Notes under the pieces: generated by a model
Seen by the model: the letters and a program-made list of their open reading frames with translations, nothing else
The model's database searches: none
Told to the model about the DNA's origin: nothing
Translations under genes and position numbers: made by a program
Shown here: positions 1-64,000 of the stretch, one piece after another
How positions within the stretch are numbered: the stretch's first letter is position 1
Layout of the letters: every line of letters starts with the position of its first letter
Source of the DNA: Candidatus Poribacteria bacterium
Lineage (GTDB): Bacteria > Poribacteria > WGA-4E > WGA-3G
Assembly (NCBI GenBank): GCA_965205025.1
Contig: CBDBFU010000014.1
Location: 416,147 to 480,146, forward strand
Length of the DNA stretch: 64,000 nucleotides
Direction of reading: 5' to 3'

Positions 1-35
1 TACTGTATAAAATACCTCTAAGGTAATTAGTTTAT

Positions 36-1709
36 ATGGACATCGAAACAGATGATTCTGTAGTGAAATCCAATGATCCCTCAAATTGGGATACAGATGT
101 TCTAATTATTGGTAGTGGTGCTGCGGGATTGCGTGCTGCACTTGCTGCAAGTGAGTATGTAGAAGTTACACTTATCACAAAAACTACTCTCAAAGAAAGC
201 AATTCTATATATGCGCAAGGTGGTATTGCTGTAGCAATGAACATTGATGACACTGTAGACCTACATGTAGAGGATACCTGTAAGGCTGGTTGGGGGTTAT
301 GTGATGTAAAGGCTGTAGAGACTATGGTATCTGAAGGTATCATTCGTGTCTCAGAATTAGTAGACTGGGGAGCAAACTTTGATTGGGAAGGAACGCTACC
401 ACGTTTCACTCAAGAGGCCGCCCATAGTCGTAAACGAATTGTTCATAAAGGAGATGCAACCGGGAGAGAAACTACGGATGTTCTCATTCAAAGGGTTTTA
501 AACAATGATCGGATCCGTGTCATTTCTAACACATTTGCAACAGATTTCATTACATCCATAGAGAATAGTTCAAATGGTGAACAGAAAGTTTGTCATGGGA
601 TTTACGGAATTCTAAATGGTGAAATCAAGCACCTATTTGCTAAAGCTACTATTCTGGCTACTGGAGGACTCGGTAGAATTTACCCTTGTACTTCAAATCC
701 AGAAGTAGCTACAGGGGATGGGTTTGCGGCTGCATGGCGTGCAGGATGTAATATGATTGACATGGAATTTGTACAATTTCATCCAACCACCTTATATCTT
801 GACAATGCACCAAGTTTTCTAATTTCGGAAGCAGTTCGGGGTGAAGGAGGGAAACTTGTTAACATCATAGGGGAGCAATTTATGGACAAGTACCATGAAA
901 ATGGTGAACTTGCTCCGCGTGATGTAGTTAGTCGGGCTATTCAAAATGAGATGTGCCTAACTGGATTCCCGTGTGTTTACTTGGATATTACACATAAGTC
1001 TAAGGAATATATTATTGAAAGATTTCCAACAATTTATGAAACTACCAAGAAATATGGATTGGACATCAGTATAGATTTAATTCCAGTTAGACCTGGGGCA
1101 CATTTTATGATGGGTGGTGTACAAACCAATATTGAAACAGAGACGAATATTAAAGGTTTATATGCGTGTGGAGAAGTCGCTTGTACTGGGGTACATGGAG
1201 CAAATAGATTAGCAAGTAATTCTTTGTTAGAATGTCTGGTATATGGTGTTCGGGCTGGAGTTAATGCCGCAAAACACGCATCATCAATAAGGGCTTCAAA
1301 TGAATCTGAAATAGATTTAGAACCTGATGACCATACTCAAAAAGTTACTATCGAATCTGAATCAGATTTACAATCTGTGAAAGAAGCAATACGGGAGACA
1401 TTATGGGAGAACGTGGCAATCGAACGGAGTGAAAAAGGTTTGGAAATTACATTGCAGGATTTAGAAATTATTGGAACAGAAATAGGATATCATCCAGCAA
1501 CAACAAAATCTCCAATTACAAGCCACATTGAATATTATGAAACAATTAATATGCTTGTTACAGCATGGTTGATAACAAAAGCTGCACTCATTCGTACTGA
1601 AAGTCGTGGTGGACATTTCCGTTCTGATTATCCAGATCAAAATGATGATGACTGGTTAAATAGAGTTCTCTTGAATAAGGACTATGAACCAAAAATAGTG
1701 TGTTTATAG
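36..1709 (+). CDS. nadB: L-aspartate oxidase
   Basis: FAD motif IIGSGAAG, SIYAQGGIA, EFVQFHPT, LAPRDVVSRAI, GVHGANRLASNSLLE, ESRGGHFR. Confidence 0.93.
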   Translation: MDIETDDSVVKSNDPSNWDTDVLIIGSGAAGLRAALAASEYVEVTLITKTTLKESNSIYAQGGIAVAMNIDDTVDLHVEDTCKAGWGLCDVKAVETMVSEGIIRVSELVDWGANFDWEGTLPRFTQEAAHSRKRIVHKGDATGRETTDVLIQRVLNNDRIRVISNTFATDFITSIENSSNGEQKVCHGIYGILNGEIKHLFAKATILATGGLGRIYPCTSNPEVATGDGFAAAWRAGCNMIDMEFVQFHPTTLYLDNAPSFLISEAVRGEGGKLVNIIGEQFMDKYHENGELAPRDVVSRAIQNEMCLTGFPCVYLDITHKSKEYIIERFPTIYETTKKYGLDISIDLIPVRPGAHFMMGGVQTNIETETNIKGLYACGEVACTGVHGANRLASNSLLECLVYGVRAGVNAAKHASSIRASNESEIDLEPDDHTQKVTIESESDLQSVKEAIRETLWENVAIERSEKGLEITLQDLEIIGTEIGYHPATTKSPITSHIEYYETINMLVTAWLITKAALIRTESRGGHFRSDYPDQNDDDWLNRVLLNKDYEPKIVCL

Positions 1710-1774
1710 ATTCAATTTTGAATGGGATTATCAGTAAACCCCAATAAATAACATACTACTGAAAACCTAACTAA

Positions 1775-2014
1775 TACCATTTCTGGTAATTTAGGTCTCA
1801 TTAATAGAATCTCTTTAATGTAGCACAAACTTCCAGTTTGTGTAGTATTTCAAGACATAAACATTACCTAATACCATTTCTAATTGAAAACATCTCTTTT
1901 TTGTACCACAAACTTTCAGTTTGTGACCTGAAATGACTACCATAATAACCACCTAATGAGACAATAATTTATAGAAATGGTATAATCATGGGAAAATCAT
2001 TTATAGAAATAGTA
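1775..2014. mobile_element. MITE-like element (TACCATTTCT...AGAAATAGTA) with a second copy nested at 1872-1982
   Basis: Terminal inverted repeats at 1775/2014 and 1872/1982, each flanked by TAA on both sides; each copy carries a GTA(G/C)CACAAAC-N4-5-GTTTGTG hairpin; related copy at 40184-40294. Confidence 0.75.
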
Positions 2015-2037
2015 TAAGTATAAAGATCTTCTTGCAA

Positions 2038-2080
2038 TAAAAAAGTCAACAGGTGATTAGAAGAATTTACCTGTTGACTA
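2038..2080 (-). terminator. Intrinsic terminator for slt (possibly bidirectional)
   Basis: Stem AGTCAACAGGT / ACCTGTTGACT (2044-2079), with an A-run on + that reads as a U-tract on -; lies between convergent nadB and slt. Confidence 0.7.
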
Positions 2081-2098
2081 TATTTAATTGTGTTAAGA

Positions 2099-4345
2099 TT
2101 ATTCAGAAAGGTTGACTAAGATAGGACTACTACTTTCTTGATTAGATTTATCAAAGGCAGAATTTACGGCTGGTGCTTCAGATTGACCATAGATTTCAAT
2201 ATAGTTATCATAACTATTGATAACCTTTTTGATATGTAAACGGGTCTCTCTGATAGTAATCTTCTCAACGAATTCATCAATATCTTTTATCTGCTTTGAC
2301 TCCAACCATCGTTTCATCCGTCCTGGTCCGCCGTTATATGCACCAGATACCAACAAAGGATTGTTATCAAATAATGTATTTAGATAACCAATATACTTTG
2401 TTCCCATACGTATATTTATTTCAGGATCTTTTAACATGGAAGATCTAAATCTACGGATTTTTAACTGTCGTGCAAGTTCTCTACCAGTAGATGGCATTAT
2501 CTGCATTAAGCCAATAGCTCCTGCCCAACTAATTGCATCCCTACGGTATCTACTTTCTTCTAATATCATTGCAAATATTAAAGCCTTATCTACATTATAT
2601 TGCTTAGAATATTTAGTGACAAATTTGTCATAGTGTTGAGGATAAAGCCACCGACGAAGTTTCCCTAACTCCGAACTTGAATGTTGCTCAAAAGATGGAA
2701 TATCAAGGACCATATCCGCTACCTCTCTGGCTTTGTCATACATTGCTAAGTTCTCATAGGACATAATTAATGCAAAAAAGCAGACCGGATCAGGATTCGG
2801 GGTCAATGATATATGTCTGTTTAATAGGTAAATAGCATCCTCATACAGCCTTAATCCCATAAGTGGAAATACTTGTTCAGGACAAGCTTCCTGTACTGTC
2901 AACATAGCATCAGGAACTGCTTTTAGTACTAATTCTGAGTTTGTTATTCCTAAAATAGCTTTGGCACGAGCACTATAATACCAATAGCGTGCCTTAGCAA
3001 CTTCTGTAAATATTTTATGGGCAACTTCGGGTTGTTTTTGCCGTTCACGGATTTTTGCCATCCAAAAGTGCGCACCCATAGCATAACGATTATTAGGGAA
3101 GTTTTCTTTTAGTCCTTCAAATGCTTTATAACTTTCCTCATACTTCTTCTGATCAAAACGACGCCAACCAATACGCCAGGCAGCTAAGTCAGCATATTCT
3201 CCACCAGGATCAATTTCGATTAATCGTGAATAAGCATCTAATGCTAATTCTGTTTTCTCACGCTGTTCATAAATTTGGGCAATATCGTAAAGCGCATTGT
3301 CTGCCAATTCACTCCATGAATAGGTTTTCACGAAACGCTCAAGATGCTTAATTGCAGTTGTATGACTACCTTTTGCTCGATAGCATTGGGCAATTTGATA
3401 ATATGCCCGGGTTAAATACTCAGTTTTATCACCAAGACTTACAACTGAGTTATATTGTTTTAACGCAGTATTATACCATTTTCTACCATGGTTACTCTTC
3501 CCGATATAGTATAATGCTCGACCTTTTAGTCTTATGTTTGAATCTGTAGTAACAGGCATAAGTTCATTTATTGCTGATTTCCAACTACCCTGATAATAGT
3601 ATACTAAACCACAGTTTAATCGATCAGCGACAGTACGTACTATTGATTTATGACCATTATCAAGCATTATTAATTTTCCCAGAGCATCATCTGCTATTGA
3701 ATCAGTTTGGTTTTCTGAGAGAAGTTTCTGATGTAATTTAAATGCTGTTGAATATTGTTTCAATCCTTCTTCACATCTTGCCAAAGCATATGTCGCTCTT
3801 CTTTTATAATTGGGTTCATTTAAAATACCTAAAACGGTAGACTTAGCATCACTATACTGTTTCTGATCAAGATATAGATTGGTCAGATTCCATTTTGCGT
3901 CGATTAAGTAGTGACTTTTCGGATAATCCTTTATCAATTCTGAGTACCAACTGATTGCTTTTTCCTTATTATTCATTCTTTCGTATAGTTTAGCAAGTCG
4001 GAAAGCAGCACTATCTGCAAGGGGATACTTTTGTGTAATTGAGCGGACATAATTACCTACTGCTTTAGGTCTATTCTTTAGTTTTTCATATAAATATCCA
4101 AGTGAATGATGGACTTCAAGTTTTTCTTCCTTAGTAATGTTTGAATTCTTTAATATTTCTAATTGTGATATAGCTTGTTTTAGATTTCCTTTGTCAATAG
4201 ATGCAAAAGCATCCATCCATTGTTTACTTCGCCCCTCTTCTGCAAATGATATTGAATAGATGAATAGTATGGTAAATAGAAATATATATAATCCTATTCC
4301 TCTTTTGTGTTTTCTCAATGTATATACTTTAGCACAATATTGCAT
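2099..4345 (-). CDS. TPR-containing soluble lytic murein transglycosylase (Slt family)
   Basis: N-terminal hydrophobic signal, TPR helices, C-terminal SLT motifs EES, AIGLMQIMPSTG, AYNGGPG, ETR. Confidence 0.88.
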   Translation of the reverse strand: MQYCAKVYTLRKHKRGIGLYIFLFTILFIYSISFAEEGRSKQWMDAFASIDKGNLKQAISQLEILKNSNITKEEKLEVHHSLGYLYEKLKNRPKAVGNYVRSITQKYPLADSAAFRLAKLYERMNNKEKAISWYSELIKDYPKSHYLIDAKWNLTNLYLDQKQYSDAKSTVLGILNEPNYKRRATYALARCEEGLKQYSTAFKLHQKLLSENQTDSIADDALGKLIMLDNGHKSIVRTVADRLNCGLVYYYQGSWKSAINELMPVTTDSNIRLKGRALYYIGKSNHGRKWYNTALKQYNSVVSLGDKTEYLTRAYYQIAQCYRAKGSHTTAIKHLERFVKTYSWSELADNALYDIAQIYEQREKTELALDAYSRLIEIDPGGEYADLAAWRIGWRRFDQKKYEESYKAFEGLKENFPNNRYAMGAHFWMAKIRERQKQPEVAHKIFTEVAKARYWYYSARAKAILGITNSELVLKAVPDAMLTVQEACPEQVFPLMGLRLYEDAIYLLNRHISLTPNPDPVCFFALIMSYENLAMYDKAREVADMVLDIPSFEQHSSSELGKLRRWLYPQHYDKFVTKYSKQYNVDKALIFAMILEESRYRRDAISWAGAIGLMQIMPSTGRELARQLKIRRFRSSMLKDPEINIRMGTKYIGYLNTLFDNNPLLVSGAYNGGPGRMKRWLESKQIKDIDEFVEKITIRETRLHIKKVINSYDNYIEIYGQSEAPAVNSAFDKSNQESSSPILVNLSE

Positions 4346-4420
4346 TTTGCTTTCTATTCTCCCGATAAAAAGTAAAATAATACAAACATATAATTATATC
4401 CGTAGCTATATTTGTTTAGT

Positions 4421-4474
4421 AAATTACTCTAACTCCCTATTGTAACGAAATTACTCTAACATCCTATTGTAACG
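4421..4474. repeat. 27-bp tandem direct repeat, 2 copies
   Basis: AAATTACTCTAACTCCCTATTGTAACG / AAATTACTCTAACATCCTATTGTAACG. Confidence 0.85.
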
Positions 4475-4717
4475 ATAGTTTTAGACGAAAGACAACAGAA
4501 TTAGTTGATATTACTGTAATTTACCTAAGTTCATGGTTATTCTGTTTCATCAGTATGACTATAAATCTTTGAGTATAAATCTTAGAATTATCAGTAAATA
4601 CACATTTCTTCTTATCTATTGTATCATTAAACATACTGAGGATTCTTGAAATTGTTGTCAGTATTCTATAATTATGGTATACTTTACAATCAATTAGGTG
4701 ACACGGAGGATACCTCT

Positions 4718-5485
4718 ATGGAAATTGTTGCTCTCGGTAATACTGGTATAGATGTCTCACGACTTTCAATTGGTACTGGTTCAAACGGTTGGAATGGAAG
4801 ATCAAATCAAACTGACTTAGGATTAGAAGCTTTTCGAGATCTACTCCTTTATTCACACGAAAAAGGCGTTACATTTTGGGATTCTGCTGACCAGTATGGC
4901 AGTCATCAGCATATAAAAGAAGCCTTGAAGGAAGTTCCTCGAGAAAGTGTAACCATCACATCAAAGACGGTGTCAAGGACTCGTGAAACTGTTGAAGAAG
5001 ATATTAAACGGTTTCTAAAAGAAATTGATACGGATTATGTTGATATTGTCCTACTACACTGCCTTACACAGGTTGATTGGCCAAGACGTTATCCTGATGC
5101 TATGGAAGCACTTTTAAGGTGTAAAGAACAAGGGCTAATTCGTGCCCACGGTGTTTCATGTCACGATTTTGGGGCATTTCAAACTTCCTCTATGACCGAT
5201 TGGGTAGAGGTTGTTTTGGCAAGAATTAATCATTCCGGCGTACAAATGGATGCTTCTCCTGCTGATGTTATAAGAACAATGGAACATATGGCTAACGTTG
5301 GCAAAGGTATATATGGAATGAAAGTGTTGGGTATGGGTAAATTAGCCAAAGATTCAGAAAGCCAACGGGATGCAATTGAATTTGTAATGGAACTACCTTG
5401 TGTTCATGCAATGACTATCGGCATGACATCACAAGCAGAGGTCGATGCAAATGTAGCTGTTGTAAACGAATTATCTGATAAATAG
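4718..5485 (+). CDS. Aldo/keto reductase family protein
   Basis: LGNTGIDVSRLSIGTG, WDSADQYG, DYVDIVLLH; start moved to ATG 4718, which follows a GGAGG RBS. Confidence 0.85.
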   Translation: MEIVALGNTGIDVSRLSIGTGSNGWNGRSNQTDLGLEAFRDLLLYSHEKGVTFWDSADQYGSHQHIKEALKEVPRESVTITSKTVSRTRETVEEDIKRFLKEIDTDYVDIVLLHCLTQVDWPRRYPDAMEALLRCKEQGLIRAHGVSCHDFGAFQTSSMTDWVEVVLARINHSGVQMDASPADVIRTMEHMANVGKGIYGMKVLGMGKLAKDSESQRDAIEFVMELPCVHAMTIGMTSQAEVDANVAVVNELSDK

Positions 5486-5516
5486 AAGTAAAATAGTATC
5501 AATCGGATTTTGTATG

Positions 5517-5567
5517 TGCGCGAGATTCTCTACCAGTTATCTCTGAGTGGATTCTCGCGCAGTTTTT
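5517..5567 (+). terminator. Putative intrinsic terminator
   Basis: TGCGCGAGA...TCTCGCGCA stem followed by GTTTTT, downstream of the AKR gene. Confidence 0.55.
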
Positions 5568-5598
5568 CGCTATACCTCCCTTAAATGAGAATATTCAC

Positions 5599-7044
5599 AT
5601 GGATAAATATGAAATAGTTATCGGTTTAGAAATACATGCTGAACTTTCCACAGAAAGTAAGTTATTCTGTAATTGTGCATACACATTTGGTTCGTCGGCA
5701 AACGACTGCACCTGTCCTATCTGTTTAGGATTACCTGGAACTCTTCCTGTAATCAATAAACGTGCTATAGAATATGCTATACGGGCTGGTTTAGCAATGA
5801 ATTGTGAGATTACATCATATAGTAAATTTGACCGTAAAAACTATTTCTATCCAGATTTACCTAAAAACTATCAAATATCACAATATGACCTACCATTATG
5901 TCAGAATGGAAAGGTCAAGTTTGAACTGAATGGAGAAACAAAAACTGTTGCCCTCCGTAGAATCCACCTTGAGGAGGATGCAGGGAAATCTATCCATGCA
6001 GAAGTAACGGGAGATCCCACACGGAGTTTTATGGATTTCAATCGTGCTGGTGTACCACTCATGGAAATTGTGAGTGAACCAGAAATACACTCGCCTGAAG
6101 AAGCAATCGCCTACTGTCGTGCTGTTAAAGAGATCTTAGAATATATCGAAGTCAGCGATTGTAATATGGAGGAAGGGAGTTTACGATGTGAACCAAACAT
6201 CTCTCTGCGTCCACGTGGCAGTCAAGAATTGGGTACACGAACAGAAATAAAAAATAAGAACTCCTTTCAAGAGTTGATCGTAGCAATGGAATATGAGGTT
6301 AAACGACAGGCGCGAATACTTGACTCAGGTGGCAAGGTAGTACAAGAAACTCTGTTATTCGATGCGGAAACTGGGAAAACTGTAGCAATGCGTGGAAAAG
6401 AGGAAGCTGATGATTATCGTTATTTTCCTGAACCAGATCTTGTACACGTTCAAATTGATGAAGAATGGATTGATGAAATACAACCTTCTCTTCCTGAACT
6501 TCCTGCTATCCGAAGAAAACGGTTTACCGATGATTACAATTTAACACATGAACAAGTGGAATTCCTTACCGCTACACGCCAAATTGCTGATTTCTTTGAT
6601 GAAGCCACTCAATTGAGTGATAACCCTTCTATCTGTGCTAATTGGATAATGGGTGATATAAGTCGATTACTCAATAATGCTGAAATAGAAATACAAGATT
6701 CAAAACTTACGCCAAAACATCTAAATGAACTAATTCAACTAATCGAAGATAACACAATTAGTGGAAAGATCGCAAAATCTGTCATAGATGAGGCATTTGA
6801 AACTGGCAAATTACCCAAACATATAGTCGACGAAAAAGGATTATCACAGATTTCTGATACATCCGAACTTGAAGCTATCGTGCAGAAAGTTATTGAAGAT
6901 AATCCTGGACCGGCACAAGATTACAGAGATGGAACTAAAAAAGCAATTGGATTTCTCGTGGGGCAAGTGATGCGCGCAACACAAGGAAAAGCAAATCCAC
7001 AAGCAGTAAATCAAATTTTGGTAAAAAACTTGTCTATTGAATAA
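5599..7044 (+). CDS. gatB: Asp/Glu-tRNA amidotransferase subunit B
   Basis: IGLEIHAEL, FDRKNYFYPDLPKNYQISQ, RIHLEEDAGK, DYRYFPEPDL, GFLVGQVMRATQGKANP. Confidence 0.97.
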   Translation: MDKYEIVIGLEIHAELSTESKLFCNCAYTFGSSANDCTCPICLGLPGTLPVINKRAIEYAIRAGLAMNCEITSYSKFDRKNYFYPDLPKNYQISQYDLPLCQNGKVKFELNGETKTVALRRIHLEEDAGKSIHAEVTGDPTRSFMDFNRAGVPLMEIVSEPEIHSPEEAIAYCRAVKEILEYIEVSDCNMEEGSLRCEPNISLRPRGSQELGTRTEIKNKNSFQELIVAMEYEVKRQARILDSGGKVVQETLLFDAETGKTVAMRGKEEADDYRYFPEPDLVHVQIDEEWIDEIQPSLPELPAIRRKRFTDDYNLTHEQVEFLTATRQIADFFDEATQLSDNPSICANWIMGDISRLLNNAEIEIQDSKLTPKHLNELIQLIEDNTISGKIAKSVIDEAFETGKLPKHIVDEKGLSQISDTSELEAIVQKVIEDNPGPAQDYRDGTKKAIGFLVGQVMRATQGKANPQAVNQILVKNLSIE

Positions 7045-7052
7045 GGTTACCA

Positions 7053-7262
7053 ATGAATATATCAGAGTTAAAAGAAAAACTAATTGTGGTTAATCAGATG
7101 GGTTATGTTGTATCAAAGCGGAAAGGTAACACAGGAATTGGATACACACTTGAAACCTTGCTTGGTCTTAAGGAAAATAACCTAATAACACCTGATTTTG
7201 AAGATATTGAACTGAATTCAAATAGGAGAATTGTATCTAATTATAAGTTTCAGCGGTCTTAA
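7053..7262 (+). pseudogene. Truncated MvaI/BcnI-like restriction endonuclease (N-terminal fragment)
   Basis: RKGNTGIGYTLETLLGLKENN..PDF.DIEL resembles the MvaI/BcnI N-terminus; only 69 aa; directly upstream of an N4-C MTase. Confidence 0.7.
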
Positions 7263-8496
7263 ATACAATGATGAGTCATGGGATTTCCGGTCATCTAACA
7301 CGAAGGAATATACCCACTGTTTTCATTCCTATCCTGCAATGATGATACCTCAAATTGCAAGAAGGTTACTGAACCAATATGGTGTCGAAGGCGGATGGTT
7401 GTTAGATCCGTATTGTGGTACAGGAACATCTCTCGTTGAAGCATCAATATTTGGTATGCATAGTGTTGGATGTGATATTAATCCATTAGTTCGATTAATC
7501 GCCACTGCTAAATTGACCAGCATTTCCTTAGAACAACTTGATACAATACTAAATCAAGTTAATGATACTATATTTCAAATAACATTTGGAGCTGAAGACT
7601 TACCTGAATCCCCAATTCCAGACATTCAGAATATGGATTATTGGTTTTCTACTGAGGTAATCAAATATCTCGCCTATCTATTAGGAATGATTAATAAGAT
7701 TGAAAACGAAGCGGTACGAAATTTCATGACTGTTGCATTTTCTGAGACAGTTCGAGAAGTCTCTTATACCCGGACAAGTTCTTTTAAGTTGCACCGTATG
7801 CAACAACAGAAACTTAAGAATTATGATCCTGATGTCTTTGGTGTTTTTTCTAAGAAATTAAATAGGAACAGACAAGGTTTAGCAGAATATATTGAAATTC
7901 GCAAAGATGTAGAAGCATCTATTTGTGATGCCAATACAGTAAAAGGTGAACTTCCTCTACCACGGCCATTAGGAGGATATAACTTAGTAATTACTTCTCC
8001 ACCCTATGGTGATTCACAGACAACAGTTGCCTATGGACAATTTTCTCGACTTCCTGCAGAATGGCTTGGTATGGCTGACGCACGTAAAATCGATAAAATA
8101 GGAATGGGCGGTTATCACTATAAAGAAACATTATCTGATACACCCGTTACTAAAGCAATTGAAGAAATAAGATCTATTGATAAGAAACGTTCTAATGATG
8201 TTTCAGCATTCTATATAGATCTTAGCCGTAGTATCAATTCAGTTGCGAAAACACTTTCTAAATGTTCAACAATTTGTTATGTAGTTGGAAACCGTAGAGT
8301 TAAGGATATTCAATTACCAACTGACGAGTTTGTAGTATCTGCATTTAGCAAACATGGCTTCTCTCATAAGGAGACAATCGTTAGGAATATTCCAAATAAG
8401 AGGATGCCTGTGAAAAATAGTCCTTCTAATAATCCTGGTCAAACATCAACTACGATGCAAGAAGAATATATCGTTGTTTGCCAGAGAAAACCTTAA
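7231..8496 (+). CDS. DNA methyltransferase, N4-cytosine type (M.MvaI-like); start uncertain
   Basis: THCFHSYPAMMIPQIA, LDPYCGTGT (motif I), ITSPPYGD (motif IV), RNIPNKRMP. Confidence 0.85.
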   Translation: MYLIISFSGLKYNDESWDFRSSNTKEYTHCFHSYPAMMIPQIARRLLNQYGVEGGWLLDPYCGTGTSLVEASIFGMHSVGCDINPLVRLIATAKLTSISLEQLDTILNQVNDTIFQITFGAEDLPESPIPDIQNMDYWFSTEVIKYLAYLLGMINKIENEAVRNFMTVAFSETVREVSYTRTSSFKLHRMQQQKLKNYDPDVFGVFSKKLNRNRQGLAEYIEIRKDVEASICDANTVKGELPLPRPLGGYNLVITSPPYGDSQTTVAYGQFSRLPAEWLGMADARKIDKIGMGGYHYKETLSDTPVTKAIEEIRSIDKKRSNDVSAFYIDLSRSINSVAKTLSKCSTICYVVGNRRVKDIQLPTDEFVVSAFSKHGFSHKETIVRNIPNKRMPVKNSPSNNPGQTSTTMQEEYIVVCQRKP

Positions 8497-8498
8497 AT

Positions 8499-9644
8499 AT
8501 GTCCGATGGTCAGATTATCCTTACTTCTGTAACACAACAGTATGGTGATACTGTTGCAGTGGATAATATCTCATTACAGATTGAAGGTGGTGAGTTCTTT
8601 TCTTTACTCGGTCCAAGTGGATGCGGTAAAACGACAACTTTACGGATCATCGGGGGGTTTGTTTCCCCTTCAGATGGTGAAGTGTTTATCAACTCAATAC
8701 CGATGCATCAAATCCCTCCATACCGACGGCCAGTAAATACTGTTTTCCAAAATTATGCTCTATTTCCCCATAAAACAGTCGAAGAGAATATTGCCTTCGG
8801 TTTACAAATGAAGAAGGTTTCAAAAACAGAAATATCTGATGCTGTAGAACATTTTCTCAATCTAATTCGACTGCCTAATTATGGAAAACGAAAACCCAAT
8901 GAACTTTCAGGTGGCGAAAGACAACGGGTGGCTCTTGCCAGAGCATTGATAAATGAACCATCTATCCTCCTGTTAGATGAACCACTTTCGGCTCTTGATC
9001 TTAAACTCCGAAAACAGATGCAATTGGAACTAAAGGAGTTACAGCGTAAGGTAGGAGTTACTTTTGTATATGTTACCCATGACCAAGGGGAGGCATTAGC
9101 TTTATCTGATCGAATTGCTGTAATGAATGAAGGTAAGATCCTACAGGTAGGGACACCATCTGAAATTTATGATAATCCTCAGAATCGTTTTGTCGCAGAT
9201 TTTATTGGAACTACCAACTTTTTTAATGGAACGATAACTAAACTGGAAGACCATTATATAAAGATTCAAGCAAGAACTGCTTCTGTCTATATCCTTACGA
9301 GTAGTCTCCATAGGGATATGGAACTTAATGCATCCGTCACTATCGCTGTTCGACCAGAAAGAATAGATATCACACCTAAAAAGCATATAGATTCTCAAAA
9401 TTGTATAAACGGGGTGATACAAGATGTGAGTTATTTAGGCACCACACTTCAATATACTGTAATGACGGATTTTGACGATCCTGTGATTGTTAACAAACAA
9501 TGGCGAGGTAAGACTACCTCGCCAAACAATACTGATTCTGAAGATAATATCAATGAAGGAAATTTCACTTTCCAAATCGGTGATTCGGTCAATCTAACTT
9601 GGACACCAGAAAATGGTGTTGTGTTAAAAGAGGATTCTGATTAA
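8499..9644 (+). CDS. Polyamine-type ABC transporter ATP-binding protein (PotA-like)
   Basis: GPSGCGKTT, VFQNYALFPH, LSGGERQRVALARAL, TOBE-like C-terminus; start taken as ATG 8499. Confidence 0.88.
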   Translation: MSDGQIILTSVTQQYGDTVAVDNISLQIEGGEFFSLLGPSGCGKTTTLRIIGGFVSPSDGEVFINSIPMHQIPPYRRPVNTVFQNYALFPHKTVEENIAFGLQMKKVSKTEISDAVEHFLNLIRLPNYGKRKPNELSGGERQRVALARALINEPSILLLDEPLSALDLKLRKQMQLELKELQRKVGVTFVYVTHDQGEALALSDRIAVMNEGKILQVGTPSEIYDNPQNRFVADFIGTTNFFNGTITKLEDHYIKIQARTASVYILTSSLHRDMELNASVTIAVRPERIDITPKKHIDSQNCINGVIQDVSYLGTTLQYTVMTDFDDPVIVNKQWRGKTTSPNNTDSEDNINEGNFTFQIGDSVNLTWTPENGVVLKEDSD

Positions 9645-9649
9645 CTTCC

Positions 9650-10639
9650 TTATAATGGCAACTTAACTTTACCATTATCTTGTTGTTGGGATGTTAAGAA
9701 ACCGATTATTATCTGAACTACATTATACCCAGCAGTGGCAGGAGATACAGGTGTCCCACCTTCAGCAACCAATTTTACTGTTTCTCGAACACCAGCAGGA
9801 ATCCCAGTAATATCCCATGTAGGTGCTTCTATTTTCTCAACTGAATCTCCTTTATGTATGGTCGCAGCTTGGTCATTTATAAGAACATACCCATCTGTAC
9901 CAACAATTTCCGCACGGAATCCAGATGGAGTATTTTTAGGTCCCCCAGCATAATACCCTCTAACACCATTAGCAAAATGGATATATCCATGGGCAGAGGG
10001 TTCTGTTGCAGGATTGTGTCCCCCATCCCCTTTATATTCAGTATAATCTTCGTATCCGTCTTCTAATTCTGCAGAAACCCATTCCGGTTCTGAATCAGCA
10101 TAATAACAAATAGCATCAACACAATGTGTACCGTTTCGGAATAACATTGCGCGGCCACCACTTAGTGTGCCAATTACATAACGTACATCCCCAATTTGTC
10201 CACCGTCCACAACTTCATCCTTGGTATGTCTCCATAATGGTTGCCATCTACGAGTATGGTCAATTGACAGATATGTACCGTTCTTTTCAGATGCATCTAA
10301 CATTCTCTTTGCATCTTCAACTGAGGTAGCCATCGGTTTCTCACAAAAGATCCCTTTAACACCAGCATTTGCTGCATCAACAACAAGATCAGCATGACGG
10401 TGGTCGGATGTAGCAACTGTAACAATATCCAATTCCTCTTGTGCTAACATCTCCTTATGGTTGGTATAAAGAGATATATCACCCCAGTTCTCTTGATATT
10501 TCGCTTTAAATGCATCCAATGTGTTTTGAACAAAATCACAACCTGCAGCCAATTCTACGTTATCTAATCCAACTAATCCGGATGCGTGGGTTGTACCAAT
10601 ACCACTACAACCTATTACACCTACGCGTAATTTTGCCAT
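9650..10639 (-). CDS. Gfo/Idh/MocA family oxidoreductase
   Basis: VGVIGCSGIG Rossmann motif, IFCEKPMA, NGTHCVD. Confidence 0.88.
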   Translation of the reverse strand: MAKLRVGVIGCSGIGTTHASGLVGLDNVELAAGCDFVQNTLDAFKAKYQENWGDISLYTNHKEMLAQEELDIVTVATSDHRHADLVVDAANAGVKGIFCEKPMATSVEDAKRMLDASEKNGTYLSIDHTRRWQPLWRHTKDEVVDGGQIGDVRYVIGTLSGGRAMLFRNGTHCVDAICYYADSEPEWVSAELEDGYEDYTEYKGDGGHNPATEPSAHGYIHFANGVRGYYAGGPKNTPSGFRAEIVGTDGYVLINDQAATIHKGDSVEKIEAPTWDITGIPAGVRETVKLVAEGGTPVSPATAGYNVVQIIIGFLTSQQQDNGKVKLPL

Positions 10640-10650
10640 AATTTTCTCCT

Positions 10651-11628
10651 CTAAAACCCATCAGTCGTCCAGAAGATGTGATGTGATTGTATATCCTTTG
10701 CATTTGGTGCAGAATGACTATGCAGAAGGTTGGGCAGCTTATCAAATAATTCTTGCTGCATTTCTTCTTTGAACGCTGTGGGTTGTATTACACGATACAT
10801 CGTGCTTCCATATTTCTCGACTACCGGTGCATTAAATCCATCACCAATAGGAGCAGGATAGTCTATCTCAAGTTTCTCTTCATCCAATTTTGCAATTATA
10901 TCAGATATCATAGATTCAAAGAATAAATTCTCACTACCATCTTGACATATAGAATTTGATGCAGCAAACTCCTTAACATTGAGATGTCCGTTACGTCTAT
11001 TTGCAGAAACATATCCATCAATAGTACCGTTCCGTTCTGCAATCCACATACTTGAGGATTCTGTCTTTACCCAATCAGTCCAATATTCAAGTTTATCCCT
11101 TACAAAGATACCGTTGAATTTTTGTGAATAATCGTGGTATAGTTCTGCAATCTGTCTTACTTCGTTGATGTCTTCAAAGTTCATTGGTCGGATCTTCCAC
11201 GTATGCTGCTCTTTTCCAATTATAGTCTTTTTAGCCACATATCTGTCAACTTTTTCCCACCCTTCAATAGAGTAGATTCGTTGGCTTCCGTGTAACATTG
11301 AGATAGCAATATCTTTGGATTCCATAAATTCAATGGAATCCAATAATAACTGAGTAGCGATACCTTTTTTCCTGTATTCCGTTCTTGTACTAACTTCTCC
11401 TATACCTCCAACAGTTATTTGTTCGCCGTGGAAATACATCTTTCGAATAAAAACACGAACAGTACTAACAATTTGCCCGTCATCAACAGCAACGCGAATT
11501 CCCTCAAAATCCTTCCAAGGATCGTTGTACCAGTGATTAGAGAAATATTGACGTCCAGCAGAAAATACATGTGTTACATGATCAAGCCATGCTTCAAATT
11601 CATCAGGATTAAGTGCTCTATATTCCAT
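10651..11628 (-). CDS. GNAT acetyltransferase (Eis-like N-terminus)
   Basis: GGIGEVSTRTEYRKKGIA acetyl-CoA motif; start taken at MEYRAL. Confidence 0.8.
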   Translation of the reverse strand: MEYRALNPDEFEAWLDHVTHVFSAGRQYFSNHWYNDPWKDFEGIRVAVDDGQIVSTVRVFIRKMYFHGEQITVGGIGEVSTRTEYRKKGIATQLLLDSIEFMESKDIAISMLHGSQRIYSIEGWEKVDRYVAKKTIIGKEQHTWKIRPMNFEDINEVRQIAELYHDYSQKFNGIFVRDKLEYWTDWVKTESSSMWIAERNGTIDGYVSANRRNGHLNVKEFAASNSICQDGSENLFFESMISDIIAKLDEEKLEIDYPAPIGDGFNAPVVEKYGSTMYRVIQPTAFKEEMQQELFDKLPNLLHSHSAPNAKDIQSHHIFWTTDGF

Positions 11629-11640
11629 ATCCAATCTCAA

Positions 11641-13683
11641 TCAGAACTTTATGGTAAATTCGCCAAGAAATTGTCTGGCTTGATTACGACTACCAAAAAC
11701 TTCATATAGATCACCGGATACATCGTAGAAACGTCGTATAAAATTTCTACTTGTCTCTGCTGGATTTAGATCCGCATATCTAAACCATAGATTTGTTCGT
11801 GACCAAACATCCCAATTTACTTCAAGAACTGTAGAACTCGCATCTCCACTATCAATCCTTTGTTGTTTATTTAATTCAGGGAACAGAGCATCTTGTGTTA
11901 AGTCTGAAGTTCCATCAATTCTACCAACAGATAAGTTAAACTCCTTATATCTGTAGGGATTTGGATTTGTTATGTATTTCAGATTAGCAGCAAAAGCATT
12001 CTCCAATGCTTGGGTCTCAAAATCAAAACTATCTTCAATCTTCGGCGGTGTTACATAACGCTCATCCTGTTCACCATAGGTTAGCTCATCAAGGAGGGTT
12101 AGATGCCATTTTTCAGATAGACTATATGTCCAGCCAAATAAATTCTTAAGTTCCAACTGATTTAATTTATCATCAACGTCCACAGAGAAGTCTATATCCT
12201 CATAATCTTCAAGATAATTGTTGCTGAAATTGATAGCACGGGTGCTATAAAACCCATTCATGTGGGAAGGTTTCACAGTAAACCCAGTAACAGAATATTG
12301 AGTGATTGTAAAGTCGCTGGTATCCCGTAAATACAAATAACCTGAAGGATCAATATCAAGAAAAGTTAGGTCATGTTTTTCTTCACTAAGTTGGTCTGTT
12401 TCATATATGATTCTATCAATATATCTACCGTTGTTATCGAATTTCTGTATTCGTGAGATAACATTATGAAACATGGTTAGACGGATATCAGCACGTTTTA
12501 ATTCATCGGCGAGTTCTTCATCAGTTTCCTCATCTGTTTCATAATCATCATAGTAACGTCTATACTCAGCCTCTTCAAGCAATCGGAGCCGACGGTTCAT
12601 TGATGCTGTATCACCGAGAGTAATGTCATTCTGTGCAAATGGACCATATTGTGGACGAGTTGCATTTGAAATGGTATCAGCCAGTTCAATTTGTCTTGGG
12701 GTACTATCGCCAAGCTGCGTTAATGTAGGGGATAGTGCGATGACTTCCGGCAACCCACCAACTTTTCTACGGAATTTACTGGAATCCTTCACTAAAATTT
12801 CACCAGATGGTAATATAATCAAACTATTAGGTTGAACAAATTCACCGTTATCCCTACCTTTCGTACCAAATGCACGTACAAAATTCCCATTGGAATCAAA
12901 TTTCACTATACGGTTATTACCAGTATCAGCTACAAAGACATTTCCTCTTAGATCAATTGCAATATCAGCAGAATCCTTATCAAATTCACCATCCCCTGCA
13001 CCATATCTACCGAAGGTCTTCAATTTAGATCCATCCGCATCAAATTTATGTATTCGTCCGCGTTTAGCATCCAGTACAAACAGTTGGTTTTGTGAGTTAA
13101 TTGCAACACGTAATGATCTGTCATGTCCAGTTGGTTGAATACCAAATGCTGTTTTGCCATTTTCATCTATCATTAATTTCCCAGGTAGAGCAACACCCTG
13201 TCGTTCGTCTACAGGATCAACAAAGTATGTATACAATAGTTCACCTGTAGGATTGAACTTATATACACATGGTGTGAAAATATAGATTTTAGGTTCTGCA
13301 GTTTCAGCTATATGATGAGCTGTAATATCCGTTACATATATGTTACCAAAACTATCAACAGTCAGATGGCCTGGTTTTTTCAGGATATTCTCTTTTGATT
13401 CAGGATTGGTGGGTATTTGGAAGAGGAATTCCCCGGTTGGTGATAGTTTCTGAATTAATCTGTTTTCTGTATCAGAGACGTAAATACCGTTATTGAATGT
13501 GAGATGGATGTCTTTACCGAATGAACCTTGGGTAGATCCTTTACCTGAGAATTCCCGTTCAAATTTGATATAATCTATGGCATAAGTATTTTCTAATATA
13601 GGGAATACGAATATCAATAAGATTATGTATAGATGTAGGAAGGAAGAAGGTGTAGATTTTATATGTGTTTGTATTTTTTTCAT
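11641..13683 (-). CDS. Secreted NHL-repeat (beta-propeller) protein
   Basis: Signal-like N-terminus; repeats such as IYVSDTENRLIQK, VFVADTGNNRIVKFD, FGTKGRDNGEF; beta-rich C-terminus ending in F. Confidence 0.8.
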   Translation of the reverse strand: MKKIQTHIKSTPSSFLHLYIILLIFVFPILENTYAIDYIKFEREFSGKGSTQGSFGKDIHLTFNNGIYVSDTENRLIQKLSPTGEFLFQIPTNPESKENILKKPGHLTVDSFGNIYVTDITAHHIAETAEPKIYIFTPCVYKFNPTGELLYTYFVDPVDERQGVALPGKLMIDENGKTAFGIQPTGHDRSLRVAINSQNQLFVLDAKRGRIHKFDADGSKLKTFGRYGAGDGEFDKDSADIAIDLRGNVFVADTGNNRIVKFDSNGNFVRAFGTKGRDNGEFVQPNSLIILPSGEILVKDSSKFRRKVGGLPEVIALSPTLTQLGDSTPRQIELADTISNATRPQYGPFAQNDITLGDTASMNRRLRLLEEAEYRRYYDDYETDEETDEELADELKRADIRLTMFHNVISRIQKFDNNGRYIDRIIYETDQLSEEKHDLTFLDIDPSGYLYLRDTSDFTITQYSVTGFTVKPSHMNGFYSTRAINFSNNYLEDYEDIDFSVDVDDKLNQLELKNLFGWTYSLSEKWHLTLLDELTYGEQDERYVTPPKIEDSFDFETQALENAFAANLKYITNPNPYRYKEFNLSVGRIDGTSDLTQDALFPELNKQQRIDSGDASSTVLEVNWDVWSRTNLWFRYADLNPAETSRNFIRRFYDVSGDLYEVFGSRNQARQFLGEFTIKF

Positions 13684-13756
13684 TTTTCGCCTTTATTTCT
13701 TAGAATATTATACCTGTTGCATGTTAGGTGTGTCAAGCACAAGACGGCAGAAAAAC

Positions 13757-13785
13757 TTGCACTTACAGGGGTTATTTGGTAAAAT
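13757..13785 (+). promoter_or_regulatory. Sigma70-type promoter of the selenoprotein gene
   Basis: TTGCAC-17 nt-TAAAAT with extended -10 TG; AGGAGG RBS at 13807-13812. Confidence 0.55.
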
Positions 13786-13822
13786 TAAATAATCTGACAT
13801 TTAGTTAGGAGGATTATATAAA

Positions 13823-14053
13823 ATGGATATTAGAATTGAGTATTGCACTTCTTGAAACTATAAACCGAAGGCAGCCAGTCTGGCAGAAGCCTTAGAATCT
13901 AAGTATGGTGGTCAAGTTAAAAAGGTTAACTTAATTCCCAGTAGCGGTGGAGCATTTGAGGTATATGTAAATGATGAATTGCTCTATTCTAAGTTAGAGA
14001 CTGGGAAATTTCCATCAGATGAGCAGATAACAACATCAATTGATACGATATAG
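13823..14053 (+). CDS. SelW/SelT/SelH (Rdx) family selenoprotein, 76 aa, Sec at UGA 13853-13855
   Basis: Manual translation MDIRIEYCTSUNYKPKAASLAEALESKYGGQVKKVNLIPSSGGAFEVYVNDELLYSKLETGKFPSDEQITTSIDTI; Rdx motifs IEYCxxU, GxFEV, SK...G.FP; RBS upstream and hairpin just 3' of the UGA. Confidence 0.9.
13868..13893 (+). promoter_or_regulatory. Putative bacterial SECIS hairpin
   Basis: AAGGC-A-GCCA-GTC-TGGC-AGAA-GCCTT stem-loop starting 13 nt after the UGA, with G in the apical loop. Confidence 0.65.
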
Positions 14054-14066
14054 TAATTTCAGTATT

Positions 14067-14102
14067 AATGGGTATGGATTCTTACCATACCCATTTCCTT
14101 TT
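14067..14102 (+). terminator. Intrinsic terminator after the selenoprotein gene
   Basis: AATGGGTATGG-attctta-CCATACCCATT followed by TCCTTTT. Confidence 0.7.
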
Positions 14103-14142
14103 ATAAGAATACAAAAAACTTGAACCTTGTATATAACACTTA

Positions 14143-14284
14143 ACGTCAGTTTGATAATAAAAAATGTCATCTCGATAAACAGAATTTTGTCCTGAAGATT
14201 GTCTTTGTAGCACAAACTTTCCAGTTTGTGCATTCTGGTGTTAACTAAAAGATTGGGTTACAGTGTGTCTTATCAAACTCACGT
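14143..14284. mobile_element. MITE with 15-bp TIRs and a 9-bp target-site duplication
   Basis: ACGTCAGTTTGATAA...TTATCAAACTCACGT, flanked by direct repeat TAACACTTA (14134-14142, 14285-14293); internal GTAGCACAAACTTTCCAGTTTGTGC hairpin. Confidence 0.75.
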
Positions 14285-14342
14285 TAACACTTACATACGA
14301 TAGACTATCAGAGAATACATCTATCTGTAAATTCCTACACAC

Positions 14343-15413
14343 CTATAGAAACAGTACCCACATCGGTGTATCTCCTACTTCATAAACATCTAATTCAGAT
14401 AATAACCCAGTCTCACGGTTGATACGGTAGGTTGCTAATTTCCCTGAATCGCGACCACCGACAAAAAGAAAATTCCCTGTTTCATCAATATTAAAAACCC
14501 GAGGAACCGGTTCTGTAGGTTGATGTCCTAATGCAGTTAATTCTCCTGTCTCTTCATCAATCGAATACATTGCTACACTATTGTGTCCACGGTTTGTGGC
14601 ATACAGAAACTTACCATGAGGATCAATATGGATTTGTGCACAACTGTTATCCCCATCAAAATCGTCTGGAAGATTAGAAATTGTTTGAAATTCCCATAAT
14701 AATCCTGGGGCATCATGTGCAGTGTAGTCCGGTTTATCTGATGTATTCTTCACATCTGACTTTTTAGTCACCTCTGCTGTCTTGTATCTGTATGCAGAAA
14801 TACTTGATCCTTGTTCATTAGATGAATATATAATCGGTTTATTCGGACTTTCGGTATAATGACGAGGACCAATGGGTTCATCAGGATGATAGTGTCCAAA
14901 AGGATTTTCGGATAACATTCCTGTATCCTGATCAAATAGAAACTGGTAGATAGCATTTTCAGGAACTGTGTGTGGAACAAAGACATATCGGTTCGAGGCA
15001 TCTGTTTCAATGTAATGAGCGTGGGGTGCGGTTTCAATGGTTTGAAGTGGATCACCTTGTACAGTTCTATCCTCACCTATTTTATGTACTGTAACCATAC
15101 CTGCCCCGTAATATGCTGATAATAAGAATTTACCACTATTATCGGTGGCTATATAACATGTGTCTGCATCAAGATTGATTGTTCGTAATAGAGTGAGTTT
15201 CTTTGTTTTATCATCAATCCTGAAGGTTGCAATTTCTTTACTTGAACGGAGTCCAGCATATAGATAATTACCGCATGGTGATAATGTTAATGGACCTGGA
15301 GATCCGGTAACCTCTACATTTTCTTGAAATTCAATCTTTCCATTACTATTGTCAAATGTATATATAGCTAATCGGTTTTCACCGGCTATTGATAGATATA
15401 AGTGTGTCTGCAT
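14343..15413 (-). CDS. pgl: 6-phosphogluconolactonase / lactonase beta-propeller
   Basis: HAH, GPRH, LYATNRGHNSVA and PR.F motifs. Confidence 0.8.
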   Translation of the reverse strand: MQTHLYLSIAGENRLAIYTFDNSNGKIEFQENVEVTGSPGPLTLSPCGNYLYAGLRSSKEIATFRIDDKTKKLTLLRTINLDADTCYIATDNSGKFLLSAYYGAGMVTVHKIGEDRTVQGDPLQTIETAPHAHYIETDASNRYVFVPHTVPENAIYQFLFDQDTGMLSENPFGHYHPDEPIGPRHYTESPNKPIIYSSNEQGSSISAYRYKTAEVTKKSDVKNTSDKPDYTAHDAPGLLWEFQTISNLPDDFDGDNSCAQIHIDPHGKFLYATNRGHNSVAMYSIDEETGELTALGHQPTEPVPRVFNIDETGNFLFVGGRDSGKLATYRINRETGLLSELDVYEVGDTPMWVLFL

Positions 15414-15557
15414 TGATTATTCCTTGAAGTGAAGTATAGACCTTTAGATTACTTTGTTTCTATAGTTTAAAGTTAGTTTGATGTGGGGTATGAATCAACC
15501 AGATTTTAGAATTGATACGCCTAAAAACCTATGCTATTATACAAACAAAGGAGTAGT

Positions 15558-15842
15558 ATGACAATTCAAAAATTCCAAGAACAGATTGAAGCTATCTATT
15601 ATGAACGGGATGCAGAACGAGGTATTCCTCTTACTTTTACTTGGTTTGTTGAGGAAGTAGGAGAATTGGCTAAAGAGATTCGAAAATGTCCACAAGACAT
15701 GGATCGGTTACGCGAGGAATTAGCAGATGTTTTTGCGTGGTTATCTACTTTAGCAAGTTTGCTGGGGATTTCTCTTGAAGATGCAGCAGAGATTTATGCA
15801 GATGGCTGTCCTAAATGCAGTTCAACTCCATGTGAATGTTAA
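15558..15842 (+). CDS. MazG-like nucleotide pyrophosphohydrolase
   Basis: WFVEEVGELAK, EELADVFAWL, C-terminal CPKC...PCEC; AAGGAG RBS before ATG 15558. Confidence 0.85.
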   Translation: MTIQKFQEQIEAIYYERDAERGIPLTFTWFVEEVGELAKEIRKCPQDMDRLREELADVFAWLSTLASLLGISLEDAAEIYADGCPKCSSTPCEC

Positions 15843-15877
15843 CACACAAATACATGCTATAATTCTAATTGCATATA

Positions 15878-17161
15878 TTAATTTTCACTCAAGAAACGTT
15901 CAAAGTTACCACCAAATAAGTTATTCACATCTCGTTCGATTTCAGAGTGGGTTAGTGTCCAACTAACATCCAGAAGTGTCTTGTATTTCTCGTATAAGAC
16001 ATCTGAAATTATTTGCCGTGAATGATTCCATTTATAAACGAGTTGATCTAAGATTCTGGCATCCGAATGTTGTGGGATAATACTCAATCCCAACAACTCT
16101 ATCCTTTCACGTGTGATTTCTTCAATTACACTGGGATTATTCATAAACCACCAACATCCAAATATCATTAAATTCTTGAATTTCCTACCAATAACACAGA
16201 GTTCATGCTGGTTTTCACGAGATAGGAGAGTCACAAGGAACTTGTTGTCTGGATTCTCACGAAGTAGAGTTTCAAGACTGGCTAAATCAGCTTTACCTGT
16301 ACCATCCCCTGCCATTCTGAGTTGGGGATTCACAGCACGTTTAACACCTATCATCAGGGCAAATGGAACATTGTACTCTCGTGAGATCGGTAATATGCAG
16401 TTATCAAACAACCTTCCAAGTACACCATCTTCAGGATATTGGAAATCAGGCGGTAGTGAAACTGCCATATATCTTGGATTCATACGTTGGATCCAAGATT
16501 CCAAGAAGCGTCTCACTTCTTTATATCCTTTCTCGGTTGAAAGGGTAGGATCAACATCATACCCAAGACCACGCAAGTGTTCATAGGCAGTGTCTTCATA
16601 GCTATTAATTAGAACATCCATGCGAAGTGCTGCTTCAAAACGCGTATCTCCTGTATCTCCTGTTTCCCATACAGGTCCTTCCTCAGGATCAAATGGATCA
16701 TTCGTCATTACAACTTTAGTGACATTCGACTGTTCAAAAACTGTATCAATAAATGCTTCGACTGATGTACTATTGAAATAATCTCGATAGTCCTGCAGAT
16801 TCCTTGAACTAACATCCAATCCTAATTTATATAATGTAGTAACCACACCTCGACAGGCTTCGCTAACAGGTGAATTCTCAATAAAGAGTTTTTGCCAGAT
16901 TAGGTCTGCTTGTTGTGTTTTATCCATTTCCCAAAACTCATCGTATGTTATATCCGATTTACGAAACACTTCTGCTATTAGATAATGGTAGGTGAGTAGT
17001 TCGTCGATACCCCATAACAAGAGATCTCCGAAAGGAGGACTGAAAAGATGGGTGTGTATGTCTATGATTTCTTGATTTTCTACTGTATTCTCAATGGTGA
17101 TCTTTAACTTCTCATCTGATCTAATGTTGGTATCTGAATTATGATTTGGGAGAGTCATCAT
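15878..17161 (-). CDS. Glucuronate (uronate) isomerase, amidohydrolase superfamily
   Basis: DIHTHL, LLTYHYL, GCWWF, PQHSDAR; typical of the divergent BH0493-like uronate isomerases. Confidence 0.8.
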   Translation of the reverse strand: MMTLPNHNSDTNIRSDEKLKITIENTVENQEIIDIHTHLFSPPFGDLLLWGIDELLTYHYLIAEVFRKSDITYDEFWEMDKTQQADLIWQKLFIENSPVSEACRGVVTTLYKLGLDVSSRNLQDYRDYFNSTSVEAFIDTVFEQSNVTKVVMTNDPFDPEEGPVWETGDTGDTRFEAALRMDVLINSYEDTAYEHLRGLGYDVDPTLSTEKGYKEVRRFLESWIQRMNPRYMAVSLPPDFQYPEDGVLGRLFDNCILPISREYNVPFALMIGVKRAVNPQLRMAGDGTGKADLASLETLLRENPDNKFLVTLLSRENQHELCVIGRKFKNLMIFGCWWFMNNPSVIEEITRERIELLGLSIIPQHSDARILDQLVYKWNHSRQIISDVLYEKYKTLLDVSWTLTHSEIERDVNNLFGGNFERFLSEN

Positions 17162-17636
17162 TTAGCTCCGTACTTATTCTGGTTTGGATATAATTAATAA
17201 TTTCTTCTGGTGGGTGTTTTCCGAAGCGAACATAGATGCCACGGAAGTTTTCAAGACGTGTAGGCTTAGAAAATGGACTAAGCAGAATTCCATTCTTGTC
17301 GACATAGGAACTTTTAAAAGTATCCCACGAACGATTAGTGGTTGAGCAACAAGTTGAGACAGTGAGTGTGTCTAAATCACAATGGTAGTTGTATGGAAGA
17401 AAATATTTATACAGTGGTCCAATGAGTATACACGCAGAAAGAAATAGGAAAACAATCGATTGAAAACTGATATAGATGATACTAAGAATAATCGTTAGAA
17501 ATAACAGTAATAGAACAGATTTTATCCGATTTTCTACAATCGGGTGGACTTTCCAAGATAGGTCAGGAGTAGATTGTGGACTCCCATTTGAATCAGATGT
17601 ATCTTGATTAACTTTGTTCTGTTGTATTTCAGGCAC
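17139..17636 (-). CDS. Hypothetical membrane protein (2 TM)
   Basis: Two hydrophobic helices; co-oriented between secG and the uronate isomerase. Confidence 0.65.
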   Translation of the reverse strand: MPEIQQNKVNQDTSDSNGSPQSTPDLSWKVHPIVENRIKSVLLLLFLTIILSIIYISFQSIVFLFLSACILIGPLYKYFLPYNYHCDLDTLTVSTCCSTTNRSWDTFKSSYVDKNGILLSPFSKPTRLENFRGIYVRFGKHPPEEIINYIQTRISTELNDDSPKS

Positions 17637-17639
17637 GTA

Positions 17640-18098
17640 TTATTCCGGACTTCCCGGTGGTGTTATAGTTCCTTTAGTATCTTCTTCGGTTGTATCAGTT
17701 GTTTCTTCTTCAGTTGTTTCTTCTTCGGTTGATTCGTCAATCGTGTCCGTTAATGTTCCTTTAGAATCTTCTGCCTCTTCCTCCTGATCTGCCGGTGTTG
17801 CTTCTTGGGTCTGTTCAGTTTTTTCCTCTTCCAAAGGCGTAAGTGATCCATCTATTGATTCCCCATAAAACCGCATTAGAAACAGTGATATAACCATAAA
17901 ACCAATAGCAACCCAAGTTGTCAATTTACTTAAAAAAGATGCTGCACCATGACCACCTAAAACCGATTCCATTCCTGATCCACCAAATGCACTTGATGAT
18001 AACCCCTCACCCTTACTGTCTTGTAAAAGTATAATAAGTGTAAGGACAACACATACAGGTACAAAGATGATTACGACTAATGTTACTATGACTCCCAT
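17640..18098 (-). CDS. secG: Preprotein translocase subunit SecG with acidic C-terminal tail
   Basis: ILLQDSKGEGLSSSAFGG...FLSKLT, two TM helices; follows tpiA. Confidence 0.88.
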   Translation of the reverse strand: MGVIVTLVVIIFVPVCVVLTLIILLQDSKGEGLSSSAFGGSGMESVLGGHGAASFLSKLTTWVAIGFMVISLFLMRFYGESIDGSLTPLEEEKTEQTQEATPADQEEEAEDSKGTLTDTIDESTEEETTEEETTDTTEEDTKGTITPPGSPE

Positions 18099-18133
18099 TT
18101 TTTTCCTCTCTAATTTCTAATAAGTAATATAAA

Positions 18134-18895
18134 CTATCTTGATTGTTTGATGATTTCAGCAAATGACTCTGCATTAAGACTGGCACCACCTACAAGTGCA
18201 CCGTCTACATCTTGTTGTGACATTAATTCTGCAGCATTTTCAGGTTTTACACTACCACCGTACTGAATTCTTATTTGCGAAGCAAGTCTATCTGAATAGC
18301 ACTCTTTCAGGATATTCCGTATAAAACTATGCACTTCTTGTGCTTGATCTGGTGTGGCAGTTTTACCTGTCCCTATTGCCCAGACAGGTTCATAAGCAAT
18401 GACGCAGGATTCCATTTCAGATTCGGTTAGGTCTACAATTCCACCTTTAACATGATCATCTATTACAGATTCTGTCTTTCCTGCTTCTCTTTCTTCAAGG
18501 AGTTCACCGACACAGATAATAGGTTTTAATTCATGTGATAGAGCAGCTTTTACTTTCTGATTCACAGTTTCATTTGTTTCACCAAAGTACTGTCGTCTTT
18601 CAGAATGTCCGATGATAACATAATCACAACCGACATCCTTTAGCATCGGTGCGGAGACTTCCCCTGTAAATGCACCACTATCTTCCCAGTATAGATCTTG
18701 GGCAGCTAATTGAATGTTACTCTCTTCTATTACATTATATATATTGGATAGTGCTGTAAAAACTGGTGCTACTACTATCTCAACATCGGAAATGTCATCA
18801 ACTAATTTTGCTAAATCAGTTGTAAGTGAAACTGCCTCTGAAACTGTCTTATTAAGTTTCCAATTACCTGCTATGATTGGGGTTCGCATATTCAT
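18134..18895 (-). CDS. tpiA: Triosephosphate isomerase
   Basis: AGNWK, GHSERR, AYEPVWAIGTGK, YGGSV, LVGGASL. Confidence 0.97.
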   Translation of the reverse strand: MNMRTPIIAGNWKLNKTVSEAVSLTTDLAKLVDDISDVEIVVAPVFTALSNIYNVIEESNIQLAAQDLYWEDSGAFTGEVSAPMLKDVGCDYVIIGHSERRQYFGETNETVNQKVKAALSHELKPIICVGELLEEREAGKTESVIDDHVKGGIVDLTESEMESCVIAYEPVWAIGTGKTATPDQAQEVHSFIRNILKECYSDRLASQIRIQYGGSVKPENAAELMSQQDVDGALVGGASLNAESFAEIIKQSR

Positions 18896-18900
18896 CCCTA

Positions 18901-19914
<1,014 letters not shown>

Positions 19915-20212
19915 TTATTCCTCAATTCATTTACCCGATAGAGCGTTTATATAATATCTTCCAATTATTCGAATAAGCTAAAATCCTATTAATATACGGT
20001 CAGAAGTGGTTGCTCTTGAGGTAAGGAGTAAGCTGTAGAATTTTAACCAAAATTATCTGCTAATATTATTAATTTATTATACGATTCCGATATTATTATA
20101 CCTTATTTCATCCAAAATTGCAAGTATAGAGATCGCGCAGGGTGTGTAAACTTTTTGTCACTTTACAACAATGTTTCTTATAAAAACGAATCGTTCATAC
20201 AGATATAATTCT

Positions 20213-20666
20213 TCTTCTGTAGGAGGGAACTCCGATTCCCGACTCTAACATTTCTTCTGTCTGATGTGATTCCAACCCACGACCTTCAAGCTACTGTTCC
20301 CACCCCTTGGTAGGTTCGGTTTCCCGGGGAATGCCTTATGGCATTCCCCGGGTTTACAAACGACACTTTCTGTGGCAGAAGTGCTGCCAACAAGTTCACA
20401 TGAAAGTGGATTGACCAATTGTATTGTATCAAATATATCCGCTCTCTGCTTCTTCGGGGGATTTAGGAGAATAGGCAGGTTTGCGACCACGACCGAGTTT
20501 ATAGAATAAACCTTCGTTTTTTATGTGTTTTTACACAAAAAGGTGGGAATTGTTAAAAGAAAAGGTGGGAGGCATGACAGTCCACTTTTGAAGATTAACT
20601 ATTTAATTCAAGGGGTTGGAACAGGATTTTGAAGGATCGAGGATCGGAATCCGTTCCTACAGAAGA
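20213..20666. repeat. Inverted pair of GTAG-family REP-like repeats
   Basis: TCTTCTGTAGGAGGGAACTCCGATTCCCGA at 20213, inverted variant ending 20666; identical 30-bp copy at 40033-40062; variants at 41268-41338 and 30728. Confidence 0.8.
20310..20501 (+). ncRNA. Candidate structured non-coding RNA (family unknown)
   Basis: GC-richer intergenic stretch with a 13-bp perfect hairpin, smaller hairpins (one C-UUCG-G loop) and a closing stem 20310-20319/20492-20501; G-U pairs favour the + strand. Confidence 0.4.
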
Positions 20667-20678
20667 GAAGATCGGGAT

Positions 20679-22466
20679 CTATATTCTGAAGATTTCGCCT
20701 AATTTACTTCCGAGTACGCGTCCTGCACCTAAGAGACAACCTATCAGAATTAACATACCGACAACACCTAAGGCACTGGCTATATAAGGACCATCGCCAA
20801 GGCGTTGGGAGAGCGACCAGATTGCTTTTGTGATTGGATAGTACTGGTTCTCTTGTGCTAATATCAGACTATCACTGACTTCAAGCATAGAAAATGAGAA
20901 GACAAGGATTGCACCAGCAAGGATATTGGCGAATACTAAGGGTAATGTGATTTTGTATAATGTGCGTACTGGGGTTGCTCCCATATTCTGTGATGCTTCT
21001 TCGTAGGCGATACTGGTCTGTTGAAATCCAGCATATATTGAACGTAACATATACGGCAATCGACGGACGGCATAACTGATGATCAATAATATAGTAGGAT
21101 TTTTCCGCGGATCTATAATGTTTATCAATTCTACGGGTAGATTACGTAGAAGAAATGAAGTGTCTGAAAAACTTCCCATATAACCAAAGGCGATAGCAAC
21201 ACCGGGTAACGCCAACGGTAGCATTGCTATAGCATCTAATAGGTTTTGGAAGGGTAAGTTCTTACGAGTAAGAAGGTATGCTATCACTACACCTACAATT
21301 AGTGCAACAACAGTACTGGATATACTGTACTTTAAACTGTTGAGTATACTCGGTAATGTATCGGCATGTGTGAATGTTTCACTATAATGTAGAAAGGTAT
21401 ATGTCTTCGGTAATATGGTAAAGTTCCAATCCCCTTCATTCCGTGTTAAAGACGCTAAAATAACACTGAGATGGGGTAGCAAAGCCATAAAGGTTAGACC
21501 ACCGATGAAGATGTAGATAATGCTTCGCATACTCCATTTAACATCAACTTCCCTTGAGGTTACATGTCCACGACCAAGCATTTCATAGTGTTTGGTGCCC
21601 GTCCATTTCTTAGAAGCATAGAATGCAAAAGCCGTCAGTACAATAATTAGGACCACAAGTGCATATCCCATTGGATTTTGGTTTGCATCTTGTACTTGTC
21701 TGAATATTCTGACGGCAATAACATCGTTATAATTAAATATAAGGGGTGTTCCAAGGTCTGTAAATGACCAGATAAAAACCAATATTGCCCCAGCGAAGTA
21801 TCCCGGCATCATTAAAGGCAATGTAATATTACGGAAGATTTGAAGCCGTGAGGATCCAAGGTTTTCTGCTGCTTCCTCCAGGCTTGGGTCTACATTGGAT
21901 AAGGCTGCAACGATATTTAGATACATAATTGGGTATAGGTGGAGTGTGGATAACAGGACAACACCCCAAAACCCACTCCCAAACCAGTTAATCGGGTCAG
22001 CATCCGGACTTAGTATGTGTAATTTTTGTAGAAGCAGGTTGACACTACCGTAATTTCCGAAGAATTTCATCATACCCAATGCGCCTACAAACGGTGGCAT
22101 AATCATGGGTATTAGGATGACGGATCGGAATATATTTCGACCTGGGAATCTGTAACGTGTGAGGAAGTATGCAAGCGGTAGACTTAGGATGCTGGTCATT
22201 ATCGTAACCATGACACCTAAATAGAAGCTATTAACAACCAATTTCCGTATGTTGGGATCGGTTATCATTAGTTTGAAATAGTGTAGATTGAATGTGTTTT
22301 CTATCCAGAATGCTTCTTTGAAAACATAGAGGAGGGGATAGATGAGGAATACGAGAAAAAATAGAATAGTAAGACTAAGGATTATGATAATTGGCGGGGT
22401 TAGATCGTATTTTCGTCTTATCTGCTCAAAGAATGAATGATTCATATAGGTCTGCTCAATTTCCAA
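20679..22466 (-). CDS. Iron(III)/thiamine-type ABC transporter permease (FbpB-like, two repeats)
   Basis: Two EAA motifs (LEEAAENLG, YEEASQNMGA) and many TM helices. Confidence 0.85.
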   Translation of the reverse strand: MEIEQTYMNHSFFEQIRRKYDLTPPIIIILSLTILFFLVFLIYPLLYVFKEAFWIENTFNLHYFKLMITDPNIRKLVVNSFYLGVMVTIMTSILSLPLAYFLTRYRFPGRNIFRSVILIPMIMPPFVGALGMMKFFGNYGSVNLLLQKLHILSPDADPINWFGSGFWGVVLLSTLHLYPIMYLNIVAALSNVDPSLEEAAENLGSSRLQIFRNITLPLMMPGYFAGAILVFIWSFTDLGTPLIFNYNDVIAVRIFRQVQDANQNPMGYALVVLIIVLTAFAFYASKKWTGTKHYEMLGRGHVTSREVDVKWSMRSIIYIFIGGLTFMALLPHLSVILASLTRNEGDWNFTILPKTYTFLHYSETFTHADTLPSILNSLKYSISSTVVALIVGVVIAYLLTRKNLPFQNLLDAIAMLPLALPGVAIAFGYMGSFSDTSFLLRNLPVELINIIDPRKNPTILLIISYAVRRLPYMLRSIYAGFQQTSIAYEEASQNMGATPVRTLYKITLPLVFANILAGAILVFSFSMLEVSDSLILAQENQYYPITKAIWSLSQRLGDGPYIASALGVVGMLILIGCLLGAGRVLGSKLGEIFRI

Positions 22467-22591
22467 TCGACACTTAACAATTTTGCATTTATAGAAGGTA
22501 TATATGTGTATGTAATTATACCTTGTATTGTTCAGAAATGCATCTGTTTAATGAATAGAGACAGACAGATATTTTAGAGCATATCTCATTA

Positions 22592-22626
22592 TAGTTGTTA
22601 GTTATTAGTTGTTAGTTTATAGTTGA
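22592..22626. repeat. Heptamer tandem repeat (TAGTTNN) x5
   Basis: TAGTTGT TAGTTAT TAGTTGT TAGTTTA TAGTTGA; ATATCTCAT occurs on both sides. Confidence 0.7.
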
Positions 22627-22743
22627 GGATATCTCATAGATTATCTATTTGGATGGATTTTGTTCAGCTCTTGTCCTAAAAAACGCTGTTTCTACGGTGT
22701 TCAATAGCACATAGTGTTGAGATGCATTCGATATACACTCTTA

Positions 22744-25700
22744 CTAATTATCTGCTACATCGTTAATTTGCAAATCTTCTACTGGTGTCCCATCAGTTTC
22801 GGTAACCCGCAAATAGAATCCCCAACTCATTCGCTCATTGCAAACCTTTACGAGGACGGTATTCTTGCCTGCCTTGAGCGTGACGGGAATAGTGTTTTTA
22901 TCAAGTATGGCTGTTTGAGCGTTGGGATCTGTGAATATCTCTGCGCCATTTAGCCATATTTTTGATTGGTCATCACTACAAAATCGGAACAACGCTTCTC
23001 GCTCGTTAGGAGAGGTTACGGTTGCCATTGCATAAGAAACACGCCAATCAATGTCCTCACCGAAGTCAATAAAACCGTTAAAAGCATCATCGGTAAATTT
23101 TTTCCAACTTATTTGTCCATCAATGCCTTCATATTTCTTATTTAGATCAATTTGCGTTGTGTCTTCGGGGATGTATTTCGTATTGTATCCGATTCCAACC
23201 GTGTTATCAAATGGACCGAGTATCCACCATGCATTTTCATCAATCATACCTGTTTGTCTCATCTGTTCCATTGCCTTTTCCGGCATGTTGTTTTTATTGT
23301 AGTATTCCGCTAATCCGAGATTTACATTTACGTGGAAGGTCGGTTTGGGAGGTGGTGCGTTCAACATCTCATCAGCGTTAATGAATTTCAAATCATTAAA
23401 CGGATTGCCATCTGCGTCTGTAAGTCGCATAAAAAAGTACGTGTATATACTTGCATTGCATACCTTGACGAGAATAGTGTTTTCTCCTTTTTGCAGGGTA
23501 GCAGGAAAGTTGTAGCGGTCAACTTGTGCCCCACTCATTCTATCATGCTTAAATACCCCTTTTCCGTTTAACCAGACTATTCCTTGGTCATCGCTGTCAA
23601 ATCGGATAGTAATATCGCGTTCATCAGGTGAAGAGACAATTGCCGATGCGTATGTTGCAGTCCAATCTATGTCTTCACCGAGCCAGATCATTCCATTTAC
23701 TGTGTTGTCCTCCGGTTTTTGCCAATGAATGAGTTTATCTTTTCCATAATACTTTGCAGTTGTGTCAATTTGTGTGTTGTCCTCTGGGATATAAGCGGTA
23801 TAGATGCCAACATTATCTTTATTGTCAAATGGACCTAAGGTTATCCATGCAGTTTCTGGAACAAAACCGGTTCTTAATAGATAGTTTTCCGCCTTCTTAG
23901 GCATCCCATTTTCTGCATAAGATTCAGCGATGATACGATGAATATTTGCGTGAGCATTTAAACTCTCTGCAGGAATGGAATTTATCAGTTCATTTAGTAT
24001 TTGAATGAAACGTTCTTTGTCGTTTGCATTCTTACTTGCTGCAGCGATTTCCTCCCAAAACATATCCGAATAATGTTCATTAGGTATAAAGCTTAACGCA
24101 TGTTTGAAGTGTTTTAGTGCCTCATCATAGAGTCCATTAGCGATACAAGCACGTCCAAGGGTTGTGGGATATGGAGAATAATATGAGTATGTATATTTGA
24201 AGAATGCACGTTTCGCGAAATTTAGTGCTGTTTCTGGATAAAGTCCTTTGTCAAGAAGTTTATCAGCAAAATTACGATAATTGGATGTATTCTGTGCACT
24301 GTTAACTGCTTTTTGCCGTATTTTCAACCACTGATCATAAGCGAGTTCCGCTTTATCGGGATCACCTGTTTTTGTGTAGATGTCCCCTAAAAGTTCGTGC
24401 AGGACAGCACTATTATCCATTTTTGGGAATTTTTGATGTATCTCTTCAAGGATAGCAATGTGTTTGTCTTCTTGTCCTTCGCCATCGTAAAGTCCAATAA
24501 TAGCGCGAACAGCAGAATCATATTCATTTTGTTTTAGAGTAGCAGCTAATGCGCGACGATACGATGCCTCCGCTTGTGAAGTCTGTTCGGTTTTAATATA
24601 GGTTTGTGCTAATAGGTCGTAGAGTTGGTATGAAGTCGGATCAAGTTCAATTGCTTTTTCATAAGCAGCTATTGACTTCGCCAATTGTTCGGGTATTGAT
24701 TTTTCAGACGTAGTGCCTGTTTCACGGCTCTCTTGCGGTAGATTTTGATAAAGGTCACCAAGTTTTTTGTGCCACTGTGCGTTTTCTGACTCAAGTGCGG
24801 TAAGTCTTTCGTATTGCGTCACCGCTTCTTTAATTTTATCAAAGGCTTCATAACTTTCAGCAAGTTTCAAGATACGTTTGGTATCGTTGGGATTCTGTTC
24901 CACTAATTTAAGCTGTTCCGGTATCCATTTTTCATAAAGATTACCGGATTTCGCTGCATCGTTCATTCCAGTTTCCGCTCTATTCCGTGCGTAACTATCG
25001 TCAGCATTTTTTGCCATCTGTTGATATACATTAAAAGCGTCTTCATACCGTTTGGCGGAGAGGTTGCTTTTGGCAAGAATTTCATACAAGTACTTTAGTT
25101 CCCAATTGTCATCGGAATTTTCTGCTTGAGTGACAGCATTATCAGCGAGTTTAATAGCCGATTCATACATTTCATTATCAAGACATATAGTGGCAAGTGC
25201 CCCAAAGAATGACGAGTCCTGTTTATTTTTGATGGATGCAAAAGCGATGTCGGCTTGGTTCAGGACTGTTTTCACCATATCAGGCTGGTTATTTCTATGA
25301 AAGGCAGCAGCAGCGTGATAAAAACTGCGAATATTCCTACGATCCATCGGTTCAGTTTTACTAAGTAAGTGATATGTTTCGGCAGCTTTCTGGTAATCAT
25401 TGGTATCCCAATAAATTTCAGCGAGCAGTTCAAGGACGGCAGGATTTGTAGCATCCTTTTCAAATTTACCTTCGAAAAGGGTTGTCAATACATCAAGCTG
25501 CCCTTGATTTTTATAGACATTTATCAAGGTTTTGCGTGTCTCATCACCGTCAAATCGGACTGTAATACCGTTTGAACTATAAGTCGTTGACCTCAGTATT
25601 GATTCTATCTCCTTTGATGTTTCGGTTTCGTAGTAGTCCAATGCCAAGTCTAACCTATCTTGTTTTGAGTAGACATTGAGCAGGTCGTTGGCGATTTCAT

Positions 25701-26532
25701 TTCTCTTATAGGGACTATCGGTCATTTCGAGTGCTTTTTTAAATGCATTAGCAGCTTTCTGTAATTCCCCGATATTACGAAAGTGTTGGGCGCGTTGTTT
25801 TTGCATCTCAAATGTAAGGGCACCTTCATCTTCAGTTTTCTGTAACATCTCTTCTAAATTTCCTTGATAACGATAAAGGTTGACCAATTGCCGTTCAATC
25901 CTTTCTCGATCCCATTCTGATGTTGTGGCTGAGATGGCATTCTTCAATGCTATTTCAGCAGCATCTATGTCCTCAATAAGGAAATAGTGTTCTGCAAGTC
26001 TGAGAAAGATTTCTTTATTGCTATATCCGAATACAGTTGCCATCTTATAGTTCTCGATGGCTGCAGCTACGTCACCTTCTGCTTCATAAAGTTTTGCGAG
26101 TCGTGCGTAATGTATCCCCACTTCGGGATATGTTTGAATATATGACTGCGCGATTTCAAGTGCCTCGTTGTGTTGACCAGCAGCTTGTAAACTGTTAACA
26201 AGTTCATCTTGATACTTGATGTTTTCAGGTTCAGCTTCAAGCAGTTGGCTGTAGGTTTGTGCAGCTTTTTCGTGTTGATTTGTACGTGTGTAAAGCGATG
26301 CGAGTTGTGTGCGGGATTCATTGTCTTCAGGGGTTGCGATCACAATCCGTTCATAGATTTCTATTGCTTCCTCTATTTTGTTTTGTTTCACGAATTCTTG
26401 TGCTCTATTGACGAATTCTTGTAAAGGTGTACGATTTTTTTCAGTGTCTTGTGCCGTAAGTTCTGTTATAAAAGGAACCACTATGATTAACATGAAAACG
26501 ATTAAAAAGAATATCAATTTTGATCGTGTCAT
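22744..26532 (-). CDS. Large secreted TPR protein with two tandem C-terminal beta-sandwich (PA14/carbohydrate-binding-like) domains
   Basis: Signal peptide, many TPRs, duplicated W.xLGPFDN...SDDQ..xWLNG...L.xG.NT.LVKVCN...F..R.T..DG.P domain. Confidence 0.8.
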   Translation of the reverse strand: MTRSKLIFFLIVFMLIIVVPFITELTAQDTEKNRTPLQEFVNRAQEFVKQNKIEEAIEIYERIVIATPEDNESRTQLASLYTRTNQHEKAAQTYSQLLEAEPENIKYQDELVNSLQAAGQHNEALEIAQSYIQTYPEVGIHYARLAKLYEAEGDVAAAIENYKMATVFGYSNKEIFLRLAEHYFLIEDIDAAEIALKNAISATTSEWDRERIERQLVNLYRYQGNLEEMLQKTEDEGALTFEMQKQRAQHFRNIGELQKAANAFKKALEMTDSPYKRNEIANDLLNVYSKQDRLDLALDYYETETSKEIESILRSTTYSSNGITVRFDGDETRKTLINVYKNQGQLDVLTTLFEGKFEKDATNPAVLELLAEIYWDTNDYQKAAETYHLLSKTEPMDRRNIRSFYHAAAAFHRNNQPDMVKTVLNQADIAFASIKNKQDSSFFGALATICLDNEMYESAIKLADNAVTQAENSDDNWELKYLYEILAKSNLSAKRYEDAFNVYQQMAKNADDSYARNRAETGMNDAAKSGNLYEKWIPEQLKLVEQNPNDTKRILKLAESYEAFDKIKEAVTQYERLTALESENAQWHKKLGDLYQNLPQESRETGTTSEKSIPEQLAKSIAAYEKAIELDPTSYQLYDLLAQTYIKTEQTSQAEASYRRALAATLKQNEYDSAVRAIIGLYDGEGQEDKHIAILEEIHQKFPKMDNSAVLHELLGDIYTKTGDPDKAELAYDQWLKIRQKAVNSAQNTSNYRNFADKLLDKGLYPETALNFAKRAFFKYTYSYYSPYPTTLGRACIANGLYDEALKHFKHALSFIPNEHYSDMFWEEIAAASKNANDKERFIQILNELINSIPAESLNAHANIHRIIAESYAENGMPKKAENYLLRTGFVPETAWITLGPFDNKDNVGIYTAYIPEDNTQIDTTAKYYGKDKLIHWQKPEDNTVNGMIWLGEDIDWTATYASAIVSSPDERDITIRFDSDDQGIVWLNGKGVFKHDRMSGAQVDRYNFPATLQKGENTILVKVCNASIYTYFFMRLTDADGNPFNDLKFINADEMLNAPPPKPTFHVNVNLGLAEYYNKNNMPEKAMEQMRQTGMIDENAWWILGPFDNTVGIGYNTKYIPEDTTQIDLNKKYEGIDGQISWKKFTDDAFNGFIDFGEDIDWRVSYAMATVTSPNEREALFRFCSDDQSKIWLNGAEIFTDPNAQTAILDKNTIPVTLKAGKNTVLVKVCNERMSWGFYLRVTETDGTPVEDLQINDVADN

Positions 26533-26723
26533 TGAGATATAACTTCTATGGATAAATATTCCGCCACTTCAAGATTCATCCGTTCTATTTCCGCGAGGAA
26601 ACCGCCTGCGGATAATTCATAATTCCGGGGATTAGTTTCAAACGCTTTGAGTTTTTCAACTATTTTTTGAAAGTGCTCAATGCGTTTGAGTGTTGTTTTA
26701 AGTTCTTGATCATTTTGAATCAT
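26529..26723 (-). CDS. Small helical hypothetical protein (64 aa)
   Basis: AGAGG RBS-like site upstream; stop overlaps the TPR gene start (ATGA). Confidence 0.6.
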   Translation of the reverse strand: MIQNDQELKTTLKRIEHFQKIVEKLKAFETNPRNYELSAGGFLAEIERMNLEVAEYLSIEVISQ

Positions 26724-26936
26724 TATGAACTACCTCTACTATTACGGACTTGATTAACGAGCCAAACATCGTCCCAAGCAAATTTGTCCTGCTTTTCTCT
26801 GTTTGCAATACCGTTGATTATTTTCCAAACTATACAATTAATAGATGAAATTGTCAATATCAATGCAGAGGTTGGTAGGGTTATTTTGTTTTCGTATTTT
26901 CTGCTATATTTTTTTACATTTCTATATAAACTACCT

Positions 26937-27023
26937 GTAGGTTGGGTTGAGGAACGAAACCTAACATGTAACACTAAGCATACAGGAAATGTTGGGTTTC
27001 CCATGTGGTTCAACTCAACCTAC
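26937..27023. repeat. GTAG-type REP doublet
   Basis: GTAGGTTGGGTTGAGGAACGAAACCTAAC ... TTGGGTTTC...TCAACTCAACCTAC (inverted). Confidence 0.7.
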
Positions 27024-27205
27024 GTAATAAACTATCAGTAACACTCATGCTGATATTTCAGATGGTTATAAAGGTATAAAAATAGACATTTAATCCTAAT
27101 ATACAGACAAAAAATAACGTGTAAAAACAGACATTTAATCCTAAATACTCAGACAGTGAATTGTGTTGTTGTTGCATTTCTCTATTCACCGAAAAAATGA
27201 AAAAA

Positions 27206-27236
27206 GTTACACTTTTTGTCACACGGTGTGACATTG
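27206..27236 (+). repeat. 31-bp repeat, inverted partner at 42156-42186
   Basis: GTTACACTTTTTGTCACACGGTGTGACATTG; 30/31 identical to the reverse complement of 42156-42186. Confidence 0.85.
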
Positions 27237-27754
27237 AAGTTGGTGTGAATTACCCCTGTAAACTCTGTCATAGACTGGCTTGAATCCACTTTGAATTAAC
27301 TTTATAAGAAATTGAAAAAAATGTGATTTTGTGTTTTTGTTGTGCTTCCTGATTTTGACATTTCCAACGGTTAAAAAGGTATGCTTTTTTGACGTAAATG
27401 AAAGTGCGTAATTAGGATCGTTTTTATAGATAGTCATCTTTTAATTTCCTATGAATATGTAGCTTTTAGTTGATGGTTTGTGTTCTAACCTGTAATCTTT
27501 TTCCTAACCCCTAATTTTCTTTTTATTTTGACAAATATTATTGATATGCTTTTCTGTTTTTGTGATTTATGTATGTTAGTTGTTAGATATGGGTGTTTTC
27601 TTCATTTTTTTAATTAAAAATGTGAGAACAACATTTCTTGTTAAAATCGTGGATTATTGGCTCATGTGTTATTATGTTGTATTTTATGTTTGCGAATATA
27701 GGATGTTGACGTGCTTGTAGGTTATGCCGGTGAGATGCTCTTAAAATCCGGGTA

Positions 27755-27788
27755 AATCTGTGTCATCTGCGTAATCCGCGATTCAGAC
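27755..27788 (+). repeat. 34-bp repeat, inverted partner at 30883-30916
   Basis: AATCTGTGTCATCTGCGTAATCCGCGATTCAGAC; 31/34 identical to the reverse complement of 30883-30916. Confidence 0.8.
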
Positions 27789-27910
27789 ACTTTTTTTTTA
27801 TGGTCATGGAGGGGTAAGCATTTCGGAGATGTTTTCTATTAATTTAACTTAAGGTTCCTTCCGCTCAAAGTCAGCAGTGCTTTATTTTTACAATTGAATG
27901 GATTCGTACT

Positions 27911-28507
27911 TTAGGGTAAATGGCTCCCACTGCCGGTTTGGGACCAGAAGTCTTCGGCGGTCTGTTGATGGTTCTGACTTAGCCACTGATGAATCCGCCT
28001 AAGAATGCGTGGCAACCCTTTTTGTGGCAAGTTTTTTGATTCCCAACTTGCCATCTGCCTCCGTAGCGAAACATCAATCGGGTTTTCAACTGAAATATCT
28101 ACTTGATGGCAGGTTTGTATCAGTTTTCGGTCATCTGTTGCTAAGACGTTAGCGCTTTGTGTGCGCGTTGCCTGTAAAAGTACAGCGTCCGTAATATCAA
28201 TTTCCAATGTATCAGCAATCTGCATTGACGTGAGAGTTATCGGTAGGTCTATCTCAATAATTTTAATCGGACCGGCGGAAAATTTGGAAAGTTGTTGTGA
28301 GACAAGGTTAACATCTATATCATAGACCTTTGTGAGTATTGCTTTTACCTCCAACAATGTAAGGGTTGTCGTGAACCAACCAGCGTGTTCTCGGATAAAT
28401 GCCTCACATGCAGCAGATGCGGGGTGGTTATCAAGCAGTGAATAGACAATCAACATAGCGTCTAATCCGCGCGGTGCGAATTGATCAGAAGATAAGGTCA
28501 TCACCAC
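27911..28507 (-). CDS. PIN-domain (VapC-like) toxin with C-terminal extension
   Basis: Acidic PIN motifs LDAM, TLLEV, ITDAVLL, LATDD; overlaps the upstream AbrB-like gene. Confidence 0.75.
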   Translation of the reverse strand: MVMTLSSDQFAPRGLDAMLIVYSLLDNHPASAACEAFIREHAGWFTTTLTLLEVKAILTKVYDIDVNLVSQQLSKFSAGPIKIIEIDLPITLTSMQIADTLEIDITDAVLLQATRTQSANVLATDDRKLIQTCHQVDISVENPIDVSLRRQMASWESKNLPQKGLPRILRRIHQWLSQNHQQTAEDFWSQTGSGSHLP

Positions 28508-28713
28508 TTACCCTCGGACAAGTCTAATGCCGAAGGAGTTTCCATTTTCAGTTTTTTGGCATAAATATCGTCCCACGTCTGTGTAGTGGAAGGACGGATT
28601 AATATGCCATCGTCTGTTCTTTCGATCACGACACCCGATTCCAACCCCAATTCTTTCACCCAGTCAAGGGGTAATTTGATTTTATGATCGGTTTCTAACG
28701 AAAGTGTTTTCAT
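28501..28713 (-). CDS. AbrB/MazE-like antitoxin
   Basis: KIKLP..W..ELGL..GVVIE...GILIRP swapped-hairpin pattern; AGGAAGAGG RBS upstream. Confidence 0.7.
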   Translation of the reverse strand: MKTLSLETDHKIKLPLDWVKELGLESGVVIERTDDGILIRPSTTQTWDDIYAKKLKMETPSALDLSEGKW

Positions 28714-28772
28714 TGTATCTACCTCTTCCTATAAGCAATTAGAGATAGTATATCACGACTTGCTGTGAATTA

Positions 28773-28841
28773 TCAATTGTACTTGCCTTTTGCGTCTGCG
28801 TTATGGAAGTCTGCGAAAACACTTGATTTGTTGATCCTCAT
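28773..28841 (-). pseudogene. N-terminal fragment of a small hypothetical protein (MRINKSSVFADFHNADAKGKYN*)
   Basis: Manual translation; VFADFHNAD resembles, from memory and unverified, the N-terminus of the family whose C-terminal half is at 30993-31214. Confidence 0.4.
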
Positions 28842-28870
28842 AATGTTAGTGTGTTTTGTAAGTCCACCCG

Positions 28871-29362
28871 CTAATCTGCCTCACCTGCATCTTGAAGTGC
28901 GTTTTTGATGAGCAACTCGCTCAGGTGCATTCCGTTATCCTGTAACTGAATTAAAAGCGGCTTGATGACTTCAATTAAGCCTTTTTCCTTTGCCTCAAGT
29001 AAAACGCCTACTGTGCCTTTAGTCATTATTCTGATTTTTTTCGCCTTCTGTCTTCCCCTCTTTTCATCAAGAAGAACGAGCCGTGCGTCATGTTCATTAG
29101 CAAGAGCCAATGCCTCGGCTTCACCATCATCAAGTTCCGTATGAACTGCAGCGGTTCGCGGATCCGTTAAATCAATAGTCTTAATCCAGGGGGCATTTTC
29201 GAGTGCCTCTCGGCGGACTATTGGATCCTTTTTGAGAAACTCCTTTTCAACTTTTCTTGGAATCCACACCTCTGTATAAAGATCCCGCAACAGAGAAAGT
29301 AGGTTGAGGCCTAAGAGTCCAACAAGCGGACTGTTATTGCTAATAACTGGCTGTGTTGGCAT
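28871..29362 (-). CDS. DUF3368 / COG2405 PIN-domain protein (predicted toxin)
   Basis: VISNNSPL, IP..V..E, LDDGEAEALALA, LLDEKRGR, GTVGVLLEAKEKGLI. Confidence 0.85.
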   Translation of the reverse strand: MPTQPVISNNSPLVGLLGLNLLSLLRDLYTEVWIPRKVEKEFLKKDPIVRREALENAPWIKTIDLTDPRTAAVHTELDDGEAEALALANEHDARLVLLDEKRGRQKAKKIRIMTKGTVGVLLEAKEKGLIEVIKPLLIQLQDNGMHLSELLIKNALQDAGEAD

Positions 29363-29364
29363 TC

Positions 29365-30654
29365 TTAATGTCCGCTATTGACAAGTTCCTCTTCATCAAG
29401 AGTCAAGAGAGAGAGTCCGTAATCTCCCATCAGATACCAGAATTCTTCGCGTGGCACACCTGCCAGACGTGCTGCCAGACCGCTGCTGAGTTCGTCGTTT
29501 CCATAATACTTCATTCCCAACGCGATCCGCGCATCTTTATCAATTTCAAACGGTTCGCTCCGCGGTGTCAACAACGTTACAATCTTTTTCGGCAAACGAC
29601 TCCCTATCTTCTCCTCAAAGGCAGCAATGCTCCCGTGGATATTGTGAAATACAGCGGCAACATCCACTTCTTGAAGAAGTGCAGCAGTCAAATCGGTCTC
29701 CGCTTCTTCCCAACCTTTCGCAAGCAACCACGCCTCACCCCGTATATAATAGAATTCAGGGACCTTTGGTCTGCGTGTTAGTGCCTCGGTATAATTCGCA
29801 ATTGCGCTGTCTAACTCGGCTTTGGCACGATAAGCGTTGCCTCGATGTGTGTATGCCTCCACAAGTTCTGAATTAATCTGTATGGCTTTGTCATAATCTT
29901 TAATCGCCTTGTCCAATTCGTTTTTGGCGTAGTAAACCTGACCCCGATTGAGGTATGCCTCGGCAAATTCTGGATTGCAGTCGATTGCCTGACTATGATC
30001 TTCAATCGCTTTGTCTATCTCGCCTTGTTCGTTGTAGATGAGACCGCGGCAGGTATAGGGTTCTGCAGATTTTGGGTTGAGTTCTATGGCTTTGTTGTAA
30101 TCTACAATCGCCTTGTCTACCTCGTCTTTATCACGATAAGCCTTACCGCGTTCCGTATAAGCCTGGGTAAACTCTGGGGCCATCTCTATCGCAGCGTTAT
30201 AGTCTTCAATCGCCTTGTCTACGTCCCCTTTGCTATGGTAGGTTATACCGCGTTCTTTATATCTATCGGCAGCCTCTTCGGGTTTGAGACGTATCGCCGT
30301 GCTAAAGTCTTGGATGGCTTTCTCAAAAACCAGCAGATTGCGGTAAGCCATCCCGCGGCCATAGTAGGCAAATGCATCGTCAGGTGTGAGGCTTATGACT
30401 TTGCTAAAATCATCGACTGCACGATAAAACTTGCCCTTGTTGTAGTAAGCTATGCCTTGCTGCCCGTAGGCAATGACATTTTCCGGATCCAGTTCTATTG
30501 CTTTGCTAAAGTCTGCAATGGCCTGATCGTACTCACCGTTTTTGAGGTGAGCAATACCACGGGTGTTATGCATCGACGCAGCACCTCCGCTTTTTGCGTC
30601 AACAAAATCGCTGTTGTAATAGGTATCCACAGAACCTTGGATCAGTTCTTGCAT
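29365..30654 (-). CDS. TPR-array protein fused to a C-terminal UPF0175 (COG2886)-like antitoxin domain
   Basis: About 8-9 canonical 34-aa TPRs; C-terminal RIALGMKYY...LSSGLAARLAGVPREEFWYLMGDYGL...DEEEL. Confidence 0.8.
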   Translation of the reverse strand: MQELIQGSVDTYYNSDFVDAKSGGAASMHNTRGIAHLKNGEYDQAIADFSKAIELDPENVIAYGQQGIAYYNKGKFYRAVDDFSKVISLTPDDAFAYYGRGMAYRNLLVFEKAIQDFSTAIRLKPEEAADRYKERGITYHSKGDVDKAIEDYNAAIEMAPEFTQAYTERGKAYRDKDEVDKAIVDYNKAIELNPKSAEPYTCRGLIYNEQGEIDKAIEDHSQAIDCNPEFAEAYLNRGQVYYAKNELDKAIKDYDKAIQINSELVEAYTHRGNAYRAKAELDSAIANYTEALTRRPKVPEFYYIRGEAWLLAKGWEEAETDLTAALLQEVDVAAVFHNIHGSIAAFEEKIGSRLPKKIVTLLTPRSEPFEIDKDARIALGMKYYGNDELSSGLAARLAGVPREEFWYLMGDYGLSLLTLDEEELVNSGH

Positions 30655-30992
30655 CGGTTTTCTCCTTCACAAGGCAAGTTTCTTGAGGGTAATGATAACA
30701 TACAATACGCCCTGATTTCAACGGAATGTAGGAGTGATCACCAGATCCCGACTGCTCTACTTATGGTTTGTTCATCCTCTATGTTCCGTTCCAGGATTGG
30801 AACTGTTGGTGTAAGCAGTTTTAGGAGTTACTCATCAGCTTGCCTTCACAATCCTACATTCTTTGCGATATACCTCACAATAGTCTGAATCGCGGATTAC
30901 GCGGATGACATGGATTTCGCGGATTAGTGTTCTGTACAATCAAGTAATCTGCAAAGCGGAGAATTGAATAACGTTATCTGTGGGACAGCGGC

Positions 30993-31214
30993 TTAACTTG
31001 ATAGATCACAAGTATGTGGTGTTATTTGAGGTACAACGGTATCTACTTCTTGAATGGCATGCCAATCAATCACCGCAGTCCACAACTTTTCTTCTTCTGA
31101 GTAGTGAACAACACCTTCAGCCTCCAGTTCTTCGCTATAGATGATAAGGGATTGTCCCTCTTTTGAATCATTTTTGCTTTCCACGATCTCGCTCCAGCGG
31201 AGTGCTCTGTCCAT
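30993..31214 (-). pseudogene. Probable 5'-truncated small hypothetical gene
   Basis: C-terminal EGQSLIIYSEELEAEGVVHYSEEEKLWTAVIDW looks protein-like, N-terminus does not; no clear RBS. Confidence 0.45.
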
Positions 31215-31253
31215 AGAGAGGTAAAAGGACTGGAAGATGTCAACATCCGTTTG

Positions 31254-31646
31254 TTACACAACCCATGATTGTATACGATCTGCGATGACCGTAATATTGG
31301 TGATAGTGCCATCCGCAATCTTAAAACCGAGGTCAATAATCGAATCATCAAGATCTAGCAACAAGAAGTACCCGTTTATGTTTAAAAACAAAAGCATGCA
31401 ATGCATACCAATACGCTTATTCCCATCCAAAAATATGTGTCCGGTAATGATATGATGTGCATAAACAGCGGCTTTTTGGAATATAGTTGGATAAAATTCT
31501 ATATCTCCAAATTTCCCGCCAACCGCTTCAACCAAATAGTGTAACTGATTTTCCTTGAGCACCTGATAGTCGTCTACGTAGTCTATGGCAACTTTCAGGA
31601 TATCCTCAATTGTCAAATATCTTATAAGTTGTCGAGGGCTTTCCAT
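31254..31646 (-). CDS. doc: Doc (Fic/Doc family) toxin
   Basis: FYPTIFQKAA, HIFLDGNKRIG (Doc-type HxFxDGNKR); 130 aa. Confidence 0.88.
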   Translation of the reverse strand: MESPRQLIRYLTIEDILKVAIDYVDDYQVLKENQLHYLVEAVGGKFGDIEFYPTIFQKAAVYAHHIITGHIFLDGNKRIGMHCMLLFLNINGYFLLLDLDDSIIDLGFKIADGTITNITVIADRIQSWVV

Positions 31647-33547
31647 GCGCGATCGTAGTCTTGTAGTATTCCATCCGAGGTGATAATAACATCAACCCCC
31701 ATATTTCTGGCAGTTGTCAAGTCTGATTTGGCTTTTTCTCGTTCTCCGAGGCGTAGAAATACTCCGCCCCGACTGTAATAAGCATCAGCATAATCGGGAT
31801 CGAAGTCTATTGCTTTTGTATAGTCTTCAATGGCACGTTCAACCTCACCTATTTTGCTGTAAGTTTGCCCACGATTGTAATGGGCAACAGCATAATCGGG
31901 TTTAAGTACTATTGCCTGACTGAAGTCTCGGATGGCGATCTCAAAATCGCCTTTTTTCAAGTAAGTAGCACCCCGATTACTATAGGCTTCGGCGTAGCGT
32001 GAGTTATGTTGTATTGCAGTGTTATAGTTTTGTATTGCATTGTCCAACTCACCTTTCTTCAGATAAATATTACCGCGGTTGTTATAGGCATCGGCATAAT
32101 CAGGTTGTAGGTCTATCGCAATGTTATAGTCTTGTATAGCTGTGTCCAACTCACCTTTTTTCATGTAAGCGACCCCACGATTGTTATAGACCTTGGCATC
32201 ATCAGGGTTAAGTTGTATGGCTTGGGTATAATCTTGAATAGCTTGGTTAAAATCGCCTTTTCTCTGGTAAGCGTTTCCACGATTTTTATAGGCCGCGGCA
32301 TCATCTGGTTGAAGTTTTATAGAGATGTTGTAGTCATTGATAGCACTATCAAAATCTCTTTTTACTTCGTAGACATTACCTCGATGGTGATAAACCTCAG
32401 CAAAATCGGGTTTCAATTCAATCGCTTTGGTGTAGTCTCTGATGGCATTATCAAGTTCGCCTTTGTCAGCGTAAGCATTACCACGATTGTTATAGGCATT
32501 GGGAAAATTAGCTCTCAATTCAATCGCTTTGGTGTAGTCTCTGATGGCATTCCCAAGTTCACCCTTGCCAGCGTAAGTAGCACCACGACCATTATAGGCG
32601 TCGGCAAGATAGGGTTGCAGTTGTATTGCTTTTGTATAGTCTCTGATGGCATTCCCAAGTTCACCGTTATCATCGTGAGCAATACCACGATTGTAATAGG
32701 CATTGGCAAAATCGGGTTTCAATTCAATCGCTTTGGTATAATGCTTAATAGATTTCTCATATTCTTCTCGTTTTAATTCAGAAGATGTTTCTTCATCGCC
32801 TCTATCTTGACAGGCAAAACCTTTATAAAACTCTGTGTAGGCATCCCCATGAATGGCTTGGTTTCTAATAAATCCGTGAAGGTCGTTATAGATGGTTTCT
32901 GTGAATGTAGTGTGATAATTCCGCAGGTGTTCCAGCATCGGTTGTTTTAGGTGTAACGGTATAATGATTATCTCGTCCTCACGCGGTTCAATAAATCCTT
33001 TTGGAGGTCTTATGAATACGCTTTTTTGGGTGATGACTCTATGCCGTGGGTTTCGAGGGTGCGCGATCATGCTTCTTATCTCATCTATTTTTTGAAGGAT
33101 AACTCGCCCGTCTTCCTCATTATGACCGTCGCAAGCAAAGAAAAGGGCAATAAAGTAGTCGGTTGTGAAGTCAATGAGGTTTGTTTTACCACCATAATGC
33201 TGGATTTCAGTAAGAATTTCAAAATCTATCGCTTCCTGTGTGGACTCGTCTACCGTATTCGGTGATGCTAAGACATCCAGACGAAAGTCATGGGGGAGGT
33301 CCCCCGTATGTTTTTTCGCAGCAGCTAGCATCTCTTTTTGTACGAGTTCTATATCAAAGTGTTCCTCTTCAATGCTGTATTCGCGCCAAAGATTTGAAGA
33401 TACTTTCCCATTGTATGGATGTTCTTTATGTAGTTTACGTTCACCACGATAGATATAACCGCCACCTTTCGATTTTGTCTCTATCTCGCGGATGATGTCT
33501 TCAATTGTCTGTGATTTATCATTTAAGGTACTGGATTGATTTGACAT
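31622..33547 (-). CDS. FRG-domain + TPR-array protein with a short antitoxin-like C-terminal helix
   Basis: FRG motifs YIYRGE, QHYGGKTNLIDFT..YFIALFFAC, RVITQKSVF; about 10 TPRs; AGGAAGG RBS upstream. Confidence 0.85.
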   Translation of the reverse strand: MSNQSSTLNDKSQTIEDIIREIETKSKGGGYIYRGERKLHKEHPYNGKVSSNLWREYSIEEEHFDIELVQKEMLAAAKKHTGDLPHDFRLDVLASPNTVDESTQEAIDFEILTEIQHYGGKTNLIDFTTDYFIALFFACDGHNEEDGRVILQKIDEIRSMIAHPRNPRHRVITQKSVFIRPPKGFIEPREDEIIIIPLHLKQPMLEHLRNYHTTFTETIYNDLHGFIRNQAIHGDAYTEFYKGFACQDRGDEETSSELKREEYEKSIKHYTKAIELKPDFANAYYNRGIAHDDNGELGNAIRDYTKAIQLQPYLADAYNGRGATYAGKGELGNAIRDYTKAIELRANFPNAYNNRGNAYADKGELDNAIRDYTKAIELKPDFAEVYHHRGNVYEVKRDFDSAINDYNISIKLQPDDAAAYKNRGNAYQRKGDFNQAIQDYTQAIQLNPDDAKVYNNRGVAYMKKGELDTAIQDYNIAIDLQPDYADAYNNRGNIYLKKGELDNAIQNYNTAIQHNSRYAEAYSNRGATYLKKGDFEIAIRDFSQAIVLKPDYAVAHYNRGQTYSKIGEVERAIEDYTKAIDFDPDYADAYYSRGGVFLRLGEREKAKSDLTTARNMGVDVIITSDGILQDYDRAWKALDNL

Positions 33548-33750
33548 TTTCGTTCACCTTCCTAATGGAAACTTCTTTCTGTATGAAATCTTCCGATTTT
33601 CTGATTTTCGGATTACACAAATTAACACGGATTTATACCCTTGTTTATCAAATCGGTTTAACGATAGACAACAAAACGCGATCAAACAGAAAAATAAAAT
33701 TCCGTGTAATCTGGGTTTCATATAACTTGTATAATTTGATTGTTTGAAAA

Positions 33751-34260
33751 TCAACGATTAACAGTAACGTATTGATTGTGTTTCAATTGAGTTTTCTTTA
33801 TAGGATATTCAGGACTTTCTTTTACTTGTTCCCTAATTTTACGGAAAAATCCTAATTCATCCTCACGAACATAACGCCAAGATTGTGGAACAGTGAAGTT
33901 TGGAATCTCATTTCTCAATTCACTTAGGGGTACTGGTTTCTGAACTTCCCATACTTTTGTAATTTCAAAGGCATAAGCAACAGTTTTTCCTTCAAAATAA
34001 GAATCAAAGTCCTGTTTCTTTACCTGAGCCAAGTTTTCCACCATACTCCAAATTTGTTGAGGTGTTCCTGTCCAAAAATCTCCTACACGAAACCCACCAC
34101 GTAGGGCCATTGTAGGACTAGAAACATATACAAAAACGTCTCGGTTCTGTATGTGTAAGGCAATGCGACGGCGTAGCTCAGCTGTTTTAAGTTCCATAAA
34201 AACTAAGTCCGCATAACAGGGCTTCAAGGAAAGAATTATAGGTTGTATTATTGCTTTCAT
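33751..34260 (-). CDS. ASCH/PUA-domain protein
   Basis: ILSLKP.Y...V....K.AELRR, YVSSP, PQSWRY. Confidence 0.85.
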   Translation of the reverse strand: MKAIIQPIILSLKPCYADLVFMELKTAELRRRIALHIQNRDVFVYVSSPTMALRGGFRVGDFWTGTPQQIWSMVENLAQVKKQDFDSYFEGKTVAYAFEITKVWEVQKPVPLSELRNEIPNFTVPQSWRYVREDELGFFRKIREQVKESPEYPIKKTQLKHNQYVTVNR

Positions 34261-36275
34261 TATAAGTTGGGATATCCTTTCTGAAATAACTCGTGAAATA
34301 TTTCTGGTGTGACTTTTGATGGAGCTTGCAAAAATAGTCCTGTGTTGTTCTGGTTGTAAATATCTCTTAGTTCATCCAATAAAATTGGCTTCCTAAAGGG
34401 AAACGTGTGCGAAAACTTTAAAGCCATAAGTTCTTTTATCGGATCGCCATTACACATTTTAAAAATGTCTCTCCATTCCAATATCCCGAATTTTTTGAAT
34501 TTTCTGAAAAGTTCTTTAGCTGAGTCAATTACGACCTCGTCAAGAGTAGAAACAGCCACGATTTCTTTTTTTCTTCCGGTGACGTACCATAAAATCCGGG
34601 CTGGGGCAACAAGCATTTTATGGAGATTTTTTGATCGATAATACACGTTATTCCAACGCAGTAAGATTTGCGGATTCCCTCCAATCAGACTGTTAGAGGA
34701 CTGCTCTCTGTCAATGAGACCCATTGCGTAGTGGGGTCGAATTGGTATCAAAAAATAATTCTGATCAACACAATCCAAAACAAGGGGAGAACAACGCCGT
34801 TCAAGTTCAATATTTGACATTGCCTGATAAATGCCTTCAAATTCAGGATTTAATTCTGATATCAATGCCAAGGTTTCCGTACGGCTTAGGTAACTTGAAA
34901 AGCAAAATCTAACGAAACTTTTATCTTGTTCTATAAATCCCATCTCTATTAGGTCTGGTATTAAACTGGGTGTGAGTGAAGAAGTATCGAACTTGACAAT
35001 TTCAATATTCTTTTCAACTGCCTTGGAGACGGTATCTGCAATTAAAAAACGTCCGAATAATGAACCTTTGACAGAAGTTGCTATTCTTGCTAAGGGAACA
35101 TTGAGTATTTTGCTGGAGTTCCTCATCAATATTCGAATGGCAATAATATCATCACCTGATCGGAGGAGTTCACATTCGGATTCATTAGTCTGAACAATTA
35201 ACGATTCCAAAATTTCTCTTAACTTACCTTTTCTTTCACGATTTTTTTGGAAGGAAGCAAAAGGGAAATCAATTAAGTCTTTAGACATTAAGCGTTCCCA
35301 GCGAAGATTTAATCCTGCAATACGTTTTGGTGCGTAGGATTGTCCTTCATTCAATTCATGAAGTTGTATTATTAATTGAGCAGGATTCACTACCTTGATT
35401 CCTGTCGCGTCATAAATTTTCTTTGAATCCTTCAACAGATTACTGTCTCGGGTAACAAAAGTCTTCACATCAGAAGCAGCAGATTTTGCTAATTGTCTAA
35501 TATCAGATTCTTGGCTAGGTTTATTACGGGGAAGAAAGTCATTTAAAAGTGCTTCATACTCCTCAACTAAATTTGGCTCATATTCTATTTTAGGAAAATT
35601 CTGTGCTCTACTTCGAGATCTTTTACGCTTTATGGGATCTTCTTGCCGGTCAATCTCATTCAAGAGTTCATCAGTAATCCATAGGTCAAGAGAATCTACC
35701 AAGAAGTCAGCAAGGAGTGTTTTAGCTGGCATGGATTTGTCACTATCTGGTTCATCGAAGTCAAAGAAGAGTTGGGCATCAATTATAATATCAAGGGCAT
35801 CTGTTGATGTTTTTCCTTGAAAGAGTTCTAATTGCTCATCCTGTGCCAAGGTAAGTTGCCAGATTGTCAAAATGTTATCAGCTTTGGATCGACTAGGTTT
35901 TTCACCTAAAGCCACGAACCGTAATTTTGGCCACATAACATGTGCTGGATAATCACGGCGGCAATTGAGTTTTATAGATTTTTGAGTGGTGGCAGAATTC
36001 TTTAATTCATTAATCAGTTTTCTGGCGATACCATGGCCTCGGTGTTCTTCTGTTACACAAAGATGAGTAATTCTAAAGTAGTTTATGCGATCCGCATAGA
36101 GTAAGTAACCAACAAGATTCCCATTATCAGTTTTGACCCCTAGCACACTTCCTTTGTCAAGATAACTTTGCAGAGCTTCTCTTGGAAGAAAACCAAGCGT
36201 TCGACTGTAACGTTTCATTAACTCGTCTACTGAGTTTAAATCGATTGAGGAAAGTTGTGAAATTGTTACGTTCAT
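34260..36275 (-). CDS. GNAT-PIN-(PUA/EVE-like) multidomain protein
   Basis: GNAT HLCVTEEHRGHGIA; PIN IIDAQ, ELLNE, SDIRQL, FVTRD; C-terminal LIPIRP.Y, NVYYRS, RILWYVT; start taken at MNVTIS, downstream of a TTGACA-17-TATATT promoter. Confidence 0.8.
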   Translation of the reverse strand: MNVTISQLSSIDLNSVDELMKRYSRTLGFLPREALQSYLDKGSVLGVKTDNGNLVGYLLYADRINYFRITHLCVTEEHRGHGIARKLINELKNSATTQKSIKLNCRRDYPAHVMWPKLRFVALGEKPSRSKADNILTIWQLTLAQDEQLELFQGKTSTDALDIIIDAQLFFDFDEPDSDKSMPAKTLLADFLVDSLDLWITDELLNEIDRQEDPIKRKRSRSRAQNFPKIEYEPNLVEEYEALLNDFLPRNKPSQESDIRQLAKSAASDVKTFVTRDSNLLKDSKKIYDATGIKVVNPAQLIIQLHELNEGQSYAPKRIAGLNLRWERLMSKDLIDFPFASFQKNRERKGKLREILESLIVQTNESECELLRSGDDIIAIRILMRNSSKILNVPLARIATSVKGSLFGRFLIADTVSKAVEKNIEIVKFDTSSLTPSLIPDLIEMGFIEQDKSFVRFCFSSYLSRTETLALISELNPEFEGIYQAMSNIELERRCSPLVLDCVDQNYFLIPIRPHYAMGLIDREQSSNSLIGGNPQILLRWNNVYYRSKNLHKMLVAPARILWYVTGRKKEIVAVSTLDEVVIDSAKELFRKFKKFGILEWRDIFKMCNGDPIKELMALKFSHTFPFRKPILLDELRDIYNQNNTGLFLQAPSKVTPEIFHELFQKGYPNL

Positions 36276-36399
36276 ATAATAGTTAATATTAATATAACAC
36301 AATATTTTAGTTGTGTCAAACTTTTTTAGGTATATCAGTCAAAAAATCGTCATCGGGAACATAAACATGATAATTCAAAGTTCCTTACATATCCAGGAT

Positions 36400-39300
36400 T
36401 CAGACAACATCCTCCACAATAGCAATCTCATCTTTCGTTAAATCATACAACGCATACACCAGCTTATCAATCTCATTTTCAAGGTCGGAAGTGTCGGCAT
36501 CGGGGTTGGTTTGTTTAGCAGCAAGTATCTGATCGACTAATCCAATAAAAGATTGTTGCTGTGAGGCAGGAATCTTAACAACAGGCAATTTCTCTAAAGC
36601 ATGTTGGTTGTATTGGTATCCCTTTTTACCAAGCACGGTTCCGCCATAATATTGCTTGTAAGCGAATGTCATTAGAATAGAACTCAGCAACCCAACTAAC
36701 AATTTTAAATCACTACCGGTTATCATAAAACAAGTCTTCTCTATAAAATATTTTCCATCATCGTAGAAAAAGTTGGCGGTGTGTGTTGTTTCAGGATAGA
36801 TAATTTTTTCTTTTTCAAATGCTGAATGGTAAGCACAATGTCTAAGATTATAAGGTGTGTGTCCCTTGTCTCTTCGTTTTTGAAGTTGGGTGTAAAAGCT
36901 ATCTAAATGTCTTTTAACTATTGGATAATTGTTTACTTCAATTGCTGGAACATTTGCATATCCGTTATGTGTTACTATCATCCATAATCCAGACCAATTA
37001 GCTTGATAACGCTTAATATCTCGTCCTTTTAGAACGGGCTTAATAATTTCAACGGACTTGGGGTCGGCTGCTATCAGTGCCTCCTTTGTTTGATTATCAA
37101 TAAGAAAGGCAGTGTTATAACCTGTCTTGATTCCATAGTTGATACTTATATCCCATTCCTTAAGCGGAACACCGATGTCCTCTATTTTATGTTTCAAGCT
37201 AAGTTCAGCAGATGAGAGAATTGCCCACGGTTCACCTTTATCGGGGACATCCATCGTTGAGCCATAATCAGTTAGATATTGGGTAATATTACCTGTTTGC
37301 CTATCAAAATCAGTACCGATGGATACACCGCTGAAAGTATCAGGAACATCAGAAACGGTGTTTTGGAATAACAGAATATTCGTGTCCACTGTGGCATCAA
37401 AAACATCAGGTCCCATATCCAACAATTGAATTGGTTGGATATGGGTAATAAAATAATCTCTCAACTTTTTACCATATCCTGCACGCATCCATTTGTTAGA
37501 AGTAATGAAACAGAGGTGTCCTTTTCTATTTAAAAGTTTGTGTCCCTTTTCATAGAATAGACAATAAATATCACCCATCCTTGTAAAAGAGTCAAATTCG
37601 CAAGGTTGATATAAATCTGCTAATCTTCCTCCATCTCTTTGAAGTTGAATATAGGGTGGATTCCCGATTACCATATCAAACCCATCTGTGTTACCAAACA
37701 TCCATTCTGGATCAAACCAATCTGCAGATACGTTTTGATCATAAATGTCCCATTGTGCTATTTTCTCAGCCTCATCTGAGAGCATACCCAATGCTTGTAG
37801 TTCTTCTCCTAATTCTGCACGTAATCTTTCGTCTTCTTCTTTACATTTTCGTTTCTTTTGTCGTGTGGTGGCATGAAAGTGTTGTTCTCGGTTGTTTCGC
37901 AATTCTCGTTCTAAATCAACCACCCTTTGATTCGTAAATGTTCGTTGACTACTGAAACCTATCAACGTATTCGCAGCAATAAACCGCGTCTCTAAGTTCG
38001 GCAAAGGTTTGATGCCGAAATTCTCCGCATCTCTGTCCGATTCCTGTTCAATAGCAAGTGAGATAAAAAATCGGAGTTTGGCGATTTGGCACGCGATCGG
38101 TTGGATGTCTACACCGAAGATACTGTTTTGAATTAAGTATAATTTTCGTCCAAAGTCAGAATCTCGGTATCGCTCAAATGTATCACTGATTTCCGTGAGT
38201 TCCTCATTTCGTTCCTGTTGATTTTGCGTGTTGTAGGCTTTTTCAGAACGGACAATTGCCATGTTCCTTTGTAGTGCTTCCCAACGTGTATTATCAGGAT
38301 CAAGTCTCCTGAGTGCGAGTGTCAATTTGTGGAGAACTCCCATCGGAAACGCACCGGAACCGACTGCGGGATCCAATATTTTGAGATTAGAGATTGTTTT
38401 GACAATAGCGTCTATTTCTTGGTCGTCAAACCATTCGCTTGCATCATCAGAAGCCTTTGTATAGTCAAAAAGATAGTGTAACCGTTTCTCCCATGGTATA
38501 TCATTATCATCAACGGGTTGGCACTCTACGGCTATGGTAGCAACCAACGCTTCATCAACCATATAATCCACAATTGTGCGGGGTGTGTAGTAGGAACCTG
38601 TCTGTTTTCGTGCAGTTTCTCCCGTTTCCGGATTGTACGCAGCAAGTAGGTTTTCGAACACTCTACCGAGTAGCTCTGGATCAAGTGCAACTTCCTGATC
38701 TATCGGTGTGTTTTCCTCAACAGTAAACTTATAGTGTTGAAGTAGAGGAATTAAGCCATCCTTATGAAAAAAGAGACGGTTTGGAATGCTTACCCCATGG
38801 TATTGATTATCAGAAAAGCAATCTATGCGGTAACTATCATCACCTGTTGCTTCCCAAGAATCCAAACAATCAAACAATCCTCCATTGATAAAGGGTGTTT
38901 CAGCAAACAATTCCAATAATCTATCGGGATCTTCCATCTGTGCTTTGTAGCGGTATCGAGAGAAATCGCGATTGGTGGAATAACCTTCTGTGCTAAACTT
39001 ACGTCTGTCAATCTCTGTGTTTAATGTTGCGAAAAAGAGGTTTTGAAGGACGGCACGATAATAGGAATCCCCATTCTCAAAATCATCTTCAACCAATAGT
39101 TCTTGTATTTGTGCTTTGTTGAACAACTCTTCGGTGACTAATCCTTTTTCCTTGATAAACCAGATAAACAGAAGACGCGTGATGAGACGGATTACATGTT
39201 CCTCTGCTTTTATAACTCGATTTCCTTCAGTCGGAAATCTTGCAGTCTCAACTGCCCATTCATACCATGTAAATAGTCTTCGGTAGAATTGTTTGTTGAG

Positions 39301-39993
39301 TTCTTCTGTGTCTAACTTTGCGAGCCATGCTGCTAACAAACCGTCAAAGTTTTGTGGTTGTCTGTTGTCGTCCATCCATTTAATGCACTTTTCAAGTGAG
39401 AGTTCTGAGAGGATTTCCAGATGTGCGCGATGCGGATCACGTTCGGTATGATTCAGGAGGATGTCTTTGATGAGGGTGACCTGTCCTAACACATCACGAC
39501 TCTCGTCTGTTATGTTTGGACGTCGATTAGCAAATGCAATTGTTAGAGATTCTCCTGCACGGAATATAATCACTGTTGGAGCAAAAAGTCGCTTATTGAT
39601 TTCCCTTGTGAATTCTGCATATTTGGTCCGTGAGTAGGTGTTATCTTTTAATTTAACAGCACAGAAAAGGAAACATTGTGTATTACCATTATCAAAATCT
39701 TTAGGTTCAAGAAGACTTAATTGTGGTTCATCAAGGATTTCGTCTTTAGTGAATTGGAAAATAATTTGTGCAGATTCGGTGTTATCACGGAAATGTTGTT
39801 CTGTTTTGGTGTTTGGGTTTTGTGCTGGGAATTCCTCAAAAAAGTCGTTCACAGTGCCTGAGAGTTCTAAGGTCAGATCGCTGCGGTACCCTAATGTTGA
39901 TAGGAGGTTTTTTGATTTTTCTAACAGATTTCCGTTTCGCATTTCTGCTAATGTGGATTTTATATCGTTTTGGTTCATAAATTGTATACCCAT
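36400..39993 (-). CDS. Large N6-adenine DNA methyltransferase (Eco57I/Type IIG-like, TaqI-C type TRD)
   Basis: TGSYYTP, ILDPAVGSGAF, GVDIQ, VIGNPPY, FITSNKWMRAGYG, C-terminal EIDKLVYALYDLT. Confidence 0.88.
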   Translation of the reverse strand: MGIQFMNQNDIKSTLAEMRNGNLLEKSKNLLSTLGYRSDLTLELSGTVNDFFEEFPAQNPNTKTEQHFRDNTESAQIIFQFTKDEILDEPQLSLLEPKDFDNGNTQCFLFCAVKLKDNTYSRTKYAEFTREINKRLFAPTVIIFRAGESLTIAFANRRPNITDESRDVLGQVTLIKDILLNHTERDPHRAHLEILSELSLEKCIKWMDDNRQPQNFDGLLAAWLAKLDTEELNKQFYRRLFTWYEWAVETARFPTEGNRVIKAEEHVIRLITRLLFIWFIKEKGLVTEELFNKAQIQELLVEDDFENGDSYYRAVLQNLFFATLNTEIDRRKFSTEGYSTNRDFSRYRYKAQMEDPDRLLELFAETPFINGGLFDCLDSWEATGDDSYRIDCFSDNQYHGVSIPNRLFFHKDGLIPLLQHYKFTVEENTPIDQEVALDPELLGRVFENLLAAYNPETGETARKQTGSYYTPRTIVDYMVDEALVATIAVECQPVDDNDIPWEKRLHYLFDYTKASDDASEWFDDQEIDAIVKTISNLKILDPAVGSGAFPMGVLHKLTLALRRLDPDNTRWEALQRNMAIVRSEKAYNTQNQQERNEELTEISDTFERYRDSDFGRKLYLIQNSIFGVDIQPIACQIAKLRFFISLAIEQESDRDAENFGIKPLPNLETRFIAANTLIGFSSQRTFTNQRVVDLERELRNNREQHFHATTRQKKRKCKEEDERLRAELGEELQALGMLSDEAEKIAQWDIYDQNVSADWFDPEWMFGNTDGFDMVIGNPPYIQLQRDGGRLADLYQPCEFDSFTRMGDIYCLFYEKGHKLLNRKGHLCFITSNKWMRAGYGKKLRDYFITHIQPIQLLDMGPDVFDATVDTNILLFQNTVSDVPDTFSGVSIGTDFDRQTGNITQYLTDYGSTMDVPDKGEPWAILSSAELSLKHKIEDIGVPLKEWDISINYGIKTGYNTAFLIDNQTKEALIAADPKSVEIIKPVLKGRDIKRYQANWSGLWMIVTHNGYANVPAIEVNNYPIVKRHLDSFYTQLQKRRDKGHTPYNLRHCAYHSAFEKEKIIYPETTHTANFFYDDGKYFIEKTCFMITGSDLKLLVGLLSSILMTFAYKQYYGGTVLGKKGYQYNQHALEKLPVVKIPASQQQSFIGLVDQILAAKQTNPDADTSDLENEIDKLVYALYDLTKDEIAIVEDVV

Positions 39994-40147
39994 ATAAACG
40001 TAGAAACGTTCTCAGAATTGTGAGCAGTATGAAGTCGGGAATCGGAGTTCCCTCCTACAGAATATAAGATTGGGATCGGAATACCTTCCCCAAGAGTTTA
40101 ATCCGTAATTGCCCTATCGGTCTGGGTAATCAGACACTACGAACCAT

Positions 40148-40180
40148 AAAAAAAGAGGATGGCAGTGTGTGCCACCCTTG
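40148..40180 (-). terminator. Intrinsic terminator downstream of the TA pair
   Basis: On the - strand: AGGGTGGCA-cacac-TGCCATCCT followed by CTTTTTTT. Confidence 0.6.
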
Positions 40181-40183
40181 TTA

Positions 40184-40294
40184 TACCACTTCTGATAATT
40201 AAAGTCTCTTTAATGTAGCATAAGCTTCCAGTTTGTGAAGTATTTCAAGACCCGTATAACAACTATTCATGAGATAACCATTCATAGAATGGTA
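40184..40294. mobile_element. 111-bp MITE copy (family of 1775-2014)
   Basis: TACCACTTCT...AGAATGGTA with TTA on both flanks; shares TCTCTTTAATGTAGCA...TTCCAGTTTGTG.AGTATTTCAAGAC with 1810-1856. Confidence 0.75.
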
Positions 40295-40380
40295 TTATTT
40301 TGGATTATTTAGGACGGTTTTAAGGTTTGGTGCTGTTGTATGCAAGCGGGTATCTTTTTTCCTTTTGTTGAAACGTAATG

Positions 40381-40767
40381 TTAATCAATGTTATGTTTAG
40401 GAACGCCGGCTTCTGGTGCAACTGTGGTCCCATCAGTCGCAACTGTAATAGGAGGGTTTACAGTATCCAAAATTCCACTGGGAAGACAGCATCCCAAAGC
40501 ACTGAGTACTGTTCTAAGCGTATCAAAGTCTGGTGTTTTAGTGTCATCCACCAATTCCGATAAGACTTGTGGTTCAATATCAATTTTTTCAGTGAGTTCG
40601 GAAAATCCACCTTGTGCTTCAATGATATACTGAAGAGCTAACTGGATTATAGCAAGATTCCCGTGGATCTGATACTCTTCGATGACTGCGGCGAGAAGAC
40701 CTCCTATATCTCTTTCTTCGGCAAGTTGTTCAACGAGGAAAGCGTGCCATGTACCATAGATTTTCAT
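40381..40767 (-). CDS. Addiction-module antidote (HTH, HigA-like)
   Basis: AL..I.EAQGG.SEL......P.F.TL..VLSALG pattern; ATGA overlap with the toxin. Confidence 0.75.
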   Translation of the reverse strand: MKIYGTWHAFLVEQLAEERDIGGLLAAVIEEYQIHGNLAIIQLALQYIIEAQGGFSELTEKIDIEPQVLSELVDDTKTPDFDTLRTVLSALGCCLPSGILDTVNPPITVATDGTTVAPEAGVPKHNID

Positions 40768-41105
40768 CGTTTATGAGTCTCCTTATATTCTTTCCAATAG
40801 TCTTTTGCCCGTTCGATATCCCGTTCTTGCGAGGACTTATCACCAGCACAGAGAAGTAGAACAATAGTGTTATCTACTTCACCATAATAGATACGATAGC
40901 CTGGACCGAAGTCAAGTCGTAGTTCCCAAACCCCAGCACCGACAGATTTTCGGTCACCAAAGTTACCGGTTTCAATAGAGATAATTCGTGCTTGAATCCG
41001 ATGTCGTACCGTTGTATCTCGAATTGAACGAAACCATCTTGTAAAAGGTTCGTAGCCATTTGGAATTCTGTAAAAATCTATTATCCGTGGACGTGCATTA
41101 CGCAT
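40764..41105 (-). CDS. RelE/ParE/HigB-family addiction-module toxin
   Basis: PF.RW...I.D, GNFGD.KSVG.GVWELRLDFGPGYRIYY, LLLCAGDKSSQ.RDI. Confidence 0.9.
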   Translation of the reverse strand: MRNARPRIIDFYRIPNGYEPFTRWFRSIRDTTVRHRIQARIISIETGNFGDRKSVGAGVWELRLDFGPGYRIYYGEVDNTIVLLLCAGDKSSQERDIERAKDYWKEYKETHKR

Positions 41106-41231
41106 TGACGATCTTACGTCTACCCATAAGCAATAAGTGGCTACGTTAAGTTGAGCACATTGGAATCTATATCATCGTTTGAAATATAATACCATACACC
41201 ATGATAAAAAATCAAGATTGTTGGTCTATGA

Positions 41232-41715
41232 AGGTGTGTAAACTTTTTGTCACTAAAGGTGTCAATCTCTTCTGTAGGAGGGATTCCGATCCTCGATTCT
41301 TACATTTCTTCTGTGGTAGGGGATTCCGATCCCCGATCTTCTCCACTTCTGTAGGAACATAAATCTGAGTTATCAAACTCAGGTCAGAAAATTTAAATAT
41401 TAAATGAAGAAAACAGAAACATCTAACAACTAATATACATATATCACAATAAAATTAGGACTTAAGCATTTCCTCTTTGTCTGTATTTTGCGTAAGTCAT
41501 GTTTAAATAATTCACATTACGGGGTTCTTAGTAATCCCTGATAAAGGGATTTTAGGGTGTTTCTTCAATGTGTAATGAATAATCAACATTTTAGATGTAG
41601 CATCACATTTCAAAATATAAACATTCCGTCCCTATGGGACTCAATTATAGGGTATTCCCCGTTTTCTATAGACATTTCGTCCCTACGGGACTCATAAAAT
41701 TGAAAATGGTATTAG
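41232..41715. repeat. Cluster of REP/MITE remnants
   Basis: GGTGTGTAAACTTTTTGTCACT (also at 20141), three GTAG REP starts (41274-41359), AGGACTTAAGCA...TGCGTAAGTCAT (41457-41500), two CATT.CGTCCCTA.GGGACTCA hairpins (41622-41694). Confidence 0.7.
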
Positions 41716-42155
41716 AATTACGACAAAAAACTTCAGAAATATCAACTTATGAGAAACATCTCCAAATCCTGTATGTTTGTTGGGTAAAAAAGCCTGTACA
41801 AAGGATTTTCAAAGCGAGTTACACCAGATATTTTTTTAGTTTTTCAAATTTTAAAATTTTACACCGATTAATCAAAACCTTTGTTATCCCAATCCCCAAC
41901 AGGGTTTATAGCCCATCAAAATGTCATTTCTTAAAAAACGACTTAAAAAACTTGAAAAACTAAAAGAGCTTGAAAAACTTGAAAATAGACCGACTTCAAA
42001 CAAAACAGACTATCATACACACCAGAAAACTACAAAGTGTTCTAATGGAATAGAAGAAAAGTAAAAGACACATAATACATCATTTTAACAAATTCTTGTT
42101 TCCATAAGAAAGTGGCTGTAAACATAGTGTAGTACTCACGGAAGAAAGGTTTTAC

Positions 42156-42186
42156 CAATGTCACACCATGTGACAAAAAGTGTAAC
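42156..42186 (-). repeat. 31-bp repeat, inverted partner of 27206-27236
   Basis: CAATGTCACACCATGTGACAAAAAGTGTAAC. Confidence 0.85.
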
Positions 42187-42335
42187 ATTATTAAACATAT
42201 AAATAATAATTATATTACTATTGTGAACAAGATAAAAGGAGGGAATTTACAGTATAATAACCCATTGGATAAATATAAAGAACACTTAAGGGTGTGTAAA
42301 TATAGTAAACTTTAGATTTACTTAGAGACTTTACT

Positions 42336-42379
42336 TGTAGGAGCGACCTCTCGGTCGCGACCAGGAGGTCGCTCCTACA
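42336..42379. repeat. GTAG-type REP palindrome
   Basis: TGTAGGAGCGACCTC...GAGGTCGCTCCTACA perfect inverted arms. Confidence 0.8.
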
Positions 42380-42654
42380 GAAGAGGTGGGATGCAAACGT
42401 AGGTTGAGACAATAGAAATGTTGTATTCATGTGAAAACCAGAAATACATTTCATACGCATTTAAGTTATATGACTGTTAACATATGTGATTCACGGAGAA
42501 TGGGTATACTTTAAATTATAAACCCTTATAGGATAAGGGTTCGTAAAATTCCTCCGTGAAGGTTTCCGTGAAAGTGCAGGCATCTCAATACGATAAATAT
42601 TAACGCTCTTTCCATTTACATTATCCAATTGAAAACAGTGTAAGATTCGGACAA

Positions 42655-45600
42655 TCACGAAATTACCAACCACGTCATCAATTTAAAATCACCTGAATCC
42701 TTCGGGGATTTGGATGCTGAGGTTAGCTTAGTGTTGCGCGGACTTCCACTTCTTATGGCTTGGGTTTGTGTTTTCGTATGTGAACGTGTGATGTGCGAAA
42801 TAACGGTGTCCAATAGCTTGTTGTAATGTTCCATGTTGTTGCCATATTCTGTTTCTTGGTCAAACTGCAGACATAGATCATCAATGACATCCTCTTTGCC
42901 AACGGCAGATGTTTCAAACAGATCTAACACCTGTTTCGCATTGATACACCCGTATCGGATATCACCGTTATATCGGATATAGACCGTATAATAGGGATGG
43001 ATAGGACTGGCGGAATTTTCCTGTTTGTTTTCGCTGGCATTTTGTAGACGGAGGAAGAAGATCACACCTTTTTCGGTTGGATTATTCTCATTCTTTGTAA
43101 CAGCATAAGCACCATCAGGTGTTGCGTCCAGTTTTGCCCTATTTCTTTCCAGATATTTCAGCAGCTGTGCAAAGAAATAATCCAGAGTAAAGTCACTTAA
43201 CACAACACCATCGGACATCTCATCTAAATCAATTATCTCTTCCCGTAGTTGTTCCAACTGCTTATCACGGAAGTTTAGTTCCATCTGTGCCTGTTCAAAC
43301 GTCCATTCATTCAACGGGTCATCATCACCGCTGGCGGTTGCATCAGCAAGTGCCATACGCGATTCAACACGATTTCGAAGACGTAGATATACCTCCATAT
43401 CTTCGGTAGGCCAATAGTTAATCATTTTAATATCCGTGTTTCGACTTCCGATACGGTCAATTCGTCCGAAACGTTGAATGATACGTACAGGATTCCAGTG
43501 TATATCATAGTTCAGTACGGTATCACAGTCTTGTAGGTTTTGCCCTTCAGAAACACAATCGGTAGCCATGAGGAGATCAATGTTGTGGTCTGTGCTTTCC
43601 TTACGCAATCTGCCCCACGGTGCGAAGTTTGTGAGAATAGCGTTAAAGTTGTTTTGACCGCAGGTTGCTTGTGTTTTGTCCCCTGAAACCATTGCCATCT
43701 CAAGCCCCAACTCCGATGCAAGTTCTGATAAGTTGTCATACAGATATTCTGCAGTGTCTTTGAAGGTGGTAAATATGAGTAGTTTACGATTTGTGTTGCC
43801 TTCTTTGTCCTTTCTTGCTTTATCCACCTTCTTTCGAATATCGGTCTTGATTTTATCCAGTTTACCATCTCTTTCAGGGGTGATGGATTTTACCTTATCC
43901 CATACCACTGTTAAGGTCTGTTTATCCTTACTAATATCCTGTTTCCAACGGACACAATCCAATTCCTTTAGATGATATGGATTTCTGGCACGGTTGATTA
44001 AAAATTCCTCATCATCTTCATCCTCATCGGGGAGGATATCTGCTTGTGCGTTCGGAATATCTTTGTGCTGCTCAAATCGCTCAATCTTTTCTATCATCTC
44101 ATCATGTTTATTGATAGTGCGTTCAAGAGTTTCAGAGAGTGAGTGTGCAGAACTTTCAAGTCGTTTCAGGAAGTTGGTTTGCATCATACCGATGAGGAAC
44201 TTCTCCCTATCCTCCTGATTAAAACGGAGGCGTTTTTTCTCATCTGCTAAACGTTCCTTTGCTGTTTCACTTACAACATAACTGGAAGGTCTATAGATGG
44301 TTAACTCAAAATCACCAATCTGGTCTGCCAATGCTTTGTAGGACAGTTCACCCTTTAGGTCGGTTTGCGGATGTCGATTTGTTGGTTTCTGTGGTTTAGG
44401 AAAGTTGCCAATTCTTTCAATCTCCTCGGCATAGTATTTTTTGATTAACTTACGCGAACGAGCAATAGACACACCACCGAGGAGTTGAAAAAAGTCTACA
44501 CCTAAAGTTCTAAAGAGTTCTGTCTTGTTTCTTGTACCCTTTTCTTCCCATGCCTTGAACGCTTTTTGTGTCTGTTTGATGAGATTACCTATATTACTGA
44601 TGCCTAAAGAATTCTTAAAAACATCCTCTCGTTTCTCAGTCATCAGATAAATCTGGTTCCGCAGGTCAGTGAGAGAGGTATTGACAGGTGTTGCAGAAAG
44701 CATCAGCACTTTGGTTTTTGTGCCATCCTTAATGACTTCTTCTAATAGTCTGGAATATCGGGTATGACGAAAATTGCCTTCACTATCCGCACGCGGTTTG
44801 CTATCGTTTCGGAAGTTGTGCGATTCATCAATTACGATGAGATCAAAGCTACTCCAATTGAAATTCTCCAAGTCTATGCTACCGGATTCTCCAGTGTATC
44901 GGGATAGGTCTGTATGTGATAATACAGTGTAAGTAAATTTATCATCAAGAAAATCGTTAGAGGCTTGTGCGTTGTATGCTGGATAGAGATCCCAGTTCTC
45001 TCGGAGTTTTTTCGGGCAGAGAACAAGCACGCGTTCATTGCGTAATTCAAAGAACTTGATAACTGCCAATGCAGTATATGTTTTTCCTAAGCCGACACTA
45101 TCCGCCAAGATGCAGCCGTTGTGTCGTAATAACCGAGCGATTACGCTTCTTGCTCCATCTTTTTGGAAGTCATATAACTTCTCCCATATCTTCATATCAT
45201 ACAGATGGACATCCTCAAGCGTCTGTTCATTCGTTTGTCGCGTCTCAATTTCTTCACGGAAGAGTTCATAGAGCGTTTTGTAATAGATGAGTTCTGGTGG
45301 GTGGTCTTGCCCTATCTGATTCAGTTTTGCCAGTACTTTATCTTTAACATCTTCAACCAGTTCATTATTATTCCAGAGTTCATCAAACCATGCCTTCAGG
45401 TCTTTTCGGTCTCGGTCGCTATCTACTTCCAGATTGAGTTCAATATTACTGGTATTAGAACTGAGTCCGAGTCCTCGCACAGTAAAGTTTGAACTACCCA
45501 GAATGGCTTTGTCAACACCGTTATTGTTGATGTGATACATTTTCCCGTGTATTAGTTTTGATTCCCGTGTAGAACGGATTTCCACCTTCTTATCTTTTAT

Positions 45601-45924
45601 CCAATTGGCACACGCTTTTGCAACTGGTTTCAATCGCAGTTGCTGATTAAGCACTAACCCTTCATCGGTAATGTCAAACGATTTTTTGTCTGTATTGTTT
45701 GGATCCATCCGCTTGACAAAATCTGGGTCACCGAATAGGAAACGGAGTTCGTCTATTTTGTGCAAGTGATGTTGCATCTTTTCGTATGCATAGATAGTGA
45801 AATACGCGGATACAATGGAGAGTTCGGAACCATTCTGTATTTCCTGTTCCAAAAATTCGTGGACTGTGGAACGAAGTAAATTATCTCGGATACCAGATTT
45901 GATGGATGGGTGGTTGTCTGACAT
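42655..45924 (-). CDS. PLD (HKD) nuclease-SNF2-like helicase fusion
   Basis: IHGKMY...LGSSNFT (HKD-type), LADSVGLGKT, IDESHNFRN, SATP, SEGQNLQ, QRFGRIDRIG. Confidence 0.88.
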   Translation of the reverse strand: MSDNHPSIKSGIRDNLLRSTVHEFLEQEIQNGSELSIVSAYFTIYAYEKMQHHLHKIDELRFLFGDPDFVKRMDPNNTDKKSFDITDEGLVLNQQLRLKPVAKACANWIKDKKVEIRSTRESKLIHGKMYHINNNGVDKAILGSSNFTVRGLGLSSNTSNIELNLEVDSDRDRKDLKAWFDELWNNNELVEDVKDKVLAKLNQIGQDHPPELIYYKTLYELFREEIETRQTNEQTLEDVHLYDMKIWEKLYDFQKDGARSVIARLLRHNGCILADSVGLGKTYTALAVIKFFELRNERVLVLCPKKLRENWDLYPAYNAQASNDFLDDKFTYTVLSHTDLSRYTGESGSIDLENFNWSSFDLIVIDESHNFRNDSKPRADSEGNFRHTRYSRLLEEVIKDGTKTKVLMLSATPVNTSLTDLRNQIYLMTEKREDVFKNSLGISNIGNLIKQTQKAFKAWEEKGTRNKTELFRTLGVDFFQLLGGVSIARSRKLIKKYYAEEIERIGNFPKPQKPTNRHPQTDLKGELSYKALADQIGDFELTIYRPSSYVVSETAKERLADEKKRLRFNQEDREKFLIGMMQTNFLKRLESSAHSLSETLERTINKHDEMIEKIERFEQHKDIPNAQADILPDEDEDDEEFLINRARNPYHLKELDCVRWKQDISKDKQTLTVVWDKVKSITPERDGKLDKIKTDIRKKVDKARKDKEGNTNRKLLIFTTFKDTAEYLYDNLSELASELGLEMAMVSGDKTQATCGQNNFNAILTNFAPWGRLRKESTDHNIDLLMATDCVSEGQNLQDCDTVLNYDIHWNPVRIIQRFGRIDRIGSRNTDIKMINYWPTEDMEVYLRLRNRVESRMALADATASGDDDPLNEWTFEQAQMELNFRDKQLEQLREEIIDLDEMSDGVVLSDFTLDYFFAQLLKYLERNRAKLDATPDGAYAVTKNENNPTEKGVIFFLRLQNASENKQENSASPIHPYYTVYIRYNGDIRYGCINAKQVLDLFETSAVGKEDVIDDLCLQFDQETEYGNNMEHYNKLLDTVISHITRSHTKTQTQAIRSGSPRNTKLTSASKSPKDSGDFKLMTWLVIS

Positions 45925-45973
45925 GTCAATTCTTATAGTGTGGTTGGGTAGGGTTCATTCGCAAAATAACAAT

Positions 45974-47155
45974 CTATTCACGAGATATATTTATGAGGAA
46001 AGTTGTAAATCCGATTACTGTAGCGGTTATCGTACTGATTAACACCCAATTGACCTGATATTTCTTGTGTATTTCCAATATATCACCAGGATAGAGTAGA
46101 ATCGTGTTTGAACCAACTTGAAATTTATGTGCTTCAGTTTTTCCATCTATACGATGGATGTGAAATATTTTTCTGTCTGCTGTATCATCTAATCCACCGG
46201 CTAATGCGATGGCTTTTTGAATACTTACTGGTCCTTCAACGGATTGAGCACCGGGAGTGCGAACATATCCTGTTACATACACAGGTTCAAGCCTAAAACG
46301 ATTTGGAACAAATAACACATCACCATCATTTAAAGATATATCTGGAAGATTGTCTGTTCTATTCCAGAATTGCTCGGAAACAGTAAATTCTGTTAACGTT
46401 CCATCTCGTGTTACATGAATAATGGAATTGACATTTGCTTCCTTTGTAAAGCCACCTGCCCTTGCTAATATGTCTGGCACACTACTCTTTCCTCTAATGA
46501 AGAGTTTTCCCGGTATCTTCACTTCACCTTGCACTTCAATTTCATTAAGGAGGCACACATAAACTAAATCGTTTGAATTAACTCGGATTTCAAGATTCTC
46601 AGTAACATTTGAAAGATCGAACGATTCTACACTTAGGTTGGTAATGTCTTTAGGAGATTCGACATAAGGCTTATGTCGAATTAATTGTACTTGTCGTCTA
46701 TCAGCGTTTTCAGTCATGCCTCCCGCCAAGGAAATGGCTCTAAATAAATCAACGTCGGATTCTGGAGAGATACTATACCGACCGGGATTTTTGATGGCAC
46801 CACCGACATAAATCCTATTTTCCTCTGAAATAACAGAAACCATTATCACAGGATTATTCACAAGTTTTTCGGTCTTTAGAAAATCTCTGATGATTGTATT
46901 GACCTGTTCGGTTGTTTTTTTGGAGACATCAAAATCGCCTCCGAAATAACTAATCCTGCCATCCTCGCGTACTTTGACAGAATGTGTATACTCAGGTTGT
47001 CCTATTACGGCTATCAGGAGTGTATCTCCATTCCGGATGTTATATACATCAGCATATAAAGAAGTGGTTAGAAGTAATAAGATAAAAAAATAAAAAGTCT
47101 GCAAGAAACACAAAAGAGTTTTTGTATCTCGCAAACTTTGAAAGGATTGGATCAT
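45974..47155 (-). CDS. Polysaccharide biosynthesis/export protein (Wza-like, SLBB repeats)
   Basis: GD.L.I.V, VREDGRIS, repeated V.G.VK.PG ... AI..AGG ... GD. Confidence 0.82.
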   Translation of the reverse strand: MIQSFQSLRDTKTLLCFLQTFYFFILLLLTTSLYADVYNIRNGDTLLIAVIGQPEYTHSVKVREDGRISYFGGDFDVSKKTTEQVNTIIRDFLKTEKLVNNPVIMVSVISEENRIYVGGAIKNPGRYSISPESDVDLFRAISLAGGMTENADRRQVQLIRHKPYVESPKDITNLSVESFDLSNVTENLEIRVNSNDLVYVCLLNEIEVQGEVKIPGKLFIRGKSSVPDILARAGGFTKEANVNSIIHVTRDGTLTEFTVSEQFWNRTDNLPDISLNDGDVLFVPNRFRLEPVYVTGYVRTPGAQSVEGPVSIQKAIALAGGLDDTADRKIFHIHRIDGKTEAHKFQVGSNTILLYPGDILEIHKKYQVNWVLISTITATVIGFTTFLINISRE

Positions 47156-47231
47156 ATCATTATCCTAACGGATTTGTGTAGATAGTGTGTAATCGAAGCT
47201 TATAGAATATGGAATTCATGATGAAATGGTA

Positions 47232-47432
47232 TTATTCTGTATTAAACAACGTTAACTGAGACTTAGAAGTGGAATTCTTTGTACGGATACCGATTCTCTT
47301 CTTAGGCAATTTTCTCCAATGCGGTTTGACATAAGTTCCTCCTGATCGACGATATCCATTTACGTAAACTTTCCCGCTTGTGTCAATAGGAGTTTTAACT
47401 TCTTCTAATTGGTCAAACAGCTCCTGTTTCAT
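47232..47432 (-). CDS. Small basic hypothetical protein with a V.GY.R..GTYV.PHWR motif
   Basis: Recognisable motif VYVNGYRRSGGTYVKPHWRK. Confidence 0.55.
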   Translation of the reverse strand: MKQELFDQLEEVKTPIDTSGKVYVNGYRRSGGTYVKPHWRKLPKKRIGIRTKNSTSKSQLTLFNTE

Positions 47433-47449
47433 TATTCTATCAGTTAATA

Positions 47450-47797
47450 CTATTCTTCCTTTAATGAATCAAAGTAGGACTTAAGTGTTTCACGAGCAAG
47501 TTGTATAGCATATCTGGGTACAAGTAAATCCCCCCAATCAGATTTTCTGGGATTTGCTTTAAGTCCACCGTAAACAGGATTCTCATTGCTACGCAAATAT
47601 ACATAGATGCCTTCATCCTCTAACACATTTTTGAGGATATACCCAGCAACTTCATTTGGCACGGATTCAACTACATGCCAATCTGCAGCCTCCGGAACTT
47701 GTGCAGGAATTAAACTTGGTAGAAGTTCCTCTTCACACTCAATACATTCTGTTATGTGCTGCTTAAATTCAGTCTTACATTGTGGACAAAATGGCAT
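47450..47797 (-). CDS. Zinc-ribbon + DUF2007-like protein
   Basis: MPFCPQC...C.EC; E..A...K..LE.EGI. Confidence 0.7.
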   Translation of the reverse strand: MPFCPQCKTEFKQHITECIECEEELLPSLIPAQVPEAADWHVVESVPNEVAGYILKNVLEDEGIYVYLRSNENPVYGGLKANPRKSDWGDLLVPRYAIQLARETLKSYFDSLKEE

Positions 47798-47857
47798 AAC
47801 CTATACTACCTTATGTATACGTTTATAGTCCAATTATATACCAGATAGAAAAAATAA

Positions 47858-48679
47858 TCAAGATGAAGGAAAATCCCATAACCTTAATGCTGTTTTCCCC
47901 AGTACCCATTCTCTATCTTCTGGCGTGAAGAAATCCATTTCATCCTTTACAACAGATAGAGTTTGTGGATAGGTTGCCTTTCCTAAACATACGGGCCAAT
48001 CTGTTCCCCACATAATTCGAGGTCCACCAAAAGTGTGATACACTCTCTTAACCATTTCGTGTGTATCAGTCCACGGGTAATCTGATTGTGATATTGACCA
48101 AGTATGACTAATTTTAACATATACCCGTGGGAATTGAGCGAGATCTAACAATAACTGTAGTTTATCAGGATCTTCGGGAGAACAATCCGCCATATGATCA
48201 ATAACAACATCAAGGTCTGGATGTTGTTCTAATAGTGGCACAAGATCTGCCAAACGTTCAGCCCTTGTGAGTAAAAGTAACGGTACTCCAAGTTGTTCAG
48301 CGCGATTAAAAATAGGTGGCATTAATGGACCAGTAAACCAGTCTCCATCTTCACCTACAGAGGGACTTAATCTCACACCGTGAAAACCTTCATCTTCCGT
48401 CCAATGACTTAAATGGTCTGGGGCATTCGGGTCTTCAGGGTTAATTCTACAAACACCCATAAATTTATCAGGATACCGTTTCATTGCATCTGCTGCATAA
48501 CTATTATCCCACAAGTAATGGATTACCTGAACCAGAACAGTTTTTTCTACGCCATTTTCTTCCATTAATTCAAGCAGCATTTCAGGAGTAGCATCTTCGG
48601 CAGGACTATTACGGTTTCGTGCCCAAGGAAACTTAGGGTCGTTTTTCCATACATGTACATGAGGGTCAATAATTCTCAT
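47858..48679 (-). CDS. Amidohydrolase_2 family protein
   Basis: IIDPHVHVW, VVIDHMA, RIMWGTDWP. Confidence 0.85.
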   Translation of the reverse strand: MRIIDPHVHVWKNDPKFPWARNRNSPAEDATPEMLLELMEENGVEKTVLVQVIHYLWDNSYAADAMKRYPDKFMGVCRINPEDPNAPDHLSHWTEDEGFHGVRLSPSVGEDGDWFTGPLMPPIFNRAEQLGVPLLLLTRAERLADLVPLLEQHPDLDVVIDHMADCSPEDPDKLQLLLDLAQFPRVYVKISHTWSISQSDYPWTDTHEMVKRVYHTFGGPRIMWGTDWPVCLGKATYPQTLSVVKDEMDFFTPEDREWVLGKTALRLWDFPSS

Positions 48680-48719
48680 TTCATATCCTCCAATTTACAT
48701 AGAGATATTTTGTATTAGA

Positions 48720-49706
48720 CTAAGTATCATTACTATAGGATTTTCTCATAATTACACCGTATATCCCTAAAGGTAGACAATAAAGTAAAATCAAAATGTG
48801 TAGACTAAATCCTGTTACAGTTGCATTTTCAAGGGGTGTCCCGAAATAGTGTAATAACCGAGCGAATGGGTATTCTGTAGTACCGAAGTTCCCGATTGAT
48901 TGAATAGGTAATAGATTGAATCCATTCGTAAATGCAAGTGCAAAAAGCACTTCAGTTAAAGGTATTTTTACTCCCATCTCTGATACCAGATAACACTGAA
49001 ATCCAAATCGTATGAGTAGACAAAGCAACGAATATATCCAGATTTTTAAAAAGTGTATGTTGAAACGGAACGATGTAATCTCAGAAACGATTGATAAAGC
49101 TTTATTTACAAACCATGTGAGCCACTTTTTGTCCAAATTTAATAACGGATTAGCAAACTTTTGTACCAATGAAATACAGAATTTAGGTGCTAAACATGCA
49201 AGACTCACTATTACTACAACAGCACATCCAATAAGTAAAGGCATCAGGTAGAGTAACATCCAAGATAACTTACCACTAATCTTAGAGTGCAACAATAATG
49301 ATGTTGTTACCATTAACCCTATCAACAGCATAAGATCAATAATACTTGCTACCATTAAGGATGCAATTCCTTGTGTGGCTTCAACTTTCTGGTGGCGGTG
49401 CATCAAATACACATAAGAAACATCTCCTGTCCTCATGGGTAAAAAATTACCCCAAAAAGTGTGTAAAGCAAGTATAGGTAATAAGTGATGCAGATTCGTC
49501 TTGAGTCCTAATATAGTACGAAACCGGAGTGTCTTGGCAATAACAAGCAAACAATAACATCCAAAACCGATTAACACTGCATTTATTGAGATTCTGCTTA
49601 TAGTTTTTGGGATTTCAGAGATGTCAATTTCTTTTAATAATAGATAAGATACAATTACAGCCAAGACCGTAGGTAGTACATACCTGGAAATCCATCTGAG
49701 ATGCAT
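48720..49706 (-). CDS. Lysylphosphatidylglycerol synthase TM / flippase-like membrane protein (UPF0104)
   Basis: Multi-TM; N.LP.R.GD and LP....G..G..E motifs. Confidence 0.75.
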   Translation of the reverse strand: MHLRWISRYVLPTVLAVIVSYLLLKEIDISEIPKTISRISINAVLIGFGCYCLLVIAKTLRFRTILGLKTNLHHLLPILALHTFWGNFLPMRTGDVSYVYLMHRHQKVEATQGIASLMVASIIDLMLLIGLMVTTSLLLHSKISGKLSWMLLYLMPLLIGCAVVVIVSLACLAPKFCISLVQKFANPLLNLDKKWLTWFVNKALSIVSEITSFRFNIHFLKIWIYSLLCLLIRFGFQCYLVSEMGVKIPLTEVLFALAFTNGFNLLPIQSIGNFGTTEYPFARLLHYFGTPLENATVTGFSLHILILLYCLPLGIYGVIMRKSYSNDT

Positions 49707-49712
49707 ATAATC

Positions 49713-50612
49713 CTATCCGGAGGGATGAAAATCAAATTTGTCAGAATAAGCTTTGACAAGATCCCCTTTCCGAAAACCGGGTACCGCTGTCCCACATTCT
49801 CTCGCCAAGAGTTCATAATCAAGATGCTGTAATCTGTCCAGAACGTCTTGATTATTTGCCTTAAGAAGAATCCACTGCTTGTTTCGTTCACACTGTTTTT
49901 CATCGGTCACTCTACGTGAATAATCCTGCCATCCTTGACAAGGTACAGCGAAATCAAAGGTATTTTCAAACACCTTTAGTGCACCTTTTGTATTATTATA
50001 CTGCCAGAGTTGAAAATCTTGATGTCGAATAGGAAGGGATTTATGTTCTCGCATGTCATCCATGCTACTGGGTAATCTCGTCCAAATCTGGAATTCGGTA
50101 TTTACTGAGTAGCTTTTGCCAGACTTAAGATGAAAGGAATTTCTTGGTAGGGGCAACCTTCTAATCAACTGCATACTTCCTTCAAGTTGTTTATGAACAA
50201 TATACTTACGGAAATTCACTGGAAGGATGAATGCAATTATATCTGCTAACTTAGCTGCGTGATTAAAAAATGCGATTGCCATTTTACCACGTTTGCCAAA
50301 TGGCGGATTTCCAATAATGATTGTGTTATTTGGTGGTTGTGGGAGGTGTGTTAACTGAAAAAAATCCTGTGTTAAGACTTGATCACACCTTGGGGCAACA
50401 TCAATACCTAATCTACGCTGGATTGGCAGATTTTTGAAAAAAGCACCCGTCCCTGCAGATGGCTCTACAAAGAACATTTGGTGTTCAGTACGATTGACTG
50501 AAGTCAATGTCTCTTTCAGGTAGTTCCAGCAGATGTCCGCCACGATTTGTTTAGTGTAAAACGGATTGAGAGATTTATCAACAATATATTTGTCCATATC
50601 AGATTGAATCAT
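49713..50612 (-). CDS. Orphan SAM-dependent (N6-adenine type) DNA methyltransferase
   Basis: FYTK, VEPSAGTGAF, IIGNPPFG, IAFILP. Confidence 0.8.
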   Translation of the reverse strand: MIQSDMDKYIVDKSLNPFYTKQIVADICWNYLKETLTSVNRTEHQMFFVEPSAGTGAFFKNLPIQRRLGIDVAPRCDQVLTQDFFQLTHLPQPPNNTIIIGNPPFGKRGKMAIAFFNHAAKLADIIAFILPVNFRKYIVHKQLEGSMQLIRRLPLPRNSFHLKSGKSYSVNTEFQIWTRLPSSMDDMREHKSLPIRHQDFQLWQYNNTKGALKVFENTFDFAVPCQGWQDYSRRVTDEKQCERNKQWILLKANNQDVLDRLQHLDYELLARECGTAVPGFRKGDLVKAYSDKFDFHPSG

Positions 50613-50680
50613 AATATCTGATCAGACAGAAAATGTCAATCTTTAGCTTATGAATAACTGGGACCAACAATCAAATACAA

Positions 50681-50709
50681 TTGACAGAATATAGGAATTA
50701 TGGTAATAT
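50681..50709 (+). promoter_or_regulatory. Sigma70-type promoter
   Basis: TTGACA-17 nt-TAATAT with extended -10 TG. Confidence 0.55.
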
Positions 50710-50770
50710 TTTTTGATATTACTAACTTCTACAGAAGAGATAGCATATATGTAGATTCCGTTACCAGTTC

Positions 50771-51934
50771 GTGACTACATTTTCAAGAATAACTGGCAAA
50801 AGTATGGAACAGTTCCAATTCAACTTTACGGATATCCTACGGTATAGTCGAAAGGCATTTAGTGTCAGACGGATAGGAATACACCTTATAGGAATCGTCT
50901 TCGCGTACCTGGTGTATGAACTTCTATTCTATTTTACCCTCTATATTGCAGAAGGTGAAAAAATACAAGAGTATTGGAAATCCTTCGGTTTGTTACCTGT
51001 CCCACCCTTTGGTATTGGCGAATTCACCCCCTTAATCTCGACAACACTGTGGATAGGTCTAAGCCTTTTTGCCTTCATATTCTATCTTTCGAGTGCAATG
51101 GCATCAAAGATTACCATTGAACAATTGCGTGGAGATGAATACTTTTCTGTCGGTGATTCCTTCAAATTCCTACAGCAACACTGGAAGACGGTTTTCGGAT
51201 CATTTTTAGGCTTGCTCTTTATTCTTACTTTTGTCTTAATGATTCCACTCAGTGTAGGGTTGTTAGGTAAAATACCAATTATTGGTAAGACATTATTGGT
51301 AGCGTCATCTTTTTTTCTACCTTTAGCCTTTATATTTGGATTACTGATTGTCTATATTATCGCAGTAATAATTTCAGGTCTTTTCTTAGTTCCTGCTGTT
51401 ATTTCGACGACAAATGCTGATTCATTTGAAACCATATACCAACTTTTTGCTGTATTATGGAATCAACCTTGGCGATTCATAGGGTATGGTTTACTCTTAT
51501 TTATCTTAAAACTGGTGCTTGTTCCTATATGGGGGATTTTTTGTCTGACAGGATTTATAGTGTTACTCTTACCTATACATTATCTACATCCAACGTTTAT
51601 CGAACAATCTTTAGGAAATGCTAATCTTTGGTTAGGTGGATCTCTACAAAAATTATCTTCGTTTTTTTATTCAGATTTAAATACAATCATAGGTATAAAC
51701 GTATCTCAAGTTCCAATTTTGACAACTTCTGCGACCATATCTGGAATATTAATCACATTTACAGTAATTGGCATAGCTGGGGTTATCATTGCATATCTAT
51801 TTTCGATTGCATCCGTTGGAACAACAGTAATATATACAATCATTCGAAAGAGAATAGACGGATTAAACCTTATAGAAACAATAGGAAAAGTGGCACCAGT
51901 GGAACCGCCACCACTACTTATAGGAGATGAATAA
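50771..51934 (+). CDS. Hypothetical polytopic membrane protein
   Basis: About 6-7 hydrophobic helices; start may be the later MEQF. Confidence 0.7.
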   Translation: MTTFSRITGKSMEQFQFNFTDILRYSRKAFSVRRIGIHLIGIVFAYLVYELLFYFTLYIAEGEKIQEYWKSFGLLPVPPFGIGEFTPLISTTLWIGLSLFAFIFYLSSAMASKITIEQLRGDEYFSVGDSFKFLQQHWKTVFGSFLGLLFILTFVLMIPLSVGLLGKIPIIGKTLLVASSFFLPLAFIFGLLIVYIIAVIISGLFLVPAVISTTNADSFETIYQLFAVLWNQPWRFIGYGLLLFILKLVLVPIWGIFCLTGFIVLLLPIHYLHPTFIEQSLGNANLWLGGSLQKLSSFFYSDLNTIIGINVSQVPILTTSATISGILITFTVIGIAGVIIAYLFSIASVGTTVIYTIIRKRIDGLNLIETIGKVAPVEPPPLLIGDE

Positions 51935-52022
51935 TATTAAACTGCCATCTATTACAATAGTCATTATCTATGGTCTGATAATCTATTGTAATGTCTGTAT
52001 AGATGATTATTCATAGGAAAAC

Positions 52023-54713
52023 ATGTTTGAAAAAGTAATGACTAAGGTTTTTGGGAGTAAGGAGGATCGTGATGTTAAACGATTCCGAGATATAGTTAAT
52101 GCTGTCAATCAAAGAGAAACTGAAATAAAGGAATTATCTGATGCACAACTTCAAGCCAAAACACCTTACTTTCGTCAACAATTAGATTCGGGTGCTTCTC
52201 TTGATGAAATCCTACCAGATGTATTTGCAGTCGTTCGTGAAACAGCAGTACGGACATTGAAACAACGTCATTATGATGTGCAAATAATCGGTGGAGCCTC
52301 ACTACACGCAGGGTCAATTGCTGAGATGAGAACGGGTGAAGGGAAGACCCTAACCTCGACACTTGCAGTCTATCTCAACGCACTTACTGGGAATGGCGTA
52401 CATGTTGCTACTGTCAACGACTATCTAGCACGACGCGATGCCGAATGGATGGGGAAAATATATAATTTCCTCGGAATGTCCGTAGGATTAACTCTGAGTT
52501 TAATGCCACATGAACAGAAAAGACTTGCCTACAAAGCAGATATTACCTACGGTGTTCATAGTGAGTTCGGTTTTGATTATTTAAATGATAATAGAGCGCA
52601 TACGACTGATATGAAAGTGCAAAGAGGTCATAAGTATGCCATTCTTGATGAGGTGGATAGCATACTCATTGATGAAGCACGAACACCTCTGATTATCTCT
52701 GATCCATCGGATAAACCCGCGGAACTTTATCGAAGAATTAATAGTGTTGTCACACAATTGAAGGATGAAGAACACTATGAAATTGACCAAAAAGGAAAAT
52801 CCAGAGGAGATATAACCCTAACAGATGATGGGATAGAGCAGGTACAACGGCTTATCGGTATTGAAAATCTTTATGAACCGGAAAACATCATGCTGGTACA
52901 TCATGTCAATCAATCTTTGAAGGCACATCATCTATTCATTAGAGATATTGATTACCTTGTTGAAAACGGTGAGGTTATCCTAATTGATGAATTCACGGGA
53001 AGAAAACAGATTGGACGCCGTCTGAGTGAAGGATTGCATCAAGCAATCGAAGCAAAAGAACGCGTGAAAGTTGCTCAAGAAAATGAGACCTTTGCAACAA
53101 TTACATATCAGAATTATTTCCGAATGTATGATAAACTTGCTGGAATGACAGGAACTGCTGCTACAGAAGCAAACGAATTTGCACATATCTATAGGTTAGA
53201 TGTCGCTGTTATCCCAACAAATGAACCTATGATTCGGATTGACAATCCTGACCAAATATATAAAACAGAAGAAGCAAAATATAATGCTGTTTTAGCAGAT
53301 ATTGTTGAACAACATGAAATAGGACGTCCAGTATTGGTCGGGACAGCATCTATTGAAAAATCAGAGAAACTCAGTAAACTTCTAAGAGCAAGACACCGAA
53401 ATATAAAACATCAAGTGTTGAATGCTAAAGAACATACTCGCGAAGCAGACATCATCGCACAAGCTGGGATACCGGGTGCTGTTACGATTGCTACCAACAT
53501 GGCTGGTCGGGGTGTAGATATCCTATTAGGTGGAAATCCAGAAGGTTTAGCAAAAGAAACCTTACGGAAGAAAAAAATAGATCTTAATTCAAACTATGAA
53601 GATACAGATGAATGGAAAACCGCCTTTGCTGAAGCTGAAGAGTTATGCAATCAGAATCGTGAAAACATACTGAATGCTGGTGGTCTACACATTGTTGGCA
53701 CTGAAAGACATGATTCACGGAGAATTGATAACCAATTGAGAGGACGCGCTGGTAGACAAGGTGATCCTGGTTCATCAAGATTTTACCTGTCTCTTGAAGA
53801 TGAACTTATGAAGAAGTTTGGATCGGAGAGATTACAGGGGTTTATGACTCGAGTTGGCATGGATGAGGGCACCCCGTTGGAACACCCTTGGGTTACAAAG
53901 TCCATTGAAAAAGCACAGACACGAGTTGAACAAATGAACTTTGAAATTCGTAAGAATATTCTCAAATTTGATGATGTCATGGAAGCTCAACGTAATACTA
54001 TATATTCCCTACGAGATACAATTCTATCCAATGAAAATCCAAAGGATACAGTTTGGGAGATGATTGAGCATGTTATTGAGGATCAGATTTATGAGGTTAT
54101 ACCTGAAAAAGGGCAGCGAGATACTGAAGAATTAGAACAATTTTCTAAGTGGTTAACCACTACTTTCCCTATTCCAGCAGATTTTAAAACACCTTTAAAA
54201 GACATTTCAGTTGAAGATCTCAATGATCAAATTCTTTCTAAAATTAAAACCGCCTATGAACAGAGAGAATCTGAGATGGGGTCGGAGGATATGCGATTAC
54301 TTGAAAGGCTTCTTGTTTTAGATAGAATTGATAGTCATTGGAAAGAGCATTTGTATAATATTGATTATATTCAATATGGCATTCGGTTTGAGGGGTATGG
54401 TGGAAAAGATCCGATTGTCGTATTTAAGAATGAAGCACTTGGTGTTTTTGAATCCATGTATCAGAGTATTGAAAGACAAGTCAGTGAATTCATCTTTAAA
54501 ATGCAGGTGAGTGCTGCACCTACTCGCCGTGTCCCACCAAGACGTTCAAGTGCTCAACGTAGAAGACAACCACGTAGACCTGCAGAAGGCAGTTCAAGCA
54601 CTTCAGCAGAATTTGCTTCACAACAGGCAATGGGGAACATTCCAAAAGTAGGTAGAAATGAACGATGTCCATGTGGTAGTGGTAAGAAATACAAGAAGTG
54701 TCATGGACAATAA
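52023..54713 (+). CDS. secA: Protein translocase subunit SecA
   Basis: [64 protein letters not shown]. Confidence 0.98.
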
Positions 54714-54789
54714 TATTTGTTAGACTTATGCACATCCCGTAATCTAATTTCGATGATCTATTCAACTTAATACAACTTGGAGAACTAAA

Positions 54790-55005
54790 TTGAATACCGA
54801 GAAACCAAATACCATTTCACAAACTTTACTTGAGATACTTGCCTGTCCAGCTTGTAAAGGGAAAATAGAGCATATTGAGAAGGATGAAAAACTGGTATGT
54901 CTGGGAGAGTGTAAGAGACGCTACCCAATTCGAGATGGTATTCCTGTGATGCTAATTGATGAAGCTGAATTGCCGAAACCTGATAATTCTGATAATACTA
55001 ATTGA
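54790..55005 (+). CDS. Trm112-like (YcaR/UPF0434) protein
   Basis: LLEILACPACKG, YPIRDGIPVMLIDEA. Confidence 0.85.
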   Translation: MNTEKPNTISQTLLEILACPACKGKIEHIEKDEKLVCLGECKRRYPIRDGIPVMLIDEAELPKPDNSDNTN

Positions 55006-55020
55006 AGTTAACACCATTCA

Positions 55021-56256
55021 ATGCGAATTCTTTTTTTATGCTTACGATGTCCGTATCCTCCGCAACGAGGAGACCGAATTAGATCCTATAATATCATCAA
55101 ACAACTTTCTAAACGCCATAAGATTACCCTTGTATTCTTTAGTGAATCAGATGTTGATATTGATGCAGTTAAAGAATTAGAGACATTCTGTGAACACATT
55201 GAATGGGTACGGTTTAACAAGATGTTTGCCCTATTAAATACTGCAATTCACTGTTTCTCTCGACTACCGCTTCAATTGCATTATTGGTACAATCCAAAGA
55301 TGCAAAGGGTCATAAATGACTTACTTTCAACAGAGAAATTCGAACTGATTCATGCTCAACTTTTCCGTATGGGACAATATGTGTCAAAAGTAGATGGAAT
55401 GGCAAAAGTATTAGATTTAACTGACTCCTTAGCACTCAATTTAAGTCGAAGAGCAGAATTAGATTGCACACCAAAACGATTTTTAGTAAAATTGGAAGAA
55501 AAACGGGTACGTCGGTATGAAGTTGAGATAATGAAGTCATTTGACTCTGGGACAGTTGTTGCAGAGTTTGACAGGGATTATCTACTCAAGCAAGATATGA
55601 ATCTCAACCTTTCTGTTGTTCCTATGGGTGTTGATCTTGAATACTATAAACCTATTCCAGAACAAGATGAATCGACAAAGCCGGAATCTGAATCTATAGA
55701 ATCTACTGAAGAGGATATTCCAAAAACAAACGGGAAAAACTTGCTATTCACTGGGACAATGAACTATTTTCCCAATTCTGATGCTGTAATCTATTTCTGT
55801 AATGATATATTTCCATTAATAAAAGAACGGCATAGTGATGTAAACTTCTATATTGTCGGAAATCACCCTACAGAACAAGTACGGCGACTCGCTGAACAGA
55901 AAGGTGTCATTGTTACGGGATATGTAGAAGATATTCGTCCATATTTTAAAAAGGCATCAGTTTTTGTAGCACCCTTACGGGCAGGTTCAGGGATACAAAC
56001 TAAGAATTTAGAAGCAATGGCAATGGGAACACCTGTTGTTACGACTTCTATCGGTGCGATGGGATTAGAAGCAGATCTTGATTCTGATCTTCTTATTGCA
56101 GATACACCAGAGATTTTTGCTGACAAGGTTATAGACCTATTAGAGAATCCTACGCATAGACGAGACCTCGCAAATGCGGGTAGAAAACGAGTTGAACAGA
56201 GTTATGATTGGAACGTACTCGTTAACCGTTTAGAACAAGTATACGCTAAAATATAA
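55021..56256 (+). CDS. Glycosyltransferase family 4
   Basis: PYPPQRGD.IR, FTGTMNY.PN, K.LEAMAMGTPVV. Confidence 0.88.
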   Translation: MRILFLCLRCPYPPQRGDRIRSYNIIKQLSKRHKITLVFFSESDVDIDAVKELETFCEHIEWVRFNKMFALLNTAIHCFSRLPLQLHYWYNPKMQRVINDLLSTEKFELIHAQLFRMGQYVSKVDGMAKVLDLTDSLALNLSRRAELDCTPKRFLVKLEEKRVRRYEVEIMKSFDSGTVVAEFDRDYLLKQDMNLNLSVVPMGVDLEYYKPIPEQDESTKPESESIESTEEDIPKTNGKNLLFTGTMNYFPNSDAVIYFCNDIFPLIKERHSDVNFYIVGNHPTEQVRRLAEQKGVIVTGYVEDIRPYFKKASVFVAPLRAGSGIQTKNLEAMAMGTPVVTTSIGAMGLEADLDSDLLIADTPEIFADKVIDLLENPTHRRDLANAGRKRVEQSYDWNVLVNRLEQVYAKI

Positions 56257-56320
56257 ATATCATAATCGCGGTTGACTTATAGCAATTATATTTATAGAAA
56301 TTCATTAAATAGGAGGTAAT

Positions 56321-58297
56321 ATGGAGAAATCGAAAATAAAGTGGAGTTCTTCTGTTGTAATTGATTTATTACTTATTAATCTTGCATTTCTATTTACCTA
56401 TTTTACCTGTAGACAGCTTAACTTTGATGTCCTGGAAGAGTTTGGAAAGATTTCTATCCTATCCAGTATTCCCCGTCTACAACTTATAATTTTCCTTGCT
56501 GGTTTAATAACATTAGTACGTATTGCAACCTATTTATGTTTTCGAATCTATAAACCTATATGGGAATATGCTGGTGTAAAAGAATTTCGAACCTTAATTT
56601 GTGCAATTGGTGTGTCTACCTCAGTTCTAATCATATTATCATTCTTATTAAAAGGATTCGATACTTGGAGTTTCTTCCTAATAGATGGCTTTTATAATGT
56701 TGCGTTCATCGGTGGAATTAAATTCTCCTATAATATCTTTAATGATGGAAGAACTAAGGAAGGTTTATTACCACAAACCAAAGTCCTAATCGTTGGCGCA
56801 GGTGTTGCCGGTGTAGGTGTATTACGGGAATTACGGAGTCATCCAAAACGTGGTTATCTACCTATAGGATTCATAGATGATAATTTAAAGAAAGTCGGTA
56901 AGAGTATTGCTGGACTTGAAGTGCTTGGAACAACAAGAGATCTTACTTACATCGCAAGAAAACGTGAGATTGAAGAAGTGATTATAGCAATGCCTTCTGC
57001 GACTGGAAGTAAAATACAGGATATAATGCGACAGTGTGAATATCGAGGCTGTCAATTTAAAATTGTTCCCAGTATCCATGCTATTCTTGAAGAACGGGTG
57101 AGTATCAATCATATTCGAAATGTAGAATTAGAAGACCTACTTAACAGGTCTACGGCACCAATTGATTTGGCAGAGATTTCAAAATACCTTTCTGGTAAAC
57201 GGGTGATGGTAACTGGTGCAGGGGGATCTATAGGTTCTGAACTCTGTCGGCAAGTCGCAAAACTTGATCCTGAACTTCTTATTCTGTTTGGGAGAGGCGA
57301 AAACAGTTTATATCATATTGATATGGAGCTACGGGAATCGGACCCAACATTAAACCGAGAACTGATAATTGGTGACATCAGAGATAATGCTAAAGTATTT
57401 CAGATTACAAAACGGTATCGACCCCATATTATTTTTCACGCAGCTGCACATAAACATGTAAAATTCATGGAGAATCATCCTGATGAGGCTGTCAAGAATA
57501 ACATTTTAGGTACACAGAATCTTATTGATGCAGCAATTAAACAACACGTTGAGGCTTTCATTCTTGTTTCCTCTGATAAATCTGTTAATCCGACGAGTGT
57601 CTATGGTGCTTCAAAACGCGTAACAGAGAAACTTATACAATGTAATGCAAATCGAAACGGAACAAAATTCATTGCGGTCAGATTCGGAAATGTAATTGGT
57701 AGTCGTGCAAGCGTATTACCTAACTTCCAGAGGCAGATCGCCAAGGGAGGTCCTGTTACTGTTACACATCGTGAGGCAACACGATACTTTATGACAATCC
57801 CAGAAGCTGTACAACTCCTGATACAAGCAGGGGCAATGGGGAATGGTGGGGAAATTCTCATGTTGGATATGGGAGAACCTATTAAGATTTTGGATCTCGC
57901 ACACGACTTGATACGACTATCAGGTTTAGAAGTGGATAAAGACATAAAAATCGCCTTTACTGGATTAGAGCCGGGTGAGAAACTCTATGAAGAACTTCTT
58001 ACACCTCAGGAAGGTGTGACCGCAACTAAGCATCAACGCATTTTTGTAGCTCAATTAGAAAAGATTGAGGAAGAAACACTATTATCACATATTACTGATC
58101 TGTCTGTATTGGCAAATGATCTTGATATTGATGGGATTATAGAAAAATTCCAAGAATTAGTGCCAACATACGAACCTAATAGAGCACATATACAGACAAC
58201 ACACCAATACGAGCAATCAGACATTACGAGACATCTTAAGAATGATACGCAAGATACCGACGATACCGAGTCTACCTCCACTGATAGAGCGGTATAA
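56321..58297 (+). CDS. Polysaccharide biosynthesis protein, CapD/PglF-like UDP-sugar 4,6-dehydratase
   Basis: TM region, VTGAGGSIGSELCRQ, HAAAHKHV, SSDKSVNP, YGASKR, VRFGNV, GEKLYEEL. Confidence 0.9.
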   Translation: MEKSKIKWSSSVVIDLLLINLAFLFTYFTCRQLNFDVLEEFGKISILSSIPRLQLIIFLAGLITLVRIATYLCFRIYKPIWEYAGVKEFRTLICAIGVSTSVLIILSFLLKGFDTWSFFLIDGFYNVAFIGGIKFSYNIFNDGRTKEGLLPQTKVLIVGAGVAGVGVLRELRSHPKRGYLPIGFIDDNLKKVGKSIAGLEVLGTTRDLTYIARKREIEEVIIAMPSATGSKIQDIMRQCEYRGCQFKIVPSIHAILEERVSINHIRNVELEDLLNRSTAPIDLAEISKYLSGKRVMVTGAGGSIGSELCRQVAKLDPELLILFGRGENSLYHIDMELRESDPTLNRELIIGDIRDNAKVFQITKRYRPHIIFHAAAHKHVKFMENHPDEAVKNNILGTQNLIDAAIKQHVEAFILVSSDKSVNPTSVYGASKRVTEKLIQCNANRNGTKFIAVRFGNVIGSRASVLPNFQRQIAKGGPVTVTHREATRYFMTIPEAVQLLIQAGAMGNGGEILMLDMGEPIKILDLAHDLIRLSGLEVDKDIKIAFTGLEPGEKLYEELLTPQEGVTATKHQRIFVAQLEKIEEETLLSHITDLSVLANDLDIDGIIEKFQELVPTYEPNRAHIQTTHQYEQSDITRHLKNDTQDTDDTESTSTDRAV

Positions 58298-58368
58298 GGT
58301 TGCATGTGTAGATAGTGGAGATTGTGATAATACCTTATTAGAAAGTTAAAAGATAGAGTATATGATCG

Positions 58369-59106
58369 ATGAATTATCAATCGACAGATAAGATTTGTCA
58401 ACACTCTGGAGAGAAAACTGTATTTGAGAATATGCGTATTACCGATAAGCAATTTATCCTCAATTCTTTGCCAAAGAGATGTTTTGATATATTCTTCTCT
58501 GGTGTTGCATTACTCTTTCTATCACCCGTTCTGTTACTTGGAACTATACTTTCAAAAGTTCAATCTACAGGACCAATATTCTACAAGGCTAAGCGAGTCG
58601 GTAGGGGTGGAATAGTTTTTCAAATGTATAAGTTTCGGACGATGGTGGAAAATGCCGACAAAATCGGGGGTGGACTCACAATTCATGGGGATTCACGAGT
58701 TACACCAATCGGTAGATTCTTACGATTCTCGAAAATTGATGAACTACCTAATCTGATAAATGTTCTGAAAGGCGAAATGAGTCTTATAGGTCCCAGACCT
58801 GAAGCACCGGACTATGTGAAATATTATACCAAAGAACAAATGAAAGTACTTATGGTGAGACCGGGTATTACAGGACCTTCTCAGGTTGCAAACAGAAATG
58901 AGGAAATGAAACTTAAGAAGCAGAATGATCCAGAATACTACTATATTCATGAATTAATGCCGCAAAAATTAGAATTGGATCTTCAGTATGTTTCAACATA
59001 CAGATTTCTCTCTGATATTCGATGGTTAATGAAGACATTTTGGATTGTGTTGTTTCCTCCTAAAGAGATGCCATATACAAAAAAAGTTGATAAACCTTCT
59101 GCATAA
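58369..59106 (+). CDS. Bacterial sugar transferase (phosphoglycosyl transferase)
   Basis: KR.FD, KFRTM, DELP.L.NVLKGEMSLIGPRPE, RPGITG. Confidence 0.9.
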   Translation: MNYQSTDKICQHSGEKTVFENMRITDKQFILNSLPKRCFDIFFSGVALLFLSPVLLLGTILSKVQSTGPIFYKAKRVGRGGIVFQMYKFRTMVENADKIGGGLTIHGDSRVTPIGRFLRFSKIDELPNLINVLKGEMSLIGPRPEAPDYVKYYTKEQMKVLMVRPGITGPSQVANRNEEMKLKKQNDPEYYYIHELMPQKLELDLQYVSTYRFLSDIRWLMKTFWIVLFPPKEMPYTKKVDKPSA

Positions 59107-59154
59107 ACACACCATATAGGACGAACTTTTTATAAAATCTAATCCACTATTCAA

Positions 59155-60021
59155 ATGAAAAGAAAACGTGTATTCATAATTCTCTCTGTAATTGTTGTTA
59201 TATTCTTGATCTCCATTATTATTCGAATTGTAATGGTAGCTGCACCAATCGGTGAAAAAGTCGCAGTCCTGGATATAAGTGGTATTATCACACAATCTGA
59301 TTCATACATTAAACTTATTCACACATATCGAGACGACCCAAGCATAAAAGCACTTGTAGTCCGTATAAATACACCAGGTGGAAGTGTTGCCCCTGTACAA
59401 GAAATATATAACGAATTGAAGAAATTGAAAAAACCTGTTGTAGCTTCAATGGGTGGATCTGCAGCATCTGGAGGTTATTATATTGCTTGTGCGGCAAAGA
59501 CTATTTTCGCTAATCCTGGTACACTTACAGGCAGTATTGGTGTAATTATGCAGTTTACAAAGATGAAAGGGTTATATGAGAAAATCGGTTTAGAGCAAAG
59601 AGTCATTAAAAGCGGAGAATTCAAGGATTCCGGATCCGCTTTCCGAGACTTGTCTGATGAAGAAATAGCTATCCTGCAAAGCACTGTTGATGATGTGTAT
59701 AACCAGTTTGTAGACACAGTTTACCAATCTCGTAAAGATAATCTCTCTAAGGAAGAAGTTGTAAAACTCGCTGATGGTCGTATCTTTTCTGGTAATCAAG
59801 CACACCAACATAAACTCATTGATCAACTCGGCAATCTTCCAGACGCAATTAAATATGCTGCAAAACTTGCGGATATTGATGGAAAACCAAGAGTCGTCAG
59901 GAAACAGAAAAAACCTTCACTCATGCAACAGCTCTTAGGGATTAACCCAAATACGCAAATAGAAGATGTCCTTAACCTACCCGGCGTTACCTTCCGATAT
60001 GAACTTAGCCTTGGAAACTAA
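59155..60021 (+). CDS. sppA: Signal peptide peptidase SppA (S49)
   Basis: RINTPGGS, ASGGYYIA, TGSIGV, KSGEFKD, ADGRIFSG. Confidence 0.9.
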   Translation: MKRKRVFIILSVIVVIFLISIIIRIVMVAAPIGEKVAVLDISGIITQSDSYIKLIHTYRDDPSIKALVVRINTPGGSVAPVQEIYNELKKLKKPVVASMGGSAASGGYYIACAAKTIFANPGTLTGSIGVIMQFTKMKGLYEKIGLEQRVIKSGEFKDSGSAFRDLSDEEIAILQSTVDDVYNQFVDTVYQSRKDNLSKEEVVKLADGRIFSGNQAHQHKLIDQLGNLPDAIKYAAKLADIDGKPRVVRKQKKPSLMQQLLGINPNTQIEDVLNLPGVTFRYELSLGN

Positions 60022-60032
60022 AGGCTTCACAC

Positions 60033-61112
60033 ATGTATCCATCCTATAAGATAAATGCTGACTGGGGTAGGCTTGCAAGACAAATTGTTAAGTCTAACCA
60101 GACTGTCATTGTCATTGGAACAACTGATTCTGGGAAATCAACATTCTGTCGATATCTAATTGATTTTGCCTGTATGGCAGGATTGAAAGTTGGTTTTGTT
60201 GATACAGATGTCGGACAATCACAGATCGGACCTCCTACCACAATCGGTATGAAGATTTATGAACCTATAGAAAATGAATCCGATAAAAAACCGATAGAAG
60301 AGAAATCCCAACATTTTATTCATGCTCCAGATTCTCTATATTTTGTAGGGGATACATCTCCACATCGAAATCTATTATATGTTCTAACCGGAACACGGTT
60401 AATGGTTGAAGATGCAAATAAACGAAATGCTGATTTTGTTGTAATTGATACATCTGGATATTTACATGTAAGTCTGGGATGGCAGTTAAAACAACAAAAG
60501 ATCGAACTTATTCAACCACAACACATTGTGTGTATCGGTAGAAAAACGGAATTCGACCAAATCGTCGGCTACAATGACAATTTTACCCATATAAATATAC
60601 ATTATTTATTACCACATAAGGAAACTAAACCAAAGAGTAGAATTGAGCGAAAAGATAATCGAAATGAAAAGTTCGCAACATATTTCAATAACACTACACT
60701 TCAACAAGTATCGTTTGAACAAATTCGAGCCATGCGAACTATATTCTTCAATGGACGGATAGCTAATGAAAAAGAAATGCAGATACTCACAGATTTAGCG
60801 AATATTGAAATTGAGTATGCTGAATGGGGAGATCGCTCCCTAAAAATCATTACGCGAACAATTCTACCTACAATTATAACTAAGAAAATAAAAGATTATT
60901 TGAGCTTATTACAACTTCATATACAAAAACCAGATTTCTTAAATAATGTCCTTGTCGGGATCCTGGATGAAGAAGGGAATACCGTTGGAATAGGTTTAAT
61001 TACATCAACGGATTTCCAGAATCATGTACTCAATATTAGGTGTGAACCGGGACTTACAGAAAAAACTAAAGTTCTTCAATTTAGTGATTATTACTATAGT
61101 GAGATTGATTGA
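60033..61112 (+). CDS. Clp1/Grc3-like polynucleotide 5'-hydroxyl kinase
   Basis: GTTDSGKST, DTDVGQSQIGPPTT, VIDTSG, R..ER. Confidence 0.75.
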   Translation: MYPSYKINADWGRLARQIVKSNQTVIVIGTTDSGKSTFCRYLIDFACMAGLKVGFVDTDVGQSQIGPPTTIGMKIYEPIENESDKKPIEEKSQHFIHAPDSLYFVGDTSPHRNLLYVLTGTRLMVEDANKRNADFVVIDTSGYLHVSLGWQLKQQKIELIQPQHIVCIGRKTEFDQIVGYNDNFTHINIHYLLPHKETKPKSRIERKDNRNEKFATYFNNTTLQQVSFEQIRAMRTIFFNGRIANEKEMQILTDLANIEIEYAEWGDRSLKIITRTILPTIITKKIKDYLSLLQLHIQKPDFLNNVLVGILDEEGNTVGIGLITSTDFQNHVLNIRCEPGLTEKTKVLQFSDYYYSEID

Positions 61113-62974
61113 TAACGCTATCAAAAGTATATAATCAAGGTGATAAAGATTTGACTAATAATAACATACAAAGACGATTACTATCTTATATTACACCATA
61201 CAACGGATCTATTGCTATAGCAATGGCTTTTACCTTGATAGTGTCAATCTGTGAATTAGGAAGTATGCAAATCTTCGCTGATACCCTTAATGCCTTAAAA
61301 GCACTTGAAGGGTATCGACAGTCCGTACAACCGGTAGTATTCCAACTTTTTCATCACGAAGATTTTTTTGAAGGGTATGAAATTACATTTACCAATGTTA
61401 GTACTGCTATTCGCTTCTTTTTAGGTTTATTAGGCGGAGCAATTGGTTTAGTTTTTATTAAAGGTATTTTCGTATACTGGAGCGATTTCCTTATGGAGCG
61501 AGTCGGAAATAAAGTAAGCTTTCATATTAGGAATGAACTTTATGGAAAAATAATAAATGCCCCTCTTAGTATTCTCACAGAACACCATAGTGGCGATGTG
61601 ATGACACGTGTCACCGAAGATGTACGGATACTACAACAAGCTGTGGCGTCTACTGCATCCATCATGCGTGCTATAATTAGGGTGACTGTATTCCTTTCAT
61701 TTCTGTTATATAAGAGCATACAAATGACTGCTTTATCACTGCTTATTCTACCCTTGATTGCTTATCTTATCTCAAGGATTGGAACACAAGTTCGGAAAGC
61801 AAGTACAGAAATACAGGAACGTAGTTCTGATATTTACACACAACTAAAGGAAACCTTATCAGGTATTAACATTATTAAGAGTTTTACTGCGGAAAATGTA
61901 GAAATTGAAAGGTTCAAATCAACGACATCTGATCAATATAATTCCGCTATACGTCGTGCAAGGTTTGCTTCACTCCTTCCACCTGTTATTGATTGGATGG
62001 CAGCTATAGGAAGTGCCACTGTCTTTGGACTGGGGTGTTGGCAGGTAATTGATGGTAAATTAGATATCGGTTGGTTTGCAGCTTATATTTTAATGGTTGG
62101 TTTAATGTTCAAACCCATCAAAACAATAGGGAGTGTGAATAATGTTCTACAACAAAGTGTCGCTTCTGCTGAACGTGTCTTCCTCGTCGCTGATTTTGAG
62201 CAGGAACAACATCATATTATAAAACGGAAGGTAGAACTTAAAAACATTGAAGGTAATGTAGAATTCCAAAACGTTACTTTTTCTTATGATAGCAGTGTTG
62301 TAATCAATGATATAAGCTATAAAGTTGATTCTGGTGAAGTAATTGCACTTGTTGGGCACAGTGGCAGTGGTAAAACAACTTTGGTAAACTTACTTCAAGG
62401 ATTCTATACCCCAGATTCAGGGAACATATATATTGACAATACTCCGATTAACCAAGTCTCTTTGAAATCATTAAGACAGAATATCGCTCTTGTACCACAA
62501 GAGACATTTCTTTTTGATGGCACTGTACTTGAAAACATACAATATGGTTCGAACAAATCTACCCGAACAGATGTCATTAATGCTGCTATCAAGGCTAATG
62601 CAGATGGATTCATTAGGAAGATGTCTAATGGATATGATACCTCAATAGGTGAGGCAGGAGGTTATCTATCTGGAGGTGAAAAGCAACGGATTTCTATTGC
62701 TCGAGCAATTTTGAAAAATGCCCCTATTCTTGTACTCGATGAGGCAACTTCATCACTTGATTCACACTCAGAAGCAATAATTCAAGAATCTTTATCGAAT
62801 TTGATGGAAGGTAGAACCAGTTTTGTTATTGCACACCGTCTAACGACTGTTATGGGAGCAGATAAAATAATGGTCATTAACAATGGGAAAATCGCTGAAG
62901 CTGGGACACATGATTCACTGCTGGCTAAAGACGGTATATATAGGAAATTATGTGAACAACAAATTTTTGCATAA
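61109..62974 (+). CDS. ABC exporter, MsbA-like (TMD+NBD)
   Basis: TMD, GHSGSGKTT, LSGGEKQR, LDEATS, IAHRL. Confidence 0.9.
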   Translation: MITLSKVYNQGDKDLTNNNIQRRLLSYITPYNGSIAIAMAFTLIVSICELGSMQIFADTLNALKALEGYRQSVQPVVFQLFHHEDFFEGYEITFTNVSTAIRFFLGLLGGAIGLVFIKGIFVYWSDFLMERVGNKVSFHIRNELYGKIINAPLSILTEHHSGDVMTRVTEDVRILQQAVASTASIMRAIIRVTVFLSFLLYKSIQMTALSLLILPLIAYLISRIGTQVRKASTEIQERSSDIYTQLKETLSGINIIKSFTAENVEIERFKSTTSDQYNSAIRRARFASLLPPVIDWMAAIGSATVFGLGCWQVIDGKLDIGWFAAYILMVGLMFKPIKTIGSVNNVLQQSVASAERVFLVADFEQEQHHIIKRKVELKNIEGNVEFQNVTFSYDSSVVINDISYKVDSGEVIALVGHSGSGKTTLVNLLQGFYTPDSGNIYIDNTPINQVSLKSLRQNIALVPQETFLFDGTVLENIQYGSNKSTRTDVINAAIKANADGFIRKMSNGYDTSIGEAGGYLSGGEKQRISIARAILKNAPILVLDEATSSLDSHSEAIIQESLSNLMEGRTSFVIAHRLTTVMGADKIMVINNGKIAEAGTHDSLLAKDGIYRKLCEQQIFA

Positions 62975-63353
62975 AATTCCAGATTCTGGTGTGACTATTA
63001 AGTAACGTAGAACCCTGTGATTCGTAATTTGGTAGAAGAATCCTAAGGATTCACTAAGCCTTAGTAGGTAGGGTTTCTAACCAGGGTGAATCACATAAAG
63101 AGATTCGACGTTGATTTAGATAGTAAATTGACCATTATGGACGGTTTCTAACCACGGAAATTAATTAACTGTGATATGTCCTAATAACCTTTAAATAGTC
63201 AACTGTAAACTAATTCGATATTTAATCGTCACATACTATTGCAAGGCAAAATATCGTAGTCAAACGCGTGGTTAATATTATATAAAGGATATGTCCTAAC
63301 AATAAATTGTTAGGGTAGTGGGTATTCTCTTTTGTTAGAAATACCTGTTTCAA

Positions 63354-63941
63354 TTAATTTCTGCCTTGTTTTGTTATTGCACCTTCAAGATCAGATTCAC
63401 GGTAGATAGCTTCAGATAGGTCTACTTCATATAGATATGCACCTTTGAAATTTGCTCCGAGTAGGACGATTCCATTTAACTTTATTTCACCAAATATCGC
63501 TTCTTCAAGGTTAGCATTTTCGAAAGTTGTTAAATTTCCAAAAGGTGCTGTTGGAATACATTTTGGACATCCAAGAGTTGCTCTTCGTAAATCTGCACCA
63601 CGAAAATTAGTGCCTGAGAGTAGACTCCCACTTAAAAAAGCACCAAATAAATTAGCGTTTTCTAATGTGGTTTCTGTCAGGTTAGCACCAACTAAGTAAG
63701 TTCTTAATAGTACGGCGTCTGATAAATCTGCCCCTTCAAGGTTAGCGTCATTAAGATTTCCGTCTGTTAAATTGCTGTTTTTAAAGGTTGCTCCACTTAA
63801 ATTGGCACCAGAGAAATCAATTCCAACTAACGATTGGTTGGATAAATCAATATTTGATAGGTCTTCGTTTGAAAATGTATCACCAGATTGAAAACGTTGT
63901 AAAACATCATTGTTCGAATTTTCTTGCATAGATTCCTCCAT
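63354..63941 (-). CDS. Pentapeptide repeat protein
   Basis: A(D/N)L.. pentapeptides throughout; GGAGG RBS before MQEN suggests the later start. Confidence 0.85.
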   Translation of the reverse strand: MEESMQENSNNDVLQRFQSGDTFSNEDLSNIDLSNQSLVGIDFSGANLSGATFKNSNLTDGNLNDANLEGADLSDAVLLRTYLVGANLTETTLENANLFGAFLSGSLLSGTNFRGADLRRATLGCPKCIPTAPFGNLTTFENANLEEAIFGEIKLNGIVLLGANFKGAYLYEVDLSEAIYRESDLEGAITKQGRN

Positions 63942-64000
63942 TTAATTGAATTAAACGTAGATGAGAGATTAGAATTTAGATAGTAATTACATTAAGAAAT

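Follow-up and report, generated by a model that had tools for sequence, protein, structure and literature searches.

In the 64,000-nt window of Candidatus Poribacteria DNA analysed here, two neighbouring genes encoding TPR proteins are each followed closely by the gene of a different toxin, Doc in one case and a DUF3368 PIN protein in the other, and neither toxin has a free-standing antitoxin gene at this locus. This raises the question of where the antidotes reside. Comparison of the sequences suggests that, for several toxin-antitoxin pairs of sponge-symbiont Poribacteria, the antidote is not a small protein of its own but the C-terminal end of a large TPR protein. The absence of separate antitoxin genes had been claimed in an earlier note on this DNA, which had also placed all four genes correctly, as judged from the ORF translations. 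Their layout is as follows:

31622-33547, minus strand: gene A, an ORF of 641 aa with an FRG domain, a TPR array, a cap and a predicted Doc-type antitoxin tail
33110-33457, minus strand: FRG domain of A, residues 31-146 (Pfam PF08867, E 9.4e-12)
31793-32812, minus strand: TPR array of A, residues 246-585, built of nine 34-residue units plus a partial one
31691-31792, minus strand: cap unit of A, residues 586-619, from the cap HMM and alignment with 25 relatives
31625-31690, minus strand: Doc-type tail of A, residues 620-641 (22 residues), C-terminal end ..DYDRAWKALDNL
31254-31646, minus strand: Doc (Fic-fold) toxin, 130 aa, identified by Pfam Fic and NCBIfam DOC_P1; its gene shares 25 nt with A
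29365-30654, minus strand: gene B, an ORF of 429 aa with a TPR array, a cap, a CTD and UPF0175
29761-30579, minus strand: eight-unit TPR array of B (residues 26-298); Pfam recognizes eight TPR_1 stretches in B
29563-29760, minus strand: cap (residues 299-332) and CTD (333-364) of B, which the alignment shows as a conserved module of some 70 residues at the junction
29368-29562, minus strand: predicted UPF0175 (COG2886-type) antitoxin domain of B, residues 365-429 (Pfam PF03683)
28871-29362, minus strand: DUF3368 PIN toxin, 163 aa (Pfam PF11848, 50.1 bits, cut-off 27.3)

The FRG domain of A, found by Pfam, was missing from the earlier description. It also matches PDC-S15 (E 2.5e-13), one of the PADLOC PDC families, which are candidates and not validated systems; passages of PMC9503650 describe FRG as a putative NADase effector of the ART superfamily. 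Pfam recognizes ten TPR_1 stretches in A. The motif D..R-A-W-K..L of the Doc-type tail is invariant in all 26 aligned sequences, and neither Phd nor any other family shows detectable similarity to the tail in sequence: a search with the last 60 aa of A in Pfam and NCBIfam returned TPR only, and a PDB profile search retrieved only TPR chains. Short-read contigs cross the TPR-tail-Doc junction with 0 differences (31308-32230 and 31413-32230); they come from two runs of one study, X1 and X2, and X1 may be the source sample.

The Doc protein, the sole copy in its own genome, is recognized by Pfam (Fic/Doc, E 2.9e-10) and NCBIfam (DOC_P1, 59.5 bits, cut-off 38.65), and its closest solved chains are 9vzc_A (E 5.9e-10) and the P1 Doc structures 3k33, 3dd7 and 3kh2. 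The overlap of 25 nt with A is real if Doc starts at the ATG at 31646. In 11 of 24 related loci, the long Doc frame is interrupted by a stop at codon 6, so that Doc there must start 21 nt downstream, at an ATG that forms an ATGA overlap with the upstream TGA; the corresponding codon in the window is ATA because the stop of A is TAA. No free-standing antitoxin lies between Doc and B, the sole ORF there (30993-31214, 73 aa) having no family match and no conservation across related loci.

The UPF0175 domain of B (Pfam match at residues 365-424, 47 bits, cut-off 27.9) is the only one above the cut-off in its own genome, and the DUF3368 PIN, separated from B by exactly the 2 nt that had been reported, is likewise a single copy and matches the PADLOC candidate PDC-S70 (E 2.3e-42). 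The cap-CTD of B is covered by no family in Pfam or NCBIfam; in a predicted model of B, three short helices would follow the cap (pLDDT 90-93 for cap and CTD, 82-88 for UPF0175). To judge by their residues, both toxins look intact: Doc carries HIFLDGNKR, of which H.F.DGNKR is invariant across 25 sequences, and the PIN retains the acidic residues E41, E81 and D99, invariant in 126/126 relatives, together with E100, a position occupied by E or D in each of the 126. Beside this locus, an AbrB-like gene (28501-28713) pairs with a PIN gene of its own (27911-28507).

The two TPR proteins share a chassis. Their caps are identical at 13 of 31 positions, counted on the translations, and within their own genome a cap HMM distinguishes units of this kind from ordinary TPRs: A and B, both inside the training set, score 77 and 65 bits, nine further proteins outside it score 31-52 bits, and the remaining TPRs at most 24.5. 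This bears out the earlier claim that A and B carry the same cap followed by unrelated tails. Across the family, the layout is an FRG, a TIR or a short leader, then 2 to >30 TPRs, the cap, in some cases the CTD, and a C-terminal module. Among the 12 scanned N-termini of 19 long members, TIR_2 occurs in L005, L023, L030 and L034 and FRG in L024 and L033. Cap-CTD units also occur internally, followed by further repeats (L009/L031, L033, L035, P0002), which shows end-to-end gene fusion. In a sample picked by cap-CTD alone, 78 of the 111 cap ORFs have no tail of any kind, and others have ends that are not antitoxins: TaqI_C, a ThsB-like TIR and DUF4268.

Both arrangements recur in other Poribacteria MAGs. 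We found 26 Doc loci, and in all 25 that could be evaluated the upstream gene ends in ..LD.I...YDRAWK.L..., with an identical junction register in 24. Their homology to the window is limited to about 31880-31240, that is, the last two or so TPRs, the cap, the tail and Doc; 15 of the 25 are short, with frames of at most 161 aa, 2-3 repeats and no effector domain. In all ten PIN loci, the upstream gene encodes TPR-cap-CTD-UPF0175 and ends 2-11 nt before the PIN, and homology is limited to a 1.7-kb unit (window 30565-28868) with 80-90% identity in ten other genomes. Because dozens of MAGs contain the fusions, these are not a peculiarity of one assembly or a product of frameshift errors, and the chance fusions offered as an alternative in the earlier note are too weak a description of something recurrent, old and under purifying selection.

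The tabulation of tails and downstream genes that the note had proposed, together with the cap HMM, revealed recurrent tail-toxin matching. It covers 152 unique cap ORFs from the window's own genome and 116 loci, some picked by toxin (L001-L036) and others by cap-CTD (L037-L116), and is thus not a random sample:

Doc-type tail: Doc downstream, 28; no toxin downstream, 3
UPF0175 tail: PIN downstream, 13; no toxin downstream, 2
ParE-type tail: ParE downstream, 2; no toxin downstream, 0

No tail type is paired with the toxin of another among the 152 ORFs. The 103 cap ORFs that have no antitoxin tail have no such toxin downstream either, except that in six the locus ends too soon to tell. The one ORF left over belongs to the unfused L022 locus described below. 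Each tail is thus coupled to its own toxin, as had been proposed, with ParE as a third pair, and the tails behave as interchangeable modules on a shared TPR-cap chassis: the relative P0009 is 58% identical to A across 573 aa and ends in UPF0175, whereas A, an FRG-TPR protein, ends in the Doc-type tail. Three Doc-type tails have no adjacent Doc, and two of these lie among gene fragments in the window's own genome, so that a tail can persist after its toxin is lost or can work in trans. The PIN is truncated in L098 and absent in L111, and the Doc of L025 is short of its first 16 residues.

Some loci preserve what look like steps towards fusion. In L022, a TPR-cap-CTD gene is followed by a separate 69-aa antitoxin and then Doc; elsewhere in this locus (4633-5523), TPR-cap-CTD is joined to a complete small antitoxin and overlaps a ParE_toxin gene (Pfam E 8.5e-9) by 20 nt. 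In L023, L024, L049, L065 and L066, the C-terminal half of the antitoxin is fused in frame 3' of the CTD, and L024 retains the former start residues of the antitoxin at the fusion. The Poribacteria antitoxin family concerned (69-111 aa) is itself modular, combining one N-terminal half with a Doc-type, a ParE-type or a third kind of tail.

Every part of the modules is under purifying selection. The dN/dS is 0.14 for Doc, 0.21 for the Doc-type tail and 0.28 for the TPR and cap adjoining it; it is 0.22 for the TPR array of B (residues 30-295, 11 orthologues), 0.16 for its cap-CTD, 0.13 for UPF0175 and 0.44 for the PIN. The dS behind the values of 0.13-0.28 for tails, arrays and Doc is about 0.6-1.0.

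When Doc was co-folded with the C-terminal 38 residues of A, the score was 0.52 (median of three runs), and the best of three controls scored 0.00. The runs share at least 94% of their contacts, with a partner pLDDT of at least 63. Of 80 solved complexes, 58 reach the mark that this pair passed, against 2 of 110 mismatched pairs, but the pass is a weak one: only seven of the 80 complexes reach the mark at 0.60 or below, together with both passing mismatches. Moreover, since Phd-Doc complexes have been solved, the pass may stem from resemblance to those structures and not from binding by the window copy. The model thus lends weak support to the notion that the Doc-type tail may bind Doc. No solved structure for UPF0175 or a DUF3368 PIN partner was found by sequence.

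The reading that we prefer, at a probability of roughly 55%, is that these are two type II toxin-antitoxin modules, one of Doc and one of a VapC-like DUF3368 PIN, whose antitoxin part, in place of a small DNA-binding protein, is the C-terminal module of a TPR protein belonging to a Poribacteria-specific, highly recombinogenic and modular family. The tail (about 22 residues for Doc, the whole UPF0175 domain for the PIN) would bind and silence a toxin produced from the translationally coupled gene just downstream of the TPR-antitoxin gene, and the toxin would act once synthesis of the TPR-antitoxin stops or the protein is broken down, as happens in ordinary type II systems. The chimeras would have arisen where a toxin-antitoxin operon immediately behind a TPR gene became fused to it in frame, and through recombination within the repeats; this would explain the presence of one tail-plus-toxin unit on arrays that differ greatly in length and in their N-terminal domains. 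Counted against this reading are the dN/dS of the PIN, which exceeds that of its UPF0175 antitoxin, the truncated and missing PINs, the Doc-type tails that have no Doc beside them, the dissimilarity of the Doc-type tail to Phd, and the TPR body, which has no evident DNA-binding domain through which it could regulate its own operon, as type II antitoxins typically do.

A sensor function is possible, if doubtful: the TPR array would bind a phage or host protein, and binding, oligomerization or induced proteolysis would free the tail-held toxin. Just as tentatively, in the FRG and TIR versions the ligand might also switch on the N-terminal NAD-consuming domain, giving a one-polypeptide immune sensor with plug-in toxins. 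FRG and TIR are indeed interchangeable at the N-terminus, and passages of PMC9503650 describe both as NAD-targeting immune effectors. The window locus adjoins a type IIG restriction-modification gene, the candidate system PDC-M11 and a VapBC-like pair, and L022-L024 adjoin Eco57I/TaqI_C genes, while the purifying selection on the arrays argues that they do something. TPR positions 2, 5, 9, 12 and 13 form the putative ligand face, and substitutions among B orthologues are enriched there (mean 0.37 versus 0.25 at other non-core positions, permutation p 0.026); however, this enrichment is modest and expected of any weakly constrained surface as well, and the PADLOC matches of FRG and PIN are to candidates only. 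A simple sensor platform, as first proposed, is disfavoured by the Doc modules with only 2-3 repeats and no effector, by the tail-less majority of cap proteins in the cap-CTD sample and by genomic context: 20 of the 25 Doc modules occupy one conserved site beside a 92-100% conserved MPI-cupin gene, with LolA-like, MacB/FtsX and acyltransferase genes, neighbours that mark it as a housekeeping site and not a defence island. Pfam also detects no NTPase or other switch domain.

It is unlikely that the units are selfish stabilizers that protect loss-prone TPR genes that have a separate job, for example in symbiosis. With the sole antidote welded to its 3' end, deletion of a TPR gene would be penalized, and the family is recombinogenic, with varying repeat number, internal cap-CTD units and swaps of chassis; modules are retained at one chromosomal site in many genomes while the adjoining TPR genes vary, and because most members are tail-less the family as such needs neither tail. 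Yet the commonest Doc form, with its minimal body, leaves little to protect, orphan tails and lost toxins show the linkage to be often broken, and this explanation makes no prediction separating it from the ordinary persistence of chromosomal toxin-antitoxin genes. That the modules are inert, with tails as antitoxin relics, toxins inactive or otherwise neutralized and an architecture devoid of present function, seems highly improbable. The orphan tails amid gene fragments, the truncated or missing PINs, the shortened Doc of L025 and the PIN dN/dS would fit such decay, but frames are intact up to 1329 codons in many genomes, the dN/dS of tails, arrays and Doc is 0.13-0.28, and the catalytic motifs of Doc and PIN are kept.

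Among known systems, the Avs/STAND-like and PMC7159879 effector-NTPase-repeat systems resemble the family in joining TIR or FRG to a long TPR array and in that some loci adjoin restriction-modification genes, but the NTPase domain is absent here. A term search of PMC7159879 gave 0 occurrences of 'FRG', and among 12 of its 14 passages on 'antitoxin', 'Doc' and 'PIN' none describes an antitoxin joined to an array of repeats. According to passages of PMC6929052, UPF0175/COG2886 forms a predicted toxin-antitoxin composite with DUF3368/COG2405, which it precedes. Free-standing UPF0175 antitoxins are <100 aa (96 aa in the table of that paper). The PIN module shares both families, their order and tight spacing with this VapBC-like composite; its UPF0175, in contrast, makes up the C-terminal 65 residues of proteins that range from 429 to 1329 aa, the lengths in related loci being those of the frames. 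With Phd-Doc of phage P1 and chromosomes, the Doc module shares a toxin with H.F.D(A/G)NKR, a directly upstream antitoxin with overlapping start and stop, and neutralization expected from a short C-terminal segment; it differs in replacing the PhdYeFM-type N-terminal domain with 2 to >20 TPRs, sometimes preceded by FRG or TIR, and in a tail dissimilar in sequence to Phd.

Type II antitoxins can also be built by mix and match, as in the Panacea system, whose PanA domain pairs with many toxins. Here, the common module is instead a repeat scaffold with a cap and optional enzyme domains; it is not a domain devoted to antitoxin function or to DNA binding, and antitoxins are a minority within the scaffold family. 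The principle is nevertheless alike, one common module being combined with varied toxin-specific parts and toxins, and it appears in classic form in the Poribacteria family of 69-111-aa antitoxins.

Gene A and Doc, and gene B and PIN, are two neighbouring pairs of genes, all co-oriented on the minus strand by ORF translation, in contig C14 of a genome (5.66 Mb, 33 contigs) in which Doc, DUF3368 PIN and UPF0175 each occur exactly once above cut-off. Below, the cap is the last repeat unit common to A and B, and the CTD is the short conserved extension after it.

28871-29362, minus strand: PIN, a DUF3368 PIN protein
29365-30654, minus strand: gene B, 429 aa, eight TPR units; cap at residues 299-332, CTD at 333-364 (32 residues), UPF0175 at 365-429
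31254-31646, minus strand: Doc, a Doc-subfamily Fic protein with HIFLDGNKR
31622-33547, minus strand: gene A, 641 aa, FRG + TPR + cap + tail; FRG domain at residues 31-146 (Pfam), nine full 34-residue TPR units and one partial, repeats beginning near residue 246, cap at residues 586-619 and a 22-residue tail after it

The earlier note had correctly seen in A a TPR array with a tail and had overlooked the FRG domain. Doc is matched by Pfam Fic (E 2.9e-10) and by NCBIfam DOC_P1 (59.5 bits against a cut-off of 38.65), and the H, F, D, G, N, K and R of its motif are invariant across 25 sequences. UPF0175 in B (PF03683, 47 bits) covers residues 365-424, and PIN matches PF11848 (DUF3368) at 50.1 bits. 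The acidic residues E41, E81 and D99 of PIN match positions invariant in 126 of 126 aligned relatives, and E100 one where all 126 have E or D. Inactivation of PIN by the N at position 9 was considered and rejected, because N is the commonest residue of the family there (N 76, D 49).

Both junctions are as first described: PIN starts 2 nt past the TAA of B, and Doc overlaps A by 25 nt when read from the ATG at 31646, which falls inside the codons of the invariant Ala-Trp of the tail. The usual Doc start in relatives lies 21 nt further on, at an ATG overlapping the upstream TGA (ATGA). A stop closes the longer Doc frame in 11 of 24 related loci, so that Doc must start at ATGA there, and the ATG of this type is also kept in most of the others. 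In the window this downstream ATG is now ATA; therefore Doc must start either at the ATG of the 25-nt overlap or at a TTG at codon 11. Contigs from two sequencing runs of one study, one of which may be the source sample, span the array-tail-Doc junction with zero differences; the contigs listed for those runs are fragmented by repeats, and none bridges the B-PIN junction. The statement that neither toxin has a free-standing antitoxin gene also stands: the sole candidate named, an ORF at 30993-31214, was rejected as a downstream antitoxin, being neither conserved nor matched by any family.

The fusion of TPR proteins to tails that match the following toxin recurs well beyond this assembly. A search with Doc, taking one genome per species, returned 26 loci, one of them a 23-residue fragment; the tail ..LD.I...YDRAWK.L.. 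ends the upstream gene in all 25 evaluable loci, with a common junction register in 24. What precedes the tail is a frame of at most 161 aa with 2-3 repeats in 15 loci and an array of 339-765 aa in nine, and locus L022 has a free 69-aa non-TPR antitoxin ahead of Doc. The search with PIN gave 10 loci, and in each of them PIN is preceded, at a distance of 2-11 nt, by a gene of 439-1329 codons for TPR-cap-CTD-UPF0175. A Pfam scan of 12 of the 19 long N-termini (it left out L001, L010, L013, L025, L028, L029 and L036) found TIR_2 in two and FRG in one of the Doc loci with long arrays, and the same numbers in the PIN loci. Among 5.8 billion proteins searched with the tail region of B, 17 are TPR-UPF0175 proteins, three with FRG and one with TIR_2. 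Since A is 58% identical over 573 aa to the database protein P0009, which ends in UPF0175, a single chassis carries either tail. A third pair occurs in L022, and also in L059 and L066, where a complete small antitoxin follows TPR-cap-CTD in frame and the gene overlaps a ParE_toxin gene. The related Doc and PIN loci all come from records titled as Candidatus Poribacteria MAGs, except for a few titled 'uncultured bacterium'; the organisms are sponge symbionts.

Tabulation of tails against downstream genes, proposed in the earlier note, bears out recurrent matching of tail and toxin, with no wrong toxin after a tail among 152 unique cap ORFs, a sample that is not random because the loci L001-L036 were picked by toxin.

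Ends of cap ORFs and the toxin genes downstream (own genome and 116 loci pooled, 152 unique cap ORFs)
Doc-type tail, Doc downstream: 28
Doc-type tail, no toxin downstream: 3
UPF0175 tail, PIN downstream: 13
UPF0175 tail, no toxin downstream: 2
ParE-type tail, ParE downstream: 2
CTD only, no toxin: 66 (and 6 where the locus ends)
CTD only, Doc downstream: 1 (the unfused L022 locus)
Long tail (>250 aa), no toxin: 18
Other end, no toxin: 13

The cap, which the earlier note had described as common to A and B, is a real unit, apart from ordinary TPRs. The two caps have 13 of 31 residues in common; with a cap HMM, nine other proteins of the same genome score 31-52 bits, and ordinary TPRs at most 24.5. 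Cap and CTD together form a module some 70 residues long, in which Y, W, D-L, A, F, L-P and L are invariant and which no Pfam or NCBIfam family covers. The NCBIfam model NF047558 ('TPR end-of-group') was rejected as the cap; it matches generic repeat positions 1-34 only and gives zero match to the cap-CTD segment alone. For the 170 C-terminal residues of B, a confident AlphaFold model (mean pLDDT 78.6, about 82-93 over residues 41-150; pTM 0.70) predicts a hairpin for the cap, three short helices for the CTD and a unit of three helices for UPF0175. A fold search of the modelled cap-CTD-UPF0175 against the PDB found none at E <= 0.001, designed or natural TPRs being the only matches. By sequence against the PDB, the last 99 aa of B (CTD end and UPF0175) gave chance-level matches only (E 0.31-0.53), and PIN nothing at E <= 1.

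Cap-CTD is matched by 684 database proteins, and Pfam matches among the best 120 add TaqI_C, FRG, TIR_2, UPF0175 and SMI1_KNR4. In the 80 loci selected by cap-CTD alone, the tail is absent in 78 of 111 cap ORFs and long in 14; the remaining ends include UPF0175, Doc-type and ParE-type tails, a ThsB-like TIR and DUF4268. The one long tail checked, in L016, contains a TaqI_C specificity domain (E 1.8e-17). Because most ends are tail-less or not antitoxins, cap-CTD is a junction of general use that carries antitoxins in a minority of cases.

Several other features of this family were observed. Its commonest non-empty C-terminal module, of about 383 aa, ends cap-CTD proteins in L016, L017 and L025 and in two other contigs of the window's own genome (C13:49918-52581; C15, minus strand, 93449-96445 in strand coordinates), with N-termini that are TIR-TPR or, by eye only, HNH-like. 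Such genes lie within about 1.5 kb of the TPR-Doc module in L016, L017 and L025, and the one in C13 lies about 1.8 kb upstream of a Doc-type tail with no adjoining Doc. The module, which in L016 includes the TaqI_C domain, may serve a TIR protein as its DNA-recognising arm. FRG-domain matches in the genome number at least eight, and five FRG/TPR-cap genes and fragments are clustered in tandem about 140 kb from the window (C14:270213-278887). Six of the 80 cap-CTD loci (L051, L056, L084, L087, L096 and L105) come from MAGs labelled Gammaproteobacteria, Latescibacterota or Dehalococcoidia, the other 74 being labelled Poribacteria or, in three cases, just 'uncultured bacterium'; horizontal transfer among sponge symbionts, or binning or labelling error, could account for these labels.

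The origin of the chimeras can be followed in related loci. L022 has the unfused state, a TPR-cap-CTD gene and its stop, then the 69-aa antitoxin, then Doc; in L023, L024, L049, L065 and L066 the C-terminal half of the antitoxin stands in frame after the CTD, and the former initiator region is still visible in L024 and in the ParE-type fusion. The free antitoxins form a family of 192 matches, at least 120 of them listed (P0287-P0406; L022 3816-4022), of 69-111 aa and belonging to no Pfam family. The family is itself modular, a common N-terminal half being joined to a Doc-type, a ParE-type or a third tail (e.g. P0343). DNA similarity to the window covers, for the Doc module, only about 31880-31240 (the last two or so repeats, cap, tail and Doc) and, for the PIN module, 30565-28868 (nearly all of B and PIN). 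Several long proteins have an internal cap-CTD followed by further repeats and a B-like unit, and are thus end-to-end gene fusions.

Both modules are maintained under constraint. Values of dN/dS (Nei-Gojobori) on the Doc side (22 sequences) are 0.14 for Doc, 0.21 for the tail and 0.28 for the repeats and cap beside it; on the B/PIN side (11 sequences) the array of B has 0.22, cap-CTD 0.16, UPF0175 0.13 and PIN 0.44. The TPR array is conserved and is therefore not junk. Decay is seen as well: L095 has a Doc-type tail without Doc, the PIN of L098 is truncated and that of L111 is absent. In the window's own genome, two TPR-cap proteins have Doc-type tails and no adjoining Doc (C13:54405-55094 and C14:276971-277699); they may be orphans of pairs whose toxin was lost, or extra antitoxins that serve the window's Doc in trans. 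Behind the one in C13 lie remnants of an AbrB/PIN pair that resembles the one at 27911-28713 of the window.

The modules of the window sit in a defence-like island with three further units.

27911-28713, minus strand: VapBC-like pair, directly downstream of the DUF3368 PIN
33751-36302, minus strand: PDC-M11 unit, two overlapping genes, directly upstream of A
36400-39993, minus strand: type IIG restriction-methylase, 1197 aa, Eco57I + N6_Mtase + TaqI_C (PADLOC REase_MTase_IIG, E 9e-138)

PADLOC PDC families are candidates drawn from defence-island enrichment, and their function is putative only. The FRG part of A, and that part only, matches PDC-S15 (E 2.5e-13), and PIN matches PDC-S70 over its full length (E 2.3e-42). 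The unit at 33751-36302 is a candidate defence system: a 680-aa protein with an N-terminal GNAT matches PDC-M11A (E 3.6e-18), and a 169-aa protein without a Pfam family matches PDC-M11B (E 2.2e-28). The VapBC-like pair is a 70-aa AbrB/MazE-like protein (weak Pfam match, E 0.0035) overlapping a 198-aa PIN protein (PF01850, E 6.9e-8). Many TIR-TPR-cap-CTD proteins have long C-terminal ends that belong to the same family as the TaqI_C of the type IIG enzyme. At 26529-26723, on the minus strand, a 64-aa ORF without a family match overlaps by 4 nt the start of a TPR gene (22744-26532, 1262 aa); its DNA recurs at 75-84% identity beside TPR genes in L003, L015, L025 and L028.

Elsewhere the setting is of another kind. 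An MPI-cupin gene, 92-100% conserved, follows Doc in 20 of 25 Doc loci, and 11 of the 25 have a LolA-like gene on the upstream side. The remaining neighbours were typed in one locus, L008, and are MacB/FtsX, acyltransferase and TIM-barrel genes. This location (L001-L021) is an old, fixed chromosomal site. At the equivalent site of the window's own genome (C14, about 94.8-109 kb) there is no Doc, and the module stands 340 kb away beside restriction genes; it has evidently moved. The neighbours in L030, the PIN locus checked, are GNAT, NDK and lectin-like genes.

A type II antitoxin is as a rule a small protein with a DNA-binding domain and a disordered toxin-binding end; going by their families, Doc would block translation through EF-Tu, PIN would cleave RNA and ParE would poison gyrase. 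The reading that we prefer is ordinary type II logic with an unusual antitoxin body, in which the tail would silence the co-translated toxin and the toxin would act once the TPR-antitoxin is lost. In Phd-Doc, the toxin is inhibited through binding of the antitoxin's C-terminal segment. Co-folding of the window's Doc (alignment of 25 rows) with the 38 C-terminal residues of A weakly supported such a contact, with a score of 0.52 (median of three runs), the best of three controls reaching 0.00. In calibration, 58 of 80 solved complexes passed the mark, as did 2 of 110 mismatched pairs; at scores of 0.60 or less, only 7 of the 80 solved complexes passed, along with both of those mismatches. Contacts agree between runs to at least 94%, and partner pLDDT is at least 63. 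Because Phd-Doc structures exist, the score may reflect likeness to known complexes; a profile of the tail against the PDB found no Phd.

Gated release, in which binding of a ligand to the TPRs would free the toxin, is in our view an unlikely, minority reading. Substitutions between B orthologues are modestly enriched (p 0.026) at repeat positions that we take to be ligand-facing; however, the TPR body has minimal forms, the chromosomal site is a housekeeping one, no switch domain is present and many relatives are tail-less. Somewhat more doubtful still is a broader scheme in which the FRG/TIR-TPR-cap proteins would be single-chain immune sensors, the array recognising a phage or sponge-host protein and thereby triggering both the N-terminal NAD-consuming domain and the release of tail-docked Doc, PIN or ParE, with cap-CTD as universal socket. 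If it were true, the socket would also take TaqI_C, for DNA recognition, and TIR modules, and Poribacteria would possess a combinatorial defence toolkit made by recombination within repeats.

The toxin-binding ends of at least three kinds of antitoxin have repeatedly been moved to a protein-protein interaction scaffold. The resulting natural series begins with a free antitoxin, passes through a body of 2-3 repeats and ends in arrays that exceed 1000 residues and have enzyme domains; it lets one ask what the N-terminal half of an antitoxin is for and whether a binding event can be made to control toxin release. Sponge symbionts are famous for an excess of TPR 'eukaryote-like' proteins, part of which can be recast as a modular, probably conflict-related family.

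We found no description of TPR-antitoxin fusions in open-access full text, supplements lying outside its scope, including PMC9503650, PMC7159879, PMC6929052 and bioRxiv 10.1101/2023.12.08.570793. Unlike STAND/Avs proteins, with their central P-loop NTPase (NACHT/NB-ARC/STAND), A and B have no NTPase between effector and repeats; no NTPase family is among the best 25 of 32 Pfam matches of A or the best 25 of 33 of B. The B-PIN pair resembles COG2886/COG2405 in having a DUF3368 PIN with conserved acidic residues and UPF0175 just upstream, but here UPF0175 is a domain of the 429-aa B and not a free protein. As in Phd-Doc, the toxin of the A-Doc pair is a Doc-subfamily Fic protein with the H.F.(D/N)(A/G)NKR motif, and the gene with the putative antitoxin tail lies directly upstream, co-oriented and translationally coupled, with start and stop overlapping. 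Whereas the Phd-Doc antitoxin has the Phd/YefM fold, with an N-terminal DNA-binding dimerisation domain, A has FRG and TPR; Phd/YefM is absent among the best 25 of its 32 Pfam families and from its last 60 aa, and the free-standing 69-aa relative gives no match to it. Each component family, and the modularity of antitoxins, is already known; what is new is a repeat scaffold, optionally with FRG or TIR, that carries at least three antitoxin types.
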